The position numbers and the translations under genes are program-made. Shown piece after piece: positions 1-64,000 of a DNA stretch of 64,000 nt. The notes below the pieces were generated by a model. It saw only the letters and a list, made by a program, of their open reading frames with translations. It did not search any database and was not told where the DNA came from. The DNA lies in assembly GCA_963728565.1 (NCBI GenBank), contig CAVSLC010000001.1, positions 1 to 64,000 of the forward strand, given 5' to 3'. Positions within the stretch are counted from its first letter, which is position 1. Every line of letters starts with the position of its first letter. Source of the DNA: an uncultured delta proteobacterium. Lineage in GTDB: Bacteria; Desulfobacterota; Binatia; UBA9968.

Positions 1-342
1 CGGGATCTTTGTAGTGGCAAGGTAGAGATAATGATCCCATCGTATGTTTGTTCATGACGTTGCAGCTCATCTTCGATAGCTTTGACGGGCGACGGGTCGC
101 CCACTTCCGTTCAATGACATTCGCGCCCACTCCTTCCAAATGTTCTTTGGCGGTTTGAGCCGTGCGTTTCGCTACCGCTTCGTTATCGCCGTCCTGCCAA
201 TCCAGCAAGTCTTCCACCGGCGTGGCGGGAACCAGCAAGATAAACTCGGTAGCGGCGTCTTTTTTGATGATCTCTCGAATGGCATTCGTCGCTTCCGGGC
301 TCGAGGCTGTCTGATTCGCCCAAGAATAAGGATCCGTGGCAT
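1..342 (-). CDS. Universal-stress-protein-like domain protein; runs off the left edge, frameshifted, not in the ORF track
   Basis: GGAGG then ATG at 342. Reading across indels gives MPRILILANQTASSPE...FILLVPATP...GDPSPVKAIEDELQRH...DGIIISTLP, the pattern of small USP-like proteins. Confidence 0.55.
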
Positions 343-549
343 ATCTCACCTCCGGAAAGTTGTAGATAATCGTAAATTAGGATGAATAACATCTCGGTAC
401 AAGATTATGTTAGAATGGGTCGTTTCCCTCCGCTGTGATTTCGATGTGGCCAGTAGTTGTCTCCCGCCTGATCGGCCTTACTATCGTACGCCAAGACCGC
501 AAAGATAGTTCCTGAACAGCCATTGGTGCCGAGGACTTCGGGGTCATAT

Positions 550-1790
550 TGAGTTAGCCCGGTTTGACGGACACGTAAATGAGGGACAAATAACCTTGAG
601 GAGGTGTTGGATGAATTGGCTCGCGAGAAAATTTACATCAGAGTTTAAACTAGAAGCGCTCAGACTGATGGAGATGGCTCAGGTAAGCCTGCGGCTCATC
701 TGTTCCTCGAGAATTGGGTGTACGGCGCAATCAACTTTATAAGTGGAAGGAGCAGTTGTGACAGACGCGGGGCGCAGAGCATTCGCAGGAGCGGGAACAC
801 GCCCTGAGATCAGTGATGAGGTGGGACGGCTTAAGCGGGAGTTGGAGAAGGTCAAAGAGGAGCGAGATATCCTAAAAAAGGCGGCAGCGTACTTTGCCAA
901 AGAGCTCGGGTGAAGTACGCATTTATGAGAGCTCATGATCGATCAGTTTAAGGTGGTCAAATGAGCGCTTGTGCTTAAGGTCAGTCGTAGCGGCTATTAC
1001 GGCTGGCGGGGACGTAAAGAGTCTAGACGCAATCAAGAGAACCGAGCTCTGCTAATTGAGGTCAAGAAAGTGCACAGTCAAAGTAGGCAAGCCTACGGAG
1101 CATTAAAGACCTGGCGAGAGTTAAAGGCTCAGGGAGTAAAGTGCGGTCGGCACGGGTTGCACGACTGAGGCGTAAAGCGGGTATCGAAGCTCGGCGTAAG
1201 CGACGATTTCGCATCACGACTCGGTCTCGGGCGGGAATGGTGGTAGCCAGAGAACCGTCTCAATCGAAGCTTCGAGGTAAGTCAGTGAATCGGGTTCGGT
1301 TCGACATTACGTTCATCGCGAACGGCGGCAGGATCGCTCCATGTCTCGGTATTGTTGGATTAGTATTCCCGACATTCGTCGGCTGGGCCATGAGCGAACA
1401 AATCGATCAGCAGCTTGTCATCAAGTCGTTGCAGATGGCGATCCTTCGTTGCCCGCCTGAACCTGGACTGATTCATCATACTGATCAGGGCCGACAGTAT
1501 ACCGGCGCTGTGTACGTCGATCTTTTGAAAACCTACGGTATGTTACAGAGCATGAGCGGACGTTACGGACAGTGCGGTGGCGGAGAGTTTCTCTTTTAGC
1601 TCGCTGAAGAACATGGTGCATCACTGCAGCTTTACCGGCGCAGACAAGGCTCTTCCAGCTATCTTCGTACATCGACGTGTTTTATATCATCAGCGCAGGC
1701 ATCAATCACTTGATTATGTGAGCCCTGCTGACGACGAACGCTCGTTGGCTGTTGCTTTATCTACTGTCCGTGAAATCGGGGCCAGCCCCA
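550..1790 (+). mobile_element. IS3-family insertion sequence (orfA/orfB), garbled reading frames
   Basis: TG...CA ends with imperfect IRs (TGAGTTAGCCCGGTTTGACGGACA vs reverse complement of the right end TGGGGCTGGCCCCGATTTCACGGACA). orfA ends ERDILKKAAAYFAKELG with the AAAAAAG slippery site at 874-880. orfB fragments: VSRSGYY, DIT, HTDQGRQY, ESF. Confidence 0.9.
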
Positions 1791-1799
1791 GCCTGACCC

Positions 1800-3654
1800 C
1801 AGATATGCTTCAGCAGCAGGAAGGCTTGGGATTTGGTCAGGATAAGCCATGGACGACCTATCACAATCAAAGTCACGCCTCAGCGCCAGCATCCTAAGTG
1901 ACAGGATCGGAAAAGTTCGTGGTAAGGTGCTTTTCCAAGACAGGCCAGTGCGGGGAGCAGGCAAAGCCCTGCAAAGGACCGGCAGAGGCGCTCAAAATCT
2001 GGTATCTGAGCCACGGTCGGTATTTGTTCCGCGGCGGCGAGAGTACCACAAGAAGTTCGCCTTCGGCTAGTTTTCGACTGTACAGAGATGCACGCTCTTG
2101 ACCGCAATCCAGCGCCGAGCGCCGGGCTAAGTAGGCGGTGTTCACGGGGGTGGCACTTGACGAGGCATGAAATACTAGATCGAGCACGTACTGTCTCGGT
2201 GGAGAATCCCAATGCCCAGAGCAATCGAAAGAAGGAATAATGGTCAGCCTGTGATGCGCAGCAATAAGCGGACGCCAGAGTTCAACTGGAGCATTGAGTG
2301 TCCACCTGAGTGCGTCCTCGCGGCCACACCATCCCGAAGAGAACTGGCATCGACGAACTGCAGGACAGCCGCCACCAAGATGAGCGCGATGTTGAAAGGT
2401 CGGCGCAGTCTGCGGTGCGCAACGGTAAGCCCCATCGCCATGAGCGTGTAGCCTACAGGCCAGAAAAGGCGGCCTGACGCCCGCAACTGCTCAAGGAAGA
2501 AAGGAGGACTGCTCCCGATCTTCAGAACCTCCCAATATCCGGCAAAGACCCGATGGGAGAGGGCGAGCAGGGTCAACCCAAGCACAAGGAGCGCAAGCGC
2601 CCAATACTTTCGCACAGCGGAATTAATTTCCGAACTGCCAGCCCAAAGCGCTAAGGCCAGCAACAAGAGGACGCCCAAACCGAGGTAATTGAAACCTTCA
2701 TACTGCCCGCCCGTTCCGTCAATGACGCGGCTCATGGCTGGAAATAATCCCAACGATCGCGGTACCCAGGGTGATAACGCGGGTATCGAGAAACGGTTCA
2801 TAGCTAGAAATAATCCCGACCGTTGCGGTATCCAGGGGGATAACATGTTCATCGAGTAGTGGCCAAAGCCAAATGGCTTGCCTTCTCCGGGGTAGCCCAC
2901 CGGGTCGCCGACTTCATGGAAGTAACCAGAAACCCACATGAGATAAACTAGACACCCCGAGAACGATAGTGACCGCGACAAGGCTCTTCCAGCGGCGGGT
3001 TCTTGAGAACAGTGCCTCTTGCGCTGCCACAGCGAGGAACGCGCCGAAGATCATCACAAACAAATAGAAGTGCACAGAGCAGCGCAAGCCCGCACAAGAG
3101 TCCCAGCCAACCCCACAGCCTCTCGAACACCTGGTGCCTCACGCTCCGGAAATAAAGCCCCAAGGCGAACGGCGCAGAAAGTGGCCGGACAGCGCCGCGT
3201 GCCCAAATCGGAACAGCCGAGCCGGGAAAGACAGAGCCATCACCATTACGCCCAGGTTCAGCCACTCTGACATCTAGGGAGCGCAACAGGAAAACCGCAG
3301 CGATGCTCTGCAGGACATAGCTAAGGAACAGCCAGATCCCAAAATAGTTGACCTGCTCCGGAAGCCAAGGGCGAAGCAGCTTCGCGATAGAGGGCGAACA
3401 GCGGTAGGCTGTCCGTATAGATGATGTTGATTCCTTTGGGCGGTGCGATTAATCACATCTGAAATACCGGAAAGCGCCATTCATCGGCGAGGAAGTAGCG
3501 CATACCGATGATAGTCTGCATGCGATCTTTGCCGCGCGGTGCTGCCCAGTGGGACCCTTCCCAAGATGAAGTCAACCGGAAAAAGCCAAAAGGCGAAAAG
3601 CAAACCAACCACTAAGGCCAAGAGATAACTCGACAGAGCCGACTCGTTTGACAT
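1800..3654 (-). pseudogene. DUF6311/YfhO-like multi-pass membrane protein (GT-C-like); multiple frameshifts; 3' end approximate
   Basis: ATG at 3654 (MSNESALSSYLLALVVGLLF...). ORF 2244-2981 has GQYEGFNYLGLG and RASGRLFWP motifs with hydrophobic helices. Confidence 0.55.
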
Positions 3655-4101
3655 AAGTTTTCAGCCCTCTCCAAGTCAATCTTCCCTAAATCCTCCCAGC
3701 CGGCGCGATAACAGCAGAGCGTGGTCGTCCTTCTGTAAAACGACAGAACACCACCCACCGTACTGTTTTTCATGGGCTCGAGCTTGAGTAAATTTTTGCT
3801 CCATTGGGGTCAAAGACCCAACTGGATGATAAATCTGCTGGGCGCGTTTGTGTGCTGGAGTGGGAACGACATTACAACATCTCAGTATCTATAAACTCAC
3901 AGCTAATTTTCCAAAGCCATTCCCTCACGCTTTCAGCGCTGGAGCGGCTGAGATGGGCTGCGTAACCTCAGGGTTGGATCACTGTAGCGCGCGGTACGGA
4001 CAACACCGACGAGTATAAATAAAGACAGAGGCCATTAACCATACATATTCAATAAGGGGAATGAAGAAAAGTTTTCCAGCCGCCACTCAGGGGGTTCAGT
4101 C

Positions 4102-5858
4102 CTATTCAGTGATGTCCTTAAGTTGCGCAGGCGACACCTGATAGACGAGGTAGTCATAGGCAATCGTCTCTGCCGGAAGCTGGTGATCTCGCAGCCACGC
4201 ATACCGGGCCGGGTCTCCAGTAACACCAGTAAGTTTATTGACTGTCACAACAATGCGCCCCGCTACAGGCCTTTCGGGCTCAACCTGAGTTTCTGGATAG
4301 CGCTCAAGGTATTCCGTAAGATAGGTTTTGCTCTGCCCCCAATCAATATTCGAATCAGCAAGGATCTTGTAGCCATATCTGCGGTCAACAAGTTCATTAA
4401 AATAAGGAATATAATGCGGAAAGTAACTGAGGACGGCTAGGACAAGGTAGCCACTCAGCACGAAAATCCCCACCTTCGTTGCTCGTTTGAACATACCCCA
4501 ATTCTCGACAAGACCTGCCGCAGAACACTAAAATGCACGGAAAGATGACCAACAAGAAACAATCCCAATCTGGGCCCGATAGAAGAAATTTAAGTAGATA
4601 GTAAAGAACAGTATGGGCATCAGCAAAAACAGCTCATCTCTCCGAAAATGGCCTCTCTTCCAGTCCCTCACATGAGTAGGATGGCAAGGAGACATATCAG
4701 CTGTATTGCAATAGGGACCTTGAACAGGAAAGCGATCAGGTAGTAGCCAACAAATCCCTCCTGACTGAGCTGACCCAGGAGATAAATTCTGCCATGATTA
4801 AAAACTCATGCGTTCCCGGAAGTGTACTAAATCTAACCCTTCTAAATACGGATAGGGAAGCGGAATGGGGAGAAAACTTACTGGGGAGAGGAGCGACTGG
4901 ATTGATTGGAAGCGCTCCGATTGGAACTGATATTCTTTGAGTGGGGTCAGCGTGCAATTGAACAAGTAGCCCACATTGATCATCAAGAGCATGATCAGCA
5001 TGATTAGACATCCATGCCCCAAGGACCTTAGCGCATAGCCCCGGAAGGCTGGGAAATCCTCCGTCCTGACCATCTAAATGGCCTGCTTCGCATCTGCAAT
5101 GAGCAGTGTCGCGGGGAGCAGCAGGAGTAGGAACACCCCGAGTATTTCGCCCAATTGACTGCGACCTACGGCAATTGCCACATGCTGCTTGCGTGTCAAT
5201 ACTTTCACAAATACTTCTGCCAGCTGTCGAAGGCCAGCATGGTAATCGCATCAGCATGCCAGTCAGTCAGTGACCGACTGGAATGGGCAATAATGTCGGG
5301 TTCAAAGAAAAAGGAAAGCGGTCCACACCCCTGCCATAAACTTGGCAGCTCCATGAAAACAGAGATACCCTAAAAGCATGGAGGTCATAATCGTGACTAA
5401 ACGTGCCGTGGAAAGACCGCCCACGATAGTTTGAAGTCTTCCGACTGGTAAACTGGAGGCGATCGCGCCGGAGACGCGTTCAATGCCGAAACCGGCATCT
5501 TGCTATCGTCCCTTGCGAACCCGCCGCCGTCCTGCTCAGGCCCGAGGACCTTATACGGCTGCACCTTGCCCCTTTCCTGAGCCTCAGTTCCTGGCCGGCC
5601 ACCTCTACCCGCCAGCCATCCCCAGGGTCAGCTTGGGGACCAAGGGGGAGATACCTGCAATCGATTCGAATTCAGCCCGAGGATCTGCCGCCCATATCTT
5701 CGATGCCCTCCCTCGTCCACCGTCGGTGTCTGATGACGCATGCTGAGGAAGCTGACGACGAAGAACACGCCAAGGATTAGACCAGCCCAATATTCGGCCT
5801 TCACACTTGGGCGATGCGCCGAAGTCCTCACACTTGGCAGCCCTCGCACTTCGCTCAT
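4102..5858 (-). pseudogene. ArnT/PMT-like (GT39/GT83) membrane glycosyltransferase; heavily frameshifted
   Basis: N-terminal TM followed by TPTVDE; C-terminal fragment with YFNELV...ADSNIDWGQ; split over several frames. Confidence 0.6.
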
Positions 5859-5869
5859 GCTCTGAAAGG

Positions 5870-6040
5870 TGCACCACTTGGAGATAGCGGTCAATGCCGC
5901 TTCTCCAGTGCGCCGGACCCGCATCAGCTGCCCGGCGCTCGGTGAGCCCTTCGATGCATTGCACCGCTATCACGACCGCCAAGCGCCAGGGCGTCACTTC
6001 CACAGGGCGCCCCTTGGGGGGTGGAGTCGGGCAAAGAGCT
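5870..6040 (-). mobile_element. Decayed IS1182/IS5-like transposase N-terminal (DUF772) remnant
   Basis: Translation PWRLAVVIAVQCIEGLTERRAADA resembles the PWRLALVTxLQFxEGLSDRQAADA motif of these transposases. Confidence 0.55.
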
Positions 6041-6820
6041 AATCATTATAGAGCGTGCTAAAGTCGGTATGCAGAGCCACACAGCTGTGGCGAGACTCGA
6101 CTGGTATGTCCGTTTCTGCAGATTCTCAGGCGAGTCAAAGTGACTCTGTGCAGCAATGAGGTCCGCTGTTATCTGCGAGGCGCGTGCTTCAAGGCATAGG
6201 CTAATGTACTGCAACTCTTCTCGGGATTTTTCTGCCTGAGTCATATTCTCTGGCATGCGCTTATGGGACTGAATGTCCATACATAGCAATGCTTACTATT
6301 CGTCGGATTTCTAGGCGTTTATCTAATACTCAACATATTTCCTCTTGGGCAATAACGTATGCAGAAGTGGGAGGATCAAAAAAATGAAATCAAATGAAAC
6401 CATGTCCAAACGTCTTGCGACTCGGAAAGCGTAGACGAAATACAGGCGGCTTTATTCATTACCCATATAGACGCCAGATCCTTCGACGGTGAAAAGCGTC
6501 CATTCGAAAAAGAGATAGACACGTCGATGGACAAACAAAGATGACCGATGTTGATCACTATCGGGAACTAGGATTCGGAAATTTTGGGTTCGCCGGGCGA
6601 ATCCAAAAGATTGGTTATTGGATTCAGAATACGCTGATAAACCGCACGCTCCTCGAACAGCTTCTGCTTAAACTCCGCGTCCGTGATGATGCCCCTTTCG
6701 ATCAGTACCTTCGTAAGTGCGTCTGTCATAGCGAGGGTTGAGACCATGAGTTCTTCCGCATCACCCAGTTAGCTATAGCGCTTCTCGCCTCCCTTGTCGC
6801 CAAGTGGTAGCATCCCCATC

Positions 6821-7173
6821 ATGGCAACTCCTGAAGAATTGGCGGTTTGGCGCTGGCAGTATCAGGAGATTCACGACTCGCTGGAAAAGATTGGCGAGCA
6901 ATTTACTACGTGGTCAGAAGAGCTCGCCAGAATTGAGGGAGAGAATCAGAGCGTAGAGGTCGGCGTTGGGTGGTCGAAATTAAAACCGACCTGCAGCACT
7001 ACCGCGAAGTAATGGCTCAGCTACCGAAGGTCGAAGAGTTTACGGACGAGGACGTTGAAAGCAGAAGCGGCAAGGTCTTTGAGCTGTTTGACGTGGTATG
7101 GGAGGATGCTAAGGTTTTGAAGAATGACCTTTCGCGCAAGTTTGAGCAGCTGCACTTTTTGCTCAAACAATAA
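6821..7173 (+). CDS. Small acidic alpha-helical hypothetical protein (~117 aa; one frameshift near 6970)
   Basis: ORFs 6794-7012 and 6970-7173 join into one Glu-rich amphipathic-looking sequence. Confidence 0.4.
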
Positions 7174-7399
7174 TTTTAGTGGACGCAGGGCGGGGGCCCC
7201 GGGGGGCGGCGATGGAGTGTTTTGTGGCTTCTGATAAAAGGGCCGGCCCGAAAGAGGGCTGGCGAATGCGCCTGTGATTAGCTAGAAACGATAACCGCCC
7301 GCTCTTAAACTGCAGCCTGATTGCATTTCCGATTGGCGTATATCTGGCTCGCTCGATTTCCAATCATCTTCTCTGCTGGTAGCCGCCTGGAGGTGGTGG

Positions 7400-8570
7400 C
7401 GACAGGCCGCGTCGGAGTTTTGACGCCGCTGGATGGGCATTATCATCTGAAAGGACGCTGTGAACCAACTTGACAGCCCTGCTTTCTCAAACTAAAAATT
7501 GCCGCAGATTGATTGGGCATACAGTGAGCTGCGACTAGTTCGACTCATTTAAGGAGATCTTTCCAGGAGCGGCCAAGAGCGATCGGATCGATGCGCGCAA
7601 GGGCTTGGAGCTGTTTCAGCTAAGCGATCATCTGCCGCTGGCCAAGGAAGTGTTGCAGGAGGTAAAGGGAACGCCAGAGGAGAACGAGATTCTCAAGCGG
7701 CTTACCCGGCGCCGGCGCAGGCTAGTGGATGAACGGATCCGTGTGATCAGTAATCTTCAAACCGATCTGCAAGCGGTTTGCCCCGGACTGTTAGAGATGA
7801 CCAAGAACGCTGGCAATCAGTGGTTTTTGAATTTTCTTGTCAGTGCAGAGACCCTTCCCCAACTTGCTCGGCTGCGACCATCAAGCTTATTGAAGATCCC
7901 TGCAGTGGGCAGAAAGTATGCGAGCCTCATCGAGGACTGGCAGAAGCGAGCCCATTTTAGCGAAGAGGTTAAATGGGTCAGCGAAATGATCCAGGAAGAC
8001 GCACAACGATGTCTTGAACTCGATGAGAAGATAAAAGTGCTCAAGGCTAAGATCAAAGAAGTTGCCAACGATTCTAAGATCGCCAAGATTTTATTATCCA
8101 TTCCTGGATTCGGAACGATCTGTACTTCTGAGTTAGCCGCAGAGATCGGCGCCATCGAGCGATTCTCAAAGGAAGGGAGTTTGGCGCTGTACTTAGGGAT
8201 GGCCACTCTGGAGAACAGTTCGGGGAAGTATAAAGGATCCAAACAACCCAAGCACGTCAACACGCGAGCTAAATCGGCGATGATGGTAGCGCTCGATCGT
8301 CATCGAAAGTATGTGCCCGAGTCGCAGAGATACTATGAGAGGAAACGCAGCGAAGGGAAAAAGCACAATCAGGCGATTCGAGCTCTGGGACGTCACCTGT
8401 CTCGAATCATTTACAAGATGCTCACTGAAGAGCGCGCCTACGAGATGCGCCCCGAAAAGGGGAATACTAAGAGCAAGGTCACTTCGAGATCGTTGCTTAA
8501 AACGCAAATACGGAAGCCGAAAATTTCAGCCAAAGGAAAAAATAACAAAAATTACCAACAGAGCGCGTGA
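7400..8570 (+). mobile_element. IS110-family transposase; N-terminal DEDD domain garbled or truncated; start approximate
   Basis: AKSDRIDA motif in frame just upstream of 7605; Transposase_20 motif LLSIPGFG...AEIGAIERF...LYLG...SSGK; C-terminal K-x-AIRALGRHL. Confidence 0.85.
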
Positions 8571-8979
8571 TCGGGCCATCATCGGCTTGAATTTCCAGCG
8601 GGATGATCAAGTCTTGCCGTGCCATATCATTCAATTCGTTTGCTCGATCTGTTTAAGTCTACAGCTCACCGTGCCATAGTGAACAACCAAACGCGGGCAA
8701 TCTCATGAAGCCGATATCCATAAACGGCAAACTCCGTTGATTAAACCTGACAGTGATAGCTACTTTCAATTTAATTCTCTCCCGGTTGCATGATAAGTCC
8801 GTTCAGCGCGCAGTTAGCTACCGCTTTAGGTAGACGTCTTTTGTTGACACTTTGAGAATTGGCGAGTCAAGATGTTCGCTGTGCGATCGTAAACGCGATT
8901 GATAATCTAGGCTCAGTTACCGTTCGTTGACCCGTTAACGTTCTTCAGGCCCTCACACTGCACTTCTCGACATGCAGCT

Positions 8980-10147
8980 CTAGTGTCCTGTCTCAGAAAT
9001 TCGCTGACAAAATCGAGCGACACTGGCGAGAATTTGATGAGCGGTTTTGGTCCAGATAAAGGGCTTGGGATTGTCGTTAGTGAACTCGACATACTGTTTG
9101 ATGGCCTTTTCCAATTCCAGCGTGCTGCGATGAGCCGCTCGTTTGATGTATCTTTCGGTGAGCAAACCAAACCACCGTTCCACTAGATTAAGCCACGAGG
9201 CGCTGGTCGAGTGGAAGTTAAGAGAAATGAAAACGGGGCCGTTTGGCAAGCCAACGATGAATCAGAGCGGTTTTATGAGTTCCATAGTTGTCCAGAATAA
9301 GGTGAACCTGAAGCGCACTGGGAACGTTGGTATCAATAGCGTCAAGGAATTTACGAAACTCTACCGCTCGGTGCCTGCGATGCAGTTGGCTAATGATTTT
9401 GCCGGTTTTGGTGTCTAGAGCGGCGAATAATGAGGTCGTGCCGTGTCTGAGATAATTTGAGATCGCGGCGCGCGACTTTTGGCCCGGTCGCATCGGTAGG
9501 CAAGGTACGTTCGATCTAGAGCTTGGATTTGACTCTTCTCATCGACACAGAGGACTAAGACCAGCAACGAGAGGCAAATAGAGCCCGACAATATCACGGA
9601 CCTTCTCGATAAATAGAGGATCGGTGGACAGCTTAAAGGTCTCACTACGATGAGGTTGCAGAGCAAAGGCACGCCAAATGCGGTGAATGGCGCTACGACT
9701 CAACCTGCTGCCGCTAGCCAGTGGAGCGAATACTCCAGTGCGTGGCTTGCCGGGGAGTGGATTCCAAAGTCAGCGTAAGCACATGCTCTGCCTTCAGCAT
9801 CGGTAATAGTACGCGGAGCTGCGGGACGCGCTTCATCGAGCAAGCCATCGAGGCGTTTGCCCAAAAACCGACTGCGCCATTTTCCCACGCATTGTTTGGT
9901 AATGTGCATCTGTTCAGCTACATGCGAGTTGGTTTTGCCGCTCGAACACCCCAGGATAATGCGTGCTCGTTGCGCCAAGGCTTGCGCGGTCCTGGGTCGT
10001 CGTGCCCAGCGTTCCAACGTTTCGCGTTCCTCTTGGTTGAGAATCAAAGCAGGGATTGGACGTCCAGTACCCATCGTTATTCTCCTTCATATCATAGACG
10101 TCCAGTACGAGTTATTTATTTAATTAATTTATGAGACACCACACTAG
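8980..10147 (-). mobile_element. IS630-family element, copy 1 (many indels)
   Basis: Near-identical to 10144-11305; bounded by CTAG at 8980 and 10144; transposase broken into fragments. Confidence 0.9.
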
Positions 10148-11232
10148 TGTCCTGTCTCAGAAATTCGCTGACAAAATCGAGCGACACTGGCGAGAATTTG
10201 ATCAGCGGTTTTGGTCCAGATAAAGGGCTTGGGATTGTCGTTAGTGAATTCGACATACTGTTTGATGGCCTTTTCCAATTCCAGCGTGCTGCGATGAGCC
10301 GCTCGTTTGATCTGTCTTTCGGTGAGCAAACCAAACCACCGTTCCACTAGATTAAGCCACGAGGCACTGGTCGGAGTGAAGTGCAAATGAAAACGGGGCC
10401 GTTTGGCAAGCCAACGATGAATCAGAGCGGTTTTATGAGTCCCATAGTTGTCCAGAATAAGATGAACCTGAAGCGTACTGGGAACGTTGGTATCAATAGC
10501 GTCAAGGAATTTACGAAACTCTACCGCTCGGTGCCTGCGATGCAGTTGGCTAATGATTTTGCCGGTTTTGGTGTCTAGAGCGGCGAATAATGAGGTCGTG
10601 CCGTGTCTGAGATAACTTGGAGTGCGCCGCGCGACTTGGCCCGGTCGCATCGGTAGCAAAGGTTGAGTACGATCTAGAGCTTGGATTTGACTCTTCTCAT
10701 CGACACAGAGGACTAGAGCGCGGTCCGGGGGATTGAGATAGAGCCCGACAATATCACGGACCTTCTCGATAAATAGAGGATCGGTGGACAGCTTAAAGGT
10801 CTCACTACGATGAGGTTGCAGAGCAAAGGCACGCCAAATGCGGTGAATGGCGCTACGACTCAACCCACTGCGGCTAGCCATCGAGCGAATACTCCAGTGC
10901 GTGGCTTGCCGGGGAGTGGATTCCAAGGTCAGCGTAAGCACATGCTCTACCTTAGCATCGGTAATAGTACGCGGAGCACCAGGACGCGCTTCATCGAGCA
11001 AGCCATCGAGGCGTTTGCCCAAAAACCGACTGCGCCATTTTCCCACGCATTGTTTGGTAATGTGCATCTGTTCAGCTACATGCGAGTTGGTTTTGCCGCT
11101 CGAACACCCCAGGATAATGCGTGCTCGTTGCGCCAAGGCTTGCGCGGTCCTGGGTCGTCGTGCCCAGCGTTCCAACGTTTCGCGTTCCTCTTGGTTGAGA
11201 ATCAAAGCAGGGATTGGACGTCCAGTACCCAT
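10144..11232 (-). CDS. IS630 transposase (362 aa)
   Basis: N-terminal HTH; DDE residues in VDEKS, ILDNY, NLVERWF. The stop TAG lies in the terminal CTAG. Confidence 0.95.
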
Positions 11233-11305
11233 CGTTATTCTCCTTCATATCATAGACGTCCGGTACGAGTTATTTATTTAATTAATTTATGAGACACCAC
11301 ACTAG
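10144..11305 (-). mobile_element. IS630-family element, copy 2 (intact)
   Basis: IRs TAGTGTCCTGTCTCAGAAATT / TAGTGTGGTGTCTCATAAATT; CTAG at both ends. Confidence 0.95.
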
Positions 11306-11316
11306 AATACCAAAAC

Positions 11317-12015
11317 TCACGCCGCTCTGGATCCAGCAATCCTCATCATCGCAGTTGCCAGCGCGCTGCGGTAGGCGCGGTCGACATCGAGACTGTCGTG
11401 AGCGGCTTGAACCACCGCCTGGGCGATTCTCTCATCCGTGACATATTTGTCGAAAATGGGCTCGAACATGTCGGAATGGTCTTCATCGGCAACCATGTGA
11501 ACTTTGGTATTGTCATCGAGACTTTCAATCGTGCCGCCAAGATCGGCAACTTTCTTGTGAGCATACCTGGCGGTAAAACCTCCGCCTTTGACGATCGCCG
11601 GGTTATTTTTCCTTTCGGTGATGTGGTTCACCATCAGGCTTTCAATCCACGGACGGGTGGTGGCCAGATGCATCCAGGCGAAAAATACCGCGCGCACCGC
11701 CGGCAGCAGATTCGACTCAGCCGTGGCTTCGGCCATTTGCTCATCGGTTAAATGCGCGGCGCCCAACCTTTTGTCAAATATCAGCTCGTCCTTCTCGTGC
11801 TCCCAGATTGCCCGCTTGACATCGAGCGGAGCTCGAACCGCGGCGGCGCCCCAACAATCACGCCTGCTCTTGATATAGTGGGGATAATGCAGGTCGATTA
11901 TTTTTTGGCGCTCCGGAGTTAGTTTTACCGAGAAAAAATCCTGGTACTCCGGGGTTTCGAAATGACGATTCACCAGAGCATCCAGTTCCTGTCTCGTCTT
12001 GGGCCATAAACTCAT
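11317..12015 (-). CDS. Heme-oxygenase-fold diiron protein (CADD/PqqC/TenA-like), paralog 1 (most divergent)
   Basis: RRDCW; HEKDE-x10-H; ITE; HMVADEDH (H-x3-D-x2-H); GGAGG RBS. Confidence 0.75.
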   Translation of the reverse strand: MSLWPKTRQELDALVNRHFETPEYQDFFSVKLTPERQKIIDLHYPHYIKSRRDCWGAAAVRAPLDVKRAIWEHEKDELIFDKRLGAAHLTDEQMAEATAESNLLPAVRAVFFAWMHLATTRPWIESLMVNHITERKNNPAIVKGGGFTARYAHKKVADLGGTIESLDDNTKVHMVADEDHSDMFEPIFDKYVTDERIAQAVVQAAHDSLDVDRAYRSALATAMMRIAGSRAA

Positions 12016-12080
12016 AAATACCTCCTCAACTTGTTTGTCAGACTATATATTCGCTCGCCCAGCCGATCATGTCGCCCAAC

Positions 12081-13085
12081 TCACGGCAAGCCGAAGATCT
12101 GCCGATAAGTTTTCAGGCTTTGTTGAGCGTCCTGCGCCTTTTCCGGATGAAGTACGATGCGCTTGAAGCCTTTGATCAGCCGCGGCGGGTTGGGTTCGAC
12201 TCCGTCGCGCAAGGTCACGCGGCTGAAACTCTGCAGCAGCTCCTGCCCCGACTGTGAAAGGATGAAATCGATGAAAAGTTTGGCAGCATTCGGATTAGCC
12301 GCCTTGGAGCCCAGCATGATCCCATCGAATTTGATAACCACGGGTTCCAGGTTGACCCAGTCGACCGGCGTGCCTTGCGACTTGGACCATTCAATGGTGT
12401 GTGTGTATGCGATTGCGAGAGGAAACTCTCCTACCGCTAAAAGCTGCACCCGCTGGCTATTGCCGCGTCCAACGACGGGCTCTTGCGCGGCCAGTTTCTT
12501 CAGGTAATCCGTTGCCGCGCCGCCTCCCCATGCTTCGCCTAGTCCGACTAAAAGCTCGTAACCTTCATCATCGACAGAAATTTTTCGGCCCTTCCACTTA
12601 GGATTGAGCAAATCCTGGTAGGTCTTGGGCGCATCTTCGCGTTTCACCTCTTGGGTGTTGAAACCGACCCCGGTCGGCAGCGCGTAGGTGCCGGTCCAAT
12701 ATCCCTCTTTGTCTTTCAGATCCTGACTAAAGTGGCGGCGCTCCGGCGACTCGTGCGGCGCAATCAATTTCTTTTGCTTGAGTTCGTAGATGAACTCCGG
12801 CGTCGTTTGCGAAACGACATCCCAACTCGACCGCCCGGCGCGCGCTTCCAGAAGTATTTTATTGTGCAGCCCCACGCTGCCGCTGCGCCAGTAGTTGGCT
12901 CTGATGAAAGGGTAAAGCTTCATGAACTCGTCGACTATTTTTTGTGACTGGTCCTGGGCGATGGTGCTCCACCAAAACAGTTGGCCTTCTTTCTTCGCCG
13001 CCGCGATTACTTTAGGATCGGCCGCCGCTCCCGCGTGCGGCGCAAACCACAAAATCAGCCAAACAAGCATCAGCGCCGGCCACAA
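12081..13085 (-). CDS. ABC solute-binding protein, Fe3+/thiamine/polyamine (AfuA/FbpA-like) cluster
   Basis: Signal peptide; AAKKEG.L..W, PKTYQDLLNPKWKG and NPNAAKLFIDFILS..GQ motifs. Confidence 0.85.
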   Translation of the reverse strand: MWPALMLVWLILWFAPHAGAAADPKVIAAAKKEGQLFWWSTIAQDQSQKIVDEFMKLYPFIRANYWRSGSVGLHNKILLEARAGRSSWDVVSQTTPEFIYELKQKKLIAPHESPERRHFSQDLKDKEGYWTGTYALPTGVGFNTQEVKREDAPKTYQDLLNPKWKGRKISVDDEGYELLVGLGEAWGGGAATDYLKKLAAQEPVVGRGNSQRVQLLAVGEFPLAIAYTHTIEWSKSQGTPVDWVNLEPVVIKFDGIMLGSKAANPNAAKLFIDFILSQSGQELLQSFSRVTLRDGVEPNPPRLIKGFKRIVLHPEKAQDAQQSLKTYRQIFGLP

Positions 13086-13106
13086 CGCGCTGCATAGGGT
13101 CCACCT

Positions 13107-13817
13107 TCATGCGGGGATTTTCTCCTGCGCCTCGGCTATTCCTTTGCGGAACAATGCGTTGAAATCCAGGGACCTTTTGGCCGCCGTCAAAGCGAGTTGT
13201 TCCTTTCCGCCCGTCGCATATTCCGACAGGAAAGGTAAAAACATATCGCTATGCTTTTCGTCGGCCTGGCTGTGCGCCTGCAAGTTGGGAATCTGCTTCC
13301 AGGTAAAACCCATCTCCTCCATCCATTTTTTTGCCATGCGGGTGGATTGACCGCCGCCGAGATCGCCCAACAGCCGGTCATCGTTGCACCACTCGGTGAT
13401 CGTCATCGCCGCCAGTCCTTCAATCCAGCTAAGCTCGCTGGTGATCCACGACCAGGCATAGAGTACCGCCCGTGTTTCCAGCAGCGGCTCGGCGTTCAGT
13501 ATTTGCTCGGGCTCCAGACCGACTGATTTTCCCTGGTTGATGATCAGATGGAGATGACCATAGTCCGAGAAGTCATCGCGAATGATTTCCTCGTATTCGT
13601 GCTCGAGAATCCGTTGTTTGACGCCCAGGATCGGGCAGTTGGCCGAAACGTGCGCCCAACATTCGCGCCGGTGACGCACATAAAGACTTTGCTGCATCAC
13701 CATGACTGCGGCGCGCGGTTTGGTCATCTTGATCGAAAAATAGTGGTCGAGCTCAGGCGATCTGATGTAATCGCGCACCATTTCACCCATCGTCTCGTGC
13801 CACTGGGATTCGTTCAC
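13107..13817 (-). CDS. Heme-oxygenase-fold diiron protein, paralog 2
   Basis: RRECWAHVSANCP; HEYEE-x10-H; ITEW; HSQADEKH. GTG start overlaps the upstream SBP stop (GTGA). Confidence 0.8.
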   Translation of the reverse strand: MNESQWHETMGEMVRDYIRSPELDHYFSIKMTKPRAAVMVMQQSLYVRHRRECWAHVSANCPILGVKQRILEHEYEEIIRDDFSDYGHLHLIINQGKSVGLEPEQILNAEPLLETRAVLYAWSWITSELSWIEGLAAMTITEWCNDDRLLGDLGGGQSTRMAKKWMEEMGFTWKQIPNLQAHSQADEKHSDMFLPFLSEYATGGKEQLALTAAKRSLDFNALFRKGIAEAQEKIPA

Positions 13818-14784
13818 GACTTGCCTCCTTTGTAGAGCCGGTCGATGAAACCTTCCTGCGCCAAACGATCGACGATGGCGTTATCGAAGAGCTGCACTTT
13901 AGGCGGGCTCTTCTGGCCGACCATCTCCAAGACAGTTTCGATGGCTGCCGGATCGACCCGCGGAATTGCATCCAGGTACTTGGTGACGAACTCGTAGTGT
14001 TGTTCCGCCGAGCCGCCGCGTTGCCCCATGTATTTCTCGAGCACCTTGAGACCCTGGGCCTTTCGGGTTTTGAGCGCCGCGATCCCCTCTATGTAGGACG
14101 CGACGATCCTCTCAACGGTTTTAGGTGATCGTCGATAGAAATCGTTACTGACGGCCAGCAAGTTCATCGAGAATGGAATGCCCAGCTCCGCGGCGTCCAC
14201 TAACATCTTGGCCTTCGGACCCGGCGCCTGCGATGACACCCTGCCCTCCGCTTGCCCGGCGCGAAAACCAACGTCCGCTTCGACCACGCCGCCGAACTGG
14301 CGCAACTCGGCCTTACCTTCCAGATTGAGTTTGCGCATGATCAGCCGGGTGACAAAGTCGCTGGTAGAGCCGAACCGAGTGATCGCCAGAGTCTTACCCT
14401 GGAGCTGCTCCGCGCGTTGAATATCCGGCTGAACCCAAAGCTGCATACCAGGCCGGCTGGTATTGCTGCCCACCGCGATGATCGGCGCTCCTTTGATGAT
14501 TGCCGCCACCACTGCGTTACTCGCGCCCAACGCCGCGTGAACGCTGCCGCCTACCAGCGCCTGGATTGCGATCGCGCCGGAACTGATATGAACCAGCTCG
14601 GCATGCAAGCCGTTGCGATCAAGGCACCGATCTCTTTGGCCATCCAGATTCCGGACATGCTCGGGCTGATGGCAGCGTAGGCAAAAGCAACTTTCTCTTT
14701 GGGAGCGTCCGCTGAAAATGCGGTGTGCGACGACAGCAGCAAGAGCAGAATTAGTTTCGCAAACAAAACACAACCTAGGGTCAA
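13814..14784 (-). CDS. SsuA/THI5(NMT1)-type solute-binding protein (one frameshift near 14620)
   Basis: Signal peptide plus WMAKEIGA in ORF 14551-14784; remainder (ITRFGSTSD; FDNAIVDRLAQEGF) in ORF 13814-14896. Confidence 0.85.
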
Positions 14785-14902
14785 AGCTTTTACGTTGACT
14801 AGTTGATTTAAAATCGCCCGGGAGCCGCTTCAACGGGGCATGGAGCCCGTAAAACTCGATCGAGTCATTCATTGTCTGCCTAAAGCACTTTAACATTGGT
14901 CA

Positions 14903-15614
14903 TCAGTCAGGTAGCGCCTTCATCGCGTCGGCAAGACCCTTTTGATAAAGACGGTACAACTCTTCGGATTCTTTTGCGGCCTGCAATATCATCTCTCGGT
15001 TCTCGCCGGAGCCGAACTCCTCCCAAACCGGAAGAAACATATCGACGTGACCTTTGTCGGCTTCGCGGTGGGCCTTCCAGTTCGGCAGATCGTCCCAGGT
15101 GATGCCCAGATATTTGACCCAGAGATTTCCCATTCGCGCCGAGTGACCGCCGCCAAGATCGGCCAAAAGGCGATCGTCCTGGTTCCATTCGGTCATGCGT
15201 CATTGCCGCCAAACCTTCGAGCCAGCTTTTTTTCTTGCACATCCAACCCCACGCATACAATGTCGCGGCTGTAGTCGGGATCGGCTTACTTTGCAAAATA
15301 TCCTCGGCCGTAAGCCCAATCGATTTTCCCTGGCGGATGATCAAATCCAAATGACCATGCTCGGAGTGCGCATCCCGGATCATCTCCTCGTACTCATGCG
15401 CGAGTATCTTCTGCTTGACCGCCAGCACCGGGCAGTTTCCTGAAACATACGCCCAGCAGTCGCGACGATGACGAACGTACAAGGAAAGCTGCTTAAGGAT
15501 GAGTTGTGCCCTCGGCTTGGTTATCGGGAGCGAATAGTATCGCTCCAACTCCGGCGAAGACATCGTCGCGCGAGCTAATTCCCCGAAAGCGGCGTTCCAA
15601 CCGTTCGCATCCAT
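14903..15614 (-). CDS. Heme-oxygenase-fold diiron protein, paralog 3 (1-nt frameshift near 15197)
   Basis: RRDCWAYVSGNCP and HEYEE-x10-H in ORF 14907-15614; TEW...HREADKGH in ORF 14903-15196. Confidence 0.8.
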
Positions 15615-15691
15615 AGTAATTCTCCTCGATCTTCAAACAACCGCGGCCCGGTTGGGCTGTGGAGTGTGCGGGGAATTTCTGAGGCTCTCCG

Positions 15692-16400
15692 CTAAGCGAA
15701 CTTTGCCATCTCCTGCGCAATTCCCGCGCGGAATATCTTCAGCAACTCCATCGACTCTTTGGCCGCTCGGTAGGCAAGCGCTTCCTTCTCGCCGGTAGCG
15801 AACTTTTCCAGATCGTCCAAAAACATATCGCTATGCTCTTCGTCCGCCTCGCTGTGAACTTTGAAATTCGGCATTTGCTCCCAGCCAAAGCCAAGATCGT
15901 CCATCCAACGCTTGGCCATGCGACTGGACAGACCGCCGCCGAGGTCCTGGAGCAAGCGGTCATCATTGGCCCACTCGGTAATGGTCAGAGCGGCCAAACC
16001 TTCGATCCAACTCTTCTCTCTCGTCATCCATGCCCAGGCGTACAGAGTGGCGAAAGTCGTCGGCAAAGGCTCGACTTCCAAAACTTCCTGCGGGCGAGAG
16101 TCCTAACGCTTTTCCCTGCCGGACGATCAGGTCCAGATGCCCATGCTCGGTGTATTCATCCTTGATCACCTCGCCATATTCATGCTGCAGGATCTTTTGC
16201 TTCACCGACATCTGCGGGCAGTTGCCGGAAACGTGCGCCCAACAATCGCGACGGTGGCGAATAAACAGGCCCAATTGCGTGATGAAGATTTGTGCGCCGG
16301 GTCGCGTGATCTTGACCTGAAAATAGCGATCCAGTTCCGGTGCGCGCATCGCGTCACGCACCAACTCTCCCAATTCCCGGCGCCACTCAGCTCGCTTCAT
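15692..16400 (-). CDS. Heme-oxygenase-fold diiron protein, paralog 4 (1-nt frameshift near 16093)
   Basis: RRDCWAHVSGNCP and HEYGE-x10-H in ORF 15963-16400; ITEW...HSEADEEH in ORF 15692-16081. Confidence 0.8.
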
Positions 16401-16413
16401 GCGGATCTCCCCG

Positions 16414-17400
16414 TTACTTGTAAAGCTTGTCGACGAAGCCTTCTTTGATGATCGAATCGATGATGCTGTTATCGAAGAACTCGTTCAGCGAGCTATCCTT
16501 TTTGCCTTCCCAATTGAGTACGGTTTGAATCACCGCCGGGTCTGTTCTCGCGTTACGATCCAAATATTTGACGGCATAGTCATAGGCTTCGTCCAGTGAT
16601 TCACCGCCTCCGAGGAGATATTTGGCTAGAACTTTATAAGCCAGGTCTTTTCTGCTTCTAAGCCCCGCCACTCCTTCGATGTAAGCCTTAAGCATAGCCT
16701 CCACCGTCTTCGGAGAACTCTTGTAGAAGTCCCGCTTGACAGCGATCAGATCCATCGAGAAAGGAATTCCCATGTCGGGCAAATCAACTAACATGCGAAC
16801 CTTTGGACCGGGCTTCATGCTCCGTACAGCCCCGGCGATCATCCCGGTCCGAATAGCGGTGTCGACCTCCCGGGTGCCACCCATCGGTTGAATTTTGACC
16901 TTGTCCTGGAGTCCCAGCTTTTCGAGCACGAACTGGGTTAAGAAATGCGTCGACGAGCCATGCCGGGTAATGCCCAGGACTTTTCCTTGAAGCTGCTCCG
17001 GTTTGGTGATCTCAGGCTGAACAAATAAACTCATCGCCGGCCGGTTGGTGATGCTGCCCACCGCAACAAGCGGCGCGCCACGCAGAATCGAGCTGACTAC
17101 CGCATTGCTAGCGGCCACGCTCATATCGAGATTACCGCCTACCATCGCCTGGACCGTAACGCTGCCGGAGCTAATGTAGATGAGATCGGCCTTGACGCCA
17201 TGCTTCTCAAAAGCTCCCATCTCCTTTGCCATCCATACTCCGGCAAAGATCGGGCTGACTGCAGCATACGCAATGGTTACTTTGGGCGGCGTCTGCGCCG
17301 GCGAGGCTCGCGGGCATGCCAGCAAAGAAAACGACGAACAAGCGCGCTCAAACCGAACTAGACAACGAACAATTCCGCCATCAGCGATAACCACATGCGC
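16414..17400 (-). CDS. SsuA/THI5-type solute-binding protein (start approximate; signal peptide region probably frameshifted)
   Basis: WMAKEMGAFEKHG; GITRHGSSTH; FFDNSIIDSIIKEGF. Confidence 0.85.
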   Translation of the reverse strand, partial: AHVVIADGGIVRCLVRFERACSSFSLLACPRASPAQTPPKVTIAYAAVSPIFAGVWMAKEMGAFEKHGVKADLIYISSGSVTVQAMVGGNLDMSVAASNAVVSSILRGAPLVAVGSITNRPAMSLFVQPEITKPEQLQGKVLGITRHGSSTHFLTQFVLEKLGLQDKVKIQPMGGTREVDTAIRTGMIAGAVRSMKPGPKVRMLVDLPDMGIPFSMDLIAVKRDFYKSSPKTVEAMLKAYIEGVAGLRSRKDLAYKVLAKYLLGGGESLDEAYDYAVKYLDRNARTDPAVIQTVLNWEGKKDSSLNEFFDNSIIDSIIKEGFVDKLYK

Positions 17401-17487
17401 CTCAAGCTGCCTCCGACCAAGACGAGACTCATACTTTGACGCGAGAAACTCCAACAGGTAACGCGGCGGATTTCTCAATGCAGGCTG

Positions 17488-17827
17488 CTAAATCGGCCAG
17501 CCGTGTTCGGAAACGTCGACCCGATTGCCTTCGGCATCTTTGATCCAGCTCTCCGCAATGGCTCCGTAGGTGTTGTCCTCGGCTTTGGTATCGGCAATTT
17601 TCTTCGATTTCTTTGACGCTTTCGACCTTGAACCCAAAGTGGTGAATTCCCCATGGATATTTCTCGGTATGGATGAGAGCGAGATCGAGATGGCCGTCGG
17701 ATAGATAAATAGTTCCTCCAGGCCGCCGGTGTTTTTCTTCCATGCCGAAAACTTTCTTATAGTACTCTGCGGTCTTGTCGAGATCTTCGACGTTGATAGC
17801 GATGTGCCTGATTCTTGGCTTTTCCAT
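17488..17827 (-). CDS. VOC (glyoxalase/extradiol dioxygenase superfamily) protein, ~112 aa, one frameshift near 17600
   Basis: GGAGG RBS; IRHIAINVEDL...YYKKVFGM, GIHHFGFKV, and in the second frame KDAEGNRVDVSEHGWPI-stop. Confidence 0.85.
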
Positions 17828-17855
17828 GAGCATCCTCCTTATTTCATTAGAAATA

Positions 17856-18569
17856 TTAGTTGAGCGGAGTCTTTTCCATGGCCCGGGCCACGCCTTCACG
17901 ATAAAGCCCAAACAGAGCAAGCGACTCTTTGACTGCGGCGAGCGCCAGTTCTTCCTTCTCGCCGGTGGCATACTCCGAAAGAAACGGCAAAAACATATCG
18001 CTGTGCTCTTCATCCGCCTGCGAATGCGCGACAAAATTCGGCATGTCGCGCCACGCCAGTCCCAGGTCATCCATCCAGCGCCGGCCCATCCGGGTAGAGT
18101 GACCGCCGCCGATATCGTTCAAGAGGCGGTCATCATTGGTCCATTCGGTAACCGTCAGGGCGGATAAGCCTTCGACCCAGCTCTTAGCGTGCGTCAGCCA
18201 GGCCCAAGCGTAAAGCGTCGCGGTCGTGCTTAAAAGGGGTTTGGTGTCGACAACCTCGCGGGCGGTCAAGCCGAGCTTTTCCGCTTGGCGGATGATCAGA
18301 TGAAGATGGCCGAATTCTGAATACTGATCCTTGATCACTTCGCCGAACTCGTGCCTGAGGATTGCTTGCTTCACCACCATCACGGGACAATTGGCAGATA
18401 CCAGCGACCAGCAATCACGCCGGTGGCGAATGTAAAGTCCCAATTGCGTGATCATGAGCTGCGCCCGCTGCTTGTTCATTTTGACGGAAAAATAATATTC
18501 CAGCTCCGGCGAGCGCATGTGATCGCGCACCATCTCGCCGATCGCCTTTCTCCACTGCTCAACTTGCAT
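17856..18569 (-). CDS. Heme-oxygenase-fold diiron protein, paralog 5
   Basis: RRDCWSLVSANCP; HEFGE-x10-H; VTEW; HSQADEEH; GGAGG RBS. Confidence 0.8.
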   Translation of the reverse strand: MQVEQWRKAIGEMVRDHMRSPELEYYFSVKMNKQRAQLMITQLGLYIRHRRDCWSLVSANCPVMVVKQAILRHEFGEVIKDQYSEFGHLHLIIRQAEKLGLTAREVVDTKPLLSTTATLYAWAWLTHAKSWVEGLSALTVTEWTNDDRLLNDIGGGHSTRMGRRWMDDLGLAWRDMPNFVAHSQADEEHSDMFLPFLSEYATGEKEELALAAVKESLALFGLYREGVARAMEKTPLN

Positions 18570-18653
18570 CCTTGCCTCCTCGACCTGCTTGCCTTGCTTA
18601 CGCGGCTTTCAGTCAGCCATCTGTCTCCCTATATCCGATTATCGCTGCGCAGC

Positions 18654-19673
18654 TCAAGGCTTCTTGTAAAGCCTTTCAATAAACCCTTCGCGCACCATCT
18701 TATCCACCATCGAGTTATCCGCGAACGTCTCGAGCGGTACTCCCTTTTTGCCGATGAATTCCAAAATCGAATCGATTGCTTCCGGCTCAACCCGCGGTGT
18801 CTTCTCGAGATACAAAATCGAATCCTGATAGATCTCGTCAATTTTCTTCTGATCGCGCAAGCGGGCATACTTGGCGATGGCTTTGTAGGCTCGCTCCTTT
18901 TGGAAATGAATTGCCGCTACCCCTTCCGTATAGGCGCGGACCATGCCGTCGACCACGTGCGGGAAGCGCTTCAGGTCGTCGCGCGAATGGGCAACAACGT
19001 CCATCGAATACTGAAAACCCAGGTCTTCGAGCTTGAGTAATAACCGTGGCTGCATACCGGCATCAACACGGAGGCTTGACGTAACGGCGCCGGCGATCTG
19101 CTTGTTTTGAAATGCCGCGCTGACTTCGATGGTGCCGCCCATCTGACGCACACTGACGGCGTTTTCCAAGCCGTATTTTTTGAGCAGCATGCGGGTTAGA
19201 TTGTCGGTCACCGAACCAAAGCGTGTCACACCAACGGTCTTGCCCTTGAGATCTTCGATGCGGGTAATTTCGGGTTGAACCCAAAACCGATGATACGGCC
19301 GGTTCGCCGTGCTCAACACCGAAACAAGCGGCGCGCCGCGCAGAACCGCCGCGATCACGGCGTTGGTTGCGGCGACGCCGCCGACGATGTCGCCGCCCAA
19401 CAACGCTTGCACCGTAGTCGGACCGGACGAGATGTAGATCATTTCGGCATCGATGCCGTACTTTTCATAGGCGCCGATCTCTTTGGCCATCCATGAGCCT
19501 GCGGCCATGGCTCCGACTGTGGAATAACCGAAAACAAGTTTTTTTGTTTGCGCGGCAAGCTCGGCGGGCGTGAATAGCAAAGCGCAAACGCTGATCATCA
19601 AGGCGGATCTTAAAAAGTCTATTAACAACTGCATCTTTTTCCTTTCGTGTTCGTGTTGATGATCGAAGGACAA
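18654..19673 (-). CDS. SsuA/THI5-type solute-binding protein
   Basis: Signal peptide; WMAKEIGAYEKYG; GVTRFGSVTD; FADNSMVDKMVREGF. Confidence 0.9.
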   Translation of the reverse strand: MSFDHQHEHERKKMQLLIDFLRSALMISVCALLFTPAELAAQTKKLVFGYSTVGAMAAGSWMAKEIGAYEKYGIDAEMIYISSGPTTVQALLGGDIVGGVAATNAVIAAVLRGAPLVSVLSTANRPYHRFWVQPEITRIEDLKGKTVGVTRFGSVTDNLTRMLLKKYGLENAVSVRQMGGTIEVSAAFQNKQIAGAVTSSLRVDAGMQPRLLLKLEDLGFQYSMDVVAHSRDDLKRFPHVVDGMVRAYTEGVAAIHFQKERAYKAIAKYARLRDQKKIDEIYQDSILYLEKTPRVEPEAIDSILEFIGKKGVPLETFADNSMVDKMVREGFIERLYKKP

Positions 19674-19870
19674 TTCAAAAAGTGCCTGGCGTCGAACGCC
19701 TATAGGGGCAATTGACCCACCTGGCTATAAGCCTCAATTTACTGCCCGCGAGATGAACTTGGATGCTGGCCCTATAACAATCAACTCCATGCTCCAAGAT
19801 TGAGAAGGTTCATTGCCATGGATGCGATGAGCCGTATGACTGAACCATCGAAGCTGACAAGAAAATCTTT

Positions 19871-20606
19871 CTACAACGCAGGACTGATCAATTCACGCCC
19901 AAGAAATTCAGTTACCAGCGGCCAGGCAAGATCCGCCAGATACGGTTGGTAGCCATCCGATTCCGTGGAAGCAAAGCCGTGATTGCCGAAATGAAAGTAA
20001 TGCCATTCCAACGGCTGTCCGTTGGCGTGAAAACTTTCCATCACCTTCTGCTGGATCGCGAACGTGCTGGTCCGGTCGTTGCCGCCGTACAGAACCATTG
20101 AAGGACATTTGATCTCACGGGCGGCATCGTACGGGTGGCGCGGTCTGATCGGTGTTGGCGGCTCTTCGCGCACCGATGGGTAATAGGCGACAAAGGCGCG
20201 CACCGCCGGCGTCGCCGCGACAAAATGAATACCGATGCGCCCGCCCATGCAATAGCCGATGACACCGACCCGCGAACGATCAACGTCGTCGCGTGAAAGG
20301 CAATAACGCCATCCCTGATCGATGACGCGGACGAAATCCGGATCGGGTGTCTTGTTTTGGATTTCCGTTCCCTTGTCGATGTGGGTTTCGGCGGGATAAC
20401 CGAGCATGTGATAGAGATTGGGAACAACTGTGGTGTAACCCAACTGAGCGAATCTATAAGCGGCAGTCTTGAGGTAGCCGGTGAGACCGGAGTGCTGGTG
20501 AATCAACAACAGCGCGGGGCCCTTCTGCGCCTGCTCTGCGATGGGCGATGTAGCCTTCGACGCCGTCTTTCTCCTGGTACAATCTGCGCGTTTTAATGGT
20601 TGTCAT
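19871..20606 (-). CDS. Dienelactone hydrolase family protein (frameshift near 20540)
   Basis: GYCMGG nucleophile motif; YGGND; HGF. True start MTTIKTRR at 20606 after GGAG. Confidence 0.9.
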
Positions 20607-20624
20607 CGTTTCAGCTCCTGATCG

Positions 20625-21605
20625 CTAGGACTTCTTGTAAAGCTTTTCGAAAAAGCCCTCCCGAGTAAGCTTCTCGACAATTGAGTTGTCCTGGAAAGTC
20701 TCGGCGGGAATCCCCCGTTTGCCCATAAATTCCAGGATTGTTTGCACCGCCTCGGGTTGGGCGAGTGGGATACGATCCAGATATGTGACCGAGTCGCGAT
20801 AGTGATCTTCGATTTGCTTGGGATCACTGAGATGCCCATACTTGGCGATGATCTTTAGCGCGCGTTCCTTGTTCTGATTCATGAACGCCACACCTTCGGC
20901 ATAGGCACGGACAATTCCCTCGACCGTTTCCGGACTGCGCTTCAATGTATCGCGGGATACCGCGAGCATGTTCATCGAATATGGAATACCCATGTCGACC
21001 ATATTGACCAGGATCTTCGGTACCGTTAGAGAAGGCCCGCGCAGTTCGCCGGTCACGGCGCCGGCGATCTGACGATTCTGAAATGCCGCCGCTACTTCCA
21101 TGGTTCCGCCCATCTGCCGCACGTTGACGTTGCCTTCCAGTCCATGTTTTCGCAGCAAGATGCGGGTCAAGTTGTCGGTGATCGAGCCGAAGCGCGTGAC
21201 GCCGAGAGTTTTTCCTTTTAAATCTTCGAGCCGGTTGATATCCGGCTGGACGAACAGCCGATGATAAGGCCGGTTGGCGGTTCCGCCGACGGCGACAATC
21301 GGCGCGCCGTTCAGAACTGCATTGATAACCGCATTGCTCGCCGCGCTGCCGCCGAGCAGATCGCCGCCGAGCAGAGCCTGCACCACCACCGGACCGGAAG
21401 AAATGAAAATGATATCCGTCTGGATGCCGTTCTTCTCGAATGCACCGATCTCCTTGGCCATCCACACGCCGGTCGCCATCGATCCCACCGAGGAGTAGGC
21501 AAACTTCAGACGTGACTGAGCTTCGGCGACGGAGTGAATCTGAACGCCGAGAAAGATGGACACGGCAAACACCGCGGCTTTGCAAAGCTTCGATCCAGGG
21601 CGCAT
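20625..21605 (-). CDS. SsuA/THI5-type solute-binding protein
   Basis: Signal peptide from MRPGSK; WMAKEIGAFEKNG; GVTRFGSITD; closest to the 18654-19673 paralog. Confidence 0.9.
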   Translation of the reverse strand: MRPGSKLCKAAVFAVSIFLGVQIHSVAEAQSRLKFAYSSVGSMATGVWMAKEIGAFEKNGIQTDIIFISSGPVVVQALLGGDLLGGSAASNAVINAVLNGAPIVAVGGTANRPYHRLFVQPDINRLEDLKGKTLGVTRFGSITDNLTRILLRKHGLEGNVNVRQMGGTMEVAAAFQNRQIAGAVTGELRGPSLTVPKILVNMVDMGIPYSMNMLAVSRDTLKRSPETVEGIVRAYAEGVAFMNQNKERALKIIAKYGHLSDPKQIEDHYRDSVTYLDRIPLAQPEAVQTILEFMGKRGIPAETFQDNSIVEKLTREGFFEKLYKKS

Positions 21606-21705
21606 GGCGGATCCTTTCGCACAAATTGAGACGATATTTGCTTCAGTCTCGCCGAGCCTCAGCAGCAACGAACAGCACAGAGTCGAATGGCCTTCATGTT
21701 TACTG

Positions 21706-23970
21706 TCAGGTTCGTGACCGGTAAACGGAAGTCGTGGCTTGCCCGGCATCTTTGATTGCGCGCCAGACTTTTTCCGGGGTCAAAGGCAGCGTCTTGATCC
21801 GCGCGCCCGAGCACCAGGCGATCGCGTTGGCGATCGCGGGAGCGACCGGAATAATCCCGCCTTCGCCCAAACCCTTGGCGCCGTAAGGACCAGGGCCGTT
21901 GGCATCTTCGATGAGAATGGAATCGAATTGGTCGGGCACGTCATCGAAGCCCGGCACTTTGTAATCAACCATGCCGGCATTGATGATTTGGCCGCTGTCG
22001 AAATGATAAGCCTCATAGAACGTATGGCCAATACCCATCATCGCCGAACCCTCGTCCTGGCCCTCGCAGTGCAGCGGATGCAGCGCTTTGCCGGCATCGG
22101 CGGCGGTCACGTACTTGTGCACGTGCACTTCTCCGGTTTCCTGATCGACATCCAGCTCCACCGCGCCGATGCCGATTTCCCAGAACAGCGGATTTGCCGG
22201 AGTGGGCGCCATGCCGCTATGGGCGTAACCGCGGCCGACAAGCTCGCCTCCCTGCATGGCAAAATGCTTGTGAATCAATTCGCCGTAGGAAACTTTCTTT
22301 CCACCGGCGATGGCTTGGCCATCTTTCAGAGTGATAGCTTCCTCCGGCGATTCGAAGTGTTCCTCGGCGAGCTCGAGGATCTGCCGGCGGGCATCGTTTC
22401 CGGCTAACTCAACCGCCTTGCCCATGACCGTCGTCGAACGGCTCGACCCGGTGGAGCGATCAAACGGCGTGAAAGCAGTGTCGATGGGGCGGATCGTGAC
22501 CCGCTCCAGCGGCACCGACAATTCTTCAGCGACGATCTGACTCATGACTGTCTTGGCGCCCTGCCCGAGCTCCACCGTTCCACACAAGAGAACTACGCTG
22601 CCGTCAGCGAGCACATGCACCGTTGACGTCGAAGCCAGAGGCGCTCCGGGATCGGTGGTGCCAAATCCCACGCCTCGACCTCGGCCGGTTTTGCTGAGCG
22701 CTCCGTCCCAGCCCAGCTTATCGGTGACGAGTTTCAATCCTTTGGCGAGATCGGCATCCAAGGGTTTGAGTTTGGGCCTAATCTCTTCGCCTTTCTTGAC
22801 GAGATTTTTTAGGCGCAGCTCTACCGGATCGAGCCCGAGCTTCTGCGCGATGATATCCATCTGTGACTCGGTGGCCCAGGCAGTCTGCGGCCCGCCGATG
22901 GAACGGAACGAAGCGGCGGACACCGTGTTGGTATAGACACAGTAGGAGTTGATTTTCAGATTAGGGTACCGATATGGCCCAAGTATGCGCGTCAAGGTTC
23001 GACCGGTCACGATCGGACCGGTTTCAGCGTAGGCGCCGGTATTGAGATAAATCTCCGCCTGCTTGGCAACCAGGGTGCCGTCTGTTTTCACGCCGGTCTT
23101 GAGCTTGCATTGGACCGCGTGACGTCGGCAAGTGACCATCGCTTCAGCGACATTGAGCGCCACCCTTACCGGCCGTTGCGCCTTGCGCGCCAGGGCAACC
23201 ACAAGCGGTTCGATCTTTCCTCCCGACTTGCTGCCATAGGCGCCACCGACGAAATTCACATGGACGCGGATCTTCGACAGCGGGTAATGATATATTTCCG
23301 CAATCTCCTGCCGCACGCCGAATGGGTGACCGGTCGACGTCCAGATATTGATCCCGTCGCTATCCACTTCGGCAATCGCGATGTGCGGCTCCATCGAGTA
23401 GTGATAGATCATCGGAAACTCGAAAGTGTCCTCGAAGATCTCGTCGGCCTCGGCAAAGCCGCTCTCCACGTCGCCTTTGACAAGCTCTGTCTGGAAGCAA
23501 ATATTTCTCTCGGCAAATTCGTGAATTCGCGGCGCGCCGGTTGCCAACGCATCCTGCACGTCGATAAGCGCCGGCAGTTCCCGGTATTCGACGGCGATCC
23601 TGGCTAACGCCTCCTCCGCGGTAGCGCGGTCGACGGCGGCAACCGCCGCCACCGGCTGGCCGGCAAAAATTACCCGATCCACCGCAATGATCGGGTGATC
23701 TCGGTTTTTTCCGCGCCCCATGTACGGGCTCACATCGCTAAAGTCTTTGCTGGTGATCACAGCGATCACGCCAGGCAGCGCTTCTGCTTCCCGTGCATCT
23801 ATCGAGAGGATGCGCGCATGCGCGTACGGGCTGCGCAGAAATTTTCCTTCGATCATGCCAGGGACGAAAAGATCACCGGTGTACCTGGCCCTGCCGGTGA
23901 CTTTATCGATGCCATCGACACGCGGCACCGAGGTACCGACGACGGAGAAGCGGCGCTTTTCAGCCTTCAA
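21706..23970 (-). CDS. Xanthine dehydrogenase/CoxL-family molybdopterin-binding large subunit
   Basis: KVTGRARY, LRSPYAHARI, GGAYGSK, SFRSIG, GQG, GAKGLGE (catalytic Glu). Confidence 0.92.
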   Translation of the reverse strand: MKAEKRRFSVVGTSVPRVDGIDKVTGRARYTGDLFVPGMIEGKFLRSPYAHARILSIDAREAEALPGVIAVITSKDFSDVSPYMGRGKNRDHPIIAVDRVIFAGQPVAAVAAVDRATAEEALARIAVEYRELPALIDVQDALATGAPRIHEFAERNICFQTELVKGDVESGFAEADEIFEDTFEFPMIYHYSMEPHIAIAEVDSDGINIWTSTGHPFGVRQEIAEIYHYPLSKIRVHVNFVGGAYGSKSGGKIEPLVVALARKAQRPVRVALNVAEAMVTCRRHAVQCKLKTGVKTDGTLVAKQAEIYLNTGAYAETGPIVTGRTLTRILGPYRYPNLKINSYCVYTNTVSAASFRSIGGPQTAWATESQMDIIAQKLGLDPVELRLKNLVKKGEEIRPKLKPLDADLAKGLKLVTDKLGWDGALSKTGRGRGVGFGTTDPGAPLASTSTVHVLADGSVVLLCGTVELGQGAKTVMSQIVAEELSVPLERVTIRPIDTAFTPFDRSTGSSRSTTVMGKAVELAGNDARRQILELAEEHFESPEEAITLKDGQAIAGGKKVSYGELIHKHFAMQGGELVGRGYAHSGMAPTPANPLFWEIGIGAVELDVDQETGEVHVHKYVTAADAGKALHPLHCEGQDEGSAMMGIGHTFYEAYHFDSGQIINAGMVDYKVPGFDDVPDQFDSILIEDANGPGPYGAKGLGEGGIIPVAPAIANAIAWCSGARIKTLPLTPEKVWRAIKDAGQATTSVYRSRT

Positions 23971-24176
23971 GTTAAACCCTTCCTTTTGTCGAGTTCAGCG
24001 GAACTGTGCTGGGCGGTTACCCCAGGGATGATTTGCAACGATAGCCTCCATAAATCGCCAAGCTGTAAATACATCCTTCCCGTATATGGGCGCTAAATTC
24101 CTGTCAAGCTCTGTGGCCGCTTGACCATCAGCTATCGCGGCAAAGGCGCACGTCGATTACAAGCGCGGCGTCGAGT

Positions 24177-25262
24177 TTGTTTCTATCTTTCCGATTTAGC
24201 TTTCATCTCCTGTGCGAAATCCTTGAGCACCCCATCAATAGATGCGATGATGGCGTACGATTCATTGAACGCTCCGTGAAACGCTACTCAGTGCTCAACT
24301 ACATCTCCAGAACTCTCCTGCTGATTTTATTCAGCTCTTGCAGTGTGCCGGCGCCCTTGGGTTTGGTTCAATTGCGCCCTTTTCAGATCGAGTCGAAGGA
24401 GAACCAACGGACGGAATTCGATGGGCTGATACTGTTGGGCGCTTTCGAACTTCGCTCGCGGCATCCGCAGTTCGGCGGGATTTCCGGGCTGAGCATAGGC
24501 GCCGACGGCAGGCTTTACGCCGTCTCCGATCGCGGCTATTGGCTTTCTGCTCGAATGCGCCATGGCAGCGACGGCGCCCTGGTAGACCTGCTCGATTGGC
24601 AAATCAAACCCATCTTAACCCCGGAAAGAACTCCCACCGATGGACTGCTGACAGACGCGGAAGCGCTCGCCAGCGCGCCGGACGGGTCGTTCATCGTCGG
24701 TTTTGAACAAACCCATCGCTTGTGGCGCTATCTGCCGCCGCCGATGACGTTCGATTCACCGGCGCGGGCAATCTCAGCTCCGCACAATCTAGCCAAAGCG
24801 CCGCGCAACGGCGGTCTTGAATGCGTTACCGTTCTCCCCAGCGGAGAGATTCTCACCCTTGCCGAAGAACTGCAAAACAAAGACGGGAGTTTCAAAGGCT
24901 GGCTCATCGATGACCAGCGAGCGGCGGAGTTATCGTACTTGCCAAGCGCCGGCTTCCGAGCATCGGATTGCGCTGCGTTGCCAAACGGAGATGTCATTGT
25001 CCTCGAACGGCACTTATCGATATATCTCGCCTTTTCGGCGCGCCTGAAGCTCATTCGAGCTGCCAGCATACGGCCGCATGCGGTGCTTAACGGTGAAGAT
25101 CTGCTCCGGCTCGATCCGCCGCTGCGACTCGATAATTTTGAGGGTATCGCAGTACAGGAAGATGCAGCCGGAACTTTGATCTACCTCATATCGGACAATA
25201 ACTTCCAGCCGTTCCAGCGCACACTGCTGTTGCAATTTCGCCTTCCTCGGACCGCATACTAA
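24177..25262 (+). CDS. Esterase-like activity of phytase family protein (beta-propeller); start uncertain
   Basis: FGGISGL, VSDRG, DAEAL, NGGLE, DNFEGI, LISDNNF motifs. Confidence 0.85.
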   Translation: MFLSFRFSFHLLCEILEHPINRCDDGVRFIERSVKRYSVLNYISRTLLLILFSSCSVPAPLGLVQLRPFQIESKENQRTEFDGLILLGAFELRSRHPQFGGISGLSIGADGRLYAVSDRGYWLSARMRHGSDGALVDLLDWQIKPILTPERTPTDGLLTDAEALASAPDGSFIVGFEQTHRLWRYLPPPMTFDSPARAISAPHNLAKAPRNGGLECVTVLPSGEILTLAEELQNKDGSFKGWLIDDQRAAELSYLPSAGFRASDCAALPNGDVIVLERHLSIYLAFSARLKLIRAASIRPHAVLNGEDLLRLDPPLRLDNFEGIAVQEDAAGTLIYLISDNNFQPFQRTLLLQFRLPRTAY

Positions 25263-25292
25263 AGTAATCAAAGTTTGATAAACTCTCTTCAC

Positions 25293-25413
25293 GGGCTGTT
25301 CAAAAGATTTCAGAGCCGAGGCGCGCGAAGGCCGACGAGCTGAGGCGTACGCTTCGGTACGTTGAAGCGAGTCGGCCGAGCGCAACGGAGGCTATGAATC
25401 TTTTCAACAGCCT
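25293..25413. repeat. ~120-bp MITE-like element, copy 1
   Basis: Terminal IR GGCTGTTCAAAA...TTTTCAACAGCC; internal CAGAGCCGAGGCGCGCGA and CGTAC...GTACGTTGA shared with 31583-31706. Confidence 0.65.
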
Positions 25414-25484
25414 GTCAGTGCGTTGACACCAATAGGTTTCCTAGAGTAAGCCTGAGCCAAATCGGCCCGCACTGTGTTCTCAGC

Positions 25485-26594
25485 ATGCCCGATAACCAAC
25501 CGACCTATATTTTCGCCGCGGAGCGTCTGAAGAATTTTTCCGCTGCGGTATTCATGCACTTCGGGATTTCGGCAGAAGACGCGGCGCAAGCGGCGGATGT
25601 GTTGGCAACAAGCGATTTACGCGGCATCGACTCTCATGGCGTCGCGCGCCTGCACACCTACTTCGAAATGCTCGAGCTGGGCAGGATCAATCCCAGCCCC
25701 AAGATCCGAATCGTCCGGGAGAAACACAGCGTCGCCGCGATCGATGGCGACAACGGCTTGGGTCTGGTGGTGGCGCCCAAGGCCAATGCCATCGCCATGG
25801 ACAAAGCCGAACAATATGGCTCGGGTTGGGTGAGCGTCTGCAACACCCATCATTTCGGCATCGCCGGCTACTATCCGTTACAGGCGCTCAAGCGCGATCT
25901 CATCGGCTGGGCGATGACCAACACGACCAAACTCGTGGCGCCGTTATGGGGCGCGGAGAGAATGCTGGGAACGAATCCGATCGCCATCGCTTTTCCGGGA
26001 TACCAAGAGCCGCCCATCGTCATCGACATGGCGACCAGCGCCGTGGCTTACGGCAAAATAGAAATCGCGCTGCGCAAAAAGGAATCCGTTCCGAAAGGCT
26101 GGATCGTCGACCGCGACGGCCGCGACACGACCAGTCCGCAAGAGATGATCGACGGCGGCGCGCAACTGCCGCTCGGCTCGGAAAAAGAATTAGGCGGACA
26201 CAAAGGCTATGCCTTGGCCGCGATGGTGGACATACTCTGCTGCGTGTTGAGCGGCGCCAACTGGGGTCCATTCGCCCCGCCCTTTGCGCTCCGGCAAGAA
26301 ATTCCCGCGCGCTCGGTGGGCAAAGGCATCGGCCATTTCTTCGGCGCCATGCAGATCGACGGCTTCATCGACAAAGACGAATTCAAAAAGCAGATCGATG
26401 AATGGATCCGCGTCTTTCGCGCAACCAAACCCGCTCCCGGCACCAACGGCCCGCTTATCCCCGGCGATCCCGAGAGAGAAGCCGAGGCGATTCGAAGCAA
26501 AGAAGGAATCCCACTGTTGAAACCGGTGGTGGAGGATTTGCTGGCGATTTCGGAGAAGACCGGGATACCGTTCGAAATCAGCTGGGCGACATGA
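25485..26594 (+). CDS. Ldh_2 family (malate/L-lactate/ureidoglycolate/sulfolactate dehydrogenase-like) oxidoreductase
   Basis: DLRGIDSHG, DGDNGLG, HHFG, GTNPIA, DMATS, GGHKGY motifs. Confidence 0.92.
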   Translation: MPDNQPTYIFAAERLKNFSAAVFMHFGISAEDAAQAADVLATSDLRGIDSHGVARLHTYFEMLELGRINPSPKIRIVREKHSVAAIDGDNGLGLVVAPKANAIAMDKAEQYGSGWVSVCNTHHFGIAGYYPLQALKRDLIGWAMTNTTKLVAPLWGAERMLGTNPIAIAFPGYQEPPIVIDMATSAVAYGKIEIALRKKESVPKGWIVDRDGRDTTSPQEMIDGGAQLPLGSEKELGGHKGYALAAMVDILCCVLSGANWGPFAPPFALRQEIPARSVGKGIGHFFGAMQIDGFIDKDEFKKQIDEWIRVFRATKPAPGTNGPLIPGDPEREAEAIRSKEGIPLLKPVVEDLLAISEKTGIPFEISWAT

Positions 26595-26628
26595 TTAGGC
26601 CGGTCGTCTAAATCAAAATGGAGGAGCT

Positions 26629-26940
26629 ATGGTGACAGCATTCGTTCAATTCAAGATACCGGCGCCTATGAGCCGGGAGCAAGCCAAAGAGGTATTTATG
26701 AGCACCGCGCCGAAGTACCAACAGGCAGCAGGATTAATTCGCAAGTACTATCTCCTTTCCGAAGATGGTGGCACGGCCGGTGGTGTGTACTTATGGCGAT
26801 CACGAGAGGATGCCGAGAGTCTCTATACCGAGGAATGGAAGAAATTCGTGAAAGAAAAATATGGTGGGGAACCGACGATTGTCTACTTTCACAGTCCGGT
26901 AGTCGTCGACAATCTGACAAAGGAGATTATCAAAGATTAG
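26629..26940 (+). CDS. YdhR-family putative monooxygenase (dimeric alpha-beta barrel)
   Basis: GLIRKYY...AGGVYLW motif; GGAGG RBS. Confidence 0.8.
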   Translation: MVTAFVQFKIPAPMSREQAKEVFMSTAPKYQQAAGLIRKYYLLSEDGGTAGGVYLWRSREDAESLYTEEWKKFVKEKYGGEPTIVYFHSPVVVDNLTKEIIKD

Positions 26941-26961
26941 CCGCTTCCAATTGGCGCGGGC

Positions 26962-27159
26962 TCACAAGAAATTTCCCGAACATCTTTCCCGACTCCGGCA
27001 AGGTCATCGTCCATGGGTTCGAGATACAGCTCAATTGCCTCGCGGATGTTCTTTAGGGCCTCTCTTTCGCTTTCTCCTTCGGAACGCATCCGGGAAGGGA
27101 AGGCACATAAACAGTAAAACCACCTTCGTCTGTAGGTTCCAAACGACTTTGAGCTTCAT
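26962..27159 (-). pseudogene. HicB-like antitoxin, frameshifted; not in the ORF track
   Basis: Across indels it reads MKLKVVLEPTDEGGFTVYVPSLPGC.SEGESEREALKNIREAIELYLEP. Confidence 0.75.
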
Positions 27160-27268
27160 GTACCCTCCGTTCGACAGAATCATAGGCCCTTCGGAAAGCT
27201 GAGTCAAAAACAAGCGAGGTTGAAGGCGTCACGGCTCAAAATTGGTCGATCCTTCGCCATTTCGGGCC

Positions 27269-27526
27269 GGCAAAGGCATCGGCCACTTCTTCGGCGCCAT
27301 TGAGATCAACGGCTTCATCGACAAAGACGAGTTCAAAAAACAAATCGACGACTGGATTAGACTGTTTCGAAATACCAAACCCGCTCCCGACACCACCGGC
27401 CCACTAATTCCCGGCGATCCGGAGCGCGAGGCGGAAACGATCAGAATCAAGGAAGAAATCCCGCTGCTGAAACCGGTGGTAGACGATTTGCTCGATATAT
27501 CGAAGAAGACGGGGAATACCCTTCGA
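27269..27526 (+). pseudogene. Diverged duplicate of the 3' ~255 bp of the Ldh_2 gene (26319-26575)
   Basis: GKGIGHFFGA...GPLIPGDPEREAE...IPLLKPVV repeated, mostly with synonymous changes. Confidence 0.9.
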
Positions 27527-27964
27527 TTATGGTCAACAATTGTGAATGCAAAAGTTTTGAATGCCTGGGCGAAATGCTTTTATTCTTTACGAGAGCCGCG
27601 TGGCAATGATCGATAGTTGGTATGTGCTCGCTGCCGTCTCGATCCTGATTCTCATCATGCTGACATGGTTATGGATCCAAAGGTCCCCCGGCGCTTTATG
27701 GACAATTTGGCTATTTGTCCCCTCGTCGCCTATTGTTTTAGCGCACTCATGGCAGGTGCGGATCCGCGATATGTCGCTTGCGTGGCTTTTACGCATGCCG
27801 CGGCTTCAATTGTGCTTATTGAACGAGGAAGACGAGATAAAATGCATCCTACTGATAAATGTCGTTGTTGCGATGAACCGATATGCGCCTCGCTGGTGGA
27901 ATGTCGGGGTTGGGCTTAGCAAGCGTCCTCAAGCCCCGTGTCAGAACACCATCGAATTATAACG

Positions 27965-28687
27965 TCAGGTGCTGGCATCGACTACATTCAATCCTAGTCT
28001 GCCCCAACGGCCTCTCGCGGAATGTAGAGATAATCCAACTTCAAGATTTTTTGAAATGATTATCATGAGTGGTCTATCTATTAAGTAATTATCTTGCTCA
28101 GCAATCTCGGCCAAACTTTTAATATCAGTACCACTGGGTTCGTTGGACAAAGTATCGGGCAGGTATTTATCGATTTCAGCTGAAAGGATATTCGCTAACA
28201 CGTCATTGATTTTGACTTCCACAAAAGGATTATGGGAAACAAGATATTCGCCCAAAGCAAGACTTTTGGGTCAGGCAACCCGACTCAAGCCAAGGAGATG
28301 TCTTATCGAGTTGTGACTTTTGAATTGTTCTTTGTCGATCAGTAACATGCTACCAACACCGGCCTTGCACAACGAGTCGCCGATTTCCGATCCAAGGGCT
28401 GCGCACCCAATGATGGAAATTCTGGAATTCTTAAGAAGCTCTCGCGTGGCTCTTCCCGAATTTCGTAGGTGAAAATATTCTTCCGTAAACAACTCGTGAT
28501 TAACGGCTTCCAGCGAATAATCTTTTAACCTTTCCACCAACTCTTCGTTCGTCTCCCTGAACCCACCTGACAGCGGAATGGAGCGTTCAAAGGAAGACGC
28601 ACCAACAACAAATGCCAGCGCCCATAGGAAAAAAATTCCTGGAAAAAGAATCGCTATGAAGTCATATAGGCCGAATCGGTTAAGCAC
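27965..28687 (-). pseudogene. Chimeric remnant: membrane-protein N-terminus joined to a partial ThiF/E1-like adenylation domain
   Basis: MLNRFGLYDFIAILFPG TM segment, then ISIIGCAALGSEIGDSLCKAGVG.MLLIDKE...HNSIRH, continuing after a frameshift; AT-rich. Confidence 0.6.
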
Positions 28688-28789
28688 TGTTGCCTCTCGT
28701 TAGTTCCTCAAGAGATTTTACGGCGATAGTTTAGGCAGCCGACTCAACCAATGTTTCCTTCAAACTTGCGTAGAAATTTTTGCTAGTCC

Positions 28790-29233
28790 CTAAAACTGGA
28801 GGTCTCGCAGCGGCACTACGATGCTGTGCCCCTTCAGCTTGTTAACCATTTTCTCATCAGCCGTAATGAGCGGGTATCCGGCTTGCTCCGCTAGAGCCAC
28901 ATAAAGCGCGTCGTAAATCGTGATCTTGTAGGCCCAGGCAATGGCGTTGGTTTTGCGCATTAGGTCGCCTTCGGATGGCTTGAATTCGAGATTGAGATCT
29001 TGGAGCGTTTCTAAAGCGATCTCCCCGGCTTCTTCGTCTGCTTTTGGGCTGAACCGGATGGCATTGAGAACTTCGAGCAAAGCGAGCTGTGGAATGTAAA
29101 TTTTCGATTGACCGGAGATATGAAGGTCGCGCAAAGCTAACGCGCGGTCGCGATCCGCTTCCTGATGATGAAGAAACCATTTAACTAAAACAGACGCATC
29201 TACGACATAGCCGGCGTGGTGCGCAGTTATCAC
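28790..29233 (-). CDS. vapC: VapC-type PIN-domain toxin
   Basis: VVDASVLVKW, EVLNA, TIYDALYVALA, LITAD acidic PIN motifs. Confidence 0.92.
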   Translation of the reverse strand: MITAHHAGYVVDASVLVKWFLHHQEADRDRALALRDLHISGQSKIYIPQLALLEVLNAIRFSPKADEEAGEIALETLQDLNLEFKPSEGDLMRKTNAIAWAYKITIYDALYVALAEQAGYPLITADEKMVNKLKGHSIVVPLRDLQF

Positions 29234-29502
29234 GCATCGCCCTTCAGATTGCTGTCACGAAACTTGCGGATTGTCGCCTGCGGGTCCCATTTACCCAGCT
29301 TTTTTGCCAACGCATCCATCTTGCGCGAAGCCTCTTGCATCTTCTTGCGCCGTTCCTCTTCTTCGCGCTGGCGACGCTTGTCTTCAATGTATTTCTCCAA
29401 AGCAGCCTGAATCAGAGCGCTACGATTGGTACCTTCCTCCTCCGCTTCTTCGTTGATTTGATCGAGCAGCTCATCCTTCAAGAAAACGTTTACGCGCCCC
29501 AT
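29230..29502 (-). CDS. CopG/RHH antitoxin coupled to VapC
   Basis: RVNVFLKDELLDQI...NRSALIQAAL RHH pattern; 4-nt overlap with the toxin. Confidence 0.85.
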   Translation of the reverse strand: MGRVNVFLKDELLDQINEEAEEEGTNRSALIQAALEKYIEDKRRQREEEERRKKMQEASRKMDALAKKLGKWDPQATIRKFRDSNLKGDA

Positions 29503-29652
29503 AACACACCTCTTATGGCATAATAAAGCACACTATGAGTGTGTCGTCAAATATCTACATACACACACCAAGATGGGTCGATGCAGACCACGCGAAGGAG
29601 GGAGACTGGCGGCTAACTGGAACACGGCTGACATCCATGAGCCAATTACAGA

Positions 29653-29895
29653 TCATTGATTCATCCCATCCTCGTCGAGGACATAGCGAAGCTGACCTGG
29701 AGGTACTTTCATCGGTTGTTCACAAAATAGGCGAAACGCCATCTTGCGTTCACCCCGGATCGCGGATTGCTCACGGAGATACTGCACAAGCGCGTCTTCA
29801 ATCAGATTGCTGAGAGGCCGTCCCTCCTCTGCCGGTTTCCGTTTAGCAACACGCATTGTGCCTCGTTCGATCACAATTGCCATTTTCTTTTTCAT
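29653..29895 (-). CDS. Small RHH-like antitoxin or remnant with no adjacent toxin
   Basis: MKKKMAIVI...EEGRPLSNLIEDALVQYL. Confidence 0.45.
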   Translation of the reverse strand: MKKKMAIVIERGTMRVAKRKPAEEGRPLSNLIEDALVQYLREQSAIRGERKMAFRLFCEQPMKVPPGQLRYVLDEDGMNQ

Positions 29896-30174
29896 ATCGG
29901 TTACTCCTCAGAGCTGAGCAAGGACGTTGTCTGTGTTCGCTACTACGCGTGATATGCCTAAGTTTAAATCGGCCTTCCTTCTCCATCCCGCGTATCGCGC
30001 TGTCCCTCCGGTTAGGTCTTCCGCTTTGAGCCAGCGAATCTCGTTCTTCGAGGATAGCTGGATGACAGTGCATCTAAAAGCAACTGCCGCAACTTTTTTG
30101 CTCATTGTCCGTTTCAACTTCTCTTAAGCCCTTCATCTTGCCGCCCGTGAGTGACATAATCAGACAACTTCAAA

Positions 30175-31485
30175 ATGCAGCTGTTGTTCAAGTCTGCTCC
30201 TTCTCATTCGATGCGATTAAATCTTTCCGCTTCATCGCCGCTATGGCGCTCACTGCGCCATCGCAATTACCGGCTCTATCTTACCGGTCAGCTGGTCTCG
30301 GTCTGCGGAACCTGGATGCAGCAGGTGGCGCTGAGCTGGCTGGTCTACCGCCTTACCGGATCGGCGACCTTGCTCGGCATCGTCGGTTTCGCATCGCAAA
30401 TCCCGATCTTGATTTTGGGCCCGATCGGCGGCGTGATCAACGATCGCTACTCGACCCACCGCGTGGCGGTATGGACGCAATGCGCGGCCCTCGCTCAAGC
30501 GCTGCTGCTGGCATTGTTGGCCCTGACCGGCTGGATACAGCCAATTCATATAATCCTGCTGGGAATTGCGCTGGGCGTCGTCTATGCATTCGATATGCCC
30601 GCGCGCCAAGCGTTGGTGCATCGATTAGTCGATACAGAGGACTTGGCCAATGCGGTAGCGCTTAATTCTTCGATGATCAACGCCGCGCGAATTGTCGGAC
30701 CCGCGCTTGCCGGGCTGGTCGTTGCCAGGTTCGGCGAAGGCATTTGTTTTGTTATCAACGCGGCAAGTTACATAGCGACCATCGTGGCATTACTCAAGAT
30801 GAAATTCGCCGAGCCGCCGCGTCGTGATGCGACCGCAACTTCCATCAGTCGCTCGTTGATTGAAGGATATCGCTACACCACGGCCACCACGCCGATACGC
30901 GATCTGCTGATTCTATTGGGCGTGGTCGGCGTCATGGGCATGCCTTACATGACACTGATGCCGGTGTTTGCGGCGCAAGTCCATGGGAGCGGCGCGGATA
31001 CCCTCGGGATTATGTTCGGAGCGGTCGGTCTTGGCGCGCTCACCGGCGCGCTCTTTCTCGCCCAAAGAAAAAACATCATCGGACTTGGCCGGGTGATTGT
31101 CTTCGCAACGCTGGGATTTGGCGTGGGACTCGTTTGTTTCACGGTGTCGCAGACGTTTTGGCTGTCACTGCTGCTTCTTGTCGGAGTGGGCTATGGCTGG
31201 ATGGTCTTGATTGCCGCGAGCAACACGGTGCTGCAAACCCTTGCCGATAACCAGATGCGCGGCAGGGTGATGAGCCTGTTCTCGATGATGCTGGTCGGCA
31301 TGGCGCCATTCGGCAGCTTGCTGGCAGGATGGGCCGCTGACCAGGTGGGCGCTCCCATGGTGGTCGCAATCGGCGGCGGCTTTTGCGTCATGGCCGGGAT
31401 CGTTTTCGCCAGGCGATTACCCGAGCTACGGGAAGCGGCAAAGCCTATCTTGGCCGCCCGCGGGATCATTCTAGAAACAAAGTGA
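30175..31485 (+). CDS. MFS transporter (MFS_3/DUF894-like)
   Basis: RNYRLYLTGQLVS..GTWMQ; FDMPARQA; MRGRVMS; about 12 TM segments. Confidence 0.9.
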   Translation: MQLLFKSAPSHSMRLNLSASSPLWRSLRHRNYRLYLTGQLVSVCGTWMQQVALSWLVYRLTGSATLLGIVGFASQIPILILGPIGGVINDRYSTHRVAVWTQCAALAQALLLALLALTGWIQPIHIILLGIALGVVYAFDMPARQALVHRLVDTEDLANAVALNSSMINAARIVGPALAGLVVARFGEGICFVINAASYIATIVALLKMKFAEPPRRDATATSISRSLIEGYRYTTATTPIRDLLILLGVVGVMGMPYMTLMPVFAAQVHGSGADTLGIMFGAVGLGALTGALFLAQRKNIIGLGRVIVFATLGFGVGLVCFTVSQTFWLSLLLLVGVGYGWMVLIAASNTVLQTLADNQMRGRVMSLFSMMLVGMAPFGSLLAGWAADQVGAPMVVAIGGGFCVMAGIVFARRLPELREAAKPILAARGIILETK

Positions 31486-31582
31486 AAGGAAGTCTCCTGG
31501 TCATCGACGTTCTTTGTGCAAGTAACATCGAACCCGCCTGATGATGCACCCTCCCTATTGCGCATGAAGCAGCTGCCCGTGG

Positions 31583-31706
31583 CAGGCTGCTCAAAAAGCT
31601 CAGAGCCGAGGCGCGCGATAATCGATGAGCGGAGACGTACTGAGCGAGTACGTTGACGTGAGGCGATTGAGGGCAACGAAGGATATGAATTTTTTTCAGC
31701 AGGCTG
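31583..31706. repeat. ~120-bp MITE-like element, copy 2
   Basis: CAGGCTGCTCAAAAA...TTTTTTCAGCAGGCTG; similar to 25293-25413; abuts the stop codon at 31707. Confidence 0.65.
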
Positions 31707-33827
31707 CTACAGCACCCCCGCTCCCCGCGCCCATTTGTACTTGGCGCCCAGCACCGCGACGGGTAATTCCGTCGTATACGGATAAGCGACAATGCCGCGC
31801 TCATAGAGATACTCGCTCGCTTCTTCGACCTGCACGTCGCCCACCAGCGACGCCACCACCGGTTTGTCGATGCCTTTATCACGCGCCTCTTGGACAACTT
31901 CGGCGCACAGTTTGGCGAATACCATGGGCGGAGTGATGATCGTGTGCCAGTATCCGAGGATCAGCGAATGGATGCGCGGTTCGCCCAGCGCATAGCGAAT
32001 GGTATTTGCATAGGTTGTCGGCGGCTCGCCGCCGGTAATGTCAACGGGATTGCCGGCGGCGCCAAAAGGCGGAATGAACTTGCGAAACGCAGCGTCGAGA
32101 TCCGGCGGCATTTTCATCAAGGACAAGCCGTTGTCGACGCATGCGTCCGACAACAAAACGCCCGATCCGCCGGCACCGGTGATGATCACCACGTTCTCCC
32201 CTTGGGGATTCGGCAGCACCTGGAGGCCGCGAGCGAATTGCAGCATGTCATTTAAACTTTTCGCCCGAACAACACCGCATTGTCGCAGCACGTCATCATA
32301 GATCTTATCGTTTCCTGCCAGGGCGCCCGTATGGGACGCCGCGGCGCGCGCGCCCAGCGCCGTACGCCCGGCTTTGAGCACAACGATCGGTTTCTTTTTC
32401 GACACGCGGCTCGCCACTTCGGCGAACGAACGGCCGTCTTTTAAATCTTCACAGTGCATCGCTATGACCTGGGTATTGTCATCCTGTTCGAAATAAGTCA
32501 GGAGATCGTCTTCGTCGAGATCCGCCTTGTTGCCGAGGCCGACTATGGCCGACACTCCCATCTTCGTGGAGCGCGAAAATCCGATAATCGACATGCCGAC
32601 GCCGCCCGACTGCGAGCTGAGCGCCACTTTGCCCTTGACGTCGTAGGGCGTGCAAAAAGTGGCGCAGAGATTTTGCGGCGTATAGTAAAAGCCGTAGATA
32701 TTGGGACCCATGACACGGACGTTGTGCTTGCGCGCCACTCCAAGCAGCTCGTCCTGCAGCGCCTGCTCACCGATCTCGGCAAACCCCGACGGGATCATGA
32801 CGGCGCCGGGAATTTTCTTTTGGCCGACTTCCTCCATCGCGGCGGCGCAGAATTTGGCCGGAATCGCGAACACCGCCACGTCAATTTCGTCATCCACTTT
32901 GAGCACGCTTGGGTATGCCTTGCGCCCGAGGATTTCGCCGGCCTTGGGATGAATCGGCAAGATCGCTCCTTGATAGCCGCCGTTGATAAGATTTTTCATC
33001 ACCGAATTGCCGATCTTACCATCTTCCGCCGAGGCGCCGATCACGGCGACGGAACGGGGATTCATGATGCGCTGCATAGCGGCGAGAATTTCGCTCTGAC
33101 TGTAGCGCCGCCGCGATTGTGGCGGCTCTCCCAGGACGATCCGCACGTCCACGGCATTGGCTCCCGTATCCGTGGCAAAGATCGGATTCAAATCAACCTC
33201 GTGAATTTCTGGAAAGTCAGTCACCAGCGTCGACACTTTTGAGATGATGTCGGCCAGTGCCGCGCGCTCAACGCCTTTACCGCCGCGCACGCCGCGCAGA
33301 ACCTCAGCGGCTGCGATAGAATCAAGCATTGCCAGCGCCTCGGTCTCGTTCACCGGGGCCATGCGAAAGGTGATGTCTTTCATCACTTCGACGAGAACGC
33401 CGCCAAGACCGAAGGCGATCATTTTTCCGAAGGTGGTATCGCTCACGGCGCCAACCATGACTTCCTGGCCGCCTTTGAGCATTTGCTGCACCTGCACGCC
33501 CTGTATGCTGACGTTGCTGTTGTACTGCTTGGCATTGTTGACGAGCTGTTCGAATCCCGCCCGCACATCTGCTGCGTTCTCCAGTCCAACGATAACGCCA
33601 CCCGCCTCCGTCTTGTGAAGGATATCGGCCGAAACTATTTTCAATACGACCGGGAAACCCAACGCCGCGGCTACTTCCGCCGCCTTTGACGCTGTTGTTG
33701 CCAGCGCTTGTTTCGGCGTCGAGATTCCGTATGCCTCGCAGAGCTGCTGCGCCTCGGGCGCGGTCAAAGCCCGACGCCCCGCGCTCAGAGCAGAGTTGAT
33801 AATGGCGCGCAAGTTTTCATTGTTCAT
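31707..33827 (-). CDS. NDP-forming acyl-CoA synthetase (acetate-CoA ligase family; ATP-grasp N-terminal, CoA-binding C-terminal)
   Basis: GFPVVLKIVS..ILHKTEAGGV, DLNPI, PRSVAVIGAS, GPN, SQSGG, SHTGALAG (phospho-His), NPVD. Confidence 0.92.
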   Translation of the reverse strand: MNNENLRAIINSALSAGRRALTAPEAQQLCEAYGISTPKQALATTASKAAEVAAALGFPVVLKIVSADILHKTEAGGVIVGLENAADVRAGFEQLVNNAKQYNSNVSIQGVQVQQMLKGGQEVMVGAVSDTTFGKMIAFGLGGVLVEVMKDITFRMAPVNETEALAMLDSIAAAEVLRGVRGGKGVERAALADIISKVSTLVTDFPEIHEVDLNPIFATDTGANAVDVRIVLGEPPQSRRRYSQSEILAAMQRIMNPRSVAVIGASAEDGKIGNSVMKNLINGGYQGAILPIHPKAGEILGRKAYPSVLKVDDEIDVAVFAIPAKFCAAAMEEVGQKKIPGAVMIPSGFAEIGEQALQDELLGVARKHNVRVMGPNIYGFYYTPQNLCATFCTPYDVKGKVALSSQSGGVGMSIIGFSRSTKMGVSAIVGLGNKADLDEDDLLTYFEQDDNTQVIAMHCEDLKDGRSFAEVASRVSKKKPIVVLKAGRTALGARAAASHTGALAGNDKIYDDVLRQCGVVRAKSLNDMLQFARGLQVLPNPQGENVVIITGAGGSGVLLSDACVDNGLSLMKMPPDLDAAFRKFIPPFGAAGNPVDITGGEPPTTYANTIRYALGEPRIHSLILGYWHTIITPPMVFAKLCAEVVQEARDKGIDKPVVASLVGDVQVEEASEYLYERGIVAYPYTTELPVAVLGAKYKWARGAGVL

Positions 33828-34067
33828 CGGAAACCTCCGAAGCTGATGCCATATAATCGTGAGTCGGAACAGGCGCGAGAATTCGCGTGTTCAAAGCTGT
33901 GCTGTTTACCGCGATTGGCCCGCCACGTAACAAGTGAGCAAGCCTTCCCGATGCTCATAGGCCAGGCGAACTCGTCACTTCAGTCGCGATCCCGGAACGT
34001 CCGAATGTCTACCCGCCCGGAGTCGTCAGCTCGCGCATCTGTGTGCAGCATTCAGCGCTTAGCAAGA

Positions 34068-35309
34068 TTAAATCGCGCCTTGGTTGCGCGCCGCAGCGAT
34101 TTCCGTGTCACTCCAGCCGACGATCGATTTTAAGATTTCGTCCGTGTGCTCGCCCAGGAGCGGCGGCGTTCTTACCTCGGTCGGCGAGTCGGACAGCTTT
34201 ATCGGATTTCCTACCGTCAGAAATTTGCCGCGCTTGGGATGATCGACTTCGACCACCGTGCCGGTATCACGCAGCGACTGCTCCAAGGCAATCTCGCGCA
34301 TATCGAGAATCGGCCCGCAGGGCACGTCGAATTCGTTAAGCGTGCGCATGACTTCCAGCTTATCGAGTGTCATCGTCCACTGCTCGATGATCTCGAAACA
34401 TTTCCCGAGCTTGGGCAAACGCTTTTCCGGAGTCGCCCATTCGCGATCGGTGATCAGCTCAGGCCGGCCGCAGAGCTTCATCAGGTGTTCCCATCCGGGC
34501 GGTTGAATGATGACGTAGATATAGTCGTTCGGTCCGCCGCCTTTGGTGCGCACGGCCCAGCCTGGCTGTCCGCCGCCCGACGCGTTACCCGCGCGCGGCA
34601 CGGCATCGCCGAAGACTCCATTGGGATACTGCGGGTATTCCATCAGCGGTCCTGCCGCGAGCCGTTGCTGATCGCGCAGCTTGACCCGGCAGAGATTGAG
34701 GACCGTGTCCTGCATGGCGCATGTCACCCGCTGTCCTTGACCGGTTTTTTCGCGCTGGAAAAGCGCCGCAAGGATCCCGGCAACCAGATGGATGCCCGTG
34801 CCCGAATCGCCGATCTGCGCCCCGGTCACCAGCGGCGGGCCATCGTCGAAGCCAGTCGTGCTCGCTGCGCCGCCGGTGCATTGGGCGACGTTTTCATAGA
34901 CCTTGCAATCCTCGTAAGGCCCTGGACCAAAGCCTTTGACGGAAGCATAGATCATGCGCGGGTTGAGTTCACGAATTACTTCCCAGGTAAATCCCTGACG
35001 ATCGAGCGCACCGGGGGCGAAGTTCTCCACCATCACGTCGCAAGCCTTTATGAGTTTGCGGAAAATCTCTTTGCCCTTCTCACTCTTGGTGTTGAGGGTG
35101 ATACTTCGCTTGTTGCAGTTGAGCATGGTGAAATAGAGGCTGTCGAAATCGGGCTTGTCGCGCAATTGGCCGCGGGTAATGTCGCCGCGTCCGGGCAACT
35201 CCACTTTAATGACATCGGCGCCGAACCAGGCCAAAATCTGTGTGCAGGTCGGCCCCGACTGCACATGCGTCATATCGAGAATACGAATTCCGTCGAGCGC
35301 TTTACCCAT
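34068..35309 (-). CDS. frc: Formyl-CoA:oxalate CoA-transferase
   Basis: [28 protein letters not shown] (catalytic Asp), [11 protein letters not shown] loop. Confidence 0.93.
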
Positions 35310-35340
35310 AGATCATTCTTCTCCTTGGGAACCTTCGATC

Positions 35341-35414
35341 TCACCACGCAGCACACGAAGGTTGAGGAAAATGATACTCCGTCTTTCGTGTTCTCCGCGT
35401 GTCCTACCTGGTGA
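35341..35414. repeat. REP-like imperfect palindrome between the ThDP enzyme gene and frc
   Basis: TCACCACG..CACACGAAG ... TTTCGTGTTC..CGTG..GGTGA. Confidence 0.5.
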
Positions 35415-35455
35415 ATGTCATGCTCTTCTTCGGGGGCGTATTATGTCAGCCCACC

Positions 35456-37174
35456 TCATTTATACATGGTCTGCGCCTTGGTTCCCGGCGCGTATTCATT
35501 GATATCGACCCAGATGTTGACGATGGCGCATTGACCACCGGCGACGCGCTCGCGCGCTTGTTCCAGTGCAGGGCGAATCTGACCCGGCTCGCGCACCGCA
35601 ATACCCCACCCGCCAAAACATTCGGCGAACTTTTCGAAATCGACATCGCCGAGCTTGTTGCCGACACAGCCGCGCTCGGGACCGTACTTGCCGATCTGGC
35701 CGCAGCGGATTTGGTTCATCGCCGAGTTGTTGCCGATGACGGCGATGTAAGGCAGGCCGAAACGCTGCGCCGTTTCCATATCCCACGATGTCATACCGAA
35801 GGAGCCGTCGCCGTAGTAGCACAGCACTTCTTTCTTGGGATGAACAAATTTGGTCGCCATCGCGAACGAGGTGCCGACTCCCAGCGTACCGAGCGGCCCG
35901 GGATCCATCCAATTGCCGGCTTTGCGCGGTTCCACCGCGGTCGCGGTGATCGTAACTACATCGCCGCCGTCGCCGATGTAAACGGTATTGTCGGTTAGAA
36001 ATTCGTTGATCTCATAGGCAACCCGGTACGGATTGATCGGCGTCGAATCGGATTTGAACGACGGCAGCAGTTTCTCGTAAGCCTTGGCTTCCGCGCTGCG
36101 CAATTCTTTCATCCATTCGGCGCGCTTCGCGTTTCCATTGGAAGCGCGCCCGCTCGCAGCCTGCGCTACGGCGCTCAGAATCGCGCCGCAATCACCCACC
36201 AGCCCCAGTGATATATCGCGGTTCTTGCCGACATTGCGGTAATCCAAATCGATTTGCACGACCGTCGCATCGGCACGCAACCGCCGACCGTAGCCGAGAC
36301 GAAAATCGAACGGACTGCCGACGATAAGGATCACGTCGGCCTTGTCGAACGCAAGCCGCCGTGTTCGATTAAAGCCATGCGGATCGCCGGGGGCGAAAAC
36401 GCCGCGCGCCGAGCCGTTCATATAACCGGGAATATTGAGCGCGCGGCAAAACTCCACCGCCGCGTCATGCCCTCGGCAGGTCCAAACCTGCGTGCCGAAT
36501 AACGCCGCCGGACGCTCGGCCTTGACTAAAATATCGGCGAGCCGTTCGATATCGGCGGGATCGCCCACCGATTTAGTCGAGGCGCGATAGGCGCCGGGTT
36601 TGGGAACCCGCGCTCGCTCAAGCGGCACCTTGGCATCGAGCACGTCACGGGGGATTTCCAAATAGCTCGGTCCCGGGGCGCCATTGACGGATTCACGGAA
36701 AGCCATCGAGACCATGTCGGCGATGCGTTCTGTGTGCGGCACGCTCGCAGCAAACTTGGTTATCGGCGACATGAAATCGACGTGAGGCAGATCCTGCAGC
36801 GATCCCATCTTGTGCTGGCTCAGGGCCCCTTGCCCGCCAATCATGAGAAGCGGGCTTTCGGCGCGAAACGCATTAGCGATGCCGGTCATCGCGTTGGTGG
36901 TGCCGGGTCCCGCGGTCGTCACCACGCAGCCGATCTTGCCGCTCTGACGCGAGTAACCGTCCGCGGCGTGCGCCGCCACCTGTTCATGGCGCACGTCGAT
37001 AATCTTGATCCCTTCGTCGATGCAGCCGTCATAAATATCGATGATATGACCGCCGCATAGGGTCCAGATCACCTCGACGCCCTCGTTTTTGAGCGCCTTG
37101 GCGACTAGATGCCCGCCGGAAATGACCGGTCCGGTGGCTTCCTTTTTGGATTCAGAATTCACTGGCGTTGACAT
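35456..37174 (-). CDS. ThDP-dependent enzyme, probable oxalyl-CoA decarboxylase (2-hydroxyacyl-CoA lyase family)
   Basis: LCGGHI, RHEQ, DPGPLGTLGVG, GDGSFG...NN ThDP motif; directly upstream of frc. Confidence 0.75.
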   Translation of the reverse strand: MSTPVNSESKKEATGPVISGGHLVAKALKNEGVEVIWTLCGGHIIDIYDGCIDEGIKIIDVRHEQVAAHAADGYSRQSGKIGCVVTTAGPGTTNAMTGIANAFRAESPLLMIGGQGALSQHKMGSLQDLPHVDFMSPITKFAASVPHTERIADMVSMAFRESVNGAPGPSYLEIPRDVLDAKVPLERARVPKPGAYRASTKSVGDPADIERLADILVKAERPAALFGTQVWTCRGHDAAVEFCRALNIPGYMNGSARGVFAPGDPHGFNRTRRLAFDKADVILIVGSPFDFRLGYGRRLRADATVVQIDLDYRNVGKNRDISLGLVGDCGAILSAVAQAASGRASNGNAKRAEWMKELRSAEAKAYEKLLPSFKSDSTPINPYRVAYEINEFLTDNTVYIGDGGDVVTITATAVEPRKAGNWMDPGPLGTLGVGTSFAMATKFVHPKKEVLCYYGDGSFGMTSWDMETAQRFGLPYIAVIGNNSAMNQIRCGQIGKYGPERGCVGNKLGDVDFEKFAECFGGWGIAVREPGQIRPALEQARERVAGGQCAIVNIWVDINEYAPGTKAQTMYK

Positions 37175-37219
37175 GGTTGCCTCGCGTTAATTCTTCAGAA
37201 TAAGATTTTCCGCTTCAAT

Positions 37220-38038
37220 CTACCGTTCAGCGCGGACTCGGTAAAGCAACTGGCCGGATCCATTGACGCGGGGTGATCGAGCCCGACCGGAGCGATGATC
37301 AAAGGGTTCCTTTCCTCTTCTATTCCGCCTCTCGTTTTTTGACGGACGGCCGGACAACAGCACACTATCTTCAACCTGTTCGATATGGCGCAACATTTCA
37401 CTACGGGCTTTTGACTTATCGTGTTTTTCAATCGCGGCGACGATTCTTCGATGCGCTGCAATCGACGATGCTCTACGGTTGTCGGTCTGCAATGACTCCT
37501 CGCGGCTACGGCTCAACAGCTCCATCAACCCTGACACCAGTTTCTGCAGCGCCTGGTTCCGGGTGGTACGGCTAATGAAGAAGTGCAGCTCAGCATCCGC
37601 GTCGACGCCGCTCTCGCCGCGCCCCACCGCCTCGCTCTGCTTGGCGACAATTCTTTTCAGTTGCGCAACGTCATTCCGGCTGGCCCGCTGAGCGGCCAAA
37701 GCGGCAATATGCGGCTCGATCAACTTGCGCATTTCGAACATGTCCGCGAGAGCCTTTTTCTCGTCGATCAGTAGCCGCGCGAGCGGCCCGATCAAAGATT
37801 CAACCGGCAGGTCGGCAACGAAATTGCCCGTGCCGGTTCGGCTGACGATAAGTCCTTGGGTCTCGAGTGCGCGAAGCGCCTCACGCACCGAAGTTCGGCT
37901 TACTTTGAAAGTTTCAGCCAGTTCCCGTTCCGACGGCAGCTGATCACGCGCCCTGAACCGGCCCTGCTCGATCAGTTGACGGATCTGCTGGAAGACTTCC
38001 TCGTGAATTCGAATTCTTTTGATTGCGCGAAGCATCAA
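37220..38038 (-). CDS. GntR/FadR-subfamily transcriptional regulator
   Basis: LPSERELAETFKVSRTSVREAL wHTH; FCD domain (D..LH, H..I..AI). Confidence 0.93.
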   Translation of the reverse strand: MMLRAIKRIRIHEEVFQQIRQLIEQGRFRARDQLPSERELAETFKVSRTSVREALRALETQGLIVSRTGTGNFVADLPVESLIGPLARLLIDEKKALADMFEMRKLIEPHIAALAAQRASRNDVAQLKRIVAKQSEAVGRGESGVDADAELHFFISRTTRNQALQKLVSGLMELLSRSREESLQTDNRRASSIAAHRRIVAAIEKHDKSKARSEMLRHIEQVEDSVLLSGRPSKNERRNRRGKEPFDHRSGRARSPRVNGSGQLLYRVRAER

Positions 38039-38052
38039 GGACCACCGGCCTG

Positions 38053-38065
38053 CTGGTCTGACCAG
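38053..38065. promoter_or_regulatory. Candidate FadR-type operator CTGGTCTGACCAG
   Basis: Palindrome matching the TGGT-N3-ACCA consensus, 15 bp upstream of the regulator start in a divergent intergenic region; TTGACA on the minus strand at 38086-38091. Confidence 0.7.
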
Positions 38066-38273
38066 TTATCGAATACCGGCAGGCCTGTCAAGTTTATATT
38101 AAGCTCGCGCGAGAGTCAGAATCAATCCATGGCTGTTCGAAAGGGGGAGCATGTGTATGACGGGAGCAAACTCTTGACCTTACCCATCTGGACTACTATG
38201 CATAGCCAGAGCCGCGAGTTAAGAGTTATGATGATAGCAGTGAAACTACAATCGCTCCGAGAGATATAACCAG

Positions 38274-39998
38274 ATGTCCGATGCCGATTTCACTCGCATG
38301 CAATCCATCCTCGCCGGATTAGCGCCGCAAGGACGCGCTGCGCTCCTGCCAGCTCTTCAGCTGGCGCAGCAAATCCATGGCTGGCTCCCCGAAGCGGTGG
38401 CGGCGGAAGTTGGCCGCGTTTTAGGCGTGCCGCTGGCCGATGTTCATGGTGTTATCGATTTTTACGAGATGCTTTCGCGGCAGCCCATCGGCCGAACGGT
38501 CGTACGCGTGTGCAATGCGCCGGTATGCGGGCTCGCCGGTGCCGATGGATTGGCTGACGCGCTGTGCGGATATTTGCAACTTGAACCAGGCCAGGTCAGC
38601 GCCGACGGAGAGTTCACGGTGGAGCATGCTCCTTGCTTGGGTTTGTGCCATCACGCGCCGGCACTATTGGCAGGCGAATCAGCGATCGGACGTGCCGCTC
38701 CCGAGCGGGCAGCAGAAATCTGCGCGCGGAGCGTGGAACGGCCGATCAGCTTTGTCGGCGGCGACATCCGCATACTTACCAGCAATTGCGGTCGGGGCCG
38801 GTCCACATCCCTTGCCGCATACAGCAGCGGCGGCGGTTATACGGGATTGAAAAACGCTTTGACGATGGCGCCACAAGATGTGATCGCGGAGGTGAAGGCC
38901 GCGGGCTTAGTGGGCCGCGGCGGCGCGGCATTTCCAACCGGTATCAAGTGGGAAGGAGCGGCGCAGGCGGCGGGCCAACCCAAGTACATCGTGTGCAACG
39001 CCGACGAATCCGAACCCGGTACATTCAAAGACCGCATTCTCATGGAGGAGGACCCGCACCGTACCATTGAAGGTATGATGATCGCGGCTTTTGCGGTGGG
39101 GGCGAATCGCGGTTACTTCTATATTCGCGGAGAGTATCCCTACGCATTCAAGGTCGTGAGCGATGCCGTTGACGAGGCGCGGCAGGCCGGCGTCATTGGC
39201 AAAAATATTTTCGGCTCGAAATTAGACTTCGATATTGAAATGCGGCTAGGCGCCGGCGCCTATATTTGTGGCGAGGAAACCGCGCTGCTGGAATCCATCG
39301 AGGGCAAACGCGGCTTTCCGCGCATCAAGCCGCCGTTTCCAACCACCCATGGATTGTTTGGCAAGCCGACTGTGATCAACAATGTGGAGACTTTTTGCAA
39401 CATCCCACTGATTTTCCAAGGCGGCGCTGCAGAGTACCGCAAGCTAGGCACGCAACGCTCGCCCGGGCCCAAACTGTTTTGCGTGTCGGGGCAGATACAA
39501 GGACCCGGGCTGTACGAAGTGCCGTTTGGCGTCACCTTACGCCATTTGCTGTTTGAGCTGGCGGGCGGGTTGAAGCAAGGGCGCAAACTTCAAGCCGTTC
39601 TCATGGGCGGTGCTGCGGGCGCGTTCGCCACTGAGAAAGAATTGGATGTGATCTTATCATTCGAGAATCTGAGCGCGGCGGGTCTGCCGCTCGGCTCGGG
39701 CGCGGTGATGGTCTTCGACGATACTGCGGACCTGCGCGATGTGCTGAAGCGACTATCGCACTTCTTTGCCGACGAAAGCTGCGGCAAATGCTATCCTTGC
39801 CAGCTCGGCACGCAGCGACAGCATGAAATTCTCGATCGCGCCGCTGCCGGAGCTGCCGTTGGCGGCGACCGGGAACGCTTATCGGATGTCGGCGGCACGA
39901 TGATAGACGCATCCCTGTGCGGCCTGGGACAAACGGCGGCGACGGCGGTATTGAGCGCAATGAAGCTATGGCCGGAAATGTTTGAGAGACAAAAATGA
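38274..39998 (+). CDS. NuoE-NuoF fusion (diaphorase subunit of NAD-linked formate dehydrogenase)
   Basis: N-terminal 2Fe-2S VCNAPVC...CLGLC; GRGGAAFP, NADESEPG, GAYICGEET, CGKCYPC...C. Confidence 0.92.
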   Translation: MSDADFTRMQSILAGLAPQGRAALLPALQLAQQIHGWLPEAVAAEVGRVLGVPLADVHGVIDFYEMLSRQPIGRTVVRVCNAPVCGLAGADGLADALCGYLQLEPGQVSADGEFTVEHAPCLGLCHHAPALLAGESAIGRAAPERAAEICARSVERPISFVGGDIRILTSNCGRGRSTSLAAYSSGGGYTGLKNALTMAPQDVIAEVKAAGLVGRGGAAFPTGIKWEGAAQAAGQPKYIVCNADESEPGTFKDRILMEEDPHRTIEGMMIAAFAVGANRGYFYIRGEYPYAFKVVSDAVDEARQAGVIGKNIFGSKLDFDIEMRLGAGAYICGEETALLESIEGKRGFPRIKPPFPTTHGLFGKPTVINNVETFCNIPLIFQGGAAEYRKLGTQRSPGPKLFCVSGQIQGPGLYEVPFGVTLRHLLFELAGGLKQGRKLQAVLMGGAAGAFATEKELDVILSFENLSAAGLPLGSGAVMVFDDTADLRDVLKRLSHFFADESCGKCYPCQLGTQRQHEILDRAAAGAAVGGDRERLSDVGGTMIDASLCGLGQTAATAVLSAMKLWPEMFERQK

Positions 39999-40072
39999 AA
40001 CCGGAAAGGATGAAAACGGAAACCGTTCCGATTCAGCTTTCAGATTTCCGCTTTCCAAGGATTTAAGGCATT

Positions 40073-40774
40073 ATGGCTGATGTAACTCTTACTCTCGACG
40101 GCGAGTCCGTCACGGTTCCTGACGGCACGACGATCCTCAAGGCGGCGGAAAAAGCCGGACGGCAAATTCCCACCATCTGCTACCACGATCATTGCACGGC
40201 CAACGGGCTCTGCCGCATCTGCGTGGTCGAAGTCGACGGCGTAAAGCCGCTTGTCCCGGCCTGTCTGAGCCGGGCGAGCGAGGGCATGAAAGTCTCGACC
40301 TCGAGCGCGCGCGCCGAGCGCAGCCGCCGGACAATCCTGGAGATGCTCGCGTCGGCCGTGGACCTGTCCGAGGCGCCGGAGATTCAAAAATTCATCGACG
40401 CGTATCGCGCCGACACCGCGCGCTTTCCCGATGCCGAGCGCCGCGAGTATCCGGTGCTCGATGACAACCCGATGTATCTCCGCGATTACTCCAAATGCAT
40501 CTTGTGCTGGCGCTGCGTTCAGGTGTGCGCCGACGATGCGCAGTACACCTACGCGCTCAGCTTCAAAGGGCGCGGTTTCGACACCGGCATCGCCACCTTC
40601 TTTGACAAGCCGATGCCTGAAACTACCTGCGTATTTTGCGGCCAGTGCGTCGGCGTCTGTCCCACCGGCGCGCTCAAGCCCAAGCGCGAGTCACTGCTCG
40701 AGCAGGGCCTTTCGTTGGATGAAATCATGCAGGCGACCAGGGGTGGGAAGAAACGCCGGAGGAAGTCACCATGA
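40073..40774 (+). CDS. Fe-S subunit (NuoG N-terminal-like 2Fe-2S + 2x4Fe-4S) of formate dehydrogenase
   Basis: IPTICY...CRIC...C; CILCWRC; [12 protein letters not shown]. Confidence 0.9.
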
Positions 40775-42933
40775 TTACACCGGATCGCATCGTCCCGACC
40801 ACCTGCCCCTACTGCGGCGTCGGGTGCAATCTGGAACTGCACATCAAGGACGATTTCGTTTACAAAGTGACCTCGCCATTTGACGCGGTGGTGAATCACG
40901 GCAACCTCTGCGTCAAAGGACGGTTCGGCTACGACTTTGTTTACAACAAGGACCGGATAACCACGCCGCTGATTCGCAAGACCGCGCAGGAGCCCGGCAG
41001 GCGCACCCAGGCCTTCGACCGCGAGCAGTGGCGCGAAGTATCCTGGGATGAGGCGCTCGATTATGCCGCAGGCCGGCTGGTGCAGATTTACCGGCGCGAC
41101 GGCGCCGAGGCGATGGCGGTCTACTGCTGCGCCAAGGCGACCAACGAAGACAACTATCTCCTGCAAAAACTGTTTCGCGCGCTGTTCCGCAGCAATAACG
41201 TCGATCACTGCACCCGATTGTGCCATGCGGGCTCGGTAGTAGCGCTGCAAATGGCCCTTGGCTCCTCGGCGATGAGCAACACCGCAGCGGAGGTCATTCA
41301 CAGCGACGTTTTTCTCGTTACCGGTTCCAACACCGCAGAGACCCATCCGATCATTGCGCTGCAAATGAAAGCGGCGGTGGCCAATCACGGCGCCAAGCTC
41401 ATCGTTGTCGATCCGCGGCGAGTGGAGATGGTCAACTGGGCCACACTGTGGCTGCCAGAGAAGCCCGGCACCGACGTGCCGCTCTTTTCGGCGATGGCGC
41501 ATGTCATTATCAAAGAGAAACTTTATAACGGCGATTTCATCGAACGGCGCACCGAAGGCTTCGCAGAGTTCGTGAAGTCGATGGAGAAATTCACGCCCGC
41601 CTATGCCGAGTCGATCTCCGGTGTGGACCGCGACCTGATCGTTGAAGCGGCCCGGATGTATGCGACGGCAAAGAACGCGGCGATCTATTGGGCGCTGGGC
41701 ATTCCCGAGCACTCACACGGCACCGACAATGCGATGTCGCTGATTCATCTCGCGCTGCTCACCGGCCATATTGGCCGCCCAGGCACCGGCCTCAACCCCT
41801 TGAGGGGGCAGAACAACGTGCAGGGTGCATCGGATTCCGGCGCCATGCCATGGCACTATCCCGGTTATCAGAGAGTCGACGACGAGGCGGCCGCAAGTAA
41901 ATTTGAGCACGCTTGGAACAGCGAACCCGGTAGTTTGAACCGCAGGCTGGGTCTGACCACCACAGAAATCATGAGCGCAGTGGGACCGGGCGGCGTGCGC
42001 GCTCTTCACATCATGGGCGAGAATCCGATGATGTCCGAGCCCAACCTGAACCACACGCGCCACAAGATGGAACAACTGGAATTCCTGGTGGCGCAAGACC
42101 TGTTCATCAATGAGTCCGGCGCCTATGCCGACGTCTTTTTGCCGGCGGCTTCATGGGCGGAGAAGGAAGGGACTTTTACCAACACGGACCGGCGCGTCCA
42201 GCGCGTGCGCAAGGCGCTGGAGCCGCGCGGGCAATCCCGTTCCGATTGGCAGATCATTTGTGATCTTGCTCAGCGTATCGAAAAAAAGCTTAGCCGACCG
42301 CAGACAGCTTTTTGGGCATATCAGAGTCCAGCCGAAGTGCTCGAAGAGATGGGCCGTTTGGTTCCTGAATACGCCGGAGTGAAATATTCTCGCATAGAGA
42401 AGGAAGGCTTGCAGACGCCGGTGTGGCACGACAGTCACCCGGGCACTCCCTATCTGTTCGCCGAGACCTTCCCCAGCGGCAAGGGTAAGTTCCACCCGCT
42501 TGAGTATGTGCCGTCTGTGGAAATGCCGGATGACGAATACCCGTTCATCCTCACCACCGGACGCTTGCTCGAGCACTGGCACGGCGGCACGCTAACGCGC
42601 CACTCGAAGCTCGACGAGCTCTATCCCGAGGCGCGCATTGAGATCAATCCCGCGGATGCCGCCCGCCTCACGATCGAAGACGGACAGACGGTGCGGGTCT
42701 CGTCACGGCGAGGTTCCATAGTCCTGCGCGCTTGGGTGACACAGCGGGCGACGCTGGGTGTGGTCTTCATCCCTATGCATTTCGCCGAGGCTGCCGCCAA
42801 TCTGCTGACCATCGACACTTTGGATCCCGTGGCAAAGATCCCCGAGTACAAAGCCTGCGCGGTGCGCGTCGTGCCGGCCACTGACGACCAACTAGTCAGG
42901 CCCGAGGGGAAAGTTCAAAGAGGTAGATACTAA
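40771..42933 (+). CDS. fdhF: Formate dehydrogenase alpha subunit (Mo/W-bisPGD, Cys-ligated)
   Basis: CPYCGVGC; CVKGRFG; DHCTRLCH; LRGQNNVQG; IPEYK. Confidence 0.92.
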
Positions 42934-43027
42934 CGTCCGAACGGAACGAGGATCAACCTCGGTGACCCCGGTGAAAGTTCCGCGACGAACTCTGATTGCG
43001 CCGATTTATCAAATCAACAAAGAGCGC

Positions 43028-43097
43028 TTACCGCAGAGTCGCGCAGGACGCGGAGACCGGATTCACAAGTGATCGGCGCTCTGTGCCTCTGCGGTGA
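43028..43097. repeat. REP-like inverted repeat between convergent fdh and tctA
   Basis: ACCGCAGAG ... CTCTGCGGT. Confidence 0.5.
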
Positions 43098-43118
43098 AAA
43101 TCCCGCTTTTCGCTTAGG

Positions 43119-44728
43119 TTAGCGCTTGTCGCTTCGACAGTTCGTAGCGACGCCGGATTCTTCGTTTGTGACACCCTGCCGCCCTGAGTCTCTGCACGCC
43201 CACTTATAGATGAGCTGAGTCAGGCTTGCGATCAGGTATCCCCCGCATCTTACGCCACCACGGTGTAAACAACGGCAAAATGAAAAAGAAAATGGCCAGC
43301 GCCGTGATCCCACCCGATATCGGCCGGTTAAAAAAGATCGTCGAATGATCCTTGAGACATAATCAGACTCTGCCGCAAGGGCATTTTCAGCCATGTCGCC
43401 GAGCACCAGCGCCAGCACCAGCGGCGCCAGGGGATAATCGAGTTTCTTGAAGATATAGCCGATCACGCCGAAGATCAGCATGTACCAGATGTCGATCATG
43501 CTGTTGTGCACCGCGTAAGAGCCGATCGCGCAGATCACAACAATCAGCGGCGTAAGAATCGCAAACGGAATGCGCAGGATCGCCGCGAAGAACGGCACGA
43601 ACGCCAGCACAAGCAGCACGCCGATGACATTCCCCGTATACATGCTGGCGATCAGACCCCAGACGAAGTCCGGGTTGTCGATGAAAAGCATCGGGCCCGG
43701 CTGGAGACCCCAGATGATGAGCCCGCCGAGCATCACCGCCGCCGTTGGCGAACCTGGGATGCCAAGGGTGATCATCGGCAGCATGGCCGCGACGCCGGCA
43801 GCATGGGCGGCGGTTTCAGGGGCCACGATGCCCTCGATCTCGCCTTTGCCGAATCGCTCCGGATGCTTTGAAAAGCGCTTGGCGAAGGCATAGCTCATGA
43901 AGGACGCCGGAGTAGCGCCGCCGGGTTTGAAACCCATCCAGAAGCCGATGATGGAGCTGCGTACGAATGTCCGGTAATATCGCGGTAAAATTTTCCAGGT
44001 ATCGAGTACGACGCGCAGGTTCATTACCGTCTTTGCCCCTTGGAAGCGCAGCCCCTCTTCAACGCTGAGCAAAATTTCGCCGATGCCGAATAGACCAATA
44101 ACCGCGATGATGAAGTCAAAGCCCTTCATCAGATCAGTGAAACCGTAAGGTGAGCCTGAGCTGGCCGGTTACGATATCCAACCCAACCGTCGAGAGCATG
44201 AAGCCGATGAGAATCGTCGCTAACGACTTGAGCGGATTGCCCCCGCCGAGTCCGACAAAACTCGAAAACGTCAGGAGTTGGATGGCAAAAAACTCGGGCG
44301 GCCCAAACTTCAGCGCAACCTCGGCCAGGAGCGGCGCGAAAAACGTGATCAGCACGATTGAGAAGAAAGCACCGACAAACGAAGAGGTAAACGCCGCCGT
44401 AAGCGCCTCCCCGCTTCTGCCTTCCTTGGCCAGCGGATAGCCGTCGAACGTCGTCGCCACCGACCACGGCTCGCCCGGAATATTGAAGAGCACCGAGGTG
44501 ATCGCGCCGCCGAATAAAGCGCCCCAGTAAATGCACGTCAGCAGGATGATGGCGGAAGTCGGAGGCATCGTGAAAGTAAGCGGCAGCAGAATCGCGACAC
44601 CGTTCGCGCCTCCGAGGCCCGGCAGTACGCCGATGATGGTGCCAAGCAAGTATCCCCACTACAGCGATAAAAAGATTAAAAGGCGTTACCGCAATCTGGA
44701 AACCAAGGAAAAGATTCTCAATCCCCAC
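43119..44728 (-). CDS. tctA: Tripartite tricarboxylate transporter large subunit TctA (frameshifted; 3' end approximate)
   Basis: GVLPGLG, NIPGEP, APETA, LGIPGS, QPGP motifs across ORFs 44134-44649 and 43119-44129. Confidence 0.88.
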
Positions 44729-44731
44729 GAC

Positions 44732-45213
44732 TCAGTACCCGAACCAGGCTCTCGACCGGTCCTTTGGGCATGGGCACCAAAAACCAGGTTTCGAAAATGA
44801 GGAATGTGATGACCGGTACCGTTGTGGCGAGCGCCACGACCGTCCGCCAATCGTGGCCGCCCGACCCAGCGCATGTAAAAGCCGAGATAAAGACCCGCCG
44901 CGACATACAGCCCCAGCCCGGGCCATGGGCCCGGCGGATCGGTTATGAGGATGAAGCCGGCCAGAGGTCCCAGAACCTTTAGAACCGGCACGAACCGCGG
45001 CCAAGTAACAAACGCTTCTTGCGACCGGATGCGCAAAGCCTGTACGAATAAAACGATGCTGACCGCCGCCAGGAGGATTGCCAGCCAAAACGGGAAGAAA
45101 CCGCTCTGCGGCCCTTCACTGCCCCAGCCGGCGCCGAGACGCAGAGCATCGTAGATCACCGTTGCGCTCAAAAGCATCAACAGCGCCGCGGTCATGCTAT
45201 CGATAACGCGCAT
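44732..45213 (-). CDS. tctB: TctB small membrane subunit (frameshifted)
   Basis: GPQSGFFP; C-terminal FETWFLVPMPKG. Confidence 0.85.
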
Positions 45214-45214
45214 C

Positions 45215-46201
45215 CTACTTGTTGACCAAACCGCCTTTCGTCATCAATTCCTTATGGAGCTTGTCATTCTCCTCTACCCATTTCACATACTCGCTTCCGG
45301 TGGCAAAGGCCGGTTTGAGCGCGCCCGTTGTGTAAATAATCCTGAAAGTCCTTAGTCTCGAAGATCTTCTTTAAAAAGCCGACGTACCAGTCCAGCGCTT
45401 CCTTGGGCATGTCGGGAGGGCCGAAGATGCCGCGGAGCATGTTGTAGGAGATGTCCGCGCCGAGCGACTCTTTGATGGTCGGGATTCCGCTCCATTCCTT
45501 GTCAGGGATACGCTCCGGGTCGAATACTGCCAGCGGCCGCACGCGCTTTGCCTTCCAATTGCTTACGCATTCGGCCGGGTTATTGACCGTTGAGTCGATG
45601 TGATTGCCGACCAGATTGGTGCACACCTCGCCGCCGCCTTTGAAGGGCACATAAGTGAACTTCACGCCCTGGCTCTGCTCCAGCAGCACGGTGATGATCT
45701 GATCTTCCTGTCTGGATCCGGTGCCGCCCATCTTCATGCCCGGCTTCTGCTTCACAGCGGCCAAGTATTCTTTGGCGCTCTTGTACGGTGTTTCTGCGTT
45801 CACCCAGAGGATGAAACGATCAAGCGCCATGCGCGCGATCGGCGTGAAATCGCGCCAGCTAAACGGCGTGCCCGGTCGCCAGCGGCGTGGTGAACAGGTT
45901 TGACAAGGTAATGATGATCGTGTGCGCGTCGCCCTTCTTTTCCTTCACATGCAGGAAACCCTTCGGCGCCAGCGCCGCCGGATTTATTGACCACGATGAA
46001 AGGTCGAGGTGAGAGCTTGTGTTTATCGCTGATACCGGCCATCAGACGCGCCATTTGATCGGCGCCGCCGCCAGTGCCGGCCGGTATCACGAACTCAATG
46101 GGCTTGGTGGGCTCCCAAGCCATTGCTATGGATGGTCCAAGAAGGAGCTGAATGATAAAAGCCGCGGAGATCACAGTACTCAAGCCGCTGATAATTTTCA
46201 T
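45215..46201 (-). CDS. tctC: TctC/Bug substrate-binding protein (frameshifted)
   Basis: IEFVIPAGTGGGAD..AR; NKSGGAG; YVPFKGGGE. Confidence 0.88.
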
Positions 46202-46417
46202 AGAACCCCTTTTTCTGGTTCAGCTCTGGCTTCGATCAAGACTCAGGCTACGCTTTGAAGCTGTCACATATCGTTGTCTTTGGCGAGTCCGGCTAATCAA
46301 AATTCGAGGTGCCCGTCAAGTGACCGGCCAATGAGGAACGGTCCGACGATTGTTTTTTCTGCTTTGATCCAATAACGTCCTATCAACTTACAGCTAAAAA
46401 CCGACGGCATCGTACCT

Positions 46418-47236
46418 ATGAAGCGCTTTCGTGAACTAAGAATTTTCCGCATAATCTTAGGAGCGGCAGTTTTCATCAATGTGCTGGTGAGTTTTACTCC
46501 TCTCGCTTATTCCTCTTGCCGCGATCCCGAAGTTGCGCGCGGCTTCGGGTCTGTCGCTTACGCGGCGAACGTCGACGCGACGATCCAATACTTTGGCCAT
46601 AATTTTTTCCTCATCACTACCAGCAGGGGAACGCGCATTGTCACCGACCCTCTCGGACCGGGTTGGTATCCAAACCCGAACGTTGTCGGAGATGTCGTCA
46701 CCGTCGGCAAAGAGCAATTCAACCACAATGCCGTTCAGATCGTGATGGGTAACCCGGTGATTTTGCGCGGGCTCAAGAACTATGGGGCGGGTTGGAATAC
46801 CATCAGCACGAGCGTCAAAGACGCGTTCATCTATAACGTGCCGATTCATCAGAACGCTGAATTTATCCAGGGCATTCATGGATCTGCCTTTGTCTTTGAT
46901 TTGGGAACTTTGTGCATCGCGCACCTCGGCGACTTGAGCCAAAAGCTAAACGATCAACAGATTAAAGCCTTCGGCAAGGTCGATGTGGCGCTCACACCGA
47001 TCGGCGGCCGGCGAACGATGGATCCGGAACTCGCCCGCGAAGTCCTGGCTCAGCTCAAACCGAAAATCGCCATTCCGATGCATCATCGCGATAGTTCGTC
47101 TCTGGTACAACAGTTTAGCGCCGGTATGAGAACGCAGGTGCTACCAGGCGACACCCTGACGCTGAGCAAAAGCGCTCTGCCCCAGCCGACTGAAATCAAA
47201 GTGCTGCAACCGCGCGGCGCAATCAGCTATCGGTGA
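46418..47236 (+). CDS. Exported MBL-fold protein (Lactamase_B_3-like) with degenerate metal motif
   Basis: YFGHNFF..TDP; AHLGDL; PIGG; IPMH; hydrophobic N-terminus. Confidence 0.75.
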   Translation: MKRFRELRIFRIILGAAVFINVLVSFTPLAYSSCRDPEVARGFGSVAYAANVDATIQYFGHNFFLITTSRGTRIVTDPLGPGWYPNPNVVGDVVTVGKEQFNHNAVQIVMGNPVILRGLKNYGAGWNTISTSVKDAFIYNVPIHQNAEFIQGIHGSAFVFDLGTLCIAHLGDLSQKLNDQQIKAFGKVDVALTPIGGRRTMDPELAREVLAQLKPKIAIPMHHRDSSSLVQQFSAGMRTQVLPGDTLTLSKSALPQPTEIKVLQPRGAISYR

Positions 47237-47326
47237 TCGGCTCGTGTTAGGACGTACCCCAATGTGAGAACGACGCGAGAGGAGATCAGGAGTGACCGAC
47301 CATTCTCATCATCTCACGGCGGCAAG

Positions 47327-48888
47327 TCACCTTCGGATCTTCCGCCTTGCTGATTTTCCTACCGCAATCAAGAACATCACGCTCTTATCGGCGGCATCGG
47401 GCGAAAAAAATTCGGTCACATCATCGTCGAAGAACGTCAGCCCCGAGGCGCCGAGGCGTTGCGCATAAGCGGCAAGATAGATTCTTCCGCCCATGATCGC
47501 GGCCTCGAGCTGCGCAGCGCGGTAGCCGCGATTGCCGAAACGCTCGAGGATCCGATGCAAATCAGCTAGGAAGTAGATGTTTACACTACAATCGGCCGGG
47601 ATCTCCTGACCGAGTCCGAGGTATCCGGCGTCCCGGCGAAAATCGCCCGTGCTTCAATAACTCGAGTGCGCGCTGCTGAGCGACGAAAGACATAGGCGCC
47701 GGAGGGGAGACCTTCCACGGCATGAACGATCAGATAAAGATCGTTAAGCGTGTCTTCCACGCCGAGAAAATCGGCCGTTAGACCGCGAGTCGCGCGATCG
47801 AGCATGCTTGAAAGTTCAGCAAAAGTAATCGAATCGCGTGAGAACTCGCGGGTCGATCCACGCCGGGTTATCACCTCCTCGATGGTGTCTTTGGGTAGTT
47901 CCCCATCACTAGGTGATTGGAGAGGAAAGAGCTGATCTTCCCTCGCGGCTGCATCCGTTGTCGTTTTTGTAGGTGCTTCTTCTCGCCGCGCGCCACTCCG
48001 CTAACTTCCGCGCCGCTTTCCAACGAGGATGCCTCGTGCATCCGCCTCATCGCGGGATAATCGATTTCTGAGTTGGACAGAGGAGTAGTTTCAAATACTA
48101 CCGGCTCGACCGGTAACGAGAGTGTGATCTTTTTCTTTGCCGAGCGGCCCAACGCCACCAAAGAAAGTGGCGCCTCCCGCTGCGGGTCCAAGGCTAAAAG
48201 CTGGCTCACTGTAGCGTCGACGAAACCCAGGACCACCTTTGCCGGAATATTGCGAGCCGCCGCCGCGGCAAGCAGATTGGCGAGTATGGTTCCATTGTCC
48301 CAATAACAGTGTCGATACGCGCGCGCCTGATATTTCCACGCGTTACGCCAGAAGGTCGAGGCGCTGGCTATGACGCACGACGCTTTTGAAATGGCGGGTT
48401 CCTCGCCGCCGGCTTTCACCAGCGCCGAGTGATAATCACCCTGGCGCAAGCGCCGCAGTGAAAAATCTTGCGGGCTGAAGTGATAGACTCCGGCATCTAG
48501 CCCATCAACATCGCCGCAGATAAGATACAAATCGACATGATAAAGCGCGCCGGTGCAGGCTGCGGCGCGAAACAACATTTCTCCTCCGGCATACTTCCTC
48601 CGTCTGGTGATGCCCGCTGAGAAATAAAAGATTTCCGCCAGAGTTTGCAGATTCACGCCGGATCTCGCTGGTCGCTACGTCTGCGATGGTTGAAATCGCC
48701 GTAAGCGCAGGCACTTTCGAAGATGATAAGTTTTGCGGCAGAGGAATAGCCGGGAGATTTGAATAAATCTTAAAAGGCAGGGGCTGGTTGTCCCAATCCA
48801 AGTGATGCGCCGTGGCCCGGATACTCTGGTACGAGTGCTTGGTCGCGTCATGATACGCCCATGCGGCTTCCGTCTGATGGTTTTCCAT
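47327..48888 (-). CDS. SagB/ThcOx-like two-domain nitroreductase-fold protein (frameshifted)
   Basis: YHDATKH; RAAACTGALY; WKYQARAYR; RRGSTREF; GLTFFDD. Confidence 0.85.
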
Positions 48889-49119
48889 CCGAACTCCTTC
48901 AATCAATATATTTATCTCGACTTATCCGACCCGTCGTGCGCCAGTAGCTCTGATTCCTTACTCGTACCAAGCCGATCGAGTCGGCGCCAGCGATCCGGCG
49001 GTTCAATAATTTGGACAGCAGCTCTGGCAGTTAATTCTCTGGGAACCGCCAGATAACCGATTTGACTTGTAACTTTGGCCAGCGTCGGTTACCGTCTCGG
49101 CGCAAACGGATAAAACACT

Positions 49120-49554
49120 ATGGAATGGTGGATCTGGATCGTGCTTGGGCTGGTGCTGCTTTTGGGCGAGCTGGTTACTCCTGGCGGCTTTTACATTCTT
49201 TTTTTCGGTGTCGGCGCTATCTTCGTTGGTATTCTCGCCGGCTTCAACATCGCCGGGCCGGTTTGGTTTCAGGTAATCGTCTTCTCCGGTTTTTCACTAA
49301 TCACCCTCTGGTTATTTCGCCAGCGGCTGGTGCAATCAACTCACCGCGACGGTCCGGATGAAGTCGACACGCTGGTCGGAGAGACGGCAGTGATCACCGA
49401 AGAGATACCTTCCAGAGGCATCGGCAAAGCTGAAATGCGCGGCACGTCATGGAGCGCCCACAATGTCGGCGAACAATCTCTGGCATGCGGCCAGCGGTGT
49501 AGAGTCGAACGGGTCGAGGGACTGACAATCTACGTCCGCGCGGAGCAAAGTTAA
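49120..49554 (+). CDS. NfeD-like (YbbJ) membrane protein
   Basis: Three TM segments plus OB-fold G.W.A; adjacent to the SPFH gene. Confidence 0.9.
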   Translation: MEWWIWIVLGLVLLLGELVTPGGFYILFFGVGAIFVGILAGFNIAGPVWFQVIVFSGFSLITLWLFRQRLVQSTHRDGPDEVDTLVGETAVITEEIPSRGIGKAEMRGTSWSAHNVGEQSLACGQRCRVERVEGLTIYVRAEQS

Positions 49555-49555
49555 A

Positions 49556-50509
49556 ATGGAGACAGCCATGGGTGGAATCGTAGTCGTCATCGTTCTGGCT
49601 TTCGTGATTATCGTCATTGTCGCCAAAACTGCTGTGGTGGTACCGCAGCAGAGCGCTTATGTGGTCGAACGGCTCGGCAGGTACAGCGGCACCTTGGGCG
49701 CCGGATTTCACATTCTGATCCCGTTTCTCGACGTCGTCCGCTATAAGCATTCTTTGAAAGAGCAAGCCGTCGATATTCCACCGCAAGTTTGCATCACCCG
49801 GGACAACGTTCAAGTGTCAGTGGACGGCGTGCTCTACTTGAAGGTTCTCAATCCCGAGCGCGCCTCCTACGGTATTGGCGACTACGCCTTCGGCATTTCG
49901 CAACTGGCGCAGACGACGCTCCGCAGCGAATTCGGCAAGATCGAGCTGGATAGGACCTTCGAGGAGCGGACTAATATCAATACGCAAGTAGTCAGCGAGC
50001 TCGACAAGGCGTCTGAGCCTTGGGGCATCAAAGTGATGCGCTATGAGATCAAAAACATTACGCCGCCCCACGACGTGCTCGCCGCGATGGAAAAGCAGAT
50101 GCGCGCCGAGCGCGAAAAACGCGCCCTCATTCTGACCTCGGAAGGGCAAAGGGACGCGGCGATCAACAGCGCTGAAGGTGAAAAACAACAGGTCATCAAA
50201 GCTTCCGAAGCCAACAAGCAACAGCAAATCAACGAAGCCGAAGGCGAAGCCGCAGCCATCTTGGCGATCGCCGAAGCGACGGCCAACGGTATTCGTAAGG
50301 TCGCAGAATCGATTCAGCAGCCTGGAGGTTTCGAAGCGGTACAACTCCGTGTCGCCGATAACTACCTCACCCAATTCGGCAAGCTCGCGCAGGAAGGCAA
50401 TACGATGATTCTGCCAGCGACGCTCAGCGACGTCGGCTCGATGATTTCGTTAGCCATGAACGTCATCAGGCAAAAGGGAAGCAGCAACGGCGCGCCGGAG
50501 AAGGCCTAG
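49556..50509 (+). CDS. SPFH/stomatin-like (QmcA/paraslipin) protein
   Basis: VVERLGRY; ITRDNV; LAQTTLRS; QMRAEREKRA. Confidence 0.93.
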   Translation: METAMGGIVVVIVLAFVIIVIVAKTAVVVPQQSAYVVERLGRYSGTLGAGFHILIPFLDVVRYKHSLKEQAVDIPPQVCITRDNVQVSVDGVLYLKVLNPERASYGIGDYAFGISQLAQTTLRSEFGKIELDRTFEERTNINTQVVSELDKASEPWGIKVMRYEIKNITPPHDVLAAMEKQMRAEREKRALILTSEGQRDAAINSAEGEKQQVIKASEANKQQQINEAEGEAAAILAIAEATANGIRKVAESIQQPGGFEAVQLRVADNYLTQFGKLAQEGNTMILPATLSDVGSMISLAMNVIRQKGSSNGAPEKA

Positions 50510-50714
50510 TTCTGATTCTTTCAGCGAAGATTATCCGCACCCATGAGCTCCTTTCCTCGAACCTTCAGATATTGCCATTTCAGCCTATGTTATCATCCGC
50601 CGTTGAAATCGGAGTGTTTGCCGAATCGTAACTTCGGATCTTTGGAAAACCTATGAAGTTCAGTGCAACAATGATCAGGATTGCCCACGGCGTTGTGTCC
50701 GGCTCCCGGGTCGA

Positions 50715-51536
50715 TTATTGCTGGCAAGAGGGGCAATAAAATGCGCTGCGATTACCGATGGCGACCCGCTTGATGATAGCCGCGCAGGCTCTGCATTTTT
50801 CCCCTTCCCGGTCGTAAACGCGAAGGTGGGTTTGAAACTCGCCGCGCTCATCGTCGGCAGTGCGATAATCTGAAAACGATGTGCCGCACCAACGAATCGC
50901 TTGCTGCAGCAAATCGGGAATTGCTTGCGCGATTGCGTATACCTGTTTGCGCGTCAGCCGACAGGCCCGCGCCGTCGGTTTAACGCCGACACTGGCCAAG
51001 ATCTCGTTGGCATAGATATTCCCGAGCCCGCCGATGATTCGCTGATCGAGCAATAAGTCCCGGATGCGCCGGTCAGAAGAGCGCGTGTAGCGAAAAAGAT
51101 ATTCGCCGGTCAAATCTGGATCGAAGGGATCAATACCGAGCGAACACAGCTGCGGCAGCTCGTGCAGAACTTCTTTGCGTGTCACCAGACTAAGGCCGAA
51201 ACGACGCGGGTCATGATAACGCAGCTGCCCGCCGTCAACCAGATGCACGATGATGTGATCGTGTTTGCGACGGGGCGCATCGGCTCCGACACAGATAAGC
51301 TTGCCCGACATACCGAGGTGAAACACCCAGACTAAGCCCTCCGACAACGACATCAGAATGTATTTAGCAGCGCGGCGAATCCCGTGTATCTTCTTGCCGG
51401 CGAGCCCTGTCAGAGCGGTCTCATCGACACGGACCCGCAAGCGCGGCTCCAATATTTCAACTCGCTCGATGGTTCGTCGGACCAAATGAGGCCGCAAACT
51501 CCGGCATACAGTTTCGACTTCGGGCAGTTCAGGCAT
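50715..51536 (-). CDS. mutM: Formamidopyrimidine-DNA glycosylase
   Basis: MPELPEVE; HLGMSG; GNIYANE; C-terminal zinc finger. Confidence 0.96.
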   Translation of the reverse strand: MPELPEVETVCRSLRPHLVRRTIERVEILEPRLRVRVDETALTGLAGKKIHGIRRAAKYILMSLSEGLVWVFHLGMSGKLICVGADAPRRKHDHIIVHLVDGGQLRYHDPRRFGLSLVTRKEVLHELPQLCSLGIDPFDPDLTGEYLFRYTRSSDRRIRDLLLDQRIIGGLGNIYANEILASVGVKPTARACRLTRKQVYAIAQAIPDLLQQAIRWCGTSFSDYRTADDERGEFQTHLRVYDREGEKCRACAAIIKRVAIGNRSAFYCPSCQQ

Positions 51537-51541
51537 GGTCT

Positions 51542-52447
51542 TCAACAATCAAATTGCGGCGTATAATGCTTGGCCAAGTGATTCGCCGGTTGCGCTCTCA
51601 GCAGATGGCTCGAGGCCAACGCGTGCGTCAGATCTATAAAGTTGTCGATGCTTAGCGTTTCACCGCGGCGCCGCGGATCGATATTTTGCGAGCGGAGAAA
51701 TCCCTCAATCTCGTCCCGGCCCGCCTTCAACCATTTGCCCATGACATTGCCGAGAGTCTTGCGCCGTTGTCCAAACGCCGCGCGCAGCAACCCGCGCAGG
51801 ACCGTCATCTCCTCCGAGGGGATGCGCGGGCGCGGGTAAAGTTCCAGTTTAAGCACCGTCGACCGCACTTTCGGCTGGGGGAAAAACGCTTCCGGCGATA
51901 CCTGCAACTTTTTAGTCACCTCCCCGTGAATCTGACACCACACAGATAATGTCCCGTAGGCTTTTGTCCCCGGCGCGCTGGCGATTCGATCGGCGACTTC
52001 TTTTTGCACCATTAAGACAATCGAAGAGAAGTGATCCCGCAATTCAAGCACTCTGAAAAGCACCGGTGTGGAAATGCTGTAAGGCAGATTGCCAATCAAC
52101 TTGATTTTTTGCTTGGGCAGTATTTCTGCCAACGGCACTTTGAGGATGTCCCCTGATATTAGGTGGAATTTTGGATTTGCAATTAGATCGCTTTGTTGCA
52201 ATCTCCGGGTCAGAAACGAATCCACCTCAACCGCCCACACTCCGGCCGCCCGGTCAACCAGACGACGGGTGAGGGCGCCAAGCCCCGGCCCGATCTCCAG
52301 CACCAGATCATCCATTTCAAGAGCCAGAAGGTCCAGGATGGTTTCGAGCACATGCTCATGGACCAAAAAGTTTTGGCCCAGCCGTTTTCTCGGTCTGAAC
52401 TCAGACTCGCGCAACACCGCGCGCACTTCCTCGTACAGGGTTGGCAT
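51542..52447 (-). CDS. rsmA: 16S rRNA m6,2A dimethyltransferase
   Basis: LGQNFL; EIGPGLG; NLPY; MVQKEVA; QRRKTL. Confidence 0.96.
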   Translation of the reverse strand: MPTLYEEVRAVLRESEFRPRKRLGQNFLVHEHVLETILDLLALEMDDLVLEIGPGLGALTRRLVDRAAGVWAVEVDSFLTRRLQQSDLIANPKFHLISGDILKVPLAEILPKQKIKLIGNLPYSISTPVLFRVLELRDHFSSIVLMVQKEVADRIASAPGTKAYGTLSVWCQIHGEVTKKLQVSPEAFFPQPKVRSTVLKLELYPRPRIPSEEMTVLRGLLRAAFGQRRKTLGNVMGKWLKAGRDEIEGFLRSQNIDPRRRGETLSIDNFIDLTHALASSHLLRAQPANHLAKHYTPQFDC

Positions 52448-52497
52448 GATCTATCAACTCAACCCGTCAACCTTTGGAGCGTGGCAAGTCAACCGAG

Positions 52498-53496
52498 CTA
52501 CAAGGTTAGATCAGCGTCGGCATTAAGAGCGAAGTCGTCCCGGCGGCCTCGATTAATCCAATGATGTCCGGTGAGCGCGATCATCGCAGCATTATCGGTG
52601 CAAAATTTCGCGGAAGGAAAGTGAACTTGCAAATTCTTAGTCGCCGCGCTCTGCTTGATCTTTTCGCGTAACCGGCTATTCGCCGCCACGCCGCCTGCCA
52701 GCACGATGCGGTTGACCTTGTGGGCAATGGCCGCGTTAACCGTCGGATTGATCAGCATATCGACCACTGCTTCCTGAAAGCTTGCCGCGATGTCCGGTAC
52801 GCGTGCCTTCCAAGCATGCTGATCTTGCGATTTAAGATACTGCAACACAGACGTTTTGATGCCGCTAAAGCTGAAATCGTATGGGCTTTTTTTCAATCGT
52901 GCGCGTGGAAACCTGATCGCCTCACGGTCGCCGGTCTTGGCCAGATGGTCGATCACCCGCCCTCCCGGATAGCCCAGTCCCATCATTTTTGCCACCTTGT
53001 CGTAAGCCTCGCCCGCAGCGTCATCACGGGTACCGCCTAAATAGAGGTACTCGCCGACGTCCTGTACACAGTACAGTAGCGTATGCCCGCCGGAAGCAAG
53101 CAGAGCCACGTAAGGGAACGAAACTTCATGCTCCAGGTGAATCGCCAGCAGGTGTGCTTCAAGATGATTCACTCCGACATAAGGCATGCCCCAGCGAAAT
53201 GCCATGCCTTTGGCCACCGACAAACCGACGAGAAGTGAGCCGACGAGTCCGGGGCCACGGGTCACCGCGATACCGCTTAGATCTCTGACGCTAACACCGG
53301 CTTTGCCGAGCGCGCCATCAACGATGGGCAAGATATTGCGGAGGTGTTGGCGTGAGGCAAGCTCAGGCACCACCCCGCCATAGGCGCCATGTATTTGGTC
53401 CTGTGACGAAACCACGTTGGCTAGGATCGTTCTGCCATCGAGCAGCACCGCGGCTGCCGTGTCATCGCAGGAAGTCTCAATACCGAGAACTAGCAT
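52498..53496 (-). CDS. tsaD: tRNA t6A threonylcarbamoyltransferase
   Basis: GIETSCDDT; HLEAH; SGGHT; DDAAGE; TDNAAMI. Confidence 0.97.
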   Translation of the reverse strand: MLVLGIETSCDDTAAAVLLDGRTILANVVSSQDQIHGAYGGVVPELASRQHLRNILPIVDGALGKAGVSVRDLSGIAVTRGPGLVGSLLVGLSVAKGMAFRWGMPYVGVNHLEAHLLAIHLEHEVSFPYVALLASGGHTLLYCVQDVGEYLYLGGTRDDAAGEAYDKVAKMMGLGYPGGRVIDHLAKTGDREAIRFPRARLKKSPYDFSFSGIKTSVLQYLKSQDQHAWKARVPDIAASFQEAVVDMLINPTVNAAIAHKVNRIVLAGGVAANSRLREKIKQSAATKNLQVHFPSAKFCTDNAAMIALTGHHWINRGRRDDFALNADADLTL

Positions 53497-53510
53497 TGAA
53501 GATATCAGTG

Positions 53511-54305
53511 TCACCGCTGAGCGGGCTGGGTTTGCGACTGTTTGGCGGATAAAGCTTCCGCGGCGGTGCGATTGTCGGGATTGATCGCCAGAGCCTTGGC
53601 ATAACTCTCTTCAGCGCGCTCAGCCATGCCGAGGGCGCGATAGTTTTCGCCTTCGAGCGCATAGACCTCCGATAACCAAAACGGCTCGCCGCCGAGACGG
53701 GACTCGGCAACTTCAAGAAAGTTAAGGGAGTCTTTGTAGCGCCTGAGACCAAATTGGGTTTTCGCCAATAAAAAGTGGCCATAGGCGTTGGTAGAATCAA
53801 GCGCGATGGCGCGCTCCAAGCGACTCAGTGCCTTGGCGTACTCGCCGCTGTCTATCAGCTTTCGTGCTTCTTCGGACAAGCGCAGAGATGCGGCTCGCTG
53901 AGGTGGTGTTCCGGGGATGATCTTGGCTAACAGTGAGCTGTCGTCAGCCACAGGCGGTTTTGCCGGCGCAAGAGTTTCCGGGAGCCCAACCGGCGGCGGG
54001 GTCTCCTTTGAAGTCGTTATAGAAGGCTGCACCTTTTCAGTTGTCTTGAGATCTTGCTCGCGAATTTTTGGGTCGGGGGGTATGGACCGACTGCTGGGCT
54101 CGGCGTCCGGCGAAGAAGTCGACGGACTCGGCATTGGCGCTGGAATCGGCTGAGGCTTAGCCCCGACACTTGGGACAGGTTTACGATAAGGCCGTTGCGG
54201 CGCACAGCTTTGGACAGTCAAGATGAACAGCCCAACGGCAATCGCGCTTGCCAAGCCCGGTCGCCATCTTTCGGACTGATTCGATTTATTTGGGCCGAGC
54301 ATCAT
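53511..54305 (-). CDS. TPR lipoprotein with Pro-rich linker (LpoP-like)
   Basis: Lipobox-like VQSC; PST-rich disordered linker; C-terminal TPRs; overlaps the PBP1B stop. Confidence 0.65.
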   Translation of the reverse strand: MMLGPNKSNQSERWRPGLASAIAVGLFILTVQSCAPQRPYRKPVPSVGAKPQPIPAPMPSPSTSSPDAEPSSRSIPPDPKIREQDLKTTEKVQPSITTSKETPPPVGLPETLAPAKPPVADDSSLLAKIIPGTPPQRAASLRLSEEARKLIDSGEYAKALSRLERAIALDSTNAYGHFLLAKTQFGLRRYKDSLNFLEVAESRLGGEPFWLSEVYALEGENYRALGMAERAEESYAKALAINPDNRTAAEALSAKQSQTQPAQR

Positions 54306-56617
54306 TCAAACCTGGGAGCTTGCACCTGCTCTCCCGGATGCAACGCACAGGTGAGCGTCGGTTCGTTTCCCTCGGCAAAAGCTTCACGGATCACAGAGGT
54401 ACAGCTTGGCGTAGCCAGTTGCCCGCTGATCGGATCGACGTCGATAAACTTGATCCCCGGAGGCGGCACAAAATCCGTCACAGGGGTTCCGGCTGTCGCA
54501 CGCATCATAAAATCGGTCCAGATTGGCAGCGCAGCCTGAGAACCGGAGAGACCGAGTTTACTCTGGTTGTCGAATCCCACCCAAACCACGGTTAATAGAT
54601 CAGGAGTGTAACCAACGAACCATGCATCTTTATAATCGTTGGTCGTTCCGGTTTTGCCGGCGGCCGGCCGCGTAAATCCGGCGCGCCGCGCGCTGTCCGC
54701 CGTACCTCGATCGAGGACGCCTTTGAGAAGATGATTTATCAAAAACGCCATCTGCGCCGAGACGACCTTTTCAACCCGGACGTCGCGTTTCTCCAGCACG
54801 CGCGCCTCAGGGTCAAGCACCTGCTTGACGGTTAATGGCCGCGTGCGAACGCCATTGTTGGCTAGAGTCGAGAAAGCCACCGCCACTTCGAGCGGCGTCA
54901 CTTCCGCTGCACCCAATGATAGTGACGGCACTGCCGGCAACGAGCTCTGAATACCTAGACGCTGCGCCAGATCGCGAACGCGCCGGATACCCACCTCGCG
55001 CGCGATCCGGGCGGTTGCCGAGTTGAGAGACTTTTCCAGGGCGCGCCGGAGTGTAACAGTACCGAAGAACTCGTCGTTGTAATTACCAGGCTTCCACTCC
55101 TGCCGATCGTATTCCCAGGTGAATGGCGAGTCATCCACCTTGGTCATCGCGGTAAACTTTCTACCGTTGTCGGCTCCATACATCAAAGCGGCCAGGTAGA
55201 CGAACGGCTTGAAGATCGAGCCCGGCTGGCGCTTGGCCTGAAAAACGCGATTAAATTGAGACTTCTGATAGTTGCGACCACCGGCCATTGCCTTGATCTC
55301 TCCGGTTTGCGGTCGGATCACTACCACCGCTCCTTCGAGGCTGTCCTCTTCGCCTCGGCGGCGCAACGCGGGATATTTTGCCTCCAAGCGTCTCAGGCCT
55401 TCCGACAGCGATCGTTCGGCGAGCTTTTGCAGATGCAAATCGAGGCTGGTAAAGATGCGCAATCCCTCTGTGGTCAGTACATCATTGGAATAATTTTCGG
55501 CTAACTCGCGTCGTAGAAAATCCACGTAATACGGAGCATCATTGGTGACTTTGATCAGCTGCCGGTGCGGCAAGGTTTCGCGCACCGAGGCATCATACTG
55601 CTGGGGTGAAATGATTTTGTCGTCGAGCAACTTCGCCAAAACCACGTTGCGTCGCTTAGTCGCCGCTTCCACGCTGCGATACGGAGAGTAGTTATTGGGT
55701 CCGCGGATTAGTCCAGCGAGCAGCGCGATTTCACCAGTGCTCAACTCGGTCAGGGGTTTGGAGAAATAAAACTGGGAAGCTTCCCAGATGCCGTAAATTC
55801 CCTGGGAGCCCTTCTGGCCGAGATAAATCTCATTGAGGTAGTTCTCGAGGATTTCGTTCTTGGAGTAGTTTCGCTCAACGATGAGCGCCATAAAAGCCTC
55901 TTTCACTTTGCGCGATATAGTGCGCTCGCTGCCGAGAAAAAAATTCTTCACCAGTTGCTGCGTCAAAGTGCTGCCGCCTTGGACTACTGCGCCGCTGCGG
56001 AAATTGACCCAGCTTGCGCGCATCAGCGCGACCGGATCCACTCCGAAGTGCCGGTAAAAACGTTCATCTTCGATGGCCAAAATGGCCCGGACCAGTAGCG
56101 GCGGCACTTCCGGCAACTTAACCAACCGTCGCTCTTGCCAGACCGTTTCATAGAGCCCGGTCACCAACTCGGGTTCGAGCTCGAGTGAAAATAGTTCTTC
56201 CCCGCTGTCACCATTTTGCAGTTTGCCAACTGTGTTTCCTTGCAGGGAAATTCGAATCGGAACGCCTTTGAATGTCTCCGTTGGATAACTAAAATCGTGC
56301 AGATAAACGTCCAGAAGGCCGGACGATCGTTGAAAACGATACTCGCCCTTGCCGTCTGGCGCAGCTTTCGTTTCGTGATAGCCGAGGCGTCGCAATTTTT
56401 CGAGGATATCTTCCGTGCGAAGGCTCATGCCGGCATAGAGCAGGTATGAGTCGGAATAGATTTTCGAGGGAAAACGCCATTTCTGACCATCGAACTTGGC
56501 AGTAACGGTATCTTCCAGAGTCCTGAGATACCAGCTGCCAATGACGATGCCGCTCGATGTGATGAGAAGAAGAACGATTAGGGAAATGCTAAAGAAGCGA
56601 AGATTGGATTTCTTCAA
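54302..56617 (-). CDS. mrcB: Class A penicillin-binding protein 1B with UB2H domain
   Basis: EDERF..HFG, GGSTLTQQ, SIFK, SLN, KTG; UB2H-like segment after the TM helix. Confidence 0.9.
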   Translation of the reverse strand: MKKSNLRFFSISLIVLLLITSSGIVIGSWYLRTLEDTVTAKFDGQKWRFPSKIYSDSYLLYAGMSLRTEDILEKLRRLGYHETKAAPDGKGEYRFQRSSGLLDVYLHDFSYPTETFKGVPIRISLQGNTVGKLQNGDSGEELFSLELEPELVTGLYETVWQERRLVKLPEVPPLLVRAILAIEDERFYRHFGVDPVALMRASWVNFRSGAVVQGGSTLTQQLVKNFFLGSERTISRKVKEAFMALIVERNYSKNEILENYLNEIYLGQKGSQGIYGIWEASQFYFSKPLTELSTGEIALLAGLIRGPNNYSPYRSVEAATKRRNVVLAKLLDDKIISPQQYDASVRETLPHRQLIKVTNDAPYYVDFLRRELAENYSNDVLTTEGLRIFTSLDLHLQKLAERSLSEGLRRLEAKYPALRRRGEEDSLEGAVVVIRPQTGEIKAMAGGRNYQKSQFNRVFQAKRQPGSIFKPFVYLAALMYGADNGRKFTAMTKVDDSPFTWEYDRQEWKPGNYNDEFFGTVTLRRALEKSLNSATARIAREVGIRRVRDLAQRLGIQSSLPAVPSLSLGAAEVTPLEVAVAFSTLANNGVRTRPLTVKQVLDPEARVLEKRDVRVEKVVSAQMAFLINHLLKGVLDRGTADSARRAGFTRPAAGKTGTTNDYKDAWFVGYTPDLLTVVWVGFDNQSKLGLSGSQAALPIWTDFMMRATAGTPVTDFVPPPGIKFIDVDPISGQLATPSCTSVIREAFAEGNEPTLTCALHPGEQVQAPRFE

Positions 56618-56670
56618 ACGATAGACTCCGGAGACAGTTAATATTCACTCAGATCCGGGCAAAAATCAAC

Positions 56671-56709
56671 AAAAAGAGGGCGGGATGGCATTCCCATCCG
56701 ACCCTCTTT
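56671..56709 (-). terminator. Rho-independent terminator after degP
   Basis: AAAGAGGGTCGGATGG...CCATCCCGCCCTCTTTTT on the minus strand. Confidence 0.75.
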
Positions 56710-56735
56710 AGTTTTGTCAGAATCTTTTTGAAGAC

Positions 56736-58238
56736 TCAGCCCTGCGGCCTTAATGCAAGAAACAGCGTGCTCTCGCCGCGTCGCACCAAAAACAGCACTC
56801 CTTTGCCTTTACGAACGGTCGCAATAGACTTTTTGTATTCGTCCAGGTTACGAATCGGCTTGCGATCGATCTCGACGATGACATCGCCGCGCCGAATCCC
56901 AGCTTCGTCGGCAGCGCTACCCGGTTCAACTGCTGAGACAACGATGCCCTCAGCTTTCTCCAAACCTAGGCTTTCGGCGATCTGCGGCGTCAGTCTTTGA
57001 ACAGTCAGGCCCATTTCCCCCTTTTCCGGAGCGGAGGCCACGACTTCTTCGTCCTTGAGCTCGCCGACGGCTACGTTCAACGTAAGCTCCTTCTTATCGC
57101 GCAGAACCTTCATCCTGACCTTTTTGTCGATTGGTGTGCGTGCCACTATGATCGGAAGCTCGCCTGAGTCTTTGATCTCTTTGCCGTCGAACTCAACAAT
57201 AACGTCACCTACCTTGACTCCGGACTTGTCCGCGGGTCCATCTTTGGAGACGTTGGCCACGAGTGCTCCTTGGCTCTTCTCCATCCCCAAGCTTTCCGCC
57301 AGTTCCGGCGTGACTTTCTGAATCAACACACCCAGGTATCCACGAGTCACTTTTCCTTTGCCGCGAAGCTGCGGCAGAAGTTCCTTCACCAAATTGACGG
57401 GTATCGCGAATCCAATACCGATATTTCCGCCAGTGCGGCTGAAGATAGCGGTGTTGATCCCGATCACCTCGCCGCGCAAATTGATCAGCGGCCCGCCGGA
57501 ATTTCCTGGATTGATGGAGGCATCGGTCTGAATGAAGTTGTCATAGGGTCCCTGACCGATATGCCGACCTTTGGCGCTGACGATACCCGATGTTACCGTG
57601 CTATCCAGGCCAAAAGGATTGCCAATTGCCATCACCCACTCTCCGACCTCAAGACCGTCAGAGTCGCCGAAGTTGGCTGGGGTAAGTTTTGTTTTCGCCT
57701 CGATCTTGATTACCGCAATGTCCGTCTTCGGATCACGGCCGATCACTTTGGCTTCGTACTCTTGTTCGTCGGCCAATTTAACGACGATCTTCTGAGCGTT
57801 TTCGACGACGTGATTATTGGTAAGAATAGAACCATCGCCATCGATGATGAATCCGGATCCTAGGCTTCGCTGGCGCTGCGGGCCGCGGGGCATTGGACCG
57901 CCAAAAAATCGTCGCCAGAAGTCGTTGAACGGATCTTCCTCGCCGAAGGGGCTGCCGAACTCCTGCGGAGCCTGTTGACCGCGCGATTCGCTCACCTGAG
58001 TTGAGGATATGTTAACGACCACGGGTCGCAATTTTTTCGAAAGGGCGACAAAATCAGGTAACTGATTGGCGATTCTAATGTCGGAGCTTGCGCCTTCTCC
58101 CATGTTGACGGCTCGGCTTGGCGCAAGCCAATCGAAGCTGCCGCTGATGGCGAGGCCGAGCAGTAGCGAAGCAATTGCAACAACCGCAACGCCCTTGAAT
58201 GTGAAGCTCCCGCTCCAGACCCTCTTGATATCCATCAA
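56736..58238 (-). CDS. degP: DegP/DegQ (Do family) serine protease with two PDZ domains
   Basis: TNNHV; DIA; GNSGGP; two PDZ domains. Confidence 0.93.
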   Translation of the reverse strand: MMDIKRVWSGSFTFKGVAVVAIASLLLGLAISGSFDWLAPSRAVNMGEGASSDIRIANQLPDFVALSKKLRPVVVNISSTQVSESRGQQAPQEFGSPFGEEDPFNDFWRRFFGGPMPRGPQRQRSLGSGFIIDGDGSILTNNHVVENAQKIVVKLADEQEYEAKVIGRDPKTDIAVIKIEAKTKLTPANFGDSDGLEVGEWVMAIGNPFGLDSTVTSGIVSAKGRHIGQGPYDNFIQTDASINPGNSGGPLINLRGEVIGINTAIFSRTGGNIGIGFAIPVNLVKELLPQLRGKGKVTRGYLGVLIQKVTPELAESLGMEKSQGALVANVSKDGPADKSGVKVGDVIVEFDGKEIKDSGELPIIVARTPIDKKVRMKVLRDKKELTLNVAVGELKDEEVVASAPEKGEMGLTVQRLTPQIAESLGLEKAEGIVVSAVEPGSAADEAGIRRGDVIVEIDRKPIRNLDEYKKSIATVRKGKGVLFLVRRGESTLFLALRPQG

Positions 58239-58244
58239 CTGCTC

Positions 58245-58679
58245 CTACTTCTTCTTTACCGCCTCGACGTATTTCATTCGAAGGTCAAAGAGAATGTCTT
58301 CTATCAATCGATCTTCCCCGGAATTTAGATTACCCCTGGTTTTTTCGCGTAACATGCCGATGATATCGATCATCTGCTTCGCCACTAGCCGGTCCGGTTC
58401 TACCTTCCCGGTCAGCGGATTGGCAATCTCGCCGAGATGCATGAGCGCTTGTGTGCTAAGGCTGATAACAAAGGTTGAGAAATTGATCTCCGGCAATGGC
58501 CCTTGTTGCTCGTCGGCTTTGCCTGGCGACTGTGAATCCTCGGCGACTTTCGTTTCGACGCTATCGACAGCATCTGTAGACGACCCAGCGTCCTCCCGGC
58601 TGTCCCCGGTTTCAGAGAACCGCCGTCGATCTTGTACAGTGAACCCTTTGCCTTCTTTCTTTTCTTCCTCTCCGGCCAT
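58245..58679 (-). CDS. DUF1844 family protein
   Basis: FSTFVISL...ALMHLG...IDIIGMLREKTRGNL...LRMKY. Confidence 0.88.
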   Translation of the reverse strand: MAGEEEKKEGKGFTVQDRRRFSETGDSREDAGSSTDAVDSVETKVAEDSQSPGKADEQQGPLPEINFSTFVISLSTQALMHLGEIANPLTGKVEPDRLVAKQMIDIIGMLREKTRGNLNSGEDRLIEDILFDLRMKYVEAVKKK

Positions 58680-58699
58680 GGCTACCCTCTTCGAAAGAG

Positions 58700-58745
58700 A
58701 AAAAAAGCCTGGGAACTTTGTACCGCACGTAACGAGTTCCCAGGC
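58700..58745 (-). terminator. Terminator-like hairpin just upstream of DUF1844
   Basis: 11-bp stem GCCTGGGAACT/AGTTCCCAGGC followed by a 7-U run. Confidence 0.7.
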
Positions 58746-58821
58746 ACTCTCGTGTTAAGTGACCTGTATTTGATCATTCAAAGGGCGTTAAATAATCGCC
58801 TGAAGCGATCATCCAAGTGCT

Positions 58822-59879
58822 CTATCCTCCCATTAATTCAGGCGAAATCTCAGGAGGAACTCTAATCCCTGCCCCCTGGCTTGTCAAGGTAACGAGCGCT
58901 GGCCAGCGCTCAAGTTGTCGAATGACTTCTGCCGGTGTCAAAGCCGCTAAACAATCACGATGGCGGCAGCTTTTCATCGCCGAAACAGCGCATGGAGAGC
59001 ACGGCACCTGATGTCTGAGTACCAAGACAGTCTTTCCTCGTGGTGCCCACTTATTAACACTAGAAGGACCAAAAACAGCCGCTGTGGGAACTCCAAGAGC
59101 TGCAGCGATGTGAGAAATACCACTGTCATTGCCGACGTACAGACTACAGCGCGCAATCGTTGCCGCCAGACGCCCCAAGGTGCATGCCGCGTATCGTTAG
59201 CCCCTGATGACACAAAGATTCATAGCCTCCGCGCTCGTCTTCCACCGGTCCAAGAATCGTGATTACGCTGCCGCCAACCCGCTCTCGCCACCAGCGAGCG
59301 ATCGCCTCAAATGAGATCAACGGCCAGTTTTTTTCACGCGCGCCGCTTCCCGGAGCGATGGCGAGCACGGGTTTCGATTTGAGGGAATTTTCGGCCCAGT
59401 AAACTTCTGCCCAATGGTTAGCATCCGGCATCAGGGGAATGTGAGGCATACTCGGAACCAAATCGGCTTGAAGGCACGAGAGGTAATAATCCGCCTGGTG
59501 CATCTGCGAGTTCCTCGCATCGAATTGAAATATTCGGAGCCGCCCCTGAGTAGCCGTGTGAAGTTCCTGCTTATAGGTCAAATCTCCACTGCCCATCCAA
59601 GAATAAGTACAGCGGTAGGTTTCGAAAAAGCGCCGCACCTTGTCATCACTACCTCCGTCCCGAGACAAATAGCTGGCGAATTTCAAAGCGCTCCAGCGAT
59701 CCGACCTTTACGCGCGCCGGAACGAGCTCAGAAAATTCCGTCCGCGCTAGCAAATCGATCGACATTCGTTCAGCAAGAAATTGGAGAGTCGGTAAGAAGC
59801 AAACGAAGTCTCCTAACGCCCCGGGAAACAGAACTAGCGCTCGTCGATTGATCACTTCAAGAATGCGCTCCCTTTGCAT
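58822..59879 (-). CDS. GT9 LPS heptosyltransferase-like protein (frameshifted)
   Basis: PGALGDF; APGSG..EKNWP; GNDSGISHIAAALG.P...FGP. Confidence 0.85.
58859..58887 (-). promoter_or_regulatory. Candidate sigma70 promoter TTGACA-N17-TAGAGT
   Basis: Perfect -35 hexamer, 17-nt spacer, TAnnnT -10 element. Confidence 0.6.
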
Positions 59880-59964
59880 TTAATTGACTTTAATTTGGCA
59901 AGTATATAGCATACCGGCAAAATCTTTTCGAATTTCGTTCCCACTTAGGAAGTCGAGCACACCA

Positions 59965-60909
59965 TTGGCAACGTTAAACGGCGCTGGGTCCATCCTGGAT
60001 CTGATCGGCTCCACACCCGTCCTCAAACTGAAAAGCTTACCCGGCAAAGATGACGCCGAGGTTTGGGCAAAGTTGGAGGCGTTCAATCCGGGCGGGTCGG
60101 TGAAGGATCGCATCTGTTCTAACATGATAGAAACCGCGGAACGTGAAGGTAAGCTGAAACCGGGGTCAACGATCGTCGAGCCGACTAGCGGTAACACCGG
60201 TATCGGTCTAGCATTAGTTGCAGCCGTGAAGGGCTATCGTTTGGTTTTGACCATGCCAGATACCATGAGCGAAGAACGTCGCAGCTTGTTGGCCGCTTAT
60301 GGAGCACGTTTAATTCTTACTCCAGATACTAAAGGAATGGGCGGGGCTATTCACAAGGCCGAAGAACTCGTGCAAGAAAACAGTGACTACTTCATGCCCC
60401 AGCAATTCAACAACCCGGCCAATCCCGAAAGTCATCGCCGGACGACCGCGATGGAACTGCTAAAACAATTCAAACGGATTGATGCTTTTGTCGCCGGGGT
60501 CGGCACAGGGGGAACGATCACCGGAGTCGGTGAAGTACTGAAAGACCGTTTTAAAGGTGTGAAAGTTTGCGCCGTCGAGCCGGCGTCGTCGCCGGTGATT
60601 TCCGGCGGGGAGCCGGGTTATCATAAAATTCAGGGAATCGGCGCCGGTTTCATACCGGCGGTTCTGAATCGTCAAGTTATCGACGAGATTATTCCGGTCA
60701 GTGATACGGACGCGATCAATTTTACACGCCGTTTAGCGTCTGAAGAAGGTCTTCTGGTGGGCATTTCTTCAGGTGCGGCTTGTTGTGCCGCGCTCCGCGT
60801 CGCCAAGACATTGGGAAAAGGGCAGATTGTTGTTACCGTCTTTGCAGATAAAGGGGAACACTATCTGAGCACAGATTTATTCGGGGAGAAGCGGTGGACG
60901 CAAAATTAA
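59965..60909 (+). CDS. cysK: Cysteine synthase A (start approximate)
   Basis: NPGGSVKDR; EPTSGNTG; GTGGT; HKIQGIG. Confidence 0.95.
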
Positions 60910-61704
60910 ACTATCTAGAAGACTCTACTACGTAACACGAACGGCGCAATCGTAGCGTTTTCTGCCGGCGTCGACTCGACGTTTTTGCTGAAGATCGCCT
61001 ATTCTGTCCTAGGGGAGCGCGCCATCGCCTTGACCGCAGCATCGCCCACAGTGCCGCCGGGTGAATTCGAAGCTGCGAAGGAGTTTGCCAAAACGCTCAA
61101 CTGTCGCCACATCGTTATCGAGTCCAATGAATTGGCCAATCCTTCATTCGCCCAGAATCCTTCCAACCGGTGCTTCTTCTGCAAGGACGAGCTTTACCGA
61201 CTCTGTCGAGATCAGGCGGAAAAACTAAACATTCCGGTAATTGTCGACGGTACCAATCTCGACGATCTGAAGGACCATCGCCCCGGGTTGAAAGCGGCCA
61301 AAGATTGGGGCATCCGTCATCCATTGGTAGAAGCGGAGATGACTAAAGAGGATATTCGGCGCTATAGCCGAGCACTTGATCTGCCCACCTGGGACAAACC
61401 CTCGAGCCCTTGCCTTTCATCTCGTTTTCCATACGGCACCGAAATAAATCTCGAGCGACTGCGAAAAGTCGGCGCCTGCGAGGTCTACTTGAAGGAACTC
61501 CGCTTTCGCGAGTTCCGGGTGCGCTATCATGGAGACCTAGCGCGCATCGAGTTGGCTGCACACGAGATCGGCCGATTCTTTGATGAGGCAACGCGACAAG
61601 CCGTGGTAAAAAAATTTAAAGAGATCGGTTTCAACTATGTGAGCCTTGATTTACAAGGCTATCGCACGGGAAGTATGAACGAAACTCTGGCGAAAGCTAT
61701 TTAG
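60894..61704 (+). CDS. larE: LarE-family ATP-dependent sulfur transferase (frameshift near 60925)
   Basis: [10 protein letters not shown]-loop upstream of the ORF-track start; RCFFCK; DGTN.DD..DHRPG; PCLSSR; GYRTGSMN. Confidence 0.9.
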
Positions 61705-62458
61705 TCGACCTGCCGCTCGCAACTAGCGCCTCGGCGAAAAGCAAGTCTTCCGGCAACGTGATCTTGATATTAGTTCGTTCTCCGTCGATCAAATACACCG
61801 GTTTTCCCAAACGCTCCACTAGGCTAGCATCGTCAGTTGCGTCTTGATCGTTCGCAGCTTGATGCGCTTCAAGGATTAAGCTTCGTTCGAACGCCTGTGG
61901 CGTTTGAATTTCCCATAAGCAATCGCGGGGTGGAGTCGAGAGTATTCGCCGATCTCCAGAAATCACTTTGATGGTATCCCGCACCGGCACACCCACCACA
62001 ACTGCCTTTCGCGTCGGCACCTCATCGATAACACGGTCGATCAGCTCGGCAGAGACAAACGGCCGTGCTCCATCATGGATAACCACCACGTCGCATTCAG
62101 AAGAAACTTTTTTCAGCCCGCGTTTGACAGATTCTTGCCGGCTCGATCCGCCGGTCTGTAGGATCCATGATTTCTTGCGCGCCTGTGGGTCACTGCCTAG
62201 CAAGGATCGACAGCGGTCCAAATCCCGTTCGGCAATCACAACGATCAGATTGTTGACTCTCTTGGCGTGGAAAAATTGGTCCAACGTCCGAAGCAAAAGA
62301 GCTCGGCCGCCAATCGGAAGGTATACTTTGCTTATGCCGGCTCCTACCCGGCGTCCTTCTCCTGCCGCAACTATAATTGCTGTTGCATTCACCGTGATCC
62401 AGCGAAAAACAAAAGAGCCGAGAGGTTGACTCTCGGCTCTTTGTTTTGCACCATCCAA
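61697..62458 (-). CDS. ispD: 2-C-methyl-D-erythritol 4-phosphate cytidylyltransferase
   Basis: AAGEGRR; RQESV; HDGARP; QTPQ; TDD; NIKIT. Confidence 0.95.
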   Translation of the reverse strand: MDGAKQRAESQPLGSFVFRWITVNATAIIVAAGEGRRVGAGISKVYLPIGGRALLLRTLDQFFHAKRVNNLIVVIAERDLDRCRSLLGSDPQARKKSWILQTGGSSRQESVKRGLKKVSSECDVVVIHDGARPFVSAELIDRVIDEVPTRKAVVVGVPVRDTIKVISGDRRILSTPPRDCLWEIQTPQAFERSLILEAHQAANDQDATDDASLVERLGKPVYLIDGERTNIKITLPEDLLFAEALVASGRSTK

Positions 62459-62467
62459 CTCCCGGTT

Positions 62468-62950
62468 TCAGTGAGTGAAGATATGGCGCAACTCTTCAAG
62501 AATTTTTTCCTCGGAATGAGAGCGCGCGATTGAAAGTTCTTTCACCAGAAGATTACGCGCCGTATCCAACATCTTTCTTTCCCCAAAAGATAATTCTTTA
62601 TCGCCCTTAAGCACAAAGAGGTCCCGCAATACCTTAGCTATCTCGAGAATCGAACCCGTTTTGATCTTTTCCGTGTATTCACGATAACGCCGATTCCATG
62701 TTTGTTGATCCGTTTCGACTTTTTTCTGGCGCAATACTTTGTAGACCTTCGAAACCATGGCGCGATCGATAACCTTTCGTAATCCCACGGAATCTACATT
62801 TTCGATGGGGATCATAATCTTCATGTCGGTTTCCAATATTCGAAGCATGTAGAATTTCCTTTCACTTCCGGAAATAACATGGATTCGAATGGCCTCGATC
62901 TCTCCCACTCCATGAGCGGGATAAACTACTTTTTCGCCAACCTTAAACAT
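62468..62950 (-). CDS. carD: CarD/CdnL RNA polymerase-binding regulator
   Basis: FKVGEKVVYPAHGVG; WNRRY; LSFGERKM; upstream of ispD. Confidence 0.93.
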   Translation of the reverse strand: MFKVGEKVVYPAHGVGEIEAIRIHVISGSERKFYMLRILETDMKIMIPIENVDSVGLRKVIDRAMVSKVYKVLRQKKVETDQQTWNRRYREYTEKIKTGSILEIAKVLRDLFVLKGDKELSFGERKMLDTARNLLVKELSIARSHSEEKILEELRHIFTH

Positions 62951-63333
62951 AGTGACCTCCTCGTGAACGATAGCGTATAGGGCATCTCTTCGAGCTTAGG
63001 CGGATTTGTAGAAGGAACGGGGACGAGAGGTGAAGTTGAGAGGATTAAAGAGTTGAAGCGGATTTGATTGCAGAAACAGCTAGGATGGGATCGGCGGCTG
63101 CTTCTTATTAACATTCGATATACCGTTTCATATCTTCAGATCCTTCAAATAGAATTGGCGGTCATGCTTTCGACCGCCAATTTACCGGCACACCTTACTT
63201 ATACAACAGAGCTCACAGCAGCGTCAAGAGAGCTCCATTATTTCCTAAAATGCCAAAAAAATCCGTATCTTACGCCCAAATGTTAGGATCCGGGGAGTTA
63301 AATAGCCGTGCCACGAAACCACGCTTCAGAGGC

Positions 63334-63756
63334 TTAGCGTAGTTCTAGAGCCATCACCAGCGCATCTTCGCCATTGTCAGAATAATAGCCTTTCCGCAGG
63401 CCTCGTATGACAAATCCGAAGCTACGATAAAGATTTTGTGCTGGAGCATTAGAGAACCGAACGTCAAGGGTTACTCGAAGCCGTTCTTGGCGCCGGGCCG
63501 CATCGACCACCTGCTCAAGTAGAAGCCGCCCGATCCCTTGCCGGCGAAAATCGGGATGCACGGCGATGTTATGGATATCTACTTCTTCAGGCAGGAACCA
63601 GAACAGAACATAACCAACAATGCGGCCTTCCACTTCGGCCAGAATGGAACGGGCGCAGTCCACCTGTAGTTCATCTAGAAAAAAGCGGGTGCTCCAGGGA
63701 AATTGAAACGATGCCCTCTCTATGGCAATGACATTTTCTATATCTGCGGCGGTCAT
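63334..63756 (-). CDS. rimI: Ribosomal protein S18 alanine N-acetyltransferase
   Basis: IERASF..PW; NIAVHP..RRQGIG; V..SN..A..LY; RKGYY..NGEDA. Confidence 0.9.
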   Translation of the reverse strand: MTAADIENVIAIERASFQFPWSTRFFLDELQVDCARSILAEVEGRIVGYVLFWFLPEEVDIHNIAVHPDFRRQGIGRLLLEQVVDAARRQERLRVTLDVRFSNAPAQNLYRSFGFVIRGLRKGYYSDNGEDALVMALELR

Positions 63757-64000
63757 TGAACGAACCGAAGCGACCTTGCTCGACGCAAAAAAGCCACAGG
63801 ATACTTCACTATCCTGTGGCTCAGGCCCGTTAAGAGAAGTAGTTTGGGCAGACTTATCTTTACTGATAGGTGGCTCCCAAAGGAGTGCTTCGATCTTTTA
63901 ACAGAAGGACTTCAAGCAGCTTATTTTCGAACTTATGCGCAAATCCAACAATTCGATCCTGCAGTGGAATTACGGTGGTAAATTCCGGCGGAAACGCGCC

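Follow-up and report, generated by a model that had tools for sequence, protein, structure and literature searches.

A conserved operon of heme-oxygenase-fold enzymes and periplasmic binding proteins in one order of Binatia, with a putative role in uptake-linked oxidative metabolism

Introduction

Why should a bacterium carry five genes for heme-oxygenase-fold dimetal oxidases (HDOs) among five genes for periplasmic solute-binding proteins (SBPs), and what might such an operon do? The arrangement occurs in an uncultured soil bacterium of the Binatia, of which a stretch of 64,000 nt (the window) was analysed. A first-pass annotation had read it as a cassette of one SBP and one HDO, expanded by duplication, that may serve catabolism or scavenging or encode a heteromeric oxidase.

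Organization of the locus

The cluster contains 13 genes, all on the minus strand between positions 11317 and 23970, in the order Mo-hydroxylase L–SBP5–DLH–SBP4–HDO5–VOC–SBP3–HDO4–HDO3–SBP2–HDO2–SBP1–HDO1, and this order is kept in relatives. ORF coordinates and Pfam matches (MoCoBD for the large subunit, DLH, Glyoxalase/VOC, NMT1 for four binding proteins and SBP_bac_6 for one, and PF14518/PF03070 for HDO2–HDO5) bear out the gene count and order given earlier. The tight coupling that had been noted is also evident from the ORF coordinates: (i) a GTGA overlap at 13814–13817 and (ii) a 13-nt gap at 16401–16413. The alternation of binding protein and enzyme is loose, since SBP5 precedes DLH, HDO3 directly follows HDO4 and the VOC gene lies between HDO5 and SBP3.

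The first gene (21706–23970; MoCoBD_1/2 and Ald_Xan_dh_C) encodes a Mo-hydroxylase large subunit of the xanthine dehydrogenase/4-hydroxybenzoyl-CoA reductase alpha type, whose nearest solved relative is 1rm6_A (2e-109). No small or medium subunit is encoded adjacent to it, and all 11 Fer2_2 small-subunit matches of the genome lie outside the window. SBP5 (20625–21749; PF09084, 1.2e-19) likely has its true start near 21605 (MRPGSK...), followed in the translation by a signal peptide. The dienelactone-hydrolase-family gene DLH (19871–20602; PF01738, 5.8e-30) has ~29 N-terminal residues out of frame, SBP4 (18654–19673; PF09084, 1.4e-18) has a signal peptide that appears as a helix at residues 2–21 of its model and HDO5 (17856–18569; PF14518, 1.4e-9) is intact. 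The small, single-domain VOC/glyoxalase-fold gene (17488–17836; PF00903, 9.9e-10) is interrupted, and is followed by SBP3 (16414–17478; PF09084, 1.2e-20), HDO4 (15692–16400) and HDO3 (14907–15614). The ORF of SBP2 (13814–14896; PF09084, 1.4e-8) is open, with a misframed stretch between the indels near 14621 and 14799. HDO2 (13107–13817; PF14518, 2e-11) is intact and overlaps the SBP2 stop by 4 nt; SBP1 (12081–13085; PF13343, 1.8e-18) belongs to the Fe3+/thiamine/2-AEP class, and HDO1 (11317–12015) is an intact, divergent paralog. An IS630-type transposase gene (10144–11232, minus strand; DDE_3 and HTH domains) ends the cluster in this genome, and divergent phytase-like and Ldh_2 genes, also kept in relatives, lie upstream. 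No permease, ATPase, regulator or reductase is encoded within the cluster.

Frameshifts in this copy of the cluster

Six 1-nt indels private to this copy (near 14621, 14799, 15199, 16090, 17602 and 20540) affect HDO3, HDO4, VOC, DLH and SBP2, interrupting 5 of the 13 genes. The five HDO paralogs are not all intact here: HDO4 is split into two ORFs (15963–16400 and 15692–16081) and HDO3 is in the wrong frame past residue ~139. None of the six indels occurs in any covering relative, and four are also missing from short-read contigs. The extra base near 16090 in HDO4 is absent in 4/4 relatives and in contigs of X1, X5 and X7, and that near 15199 in HDO3 is absent in 4/4 relatives and all covering contigs of the same three; the halves are 99 and 98% (HDO4) and 97 and 98% (HDO3) identical to the orthologs in L004. 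The extra base near 17602 in VOC is private relative to 3/3 relatives and the X1 contigs (its pieces match the L009 ortholog at 94 and 97% identity), and that near 20540 in DLH is private relative to 3/3 covering relatives, the L006 ortholog aligning only from residue 30. In SBP2, a base missing near 14621 and an extra one near 14799 form a compensating pair that garbles ~59 residues of a protein 83% identical overall to L006 SBP2.

These indels are probably consensus errors of the assembly rather than true decay, which would have to be very recent. Genuine frameshifts in an array that is being lost from this strain, a reading limited to the condition of this copy, are possible but doubtful. 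Such loss would fit the occurrence of six private indels in ~6 kb, none in a homopolymer, against a background of ~1 disruption per 9 kb (from truncated PF09084 matches genome-wide), as well as the truncation of the cluster by the IS630 transposase and the flanking IS elements and gene fragments (rve, IS110, an Ldh_2 C-terminal piece and fragments of ThiF and TctC). However, the two sides of each shift are 94–99% identical in protein to their orthologs and contain no extra stops, a compensating pair within SBP2 would be odd for natural loss and another MAG locus (L010) has dense indels in the same gene. In addition, the assembly has 28 contigs yet an estimated completeness of 80.6%, the pattern that marker genes broken by indel errors would produce.

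Conservation and SBP–HDO linkage

Within Binatia, conservation of the operon extends across one order. The same arrangement of genes is found at 56 loci, most of them from Binatia MAGs; these were recruited via HDO2-like patterns and are closely related, which makes counts among them non-independent. Of 94 genomes sampled from this order, 84 have strong multi-copy HDO matches (53/63, 27/27 and 4/4), elsewhere in the class only single weak matches are seen, and a phylum-wide sample contains the family in 4/301. Among 1.84 billion representatives, the HDO family accounts for 57 clusters at E ≤ 1e-30. Not every locus has the full gene set, HDO4, HDO3 or HDO1 being missing in some. In relatives, the operon extends to two Amidohydro_2 genes, a second VOC, an SBP1-like gene, GGT and UbiD, none of which has a copy in the window or one above 60% identity elsewhere in the genome.

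Linkage of HDO homologs to SBPs is repeated in other genomes. SBP2 directly precedes HDO2 in 27/36 loci, SBP3 precedes HDO4 in 13/18 and HDO5 follows an SBP of any kind in 14/28. Adjacency is recurrent, yet not obligate: HDO3 directly follows HDO4 in 16/26 loci, and HDO1 follows HDO2 in 20/38 loci and an SBP in only 10/38.

The HDO family

The AF2 model of HDO2 is of high confidence (pLDDT 94, pTM 0.90), and its top Foldseek matches are CADD (8va9; E 3e-7, TMq 0.76), SSO2700, 3dde, PqqC (TMq 0.82), BesC, UndA and FlcD; TenA is also among the fold matches. A profile alignment with CT610 places E77, H88, E142, H182, D186 and H189 of HDO2 at CADD positions E81, H88, E142, H174, D178 and H181. This 3-His/3-carboxylate set is invariant across all five HDO orthogroups, as are additional RR, K and R residues, and metal binding is predicted. 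HDO1, which has no Pfam match, shares 33% identity with HDO2 (tblastn E 1e-29) and retains the ligands.

Identity as a CADD-type p-aminobenzoate synthase was considered and rejected because the sacrificial Tyr and Lys positions are not conserved. CADD Tyr27 and Lys152, the sacrificial residues of that enzyme, correspond to Leu23 and Met161 of HDO2, and neither column is conserved among the paralogs. The HDOs belong to neither TenA, PqqC nor CADD-type PabS. The first-pass annotation would have been undone by proteins lacking the fold or metal, by membership in a characterised family or by an absence of SBP linkage in other genomes; the modelled fold with its complete ligand set, the family placement and the recurrent linkage each point the other way.

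Five of the eight HDO paralogs detectable in the genome by tblastn are packed into 7.3 kb, a clustering that exceeds chance, and two others each have a bicupin, UbiD and a binding protein nearby. N-terminal hydrophobic leaders are present in the binding proteins and absent from the HDOs.

Binding proteins and duplication history

The five binding proteins had been treated as one family, but they fall into two unrelated ones, four of NMT1 type (SBP2–5) and one of Fe3+ type (SBP1), whose nearest solved relative is the periplasmic iron-binding protein 7f6p (3.6e-25). The NMT1 proteins match PF09084 above its cut-off; their best NCBIfam match, TIGR01728, is below cut-off, and they have no close solved relative (best THI5, E 8e-4). 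Four NMT1 genes in 12.65 kb exceed the ~0.47 expected by chance from 167 in 4.53 Mb. The genome as a whole shows an orphan-SBP pattern, with at least 167 NMT1 binding-protein ORFs (151 PF09084 matches) versus 61 BPD_transp_1 permease-domain matches, and the sampled genes downstream of NMT1 genes are enzymes in 18/40 cases and ABC parts in 2/40. Because SBP-then-enzyme order is a habit of this genome, the suggestion that the layout is unique is weakened.

Expansion by duplication is plausible, as SBP2–5 form one clade in a tree of 45 NMT1 proteins, those scoring best among the 167 of the genome, and HDO2–5 group together, but duplication of an SBP–HDO cassette as a unit is not supported. The two trees do not mirror one another, SBP3 pairing with SBP2 and HDO4 weakly with HDO5, at modest support. 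Nor is there one SBP per HDO: HDO3 has none of its own, HDO1 usually has none and SBP1, of the other family, is absent by deletion from L004 and L005, the two closest relatives. The duplications are old rather than a recent expansion because each paralog forms an orthogroup across the order (HDO support 97–100, with 100 for HDO5 and 99 for HDO1).

A model for operon function

Of the earlier proposals, the catabolic or scavenging one is retained as the best explanation, without the single copied cassette. We lean modestly toward an uptake-linked oxidative catabolic or nutrient-scavenging island with a putative substrate class. Each periplasmic binding protein would capture one member of a set of related compounds, small and polar or anionic, with SBP2–5 doing most of this and SBP1 contributing in some genomes. 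The ligands would then go to ABC permeases that are encoded at other loci and common to many binding proteins. In the cytoplasm, the five anciently diverged HDOs, with an Fe2 or Fe/Mn site, would use O2 on the cognate compounds for hydroxylation, oxidative C–C cleavage/decarboxylation or N-oxygenation. Products may then pass to the Mo-hydroxylase, dienelactone hydrolase and VOC protein and, in relatives, also to the two Amidohydro_2 enzymes, GGT and UbiD. Our guess at the substrates, a weak one, is planar N-heteroaromatic or aromatic acids, based on the company of Mo-hydroxylase, UbiD, bicupin and Amidohydro_2, the invariant RR/K/R residues and the ThiY–TenA and PqqT–PqqC precedents discussed below.

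The model, in which metal binding, O2 chemistry, shared permeases and the catabolic direction are predicted, is favored by these same neighbors together with DLH and VOC, the HDO fold and metal site, the leader pattern, the conservation and SBP–HDO linkage, and the genome-wide excess of SBPs over permeases with enzymes downstream of SBPs. Against the model stand the lack of a permease, ATPase, regulator or reductase in the cluster and of Fe-S and FAD partners near the Mo-hydroxylase, the non-obligate adjacency with HDO3 and HDO1 mostly following other HDOs, and the interrupted genes and truncating IS element here. A catabolic role is also without precedent, because the characterised HDOs are all biosynthetic according to a 2026 review. 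Among the sequencing runs listed, all of DNA or of unknown type, no RNA data were found.

The same review, which places HDOs in natural-product pathways, and the lineage restriction of the family would suit a biosynthetic cluster, with HDOs as tailoring enzymes for a natural product or cofactor and binding proteins that bring in precursors or take the product back up. We regard this as unlikely: neither the cluster nor its extensions in relatives encode an NRPS, PKS, ATP-grasp enzyme, ligase, methyltransferase, aminotransferase or exporter, the neighbors are instead DLH, VOC, Amidohydro_2, UbiD and GGT, an operon has up to five periplasmic receptors and SBP-then-enzyme order is seen genome-wide with ordinary catabolic enzymes. 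The HDOs might also be subunits of hetero-oligomeric oxidases, for example HDO4–HDO3 and HDO2–HDO1 pairs, an idea compatible with the catabolic reading. The direct succession of these genes with no SBP between and the joint retention of all five orthogroups across the order are in its favor, but every paralog has its own full ligand set, none looks like a non-catalytic partner and HDO4, HDO3 or HDO1 can be absent, making it quite improbable.

Very unlikely is salvage of a pyrimidine or quinone cofactor by metal-free TenA- or PqqC-type enzymes with ThiY- or PqqT-like SBPs. It draws on the PqqC and TenA fold matches of HDO2, weak PF03070 matches (1e-4 to 3e-7), the JGI label 'PQQ biosynthesis protein C' on relatives and the presence of ThiY (3IX1), a thiamin-binding SBP and PqqT (9B1V) among fold matches of the SBP4 model. 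However, the six CADD-type ligands are invariant, PF14518 outscores PF03070 for HDO2, HDO5 and the C-terminal piece of HDO4, with a slight reversal only in the frameshifted HDO3 ORF, and no pqq or thi genes occur in the cluster or its extensions; the SBP4 matches are generic, because model confidence is low (pLDDT 68). Self-sacrificing CADD-like synthases (e.g. of p-aminobenzoate), present in many copies since each protein turns over once, are scarcely credible: among relatives of known function, CADD and Nitrosomonas PabS are closest in sequence and fold, but the Tyr27 and Lys152 columns are unconserved, identity to CADD is 14% and folate context is absent.

Comparison with known systems

CADD (CT610; 1RCW, 8VA9) and the Nitrosomonas-type 4-aminobenzoate synthase (9PJ4) share with the Binatia HDOs the seven-helix heme-oxygenase fold and the E/H/E/H/D/H ligand positions. 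They differ in sequence (~14% identity), in the sacrificial positions and in context, each being a single folate-pathway gene rather than one of five paralogs in an uptake-type operon. The closest solved sequence relative is SSO2700 (4LQX), a TENA/THI-4 domain protein of Sulfolobus solfataricus (E 1e-14 over residues 67–218; Foldseek E 3.5e-7). It has 322 residues with an extra N-terminal part and, in the printed alignment, a Gly at the position of HDO2 H182; because it is itself uncharacterised, it allows no transfer of function. UndA, BesC, SznF, FlcD, AetD/SktA, HrmI and RohS belong to the same superfamily and fold, and the Foldseek E-values of characterised HDOs to HDO2 range from 3e-5 to 1.4e-3. 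The Binatia enzymes also share the 3H/3C ligand class assigned to the majority of HDOs in the 2026 review. Whereas these characterised HDOs occur singly in biosynthetic clusters, the Binatia operon combines five paralogs with periplasmic receptors and catabolic-type neighbors.

SBP2–5 resemble SsuA/TauA-type proteins of the NitT/TauT family in their PF09084 match, and TauA and SsuA are among the top fold matches of the SBP4 model. Unlike those proteins, they lack an adjacent permease and ATPase and belong to an expansion of at least 167 genes in the genome. The likeness of SBP4 to ThiY and PqqT, drawn from a poor model, holds at the family level only, with no thi or pqq genes near. In ThiY–TenA (thiamine pyrimidine salvage) and PqqT–PqqC, one heteroaromatic ligand is handled both by an NMT1-fold SBP and by a protein of heme-oxygenase fold; TenA and PqqC contain no metal, unlike the Binatia HDOs, which keep a predicted dimetal site.

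Organization of the array

Thirteen consecutive minus-strand ORFs lie between 11317 and 23970, in the order of 13 co-oriented genes read in the first-pass annotation, and both the 4-nt overlap (13814–13817) and the 13-nt gap (16401–16413) are as described there. The Mo-hydroxylase gene that heads the array is assigned by Pfam through MoCoBD_1/2; its large-subunit domains are complete, and its closest solved relative is the alpha subunit of 4-hydroxybenzoyl-CoA reductase (2e-109). No Fe–S partner is present in the window, and since all 11 Fer2_2 genes of the genome are located elsewhere, any partners of the Mo-hydroxylase would act in trans. On the same minus strand, Pfam assigns the dienelactone hydrolase (DLH) and the small VOC protein, identifies the binding proteins SBP2–SBP5 as NMT1/THI5-like and SBP1 as SBP_bac_6, and places the heme-oxygenase-fold paralogs HDO2, HDO3, HDO5 and the C-terminal piece of HDO4 in PF14518 (Haem_oxygenas_2). 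Weaker matches to PF03070 are found in HDO2, HDO3 and HDO5. HDO1 has no family match and is a clear paralog, with 33% identity to HDO2 (tblastn E 1e-29). The window has no Rfam match.

Other parts of the window also contain recognizable features. The region 31707–42933 is an oxalate/formate module with an ADP-forming acyl-CoA synthetase, a family III CoA-transferase and a TPP enzyme of the oxalyl-CoA decarboxylase type, together with a GntR regulator. Its NAD-type formate dehydrogenase has an alpha subunit that is split at 40771–40774 into 233-aa and 720-aa ORFs in different frames. Further broken genes of the assembly are seen at 43119–45830, where TctA is divided at 44129 into two ORFs and TctC is reduced to a 188-aa fragment. 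Coding density is low at 1–10134 and 26600–29500, regions of mobile-element and gene debris that include an rve integrase fragment (1141–1599), an IS110 transposase (7605–8570), a second IS630 N-terminal fragment (9700–10074), an Ldh_2 C-terminal fragment (27242–27616), a ThiF fragment (28271–28687) and a PIN/RHH toxin–antitoxin pair (28790–29502).

Fold and predicted metal site of the HDO proteins

An AF2 model of HDO2, constructed from an alignment of 10 sequences, is all-helical (pLDDT 94, pTM 0.90) and has the seven-helix heme-oxygenase-like fold. The heme-oxygenase fold called at first pass is borne out by this model and by its Foldseek matches in the PDB, where CADD ranks first (8va9, E 3e-7), followed by SSO2700, Sden_3740, PqqC, BesC, TenA, UndA and FlcD; the matches to CADD, PqqC, BesC, UndA and FlcD have a probability of 1.00 and TMq of 0.71–0.82. 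The closest solved chains by sequence profile are SSO2700 (1e-14), the 4-aminobenzoate synthase 9pj4 (2e-9) and CT610 (5e-5).

In the profile alignment to CT610, HDO2 residues E77, H88, E142, H182, D186 and H189 align with E81, H88, E142, H174, D178 and H181 of CADD. These six ligand positions are invariant in all five orthogroups HDO1–HDO5, as are R50, R51, C53, W54, K67, H73, E74, D81, E133, R160 and a GGG motif. As judged from the alignments, the 3-His/3-carboxylate ligand set of the HDO superfamily 3H/3C class is present in HDO1–HDO5, and we assign the five proteins to that class on this basis, in a clade that contains no studied member. They are predicted to bind two metal ions and to activate O2.

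The proteins were compared with characterized families. In CADD, Tyr27 is the sacrificial residue and Lys152 the amine donor; the corresponding residues of HDO2 are L23 and M161, and neither column is kept among the paralogs, which argues against a self-sacrificing 4-aminobenzoate synthase of the CADD type for HDO1–HDO5, although the CADD–HDO2 alignment is distant enough that a shift of a few residues at these positions is possible. The scores against the CADD family model (NCBIfam TIGR04305) are 17.7–26.3 bits, well below the cut-off of 200. PqqC has a metal-free active site, whereas the HDOs keep the metal ligand set; its PDB sequence matches at E 0.78, and no pqq genes are found in the cluster or in the extensions seen in relatives. 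In the first-pass annotation, membership of the HDOs in a characterized family would have counted against its reading; by these comparisons they lie outside both CADD and PqqC. Likeness to TenA is limited to the weak PF03070 matches and to fold matches with E 3e-5 or weaker.

Conservation of the gene order

Of 802 candidates, 566 are related to HDO2 at E ≤ 1e-3, with the best 120 of the 566 being 73–98% identical; they are labeled 'PQQ biosynthesis protein C' or 'iron-containing redox enzyme family protein'. Scanning species genomes yielded 56 loci, mostly in MAGs titled Candidatus Binatia or, in older entries, 'Deltaproteobacteria', and the gene order of the window recurs in them. Upstream, relatives likewise keep the divergent phytase-like and Ldh_2 genes, a split TPP enzyme follows the Mo-hydroxylase in some loci, and HDO1 is followed by two Amidohydro_2 genes, a second VOC gene, an SBP1-like gene, GGT and UbiD. 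In the window, an IS630 transposase stands in place of this downstream continuation, and none of the genes concerned (Amidohydro_2, GGT and others) has a counterpart above 60% identity in the window or the genome.

Gene content varies in places. The two closest loci, L004 and L005, cleanly lack the Fe3+-class SBP1 (12081–13085 in the window), their interval from HDO2 to HDO1 being ∼0.9 kb shorter. In some relatives the cluster also contains a ferritin-like gene or a PF04392 binding protein (L033:8455–9039, L020:5934–6932 and L047:6845–9702), and its content is thus modular between lineages.

Within the class, a match at E ≤ 1e-10 is present in 237 of 401 genomes (400 sampled plus that of the window). 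Strong multi-copy matches (best E ≤ 1e-57, copy counts up to at least 7) occur only in the window's order, in 53 of the 63 genomes of the window's family and throughout two sister families (27/27 and 4/4); the remaining families of the class show one to four weak matches. Six unpublished genomes are included in these tallies, three with strong matches in the window's family (G632, G642 and G684) and three with weak matches (G499, G504 and G635), and the family count without them is 50/60. An even sample across the phylum gave a match in 4 of 301 genomes. A profile search of 1.84 billion representatives at 50% identity recovered 665 proteins at E ≤ 1e-3, 298 at 1e-10 and 57 at 1e-30, with many fragments among the top matches. 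By these searches, the HDO clade is narrow.

Frameshifts in the array

HDO4 is divided into two ORFs, and HDO3 is out of frame beyond approximately residue 139. Aligned with its seven closest loci, the region shows six 1-nt indels, each set against every relative that covers the site. One base is missing from SBP2 at ∼14621 (5/5 covering relatives are without the change), and single extra bases are present at ∼14799 in SBP2, ∼15199 in HDO3 and ∼16090 in HDO4 (each absent from 4/4 covering relatives), and at ∼17602 in the VOC gene and ∼20540 in the DLH N-terminus (each absent from 3/3). None of the six sites is a homopolymer. The protein flanking each shift is 94–99% identical to its orthologs and contains no further stops, indicating that the shifts are either consensus errors or very recent.

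Four of the six sites are covered, among the matches listed, by Logan short-read contigs from independent public runs, which represent relatives at 90–99% identity rather than the source reads; these matches show neither 14799 nor 20540, the latter lying outside the stretch compared. In contigs from runs X1, X5 and X7, the extra bases at 15199 and 16090/16091 are absent and the base that the window is missing at 14620 is present; contigs from X1 are free of the extra base at 17602 as well. Those from X2, at a depth of 2.5–4, show none of the four indels (14620, 15199, 16090/16091 and 17602) among the matches listed. The public runs listed include none of RNA.

We consider consensus error the probable source of the six indels because the assembly has few contigs (28) yet a completeness of 80.6%, the two changes in SBP2 form a compensating pair and, in the same gene, another MAG locus (L010) is densely strewn with indels. 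The shifts may instead reflect real decay of the array in this copy, and IS elements and gene fragments do flank the array region. The intact orthologs from L006 and L004 were taken for the family analysis, and the window sequence was left unmended.

Binding proteins and their linkage to enzymes

Hydrophobic N-terminal leaders are found on SBP1–SBP5 (in the window and L006 sequences) and are lacking in the HDOs. All four of SBP2–SBP5 score above the PF09084 cut-off, and from sequence they classify as ABC binding proteins of the NitT/TauT (NMT1) family that are predicted to be exported. No permease or ATPase gene lies beside them in the window cluster or in the annotated extensions of relatives. 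Among solved proteins, SBP1 is closest to periplasmic iron-binding proteins (3.6e-25) and to a PLP-binding protein. For SBP4, no solved relative is closer than THI5 (E 8e-4), the AF2 model is poor (pLDDT 67.8) and Foldseek matches to TauA, THI5, SsuA, ThiY and PqqT (TMq ∼0.5) are meaningful at the family level only; a ligand class read from SBP4 was rejected on these grounds.

The first-pass annotation proposed a repeated pairing of a binding protein with the HDO behind it. Upstream neighbors in the 56 loci were tallied wherever 1.1 kb or more of sequence precedes the gene. Because HDO2-like patterns served to find the loci, and the loci are related to each other, the tallies are descriptive. 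HDO2 is preceded by SBP2 in 27/36 and by any SBP in 29/36, and HDO4 by SBP3 in 13/18. HDO3 most often follows HDO4 (16/26), and HDO1 follows HDO2 in 20/38 and an SBP in 10/38. HDO5 is preceded by an SBP in 14/28 and by DLH in 5.

In a quick tree of the 45 best-scoring of the 167 NMT1 ORFs in the genome, SBP2–SBP5 and two further genes of the genome (C13:439604 and C26:2371) form one clade (support 99), with the topology ((SBP4,SBP5),(SBP3,SBP2)). Each HDO forms an orthogroup (support 97–100) in a similarly quick tree, where HDO4 and HDO5 pair weakly (support 83) and HDO2 and HDO3 are unplaced. Compared for co-duplication, the two trees do not mirror one another, on deciding branches that are weak.

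The 167 NMT1-type ORFs were identified with our own HMM in a genome of 4.5 Mb. With 150 of 214 candidates scored, PF09084 gives at least 151 matches, and BPD_transp_1 matches number 61 over all ABC classes. A same-strand ORF lies just downstream of 121 NMT1 genes and is another NMT1 gene in 12 cases. In 27 of the 121, it belongs to a cluster-type family (Amidohydro_2, 12; VOC, 5; HDO, 4; UbiD, 2; DLH, 1; other SBPs, 3). Every second one of the 82 left over was sampled (n = 40), giving 18 enzymes of many families, 2 ABC parts, 7 other proteins and 13 without a Pfam family. These tallies over the 121 genes make a binding protein followed by an enzyme the rule across the genome, and the window's array is the densest HDO instance of it. 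The NMT1/THI5-type expansion is extreme over the whole genome (examples lie at C11:204–217 kb, C23:315–324 kb and C6:100–110 kb), and most of its members adjoin enzymes, not transporter parts.

Proposed function and relationship to described HDOs

The most economical reading of the array is a sequence of uptake, oxidation and breakdown, for which we infer metal binding, O2 chemistry and shared permeases. Binding-protein receptors would guide uptake, the HDOs would then perform an O2-dependent dimetal oxidation, and hydrolysis, decarboxylation and hydroxylation would follow downstream. The other two HDO paralogs of the genome neighbor a bicupin, UbiD and a binding protein, company that fits the catabolism of aromatic or heteroaromatic acids, and an acid of this kind is our guess for the substrate class. 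At these two loci (L001, C5:118.7–123.2 kb, and L002, C5:192–197.6 kb), the combination of HDO, bicupin, UbiD-type decarboxylase and binding protein is conserved, and one also has an MR/MLE enolase.

A more far-reaching proposal, which we offer tentatively, is that the HDOs here are the first of their superfamily to serve catabolism or scavenging, each wired to its own periplasmic receptor, in a genome-wide 'one receptor – one enzyme' arrangement in Binatia where at least 167 orphan NMT1 proteins share a few permeases. If this is true, each binding protein's ligand would directly show what the enzyme of the gene behind it acts on, and by this general route both the HDO clade and a large share of the Binatia catabolome for recalcitrant soil organics could be deorphanised. 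Ligand screening of the adjoining binding proteins is a practical handle for finding HDO substrates, and the excess of orphan NMT1 proteins beside enzymes informs substrate capture in abundant uncultured soil bacteria.

The HDOs are a young superfamily of >10,000 sequences, of which HDO1–HDO5 are new members. According to a 2026 review (PMC13108848), all functions assigned to HDOs so far belong to the biosynthesis of natural products or cofactors, and a 2021 survey (PMC7848743) notes many HDO clusters as unassigned; a conserved five-paralog set in an operon of the uptake/catabolism type would extend the biology of the family. Searches of the literature on Binatia or Binatota binding proteins or ABC transporters, PF14518 and HDO catabolism, mostly at the level of search listings, returned no account of the operon. 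The first-pass annotation knew of no described system with this layout; the underlying pattern of binding protein and enzyme is general in this genome. HDO1–HDO5 differ from described HDOs in their periplasmic receptors, their catabolic neighbors, the retention of five paralogs and their order-wide conservation.
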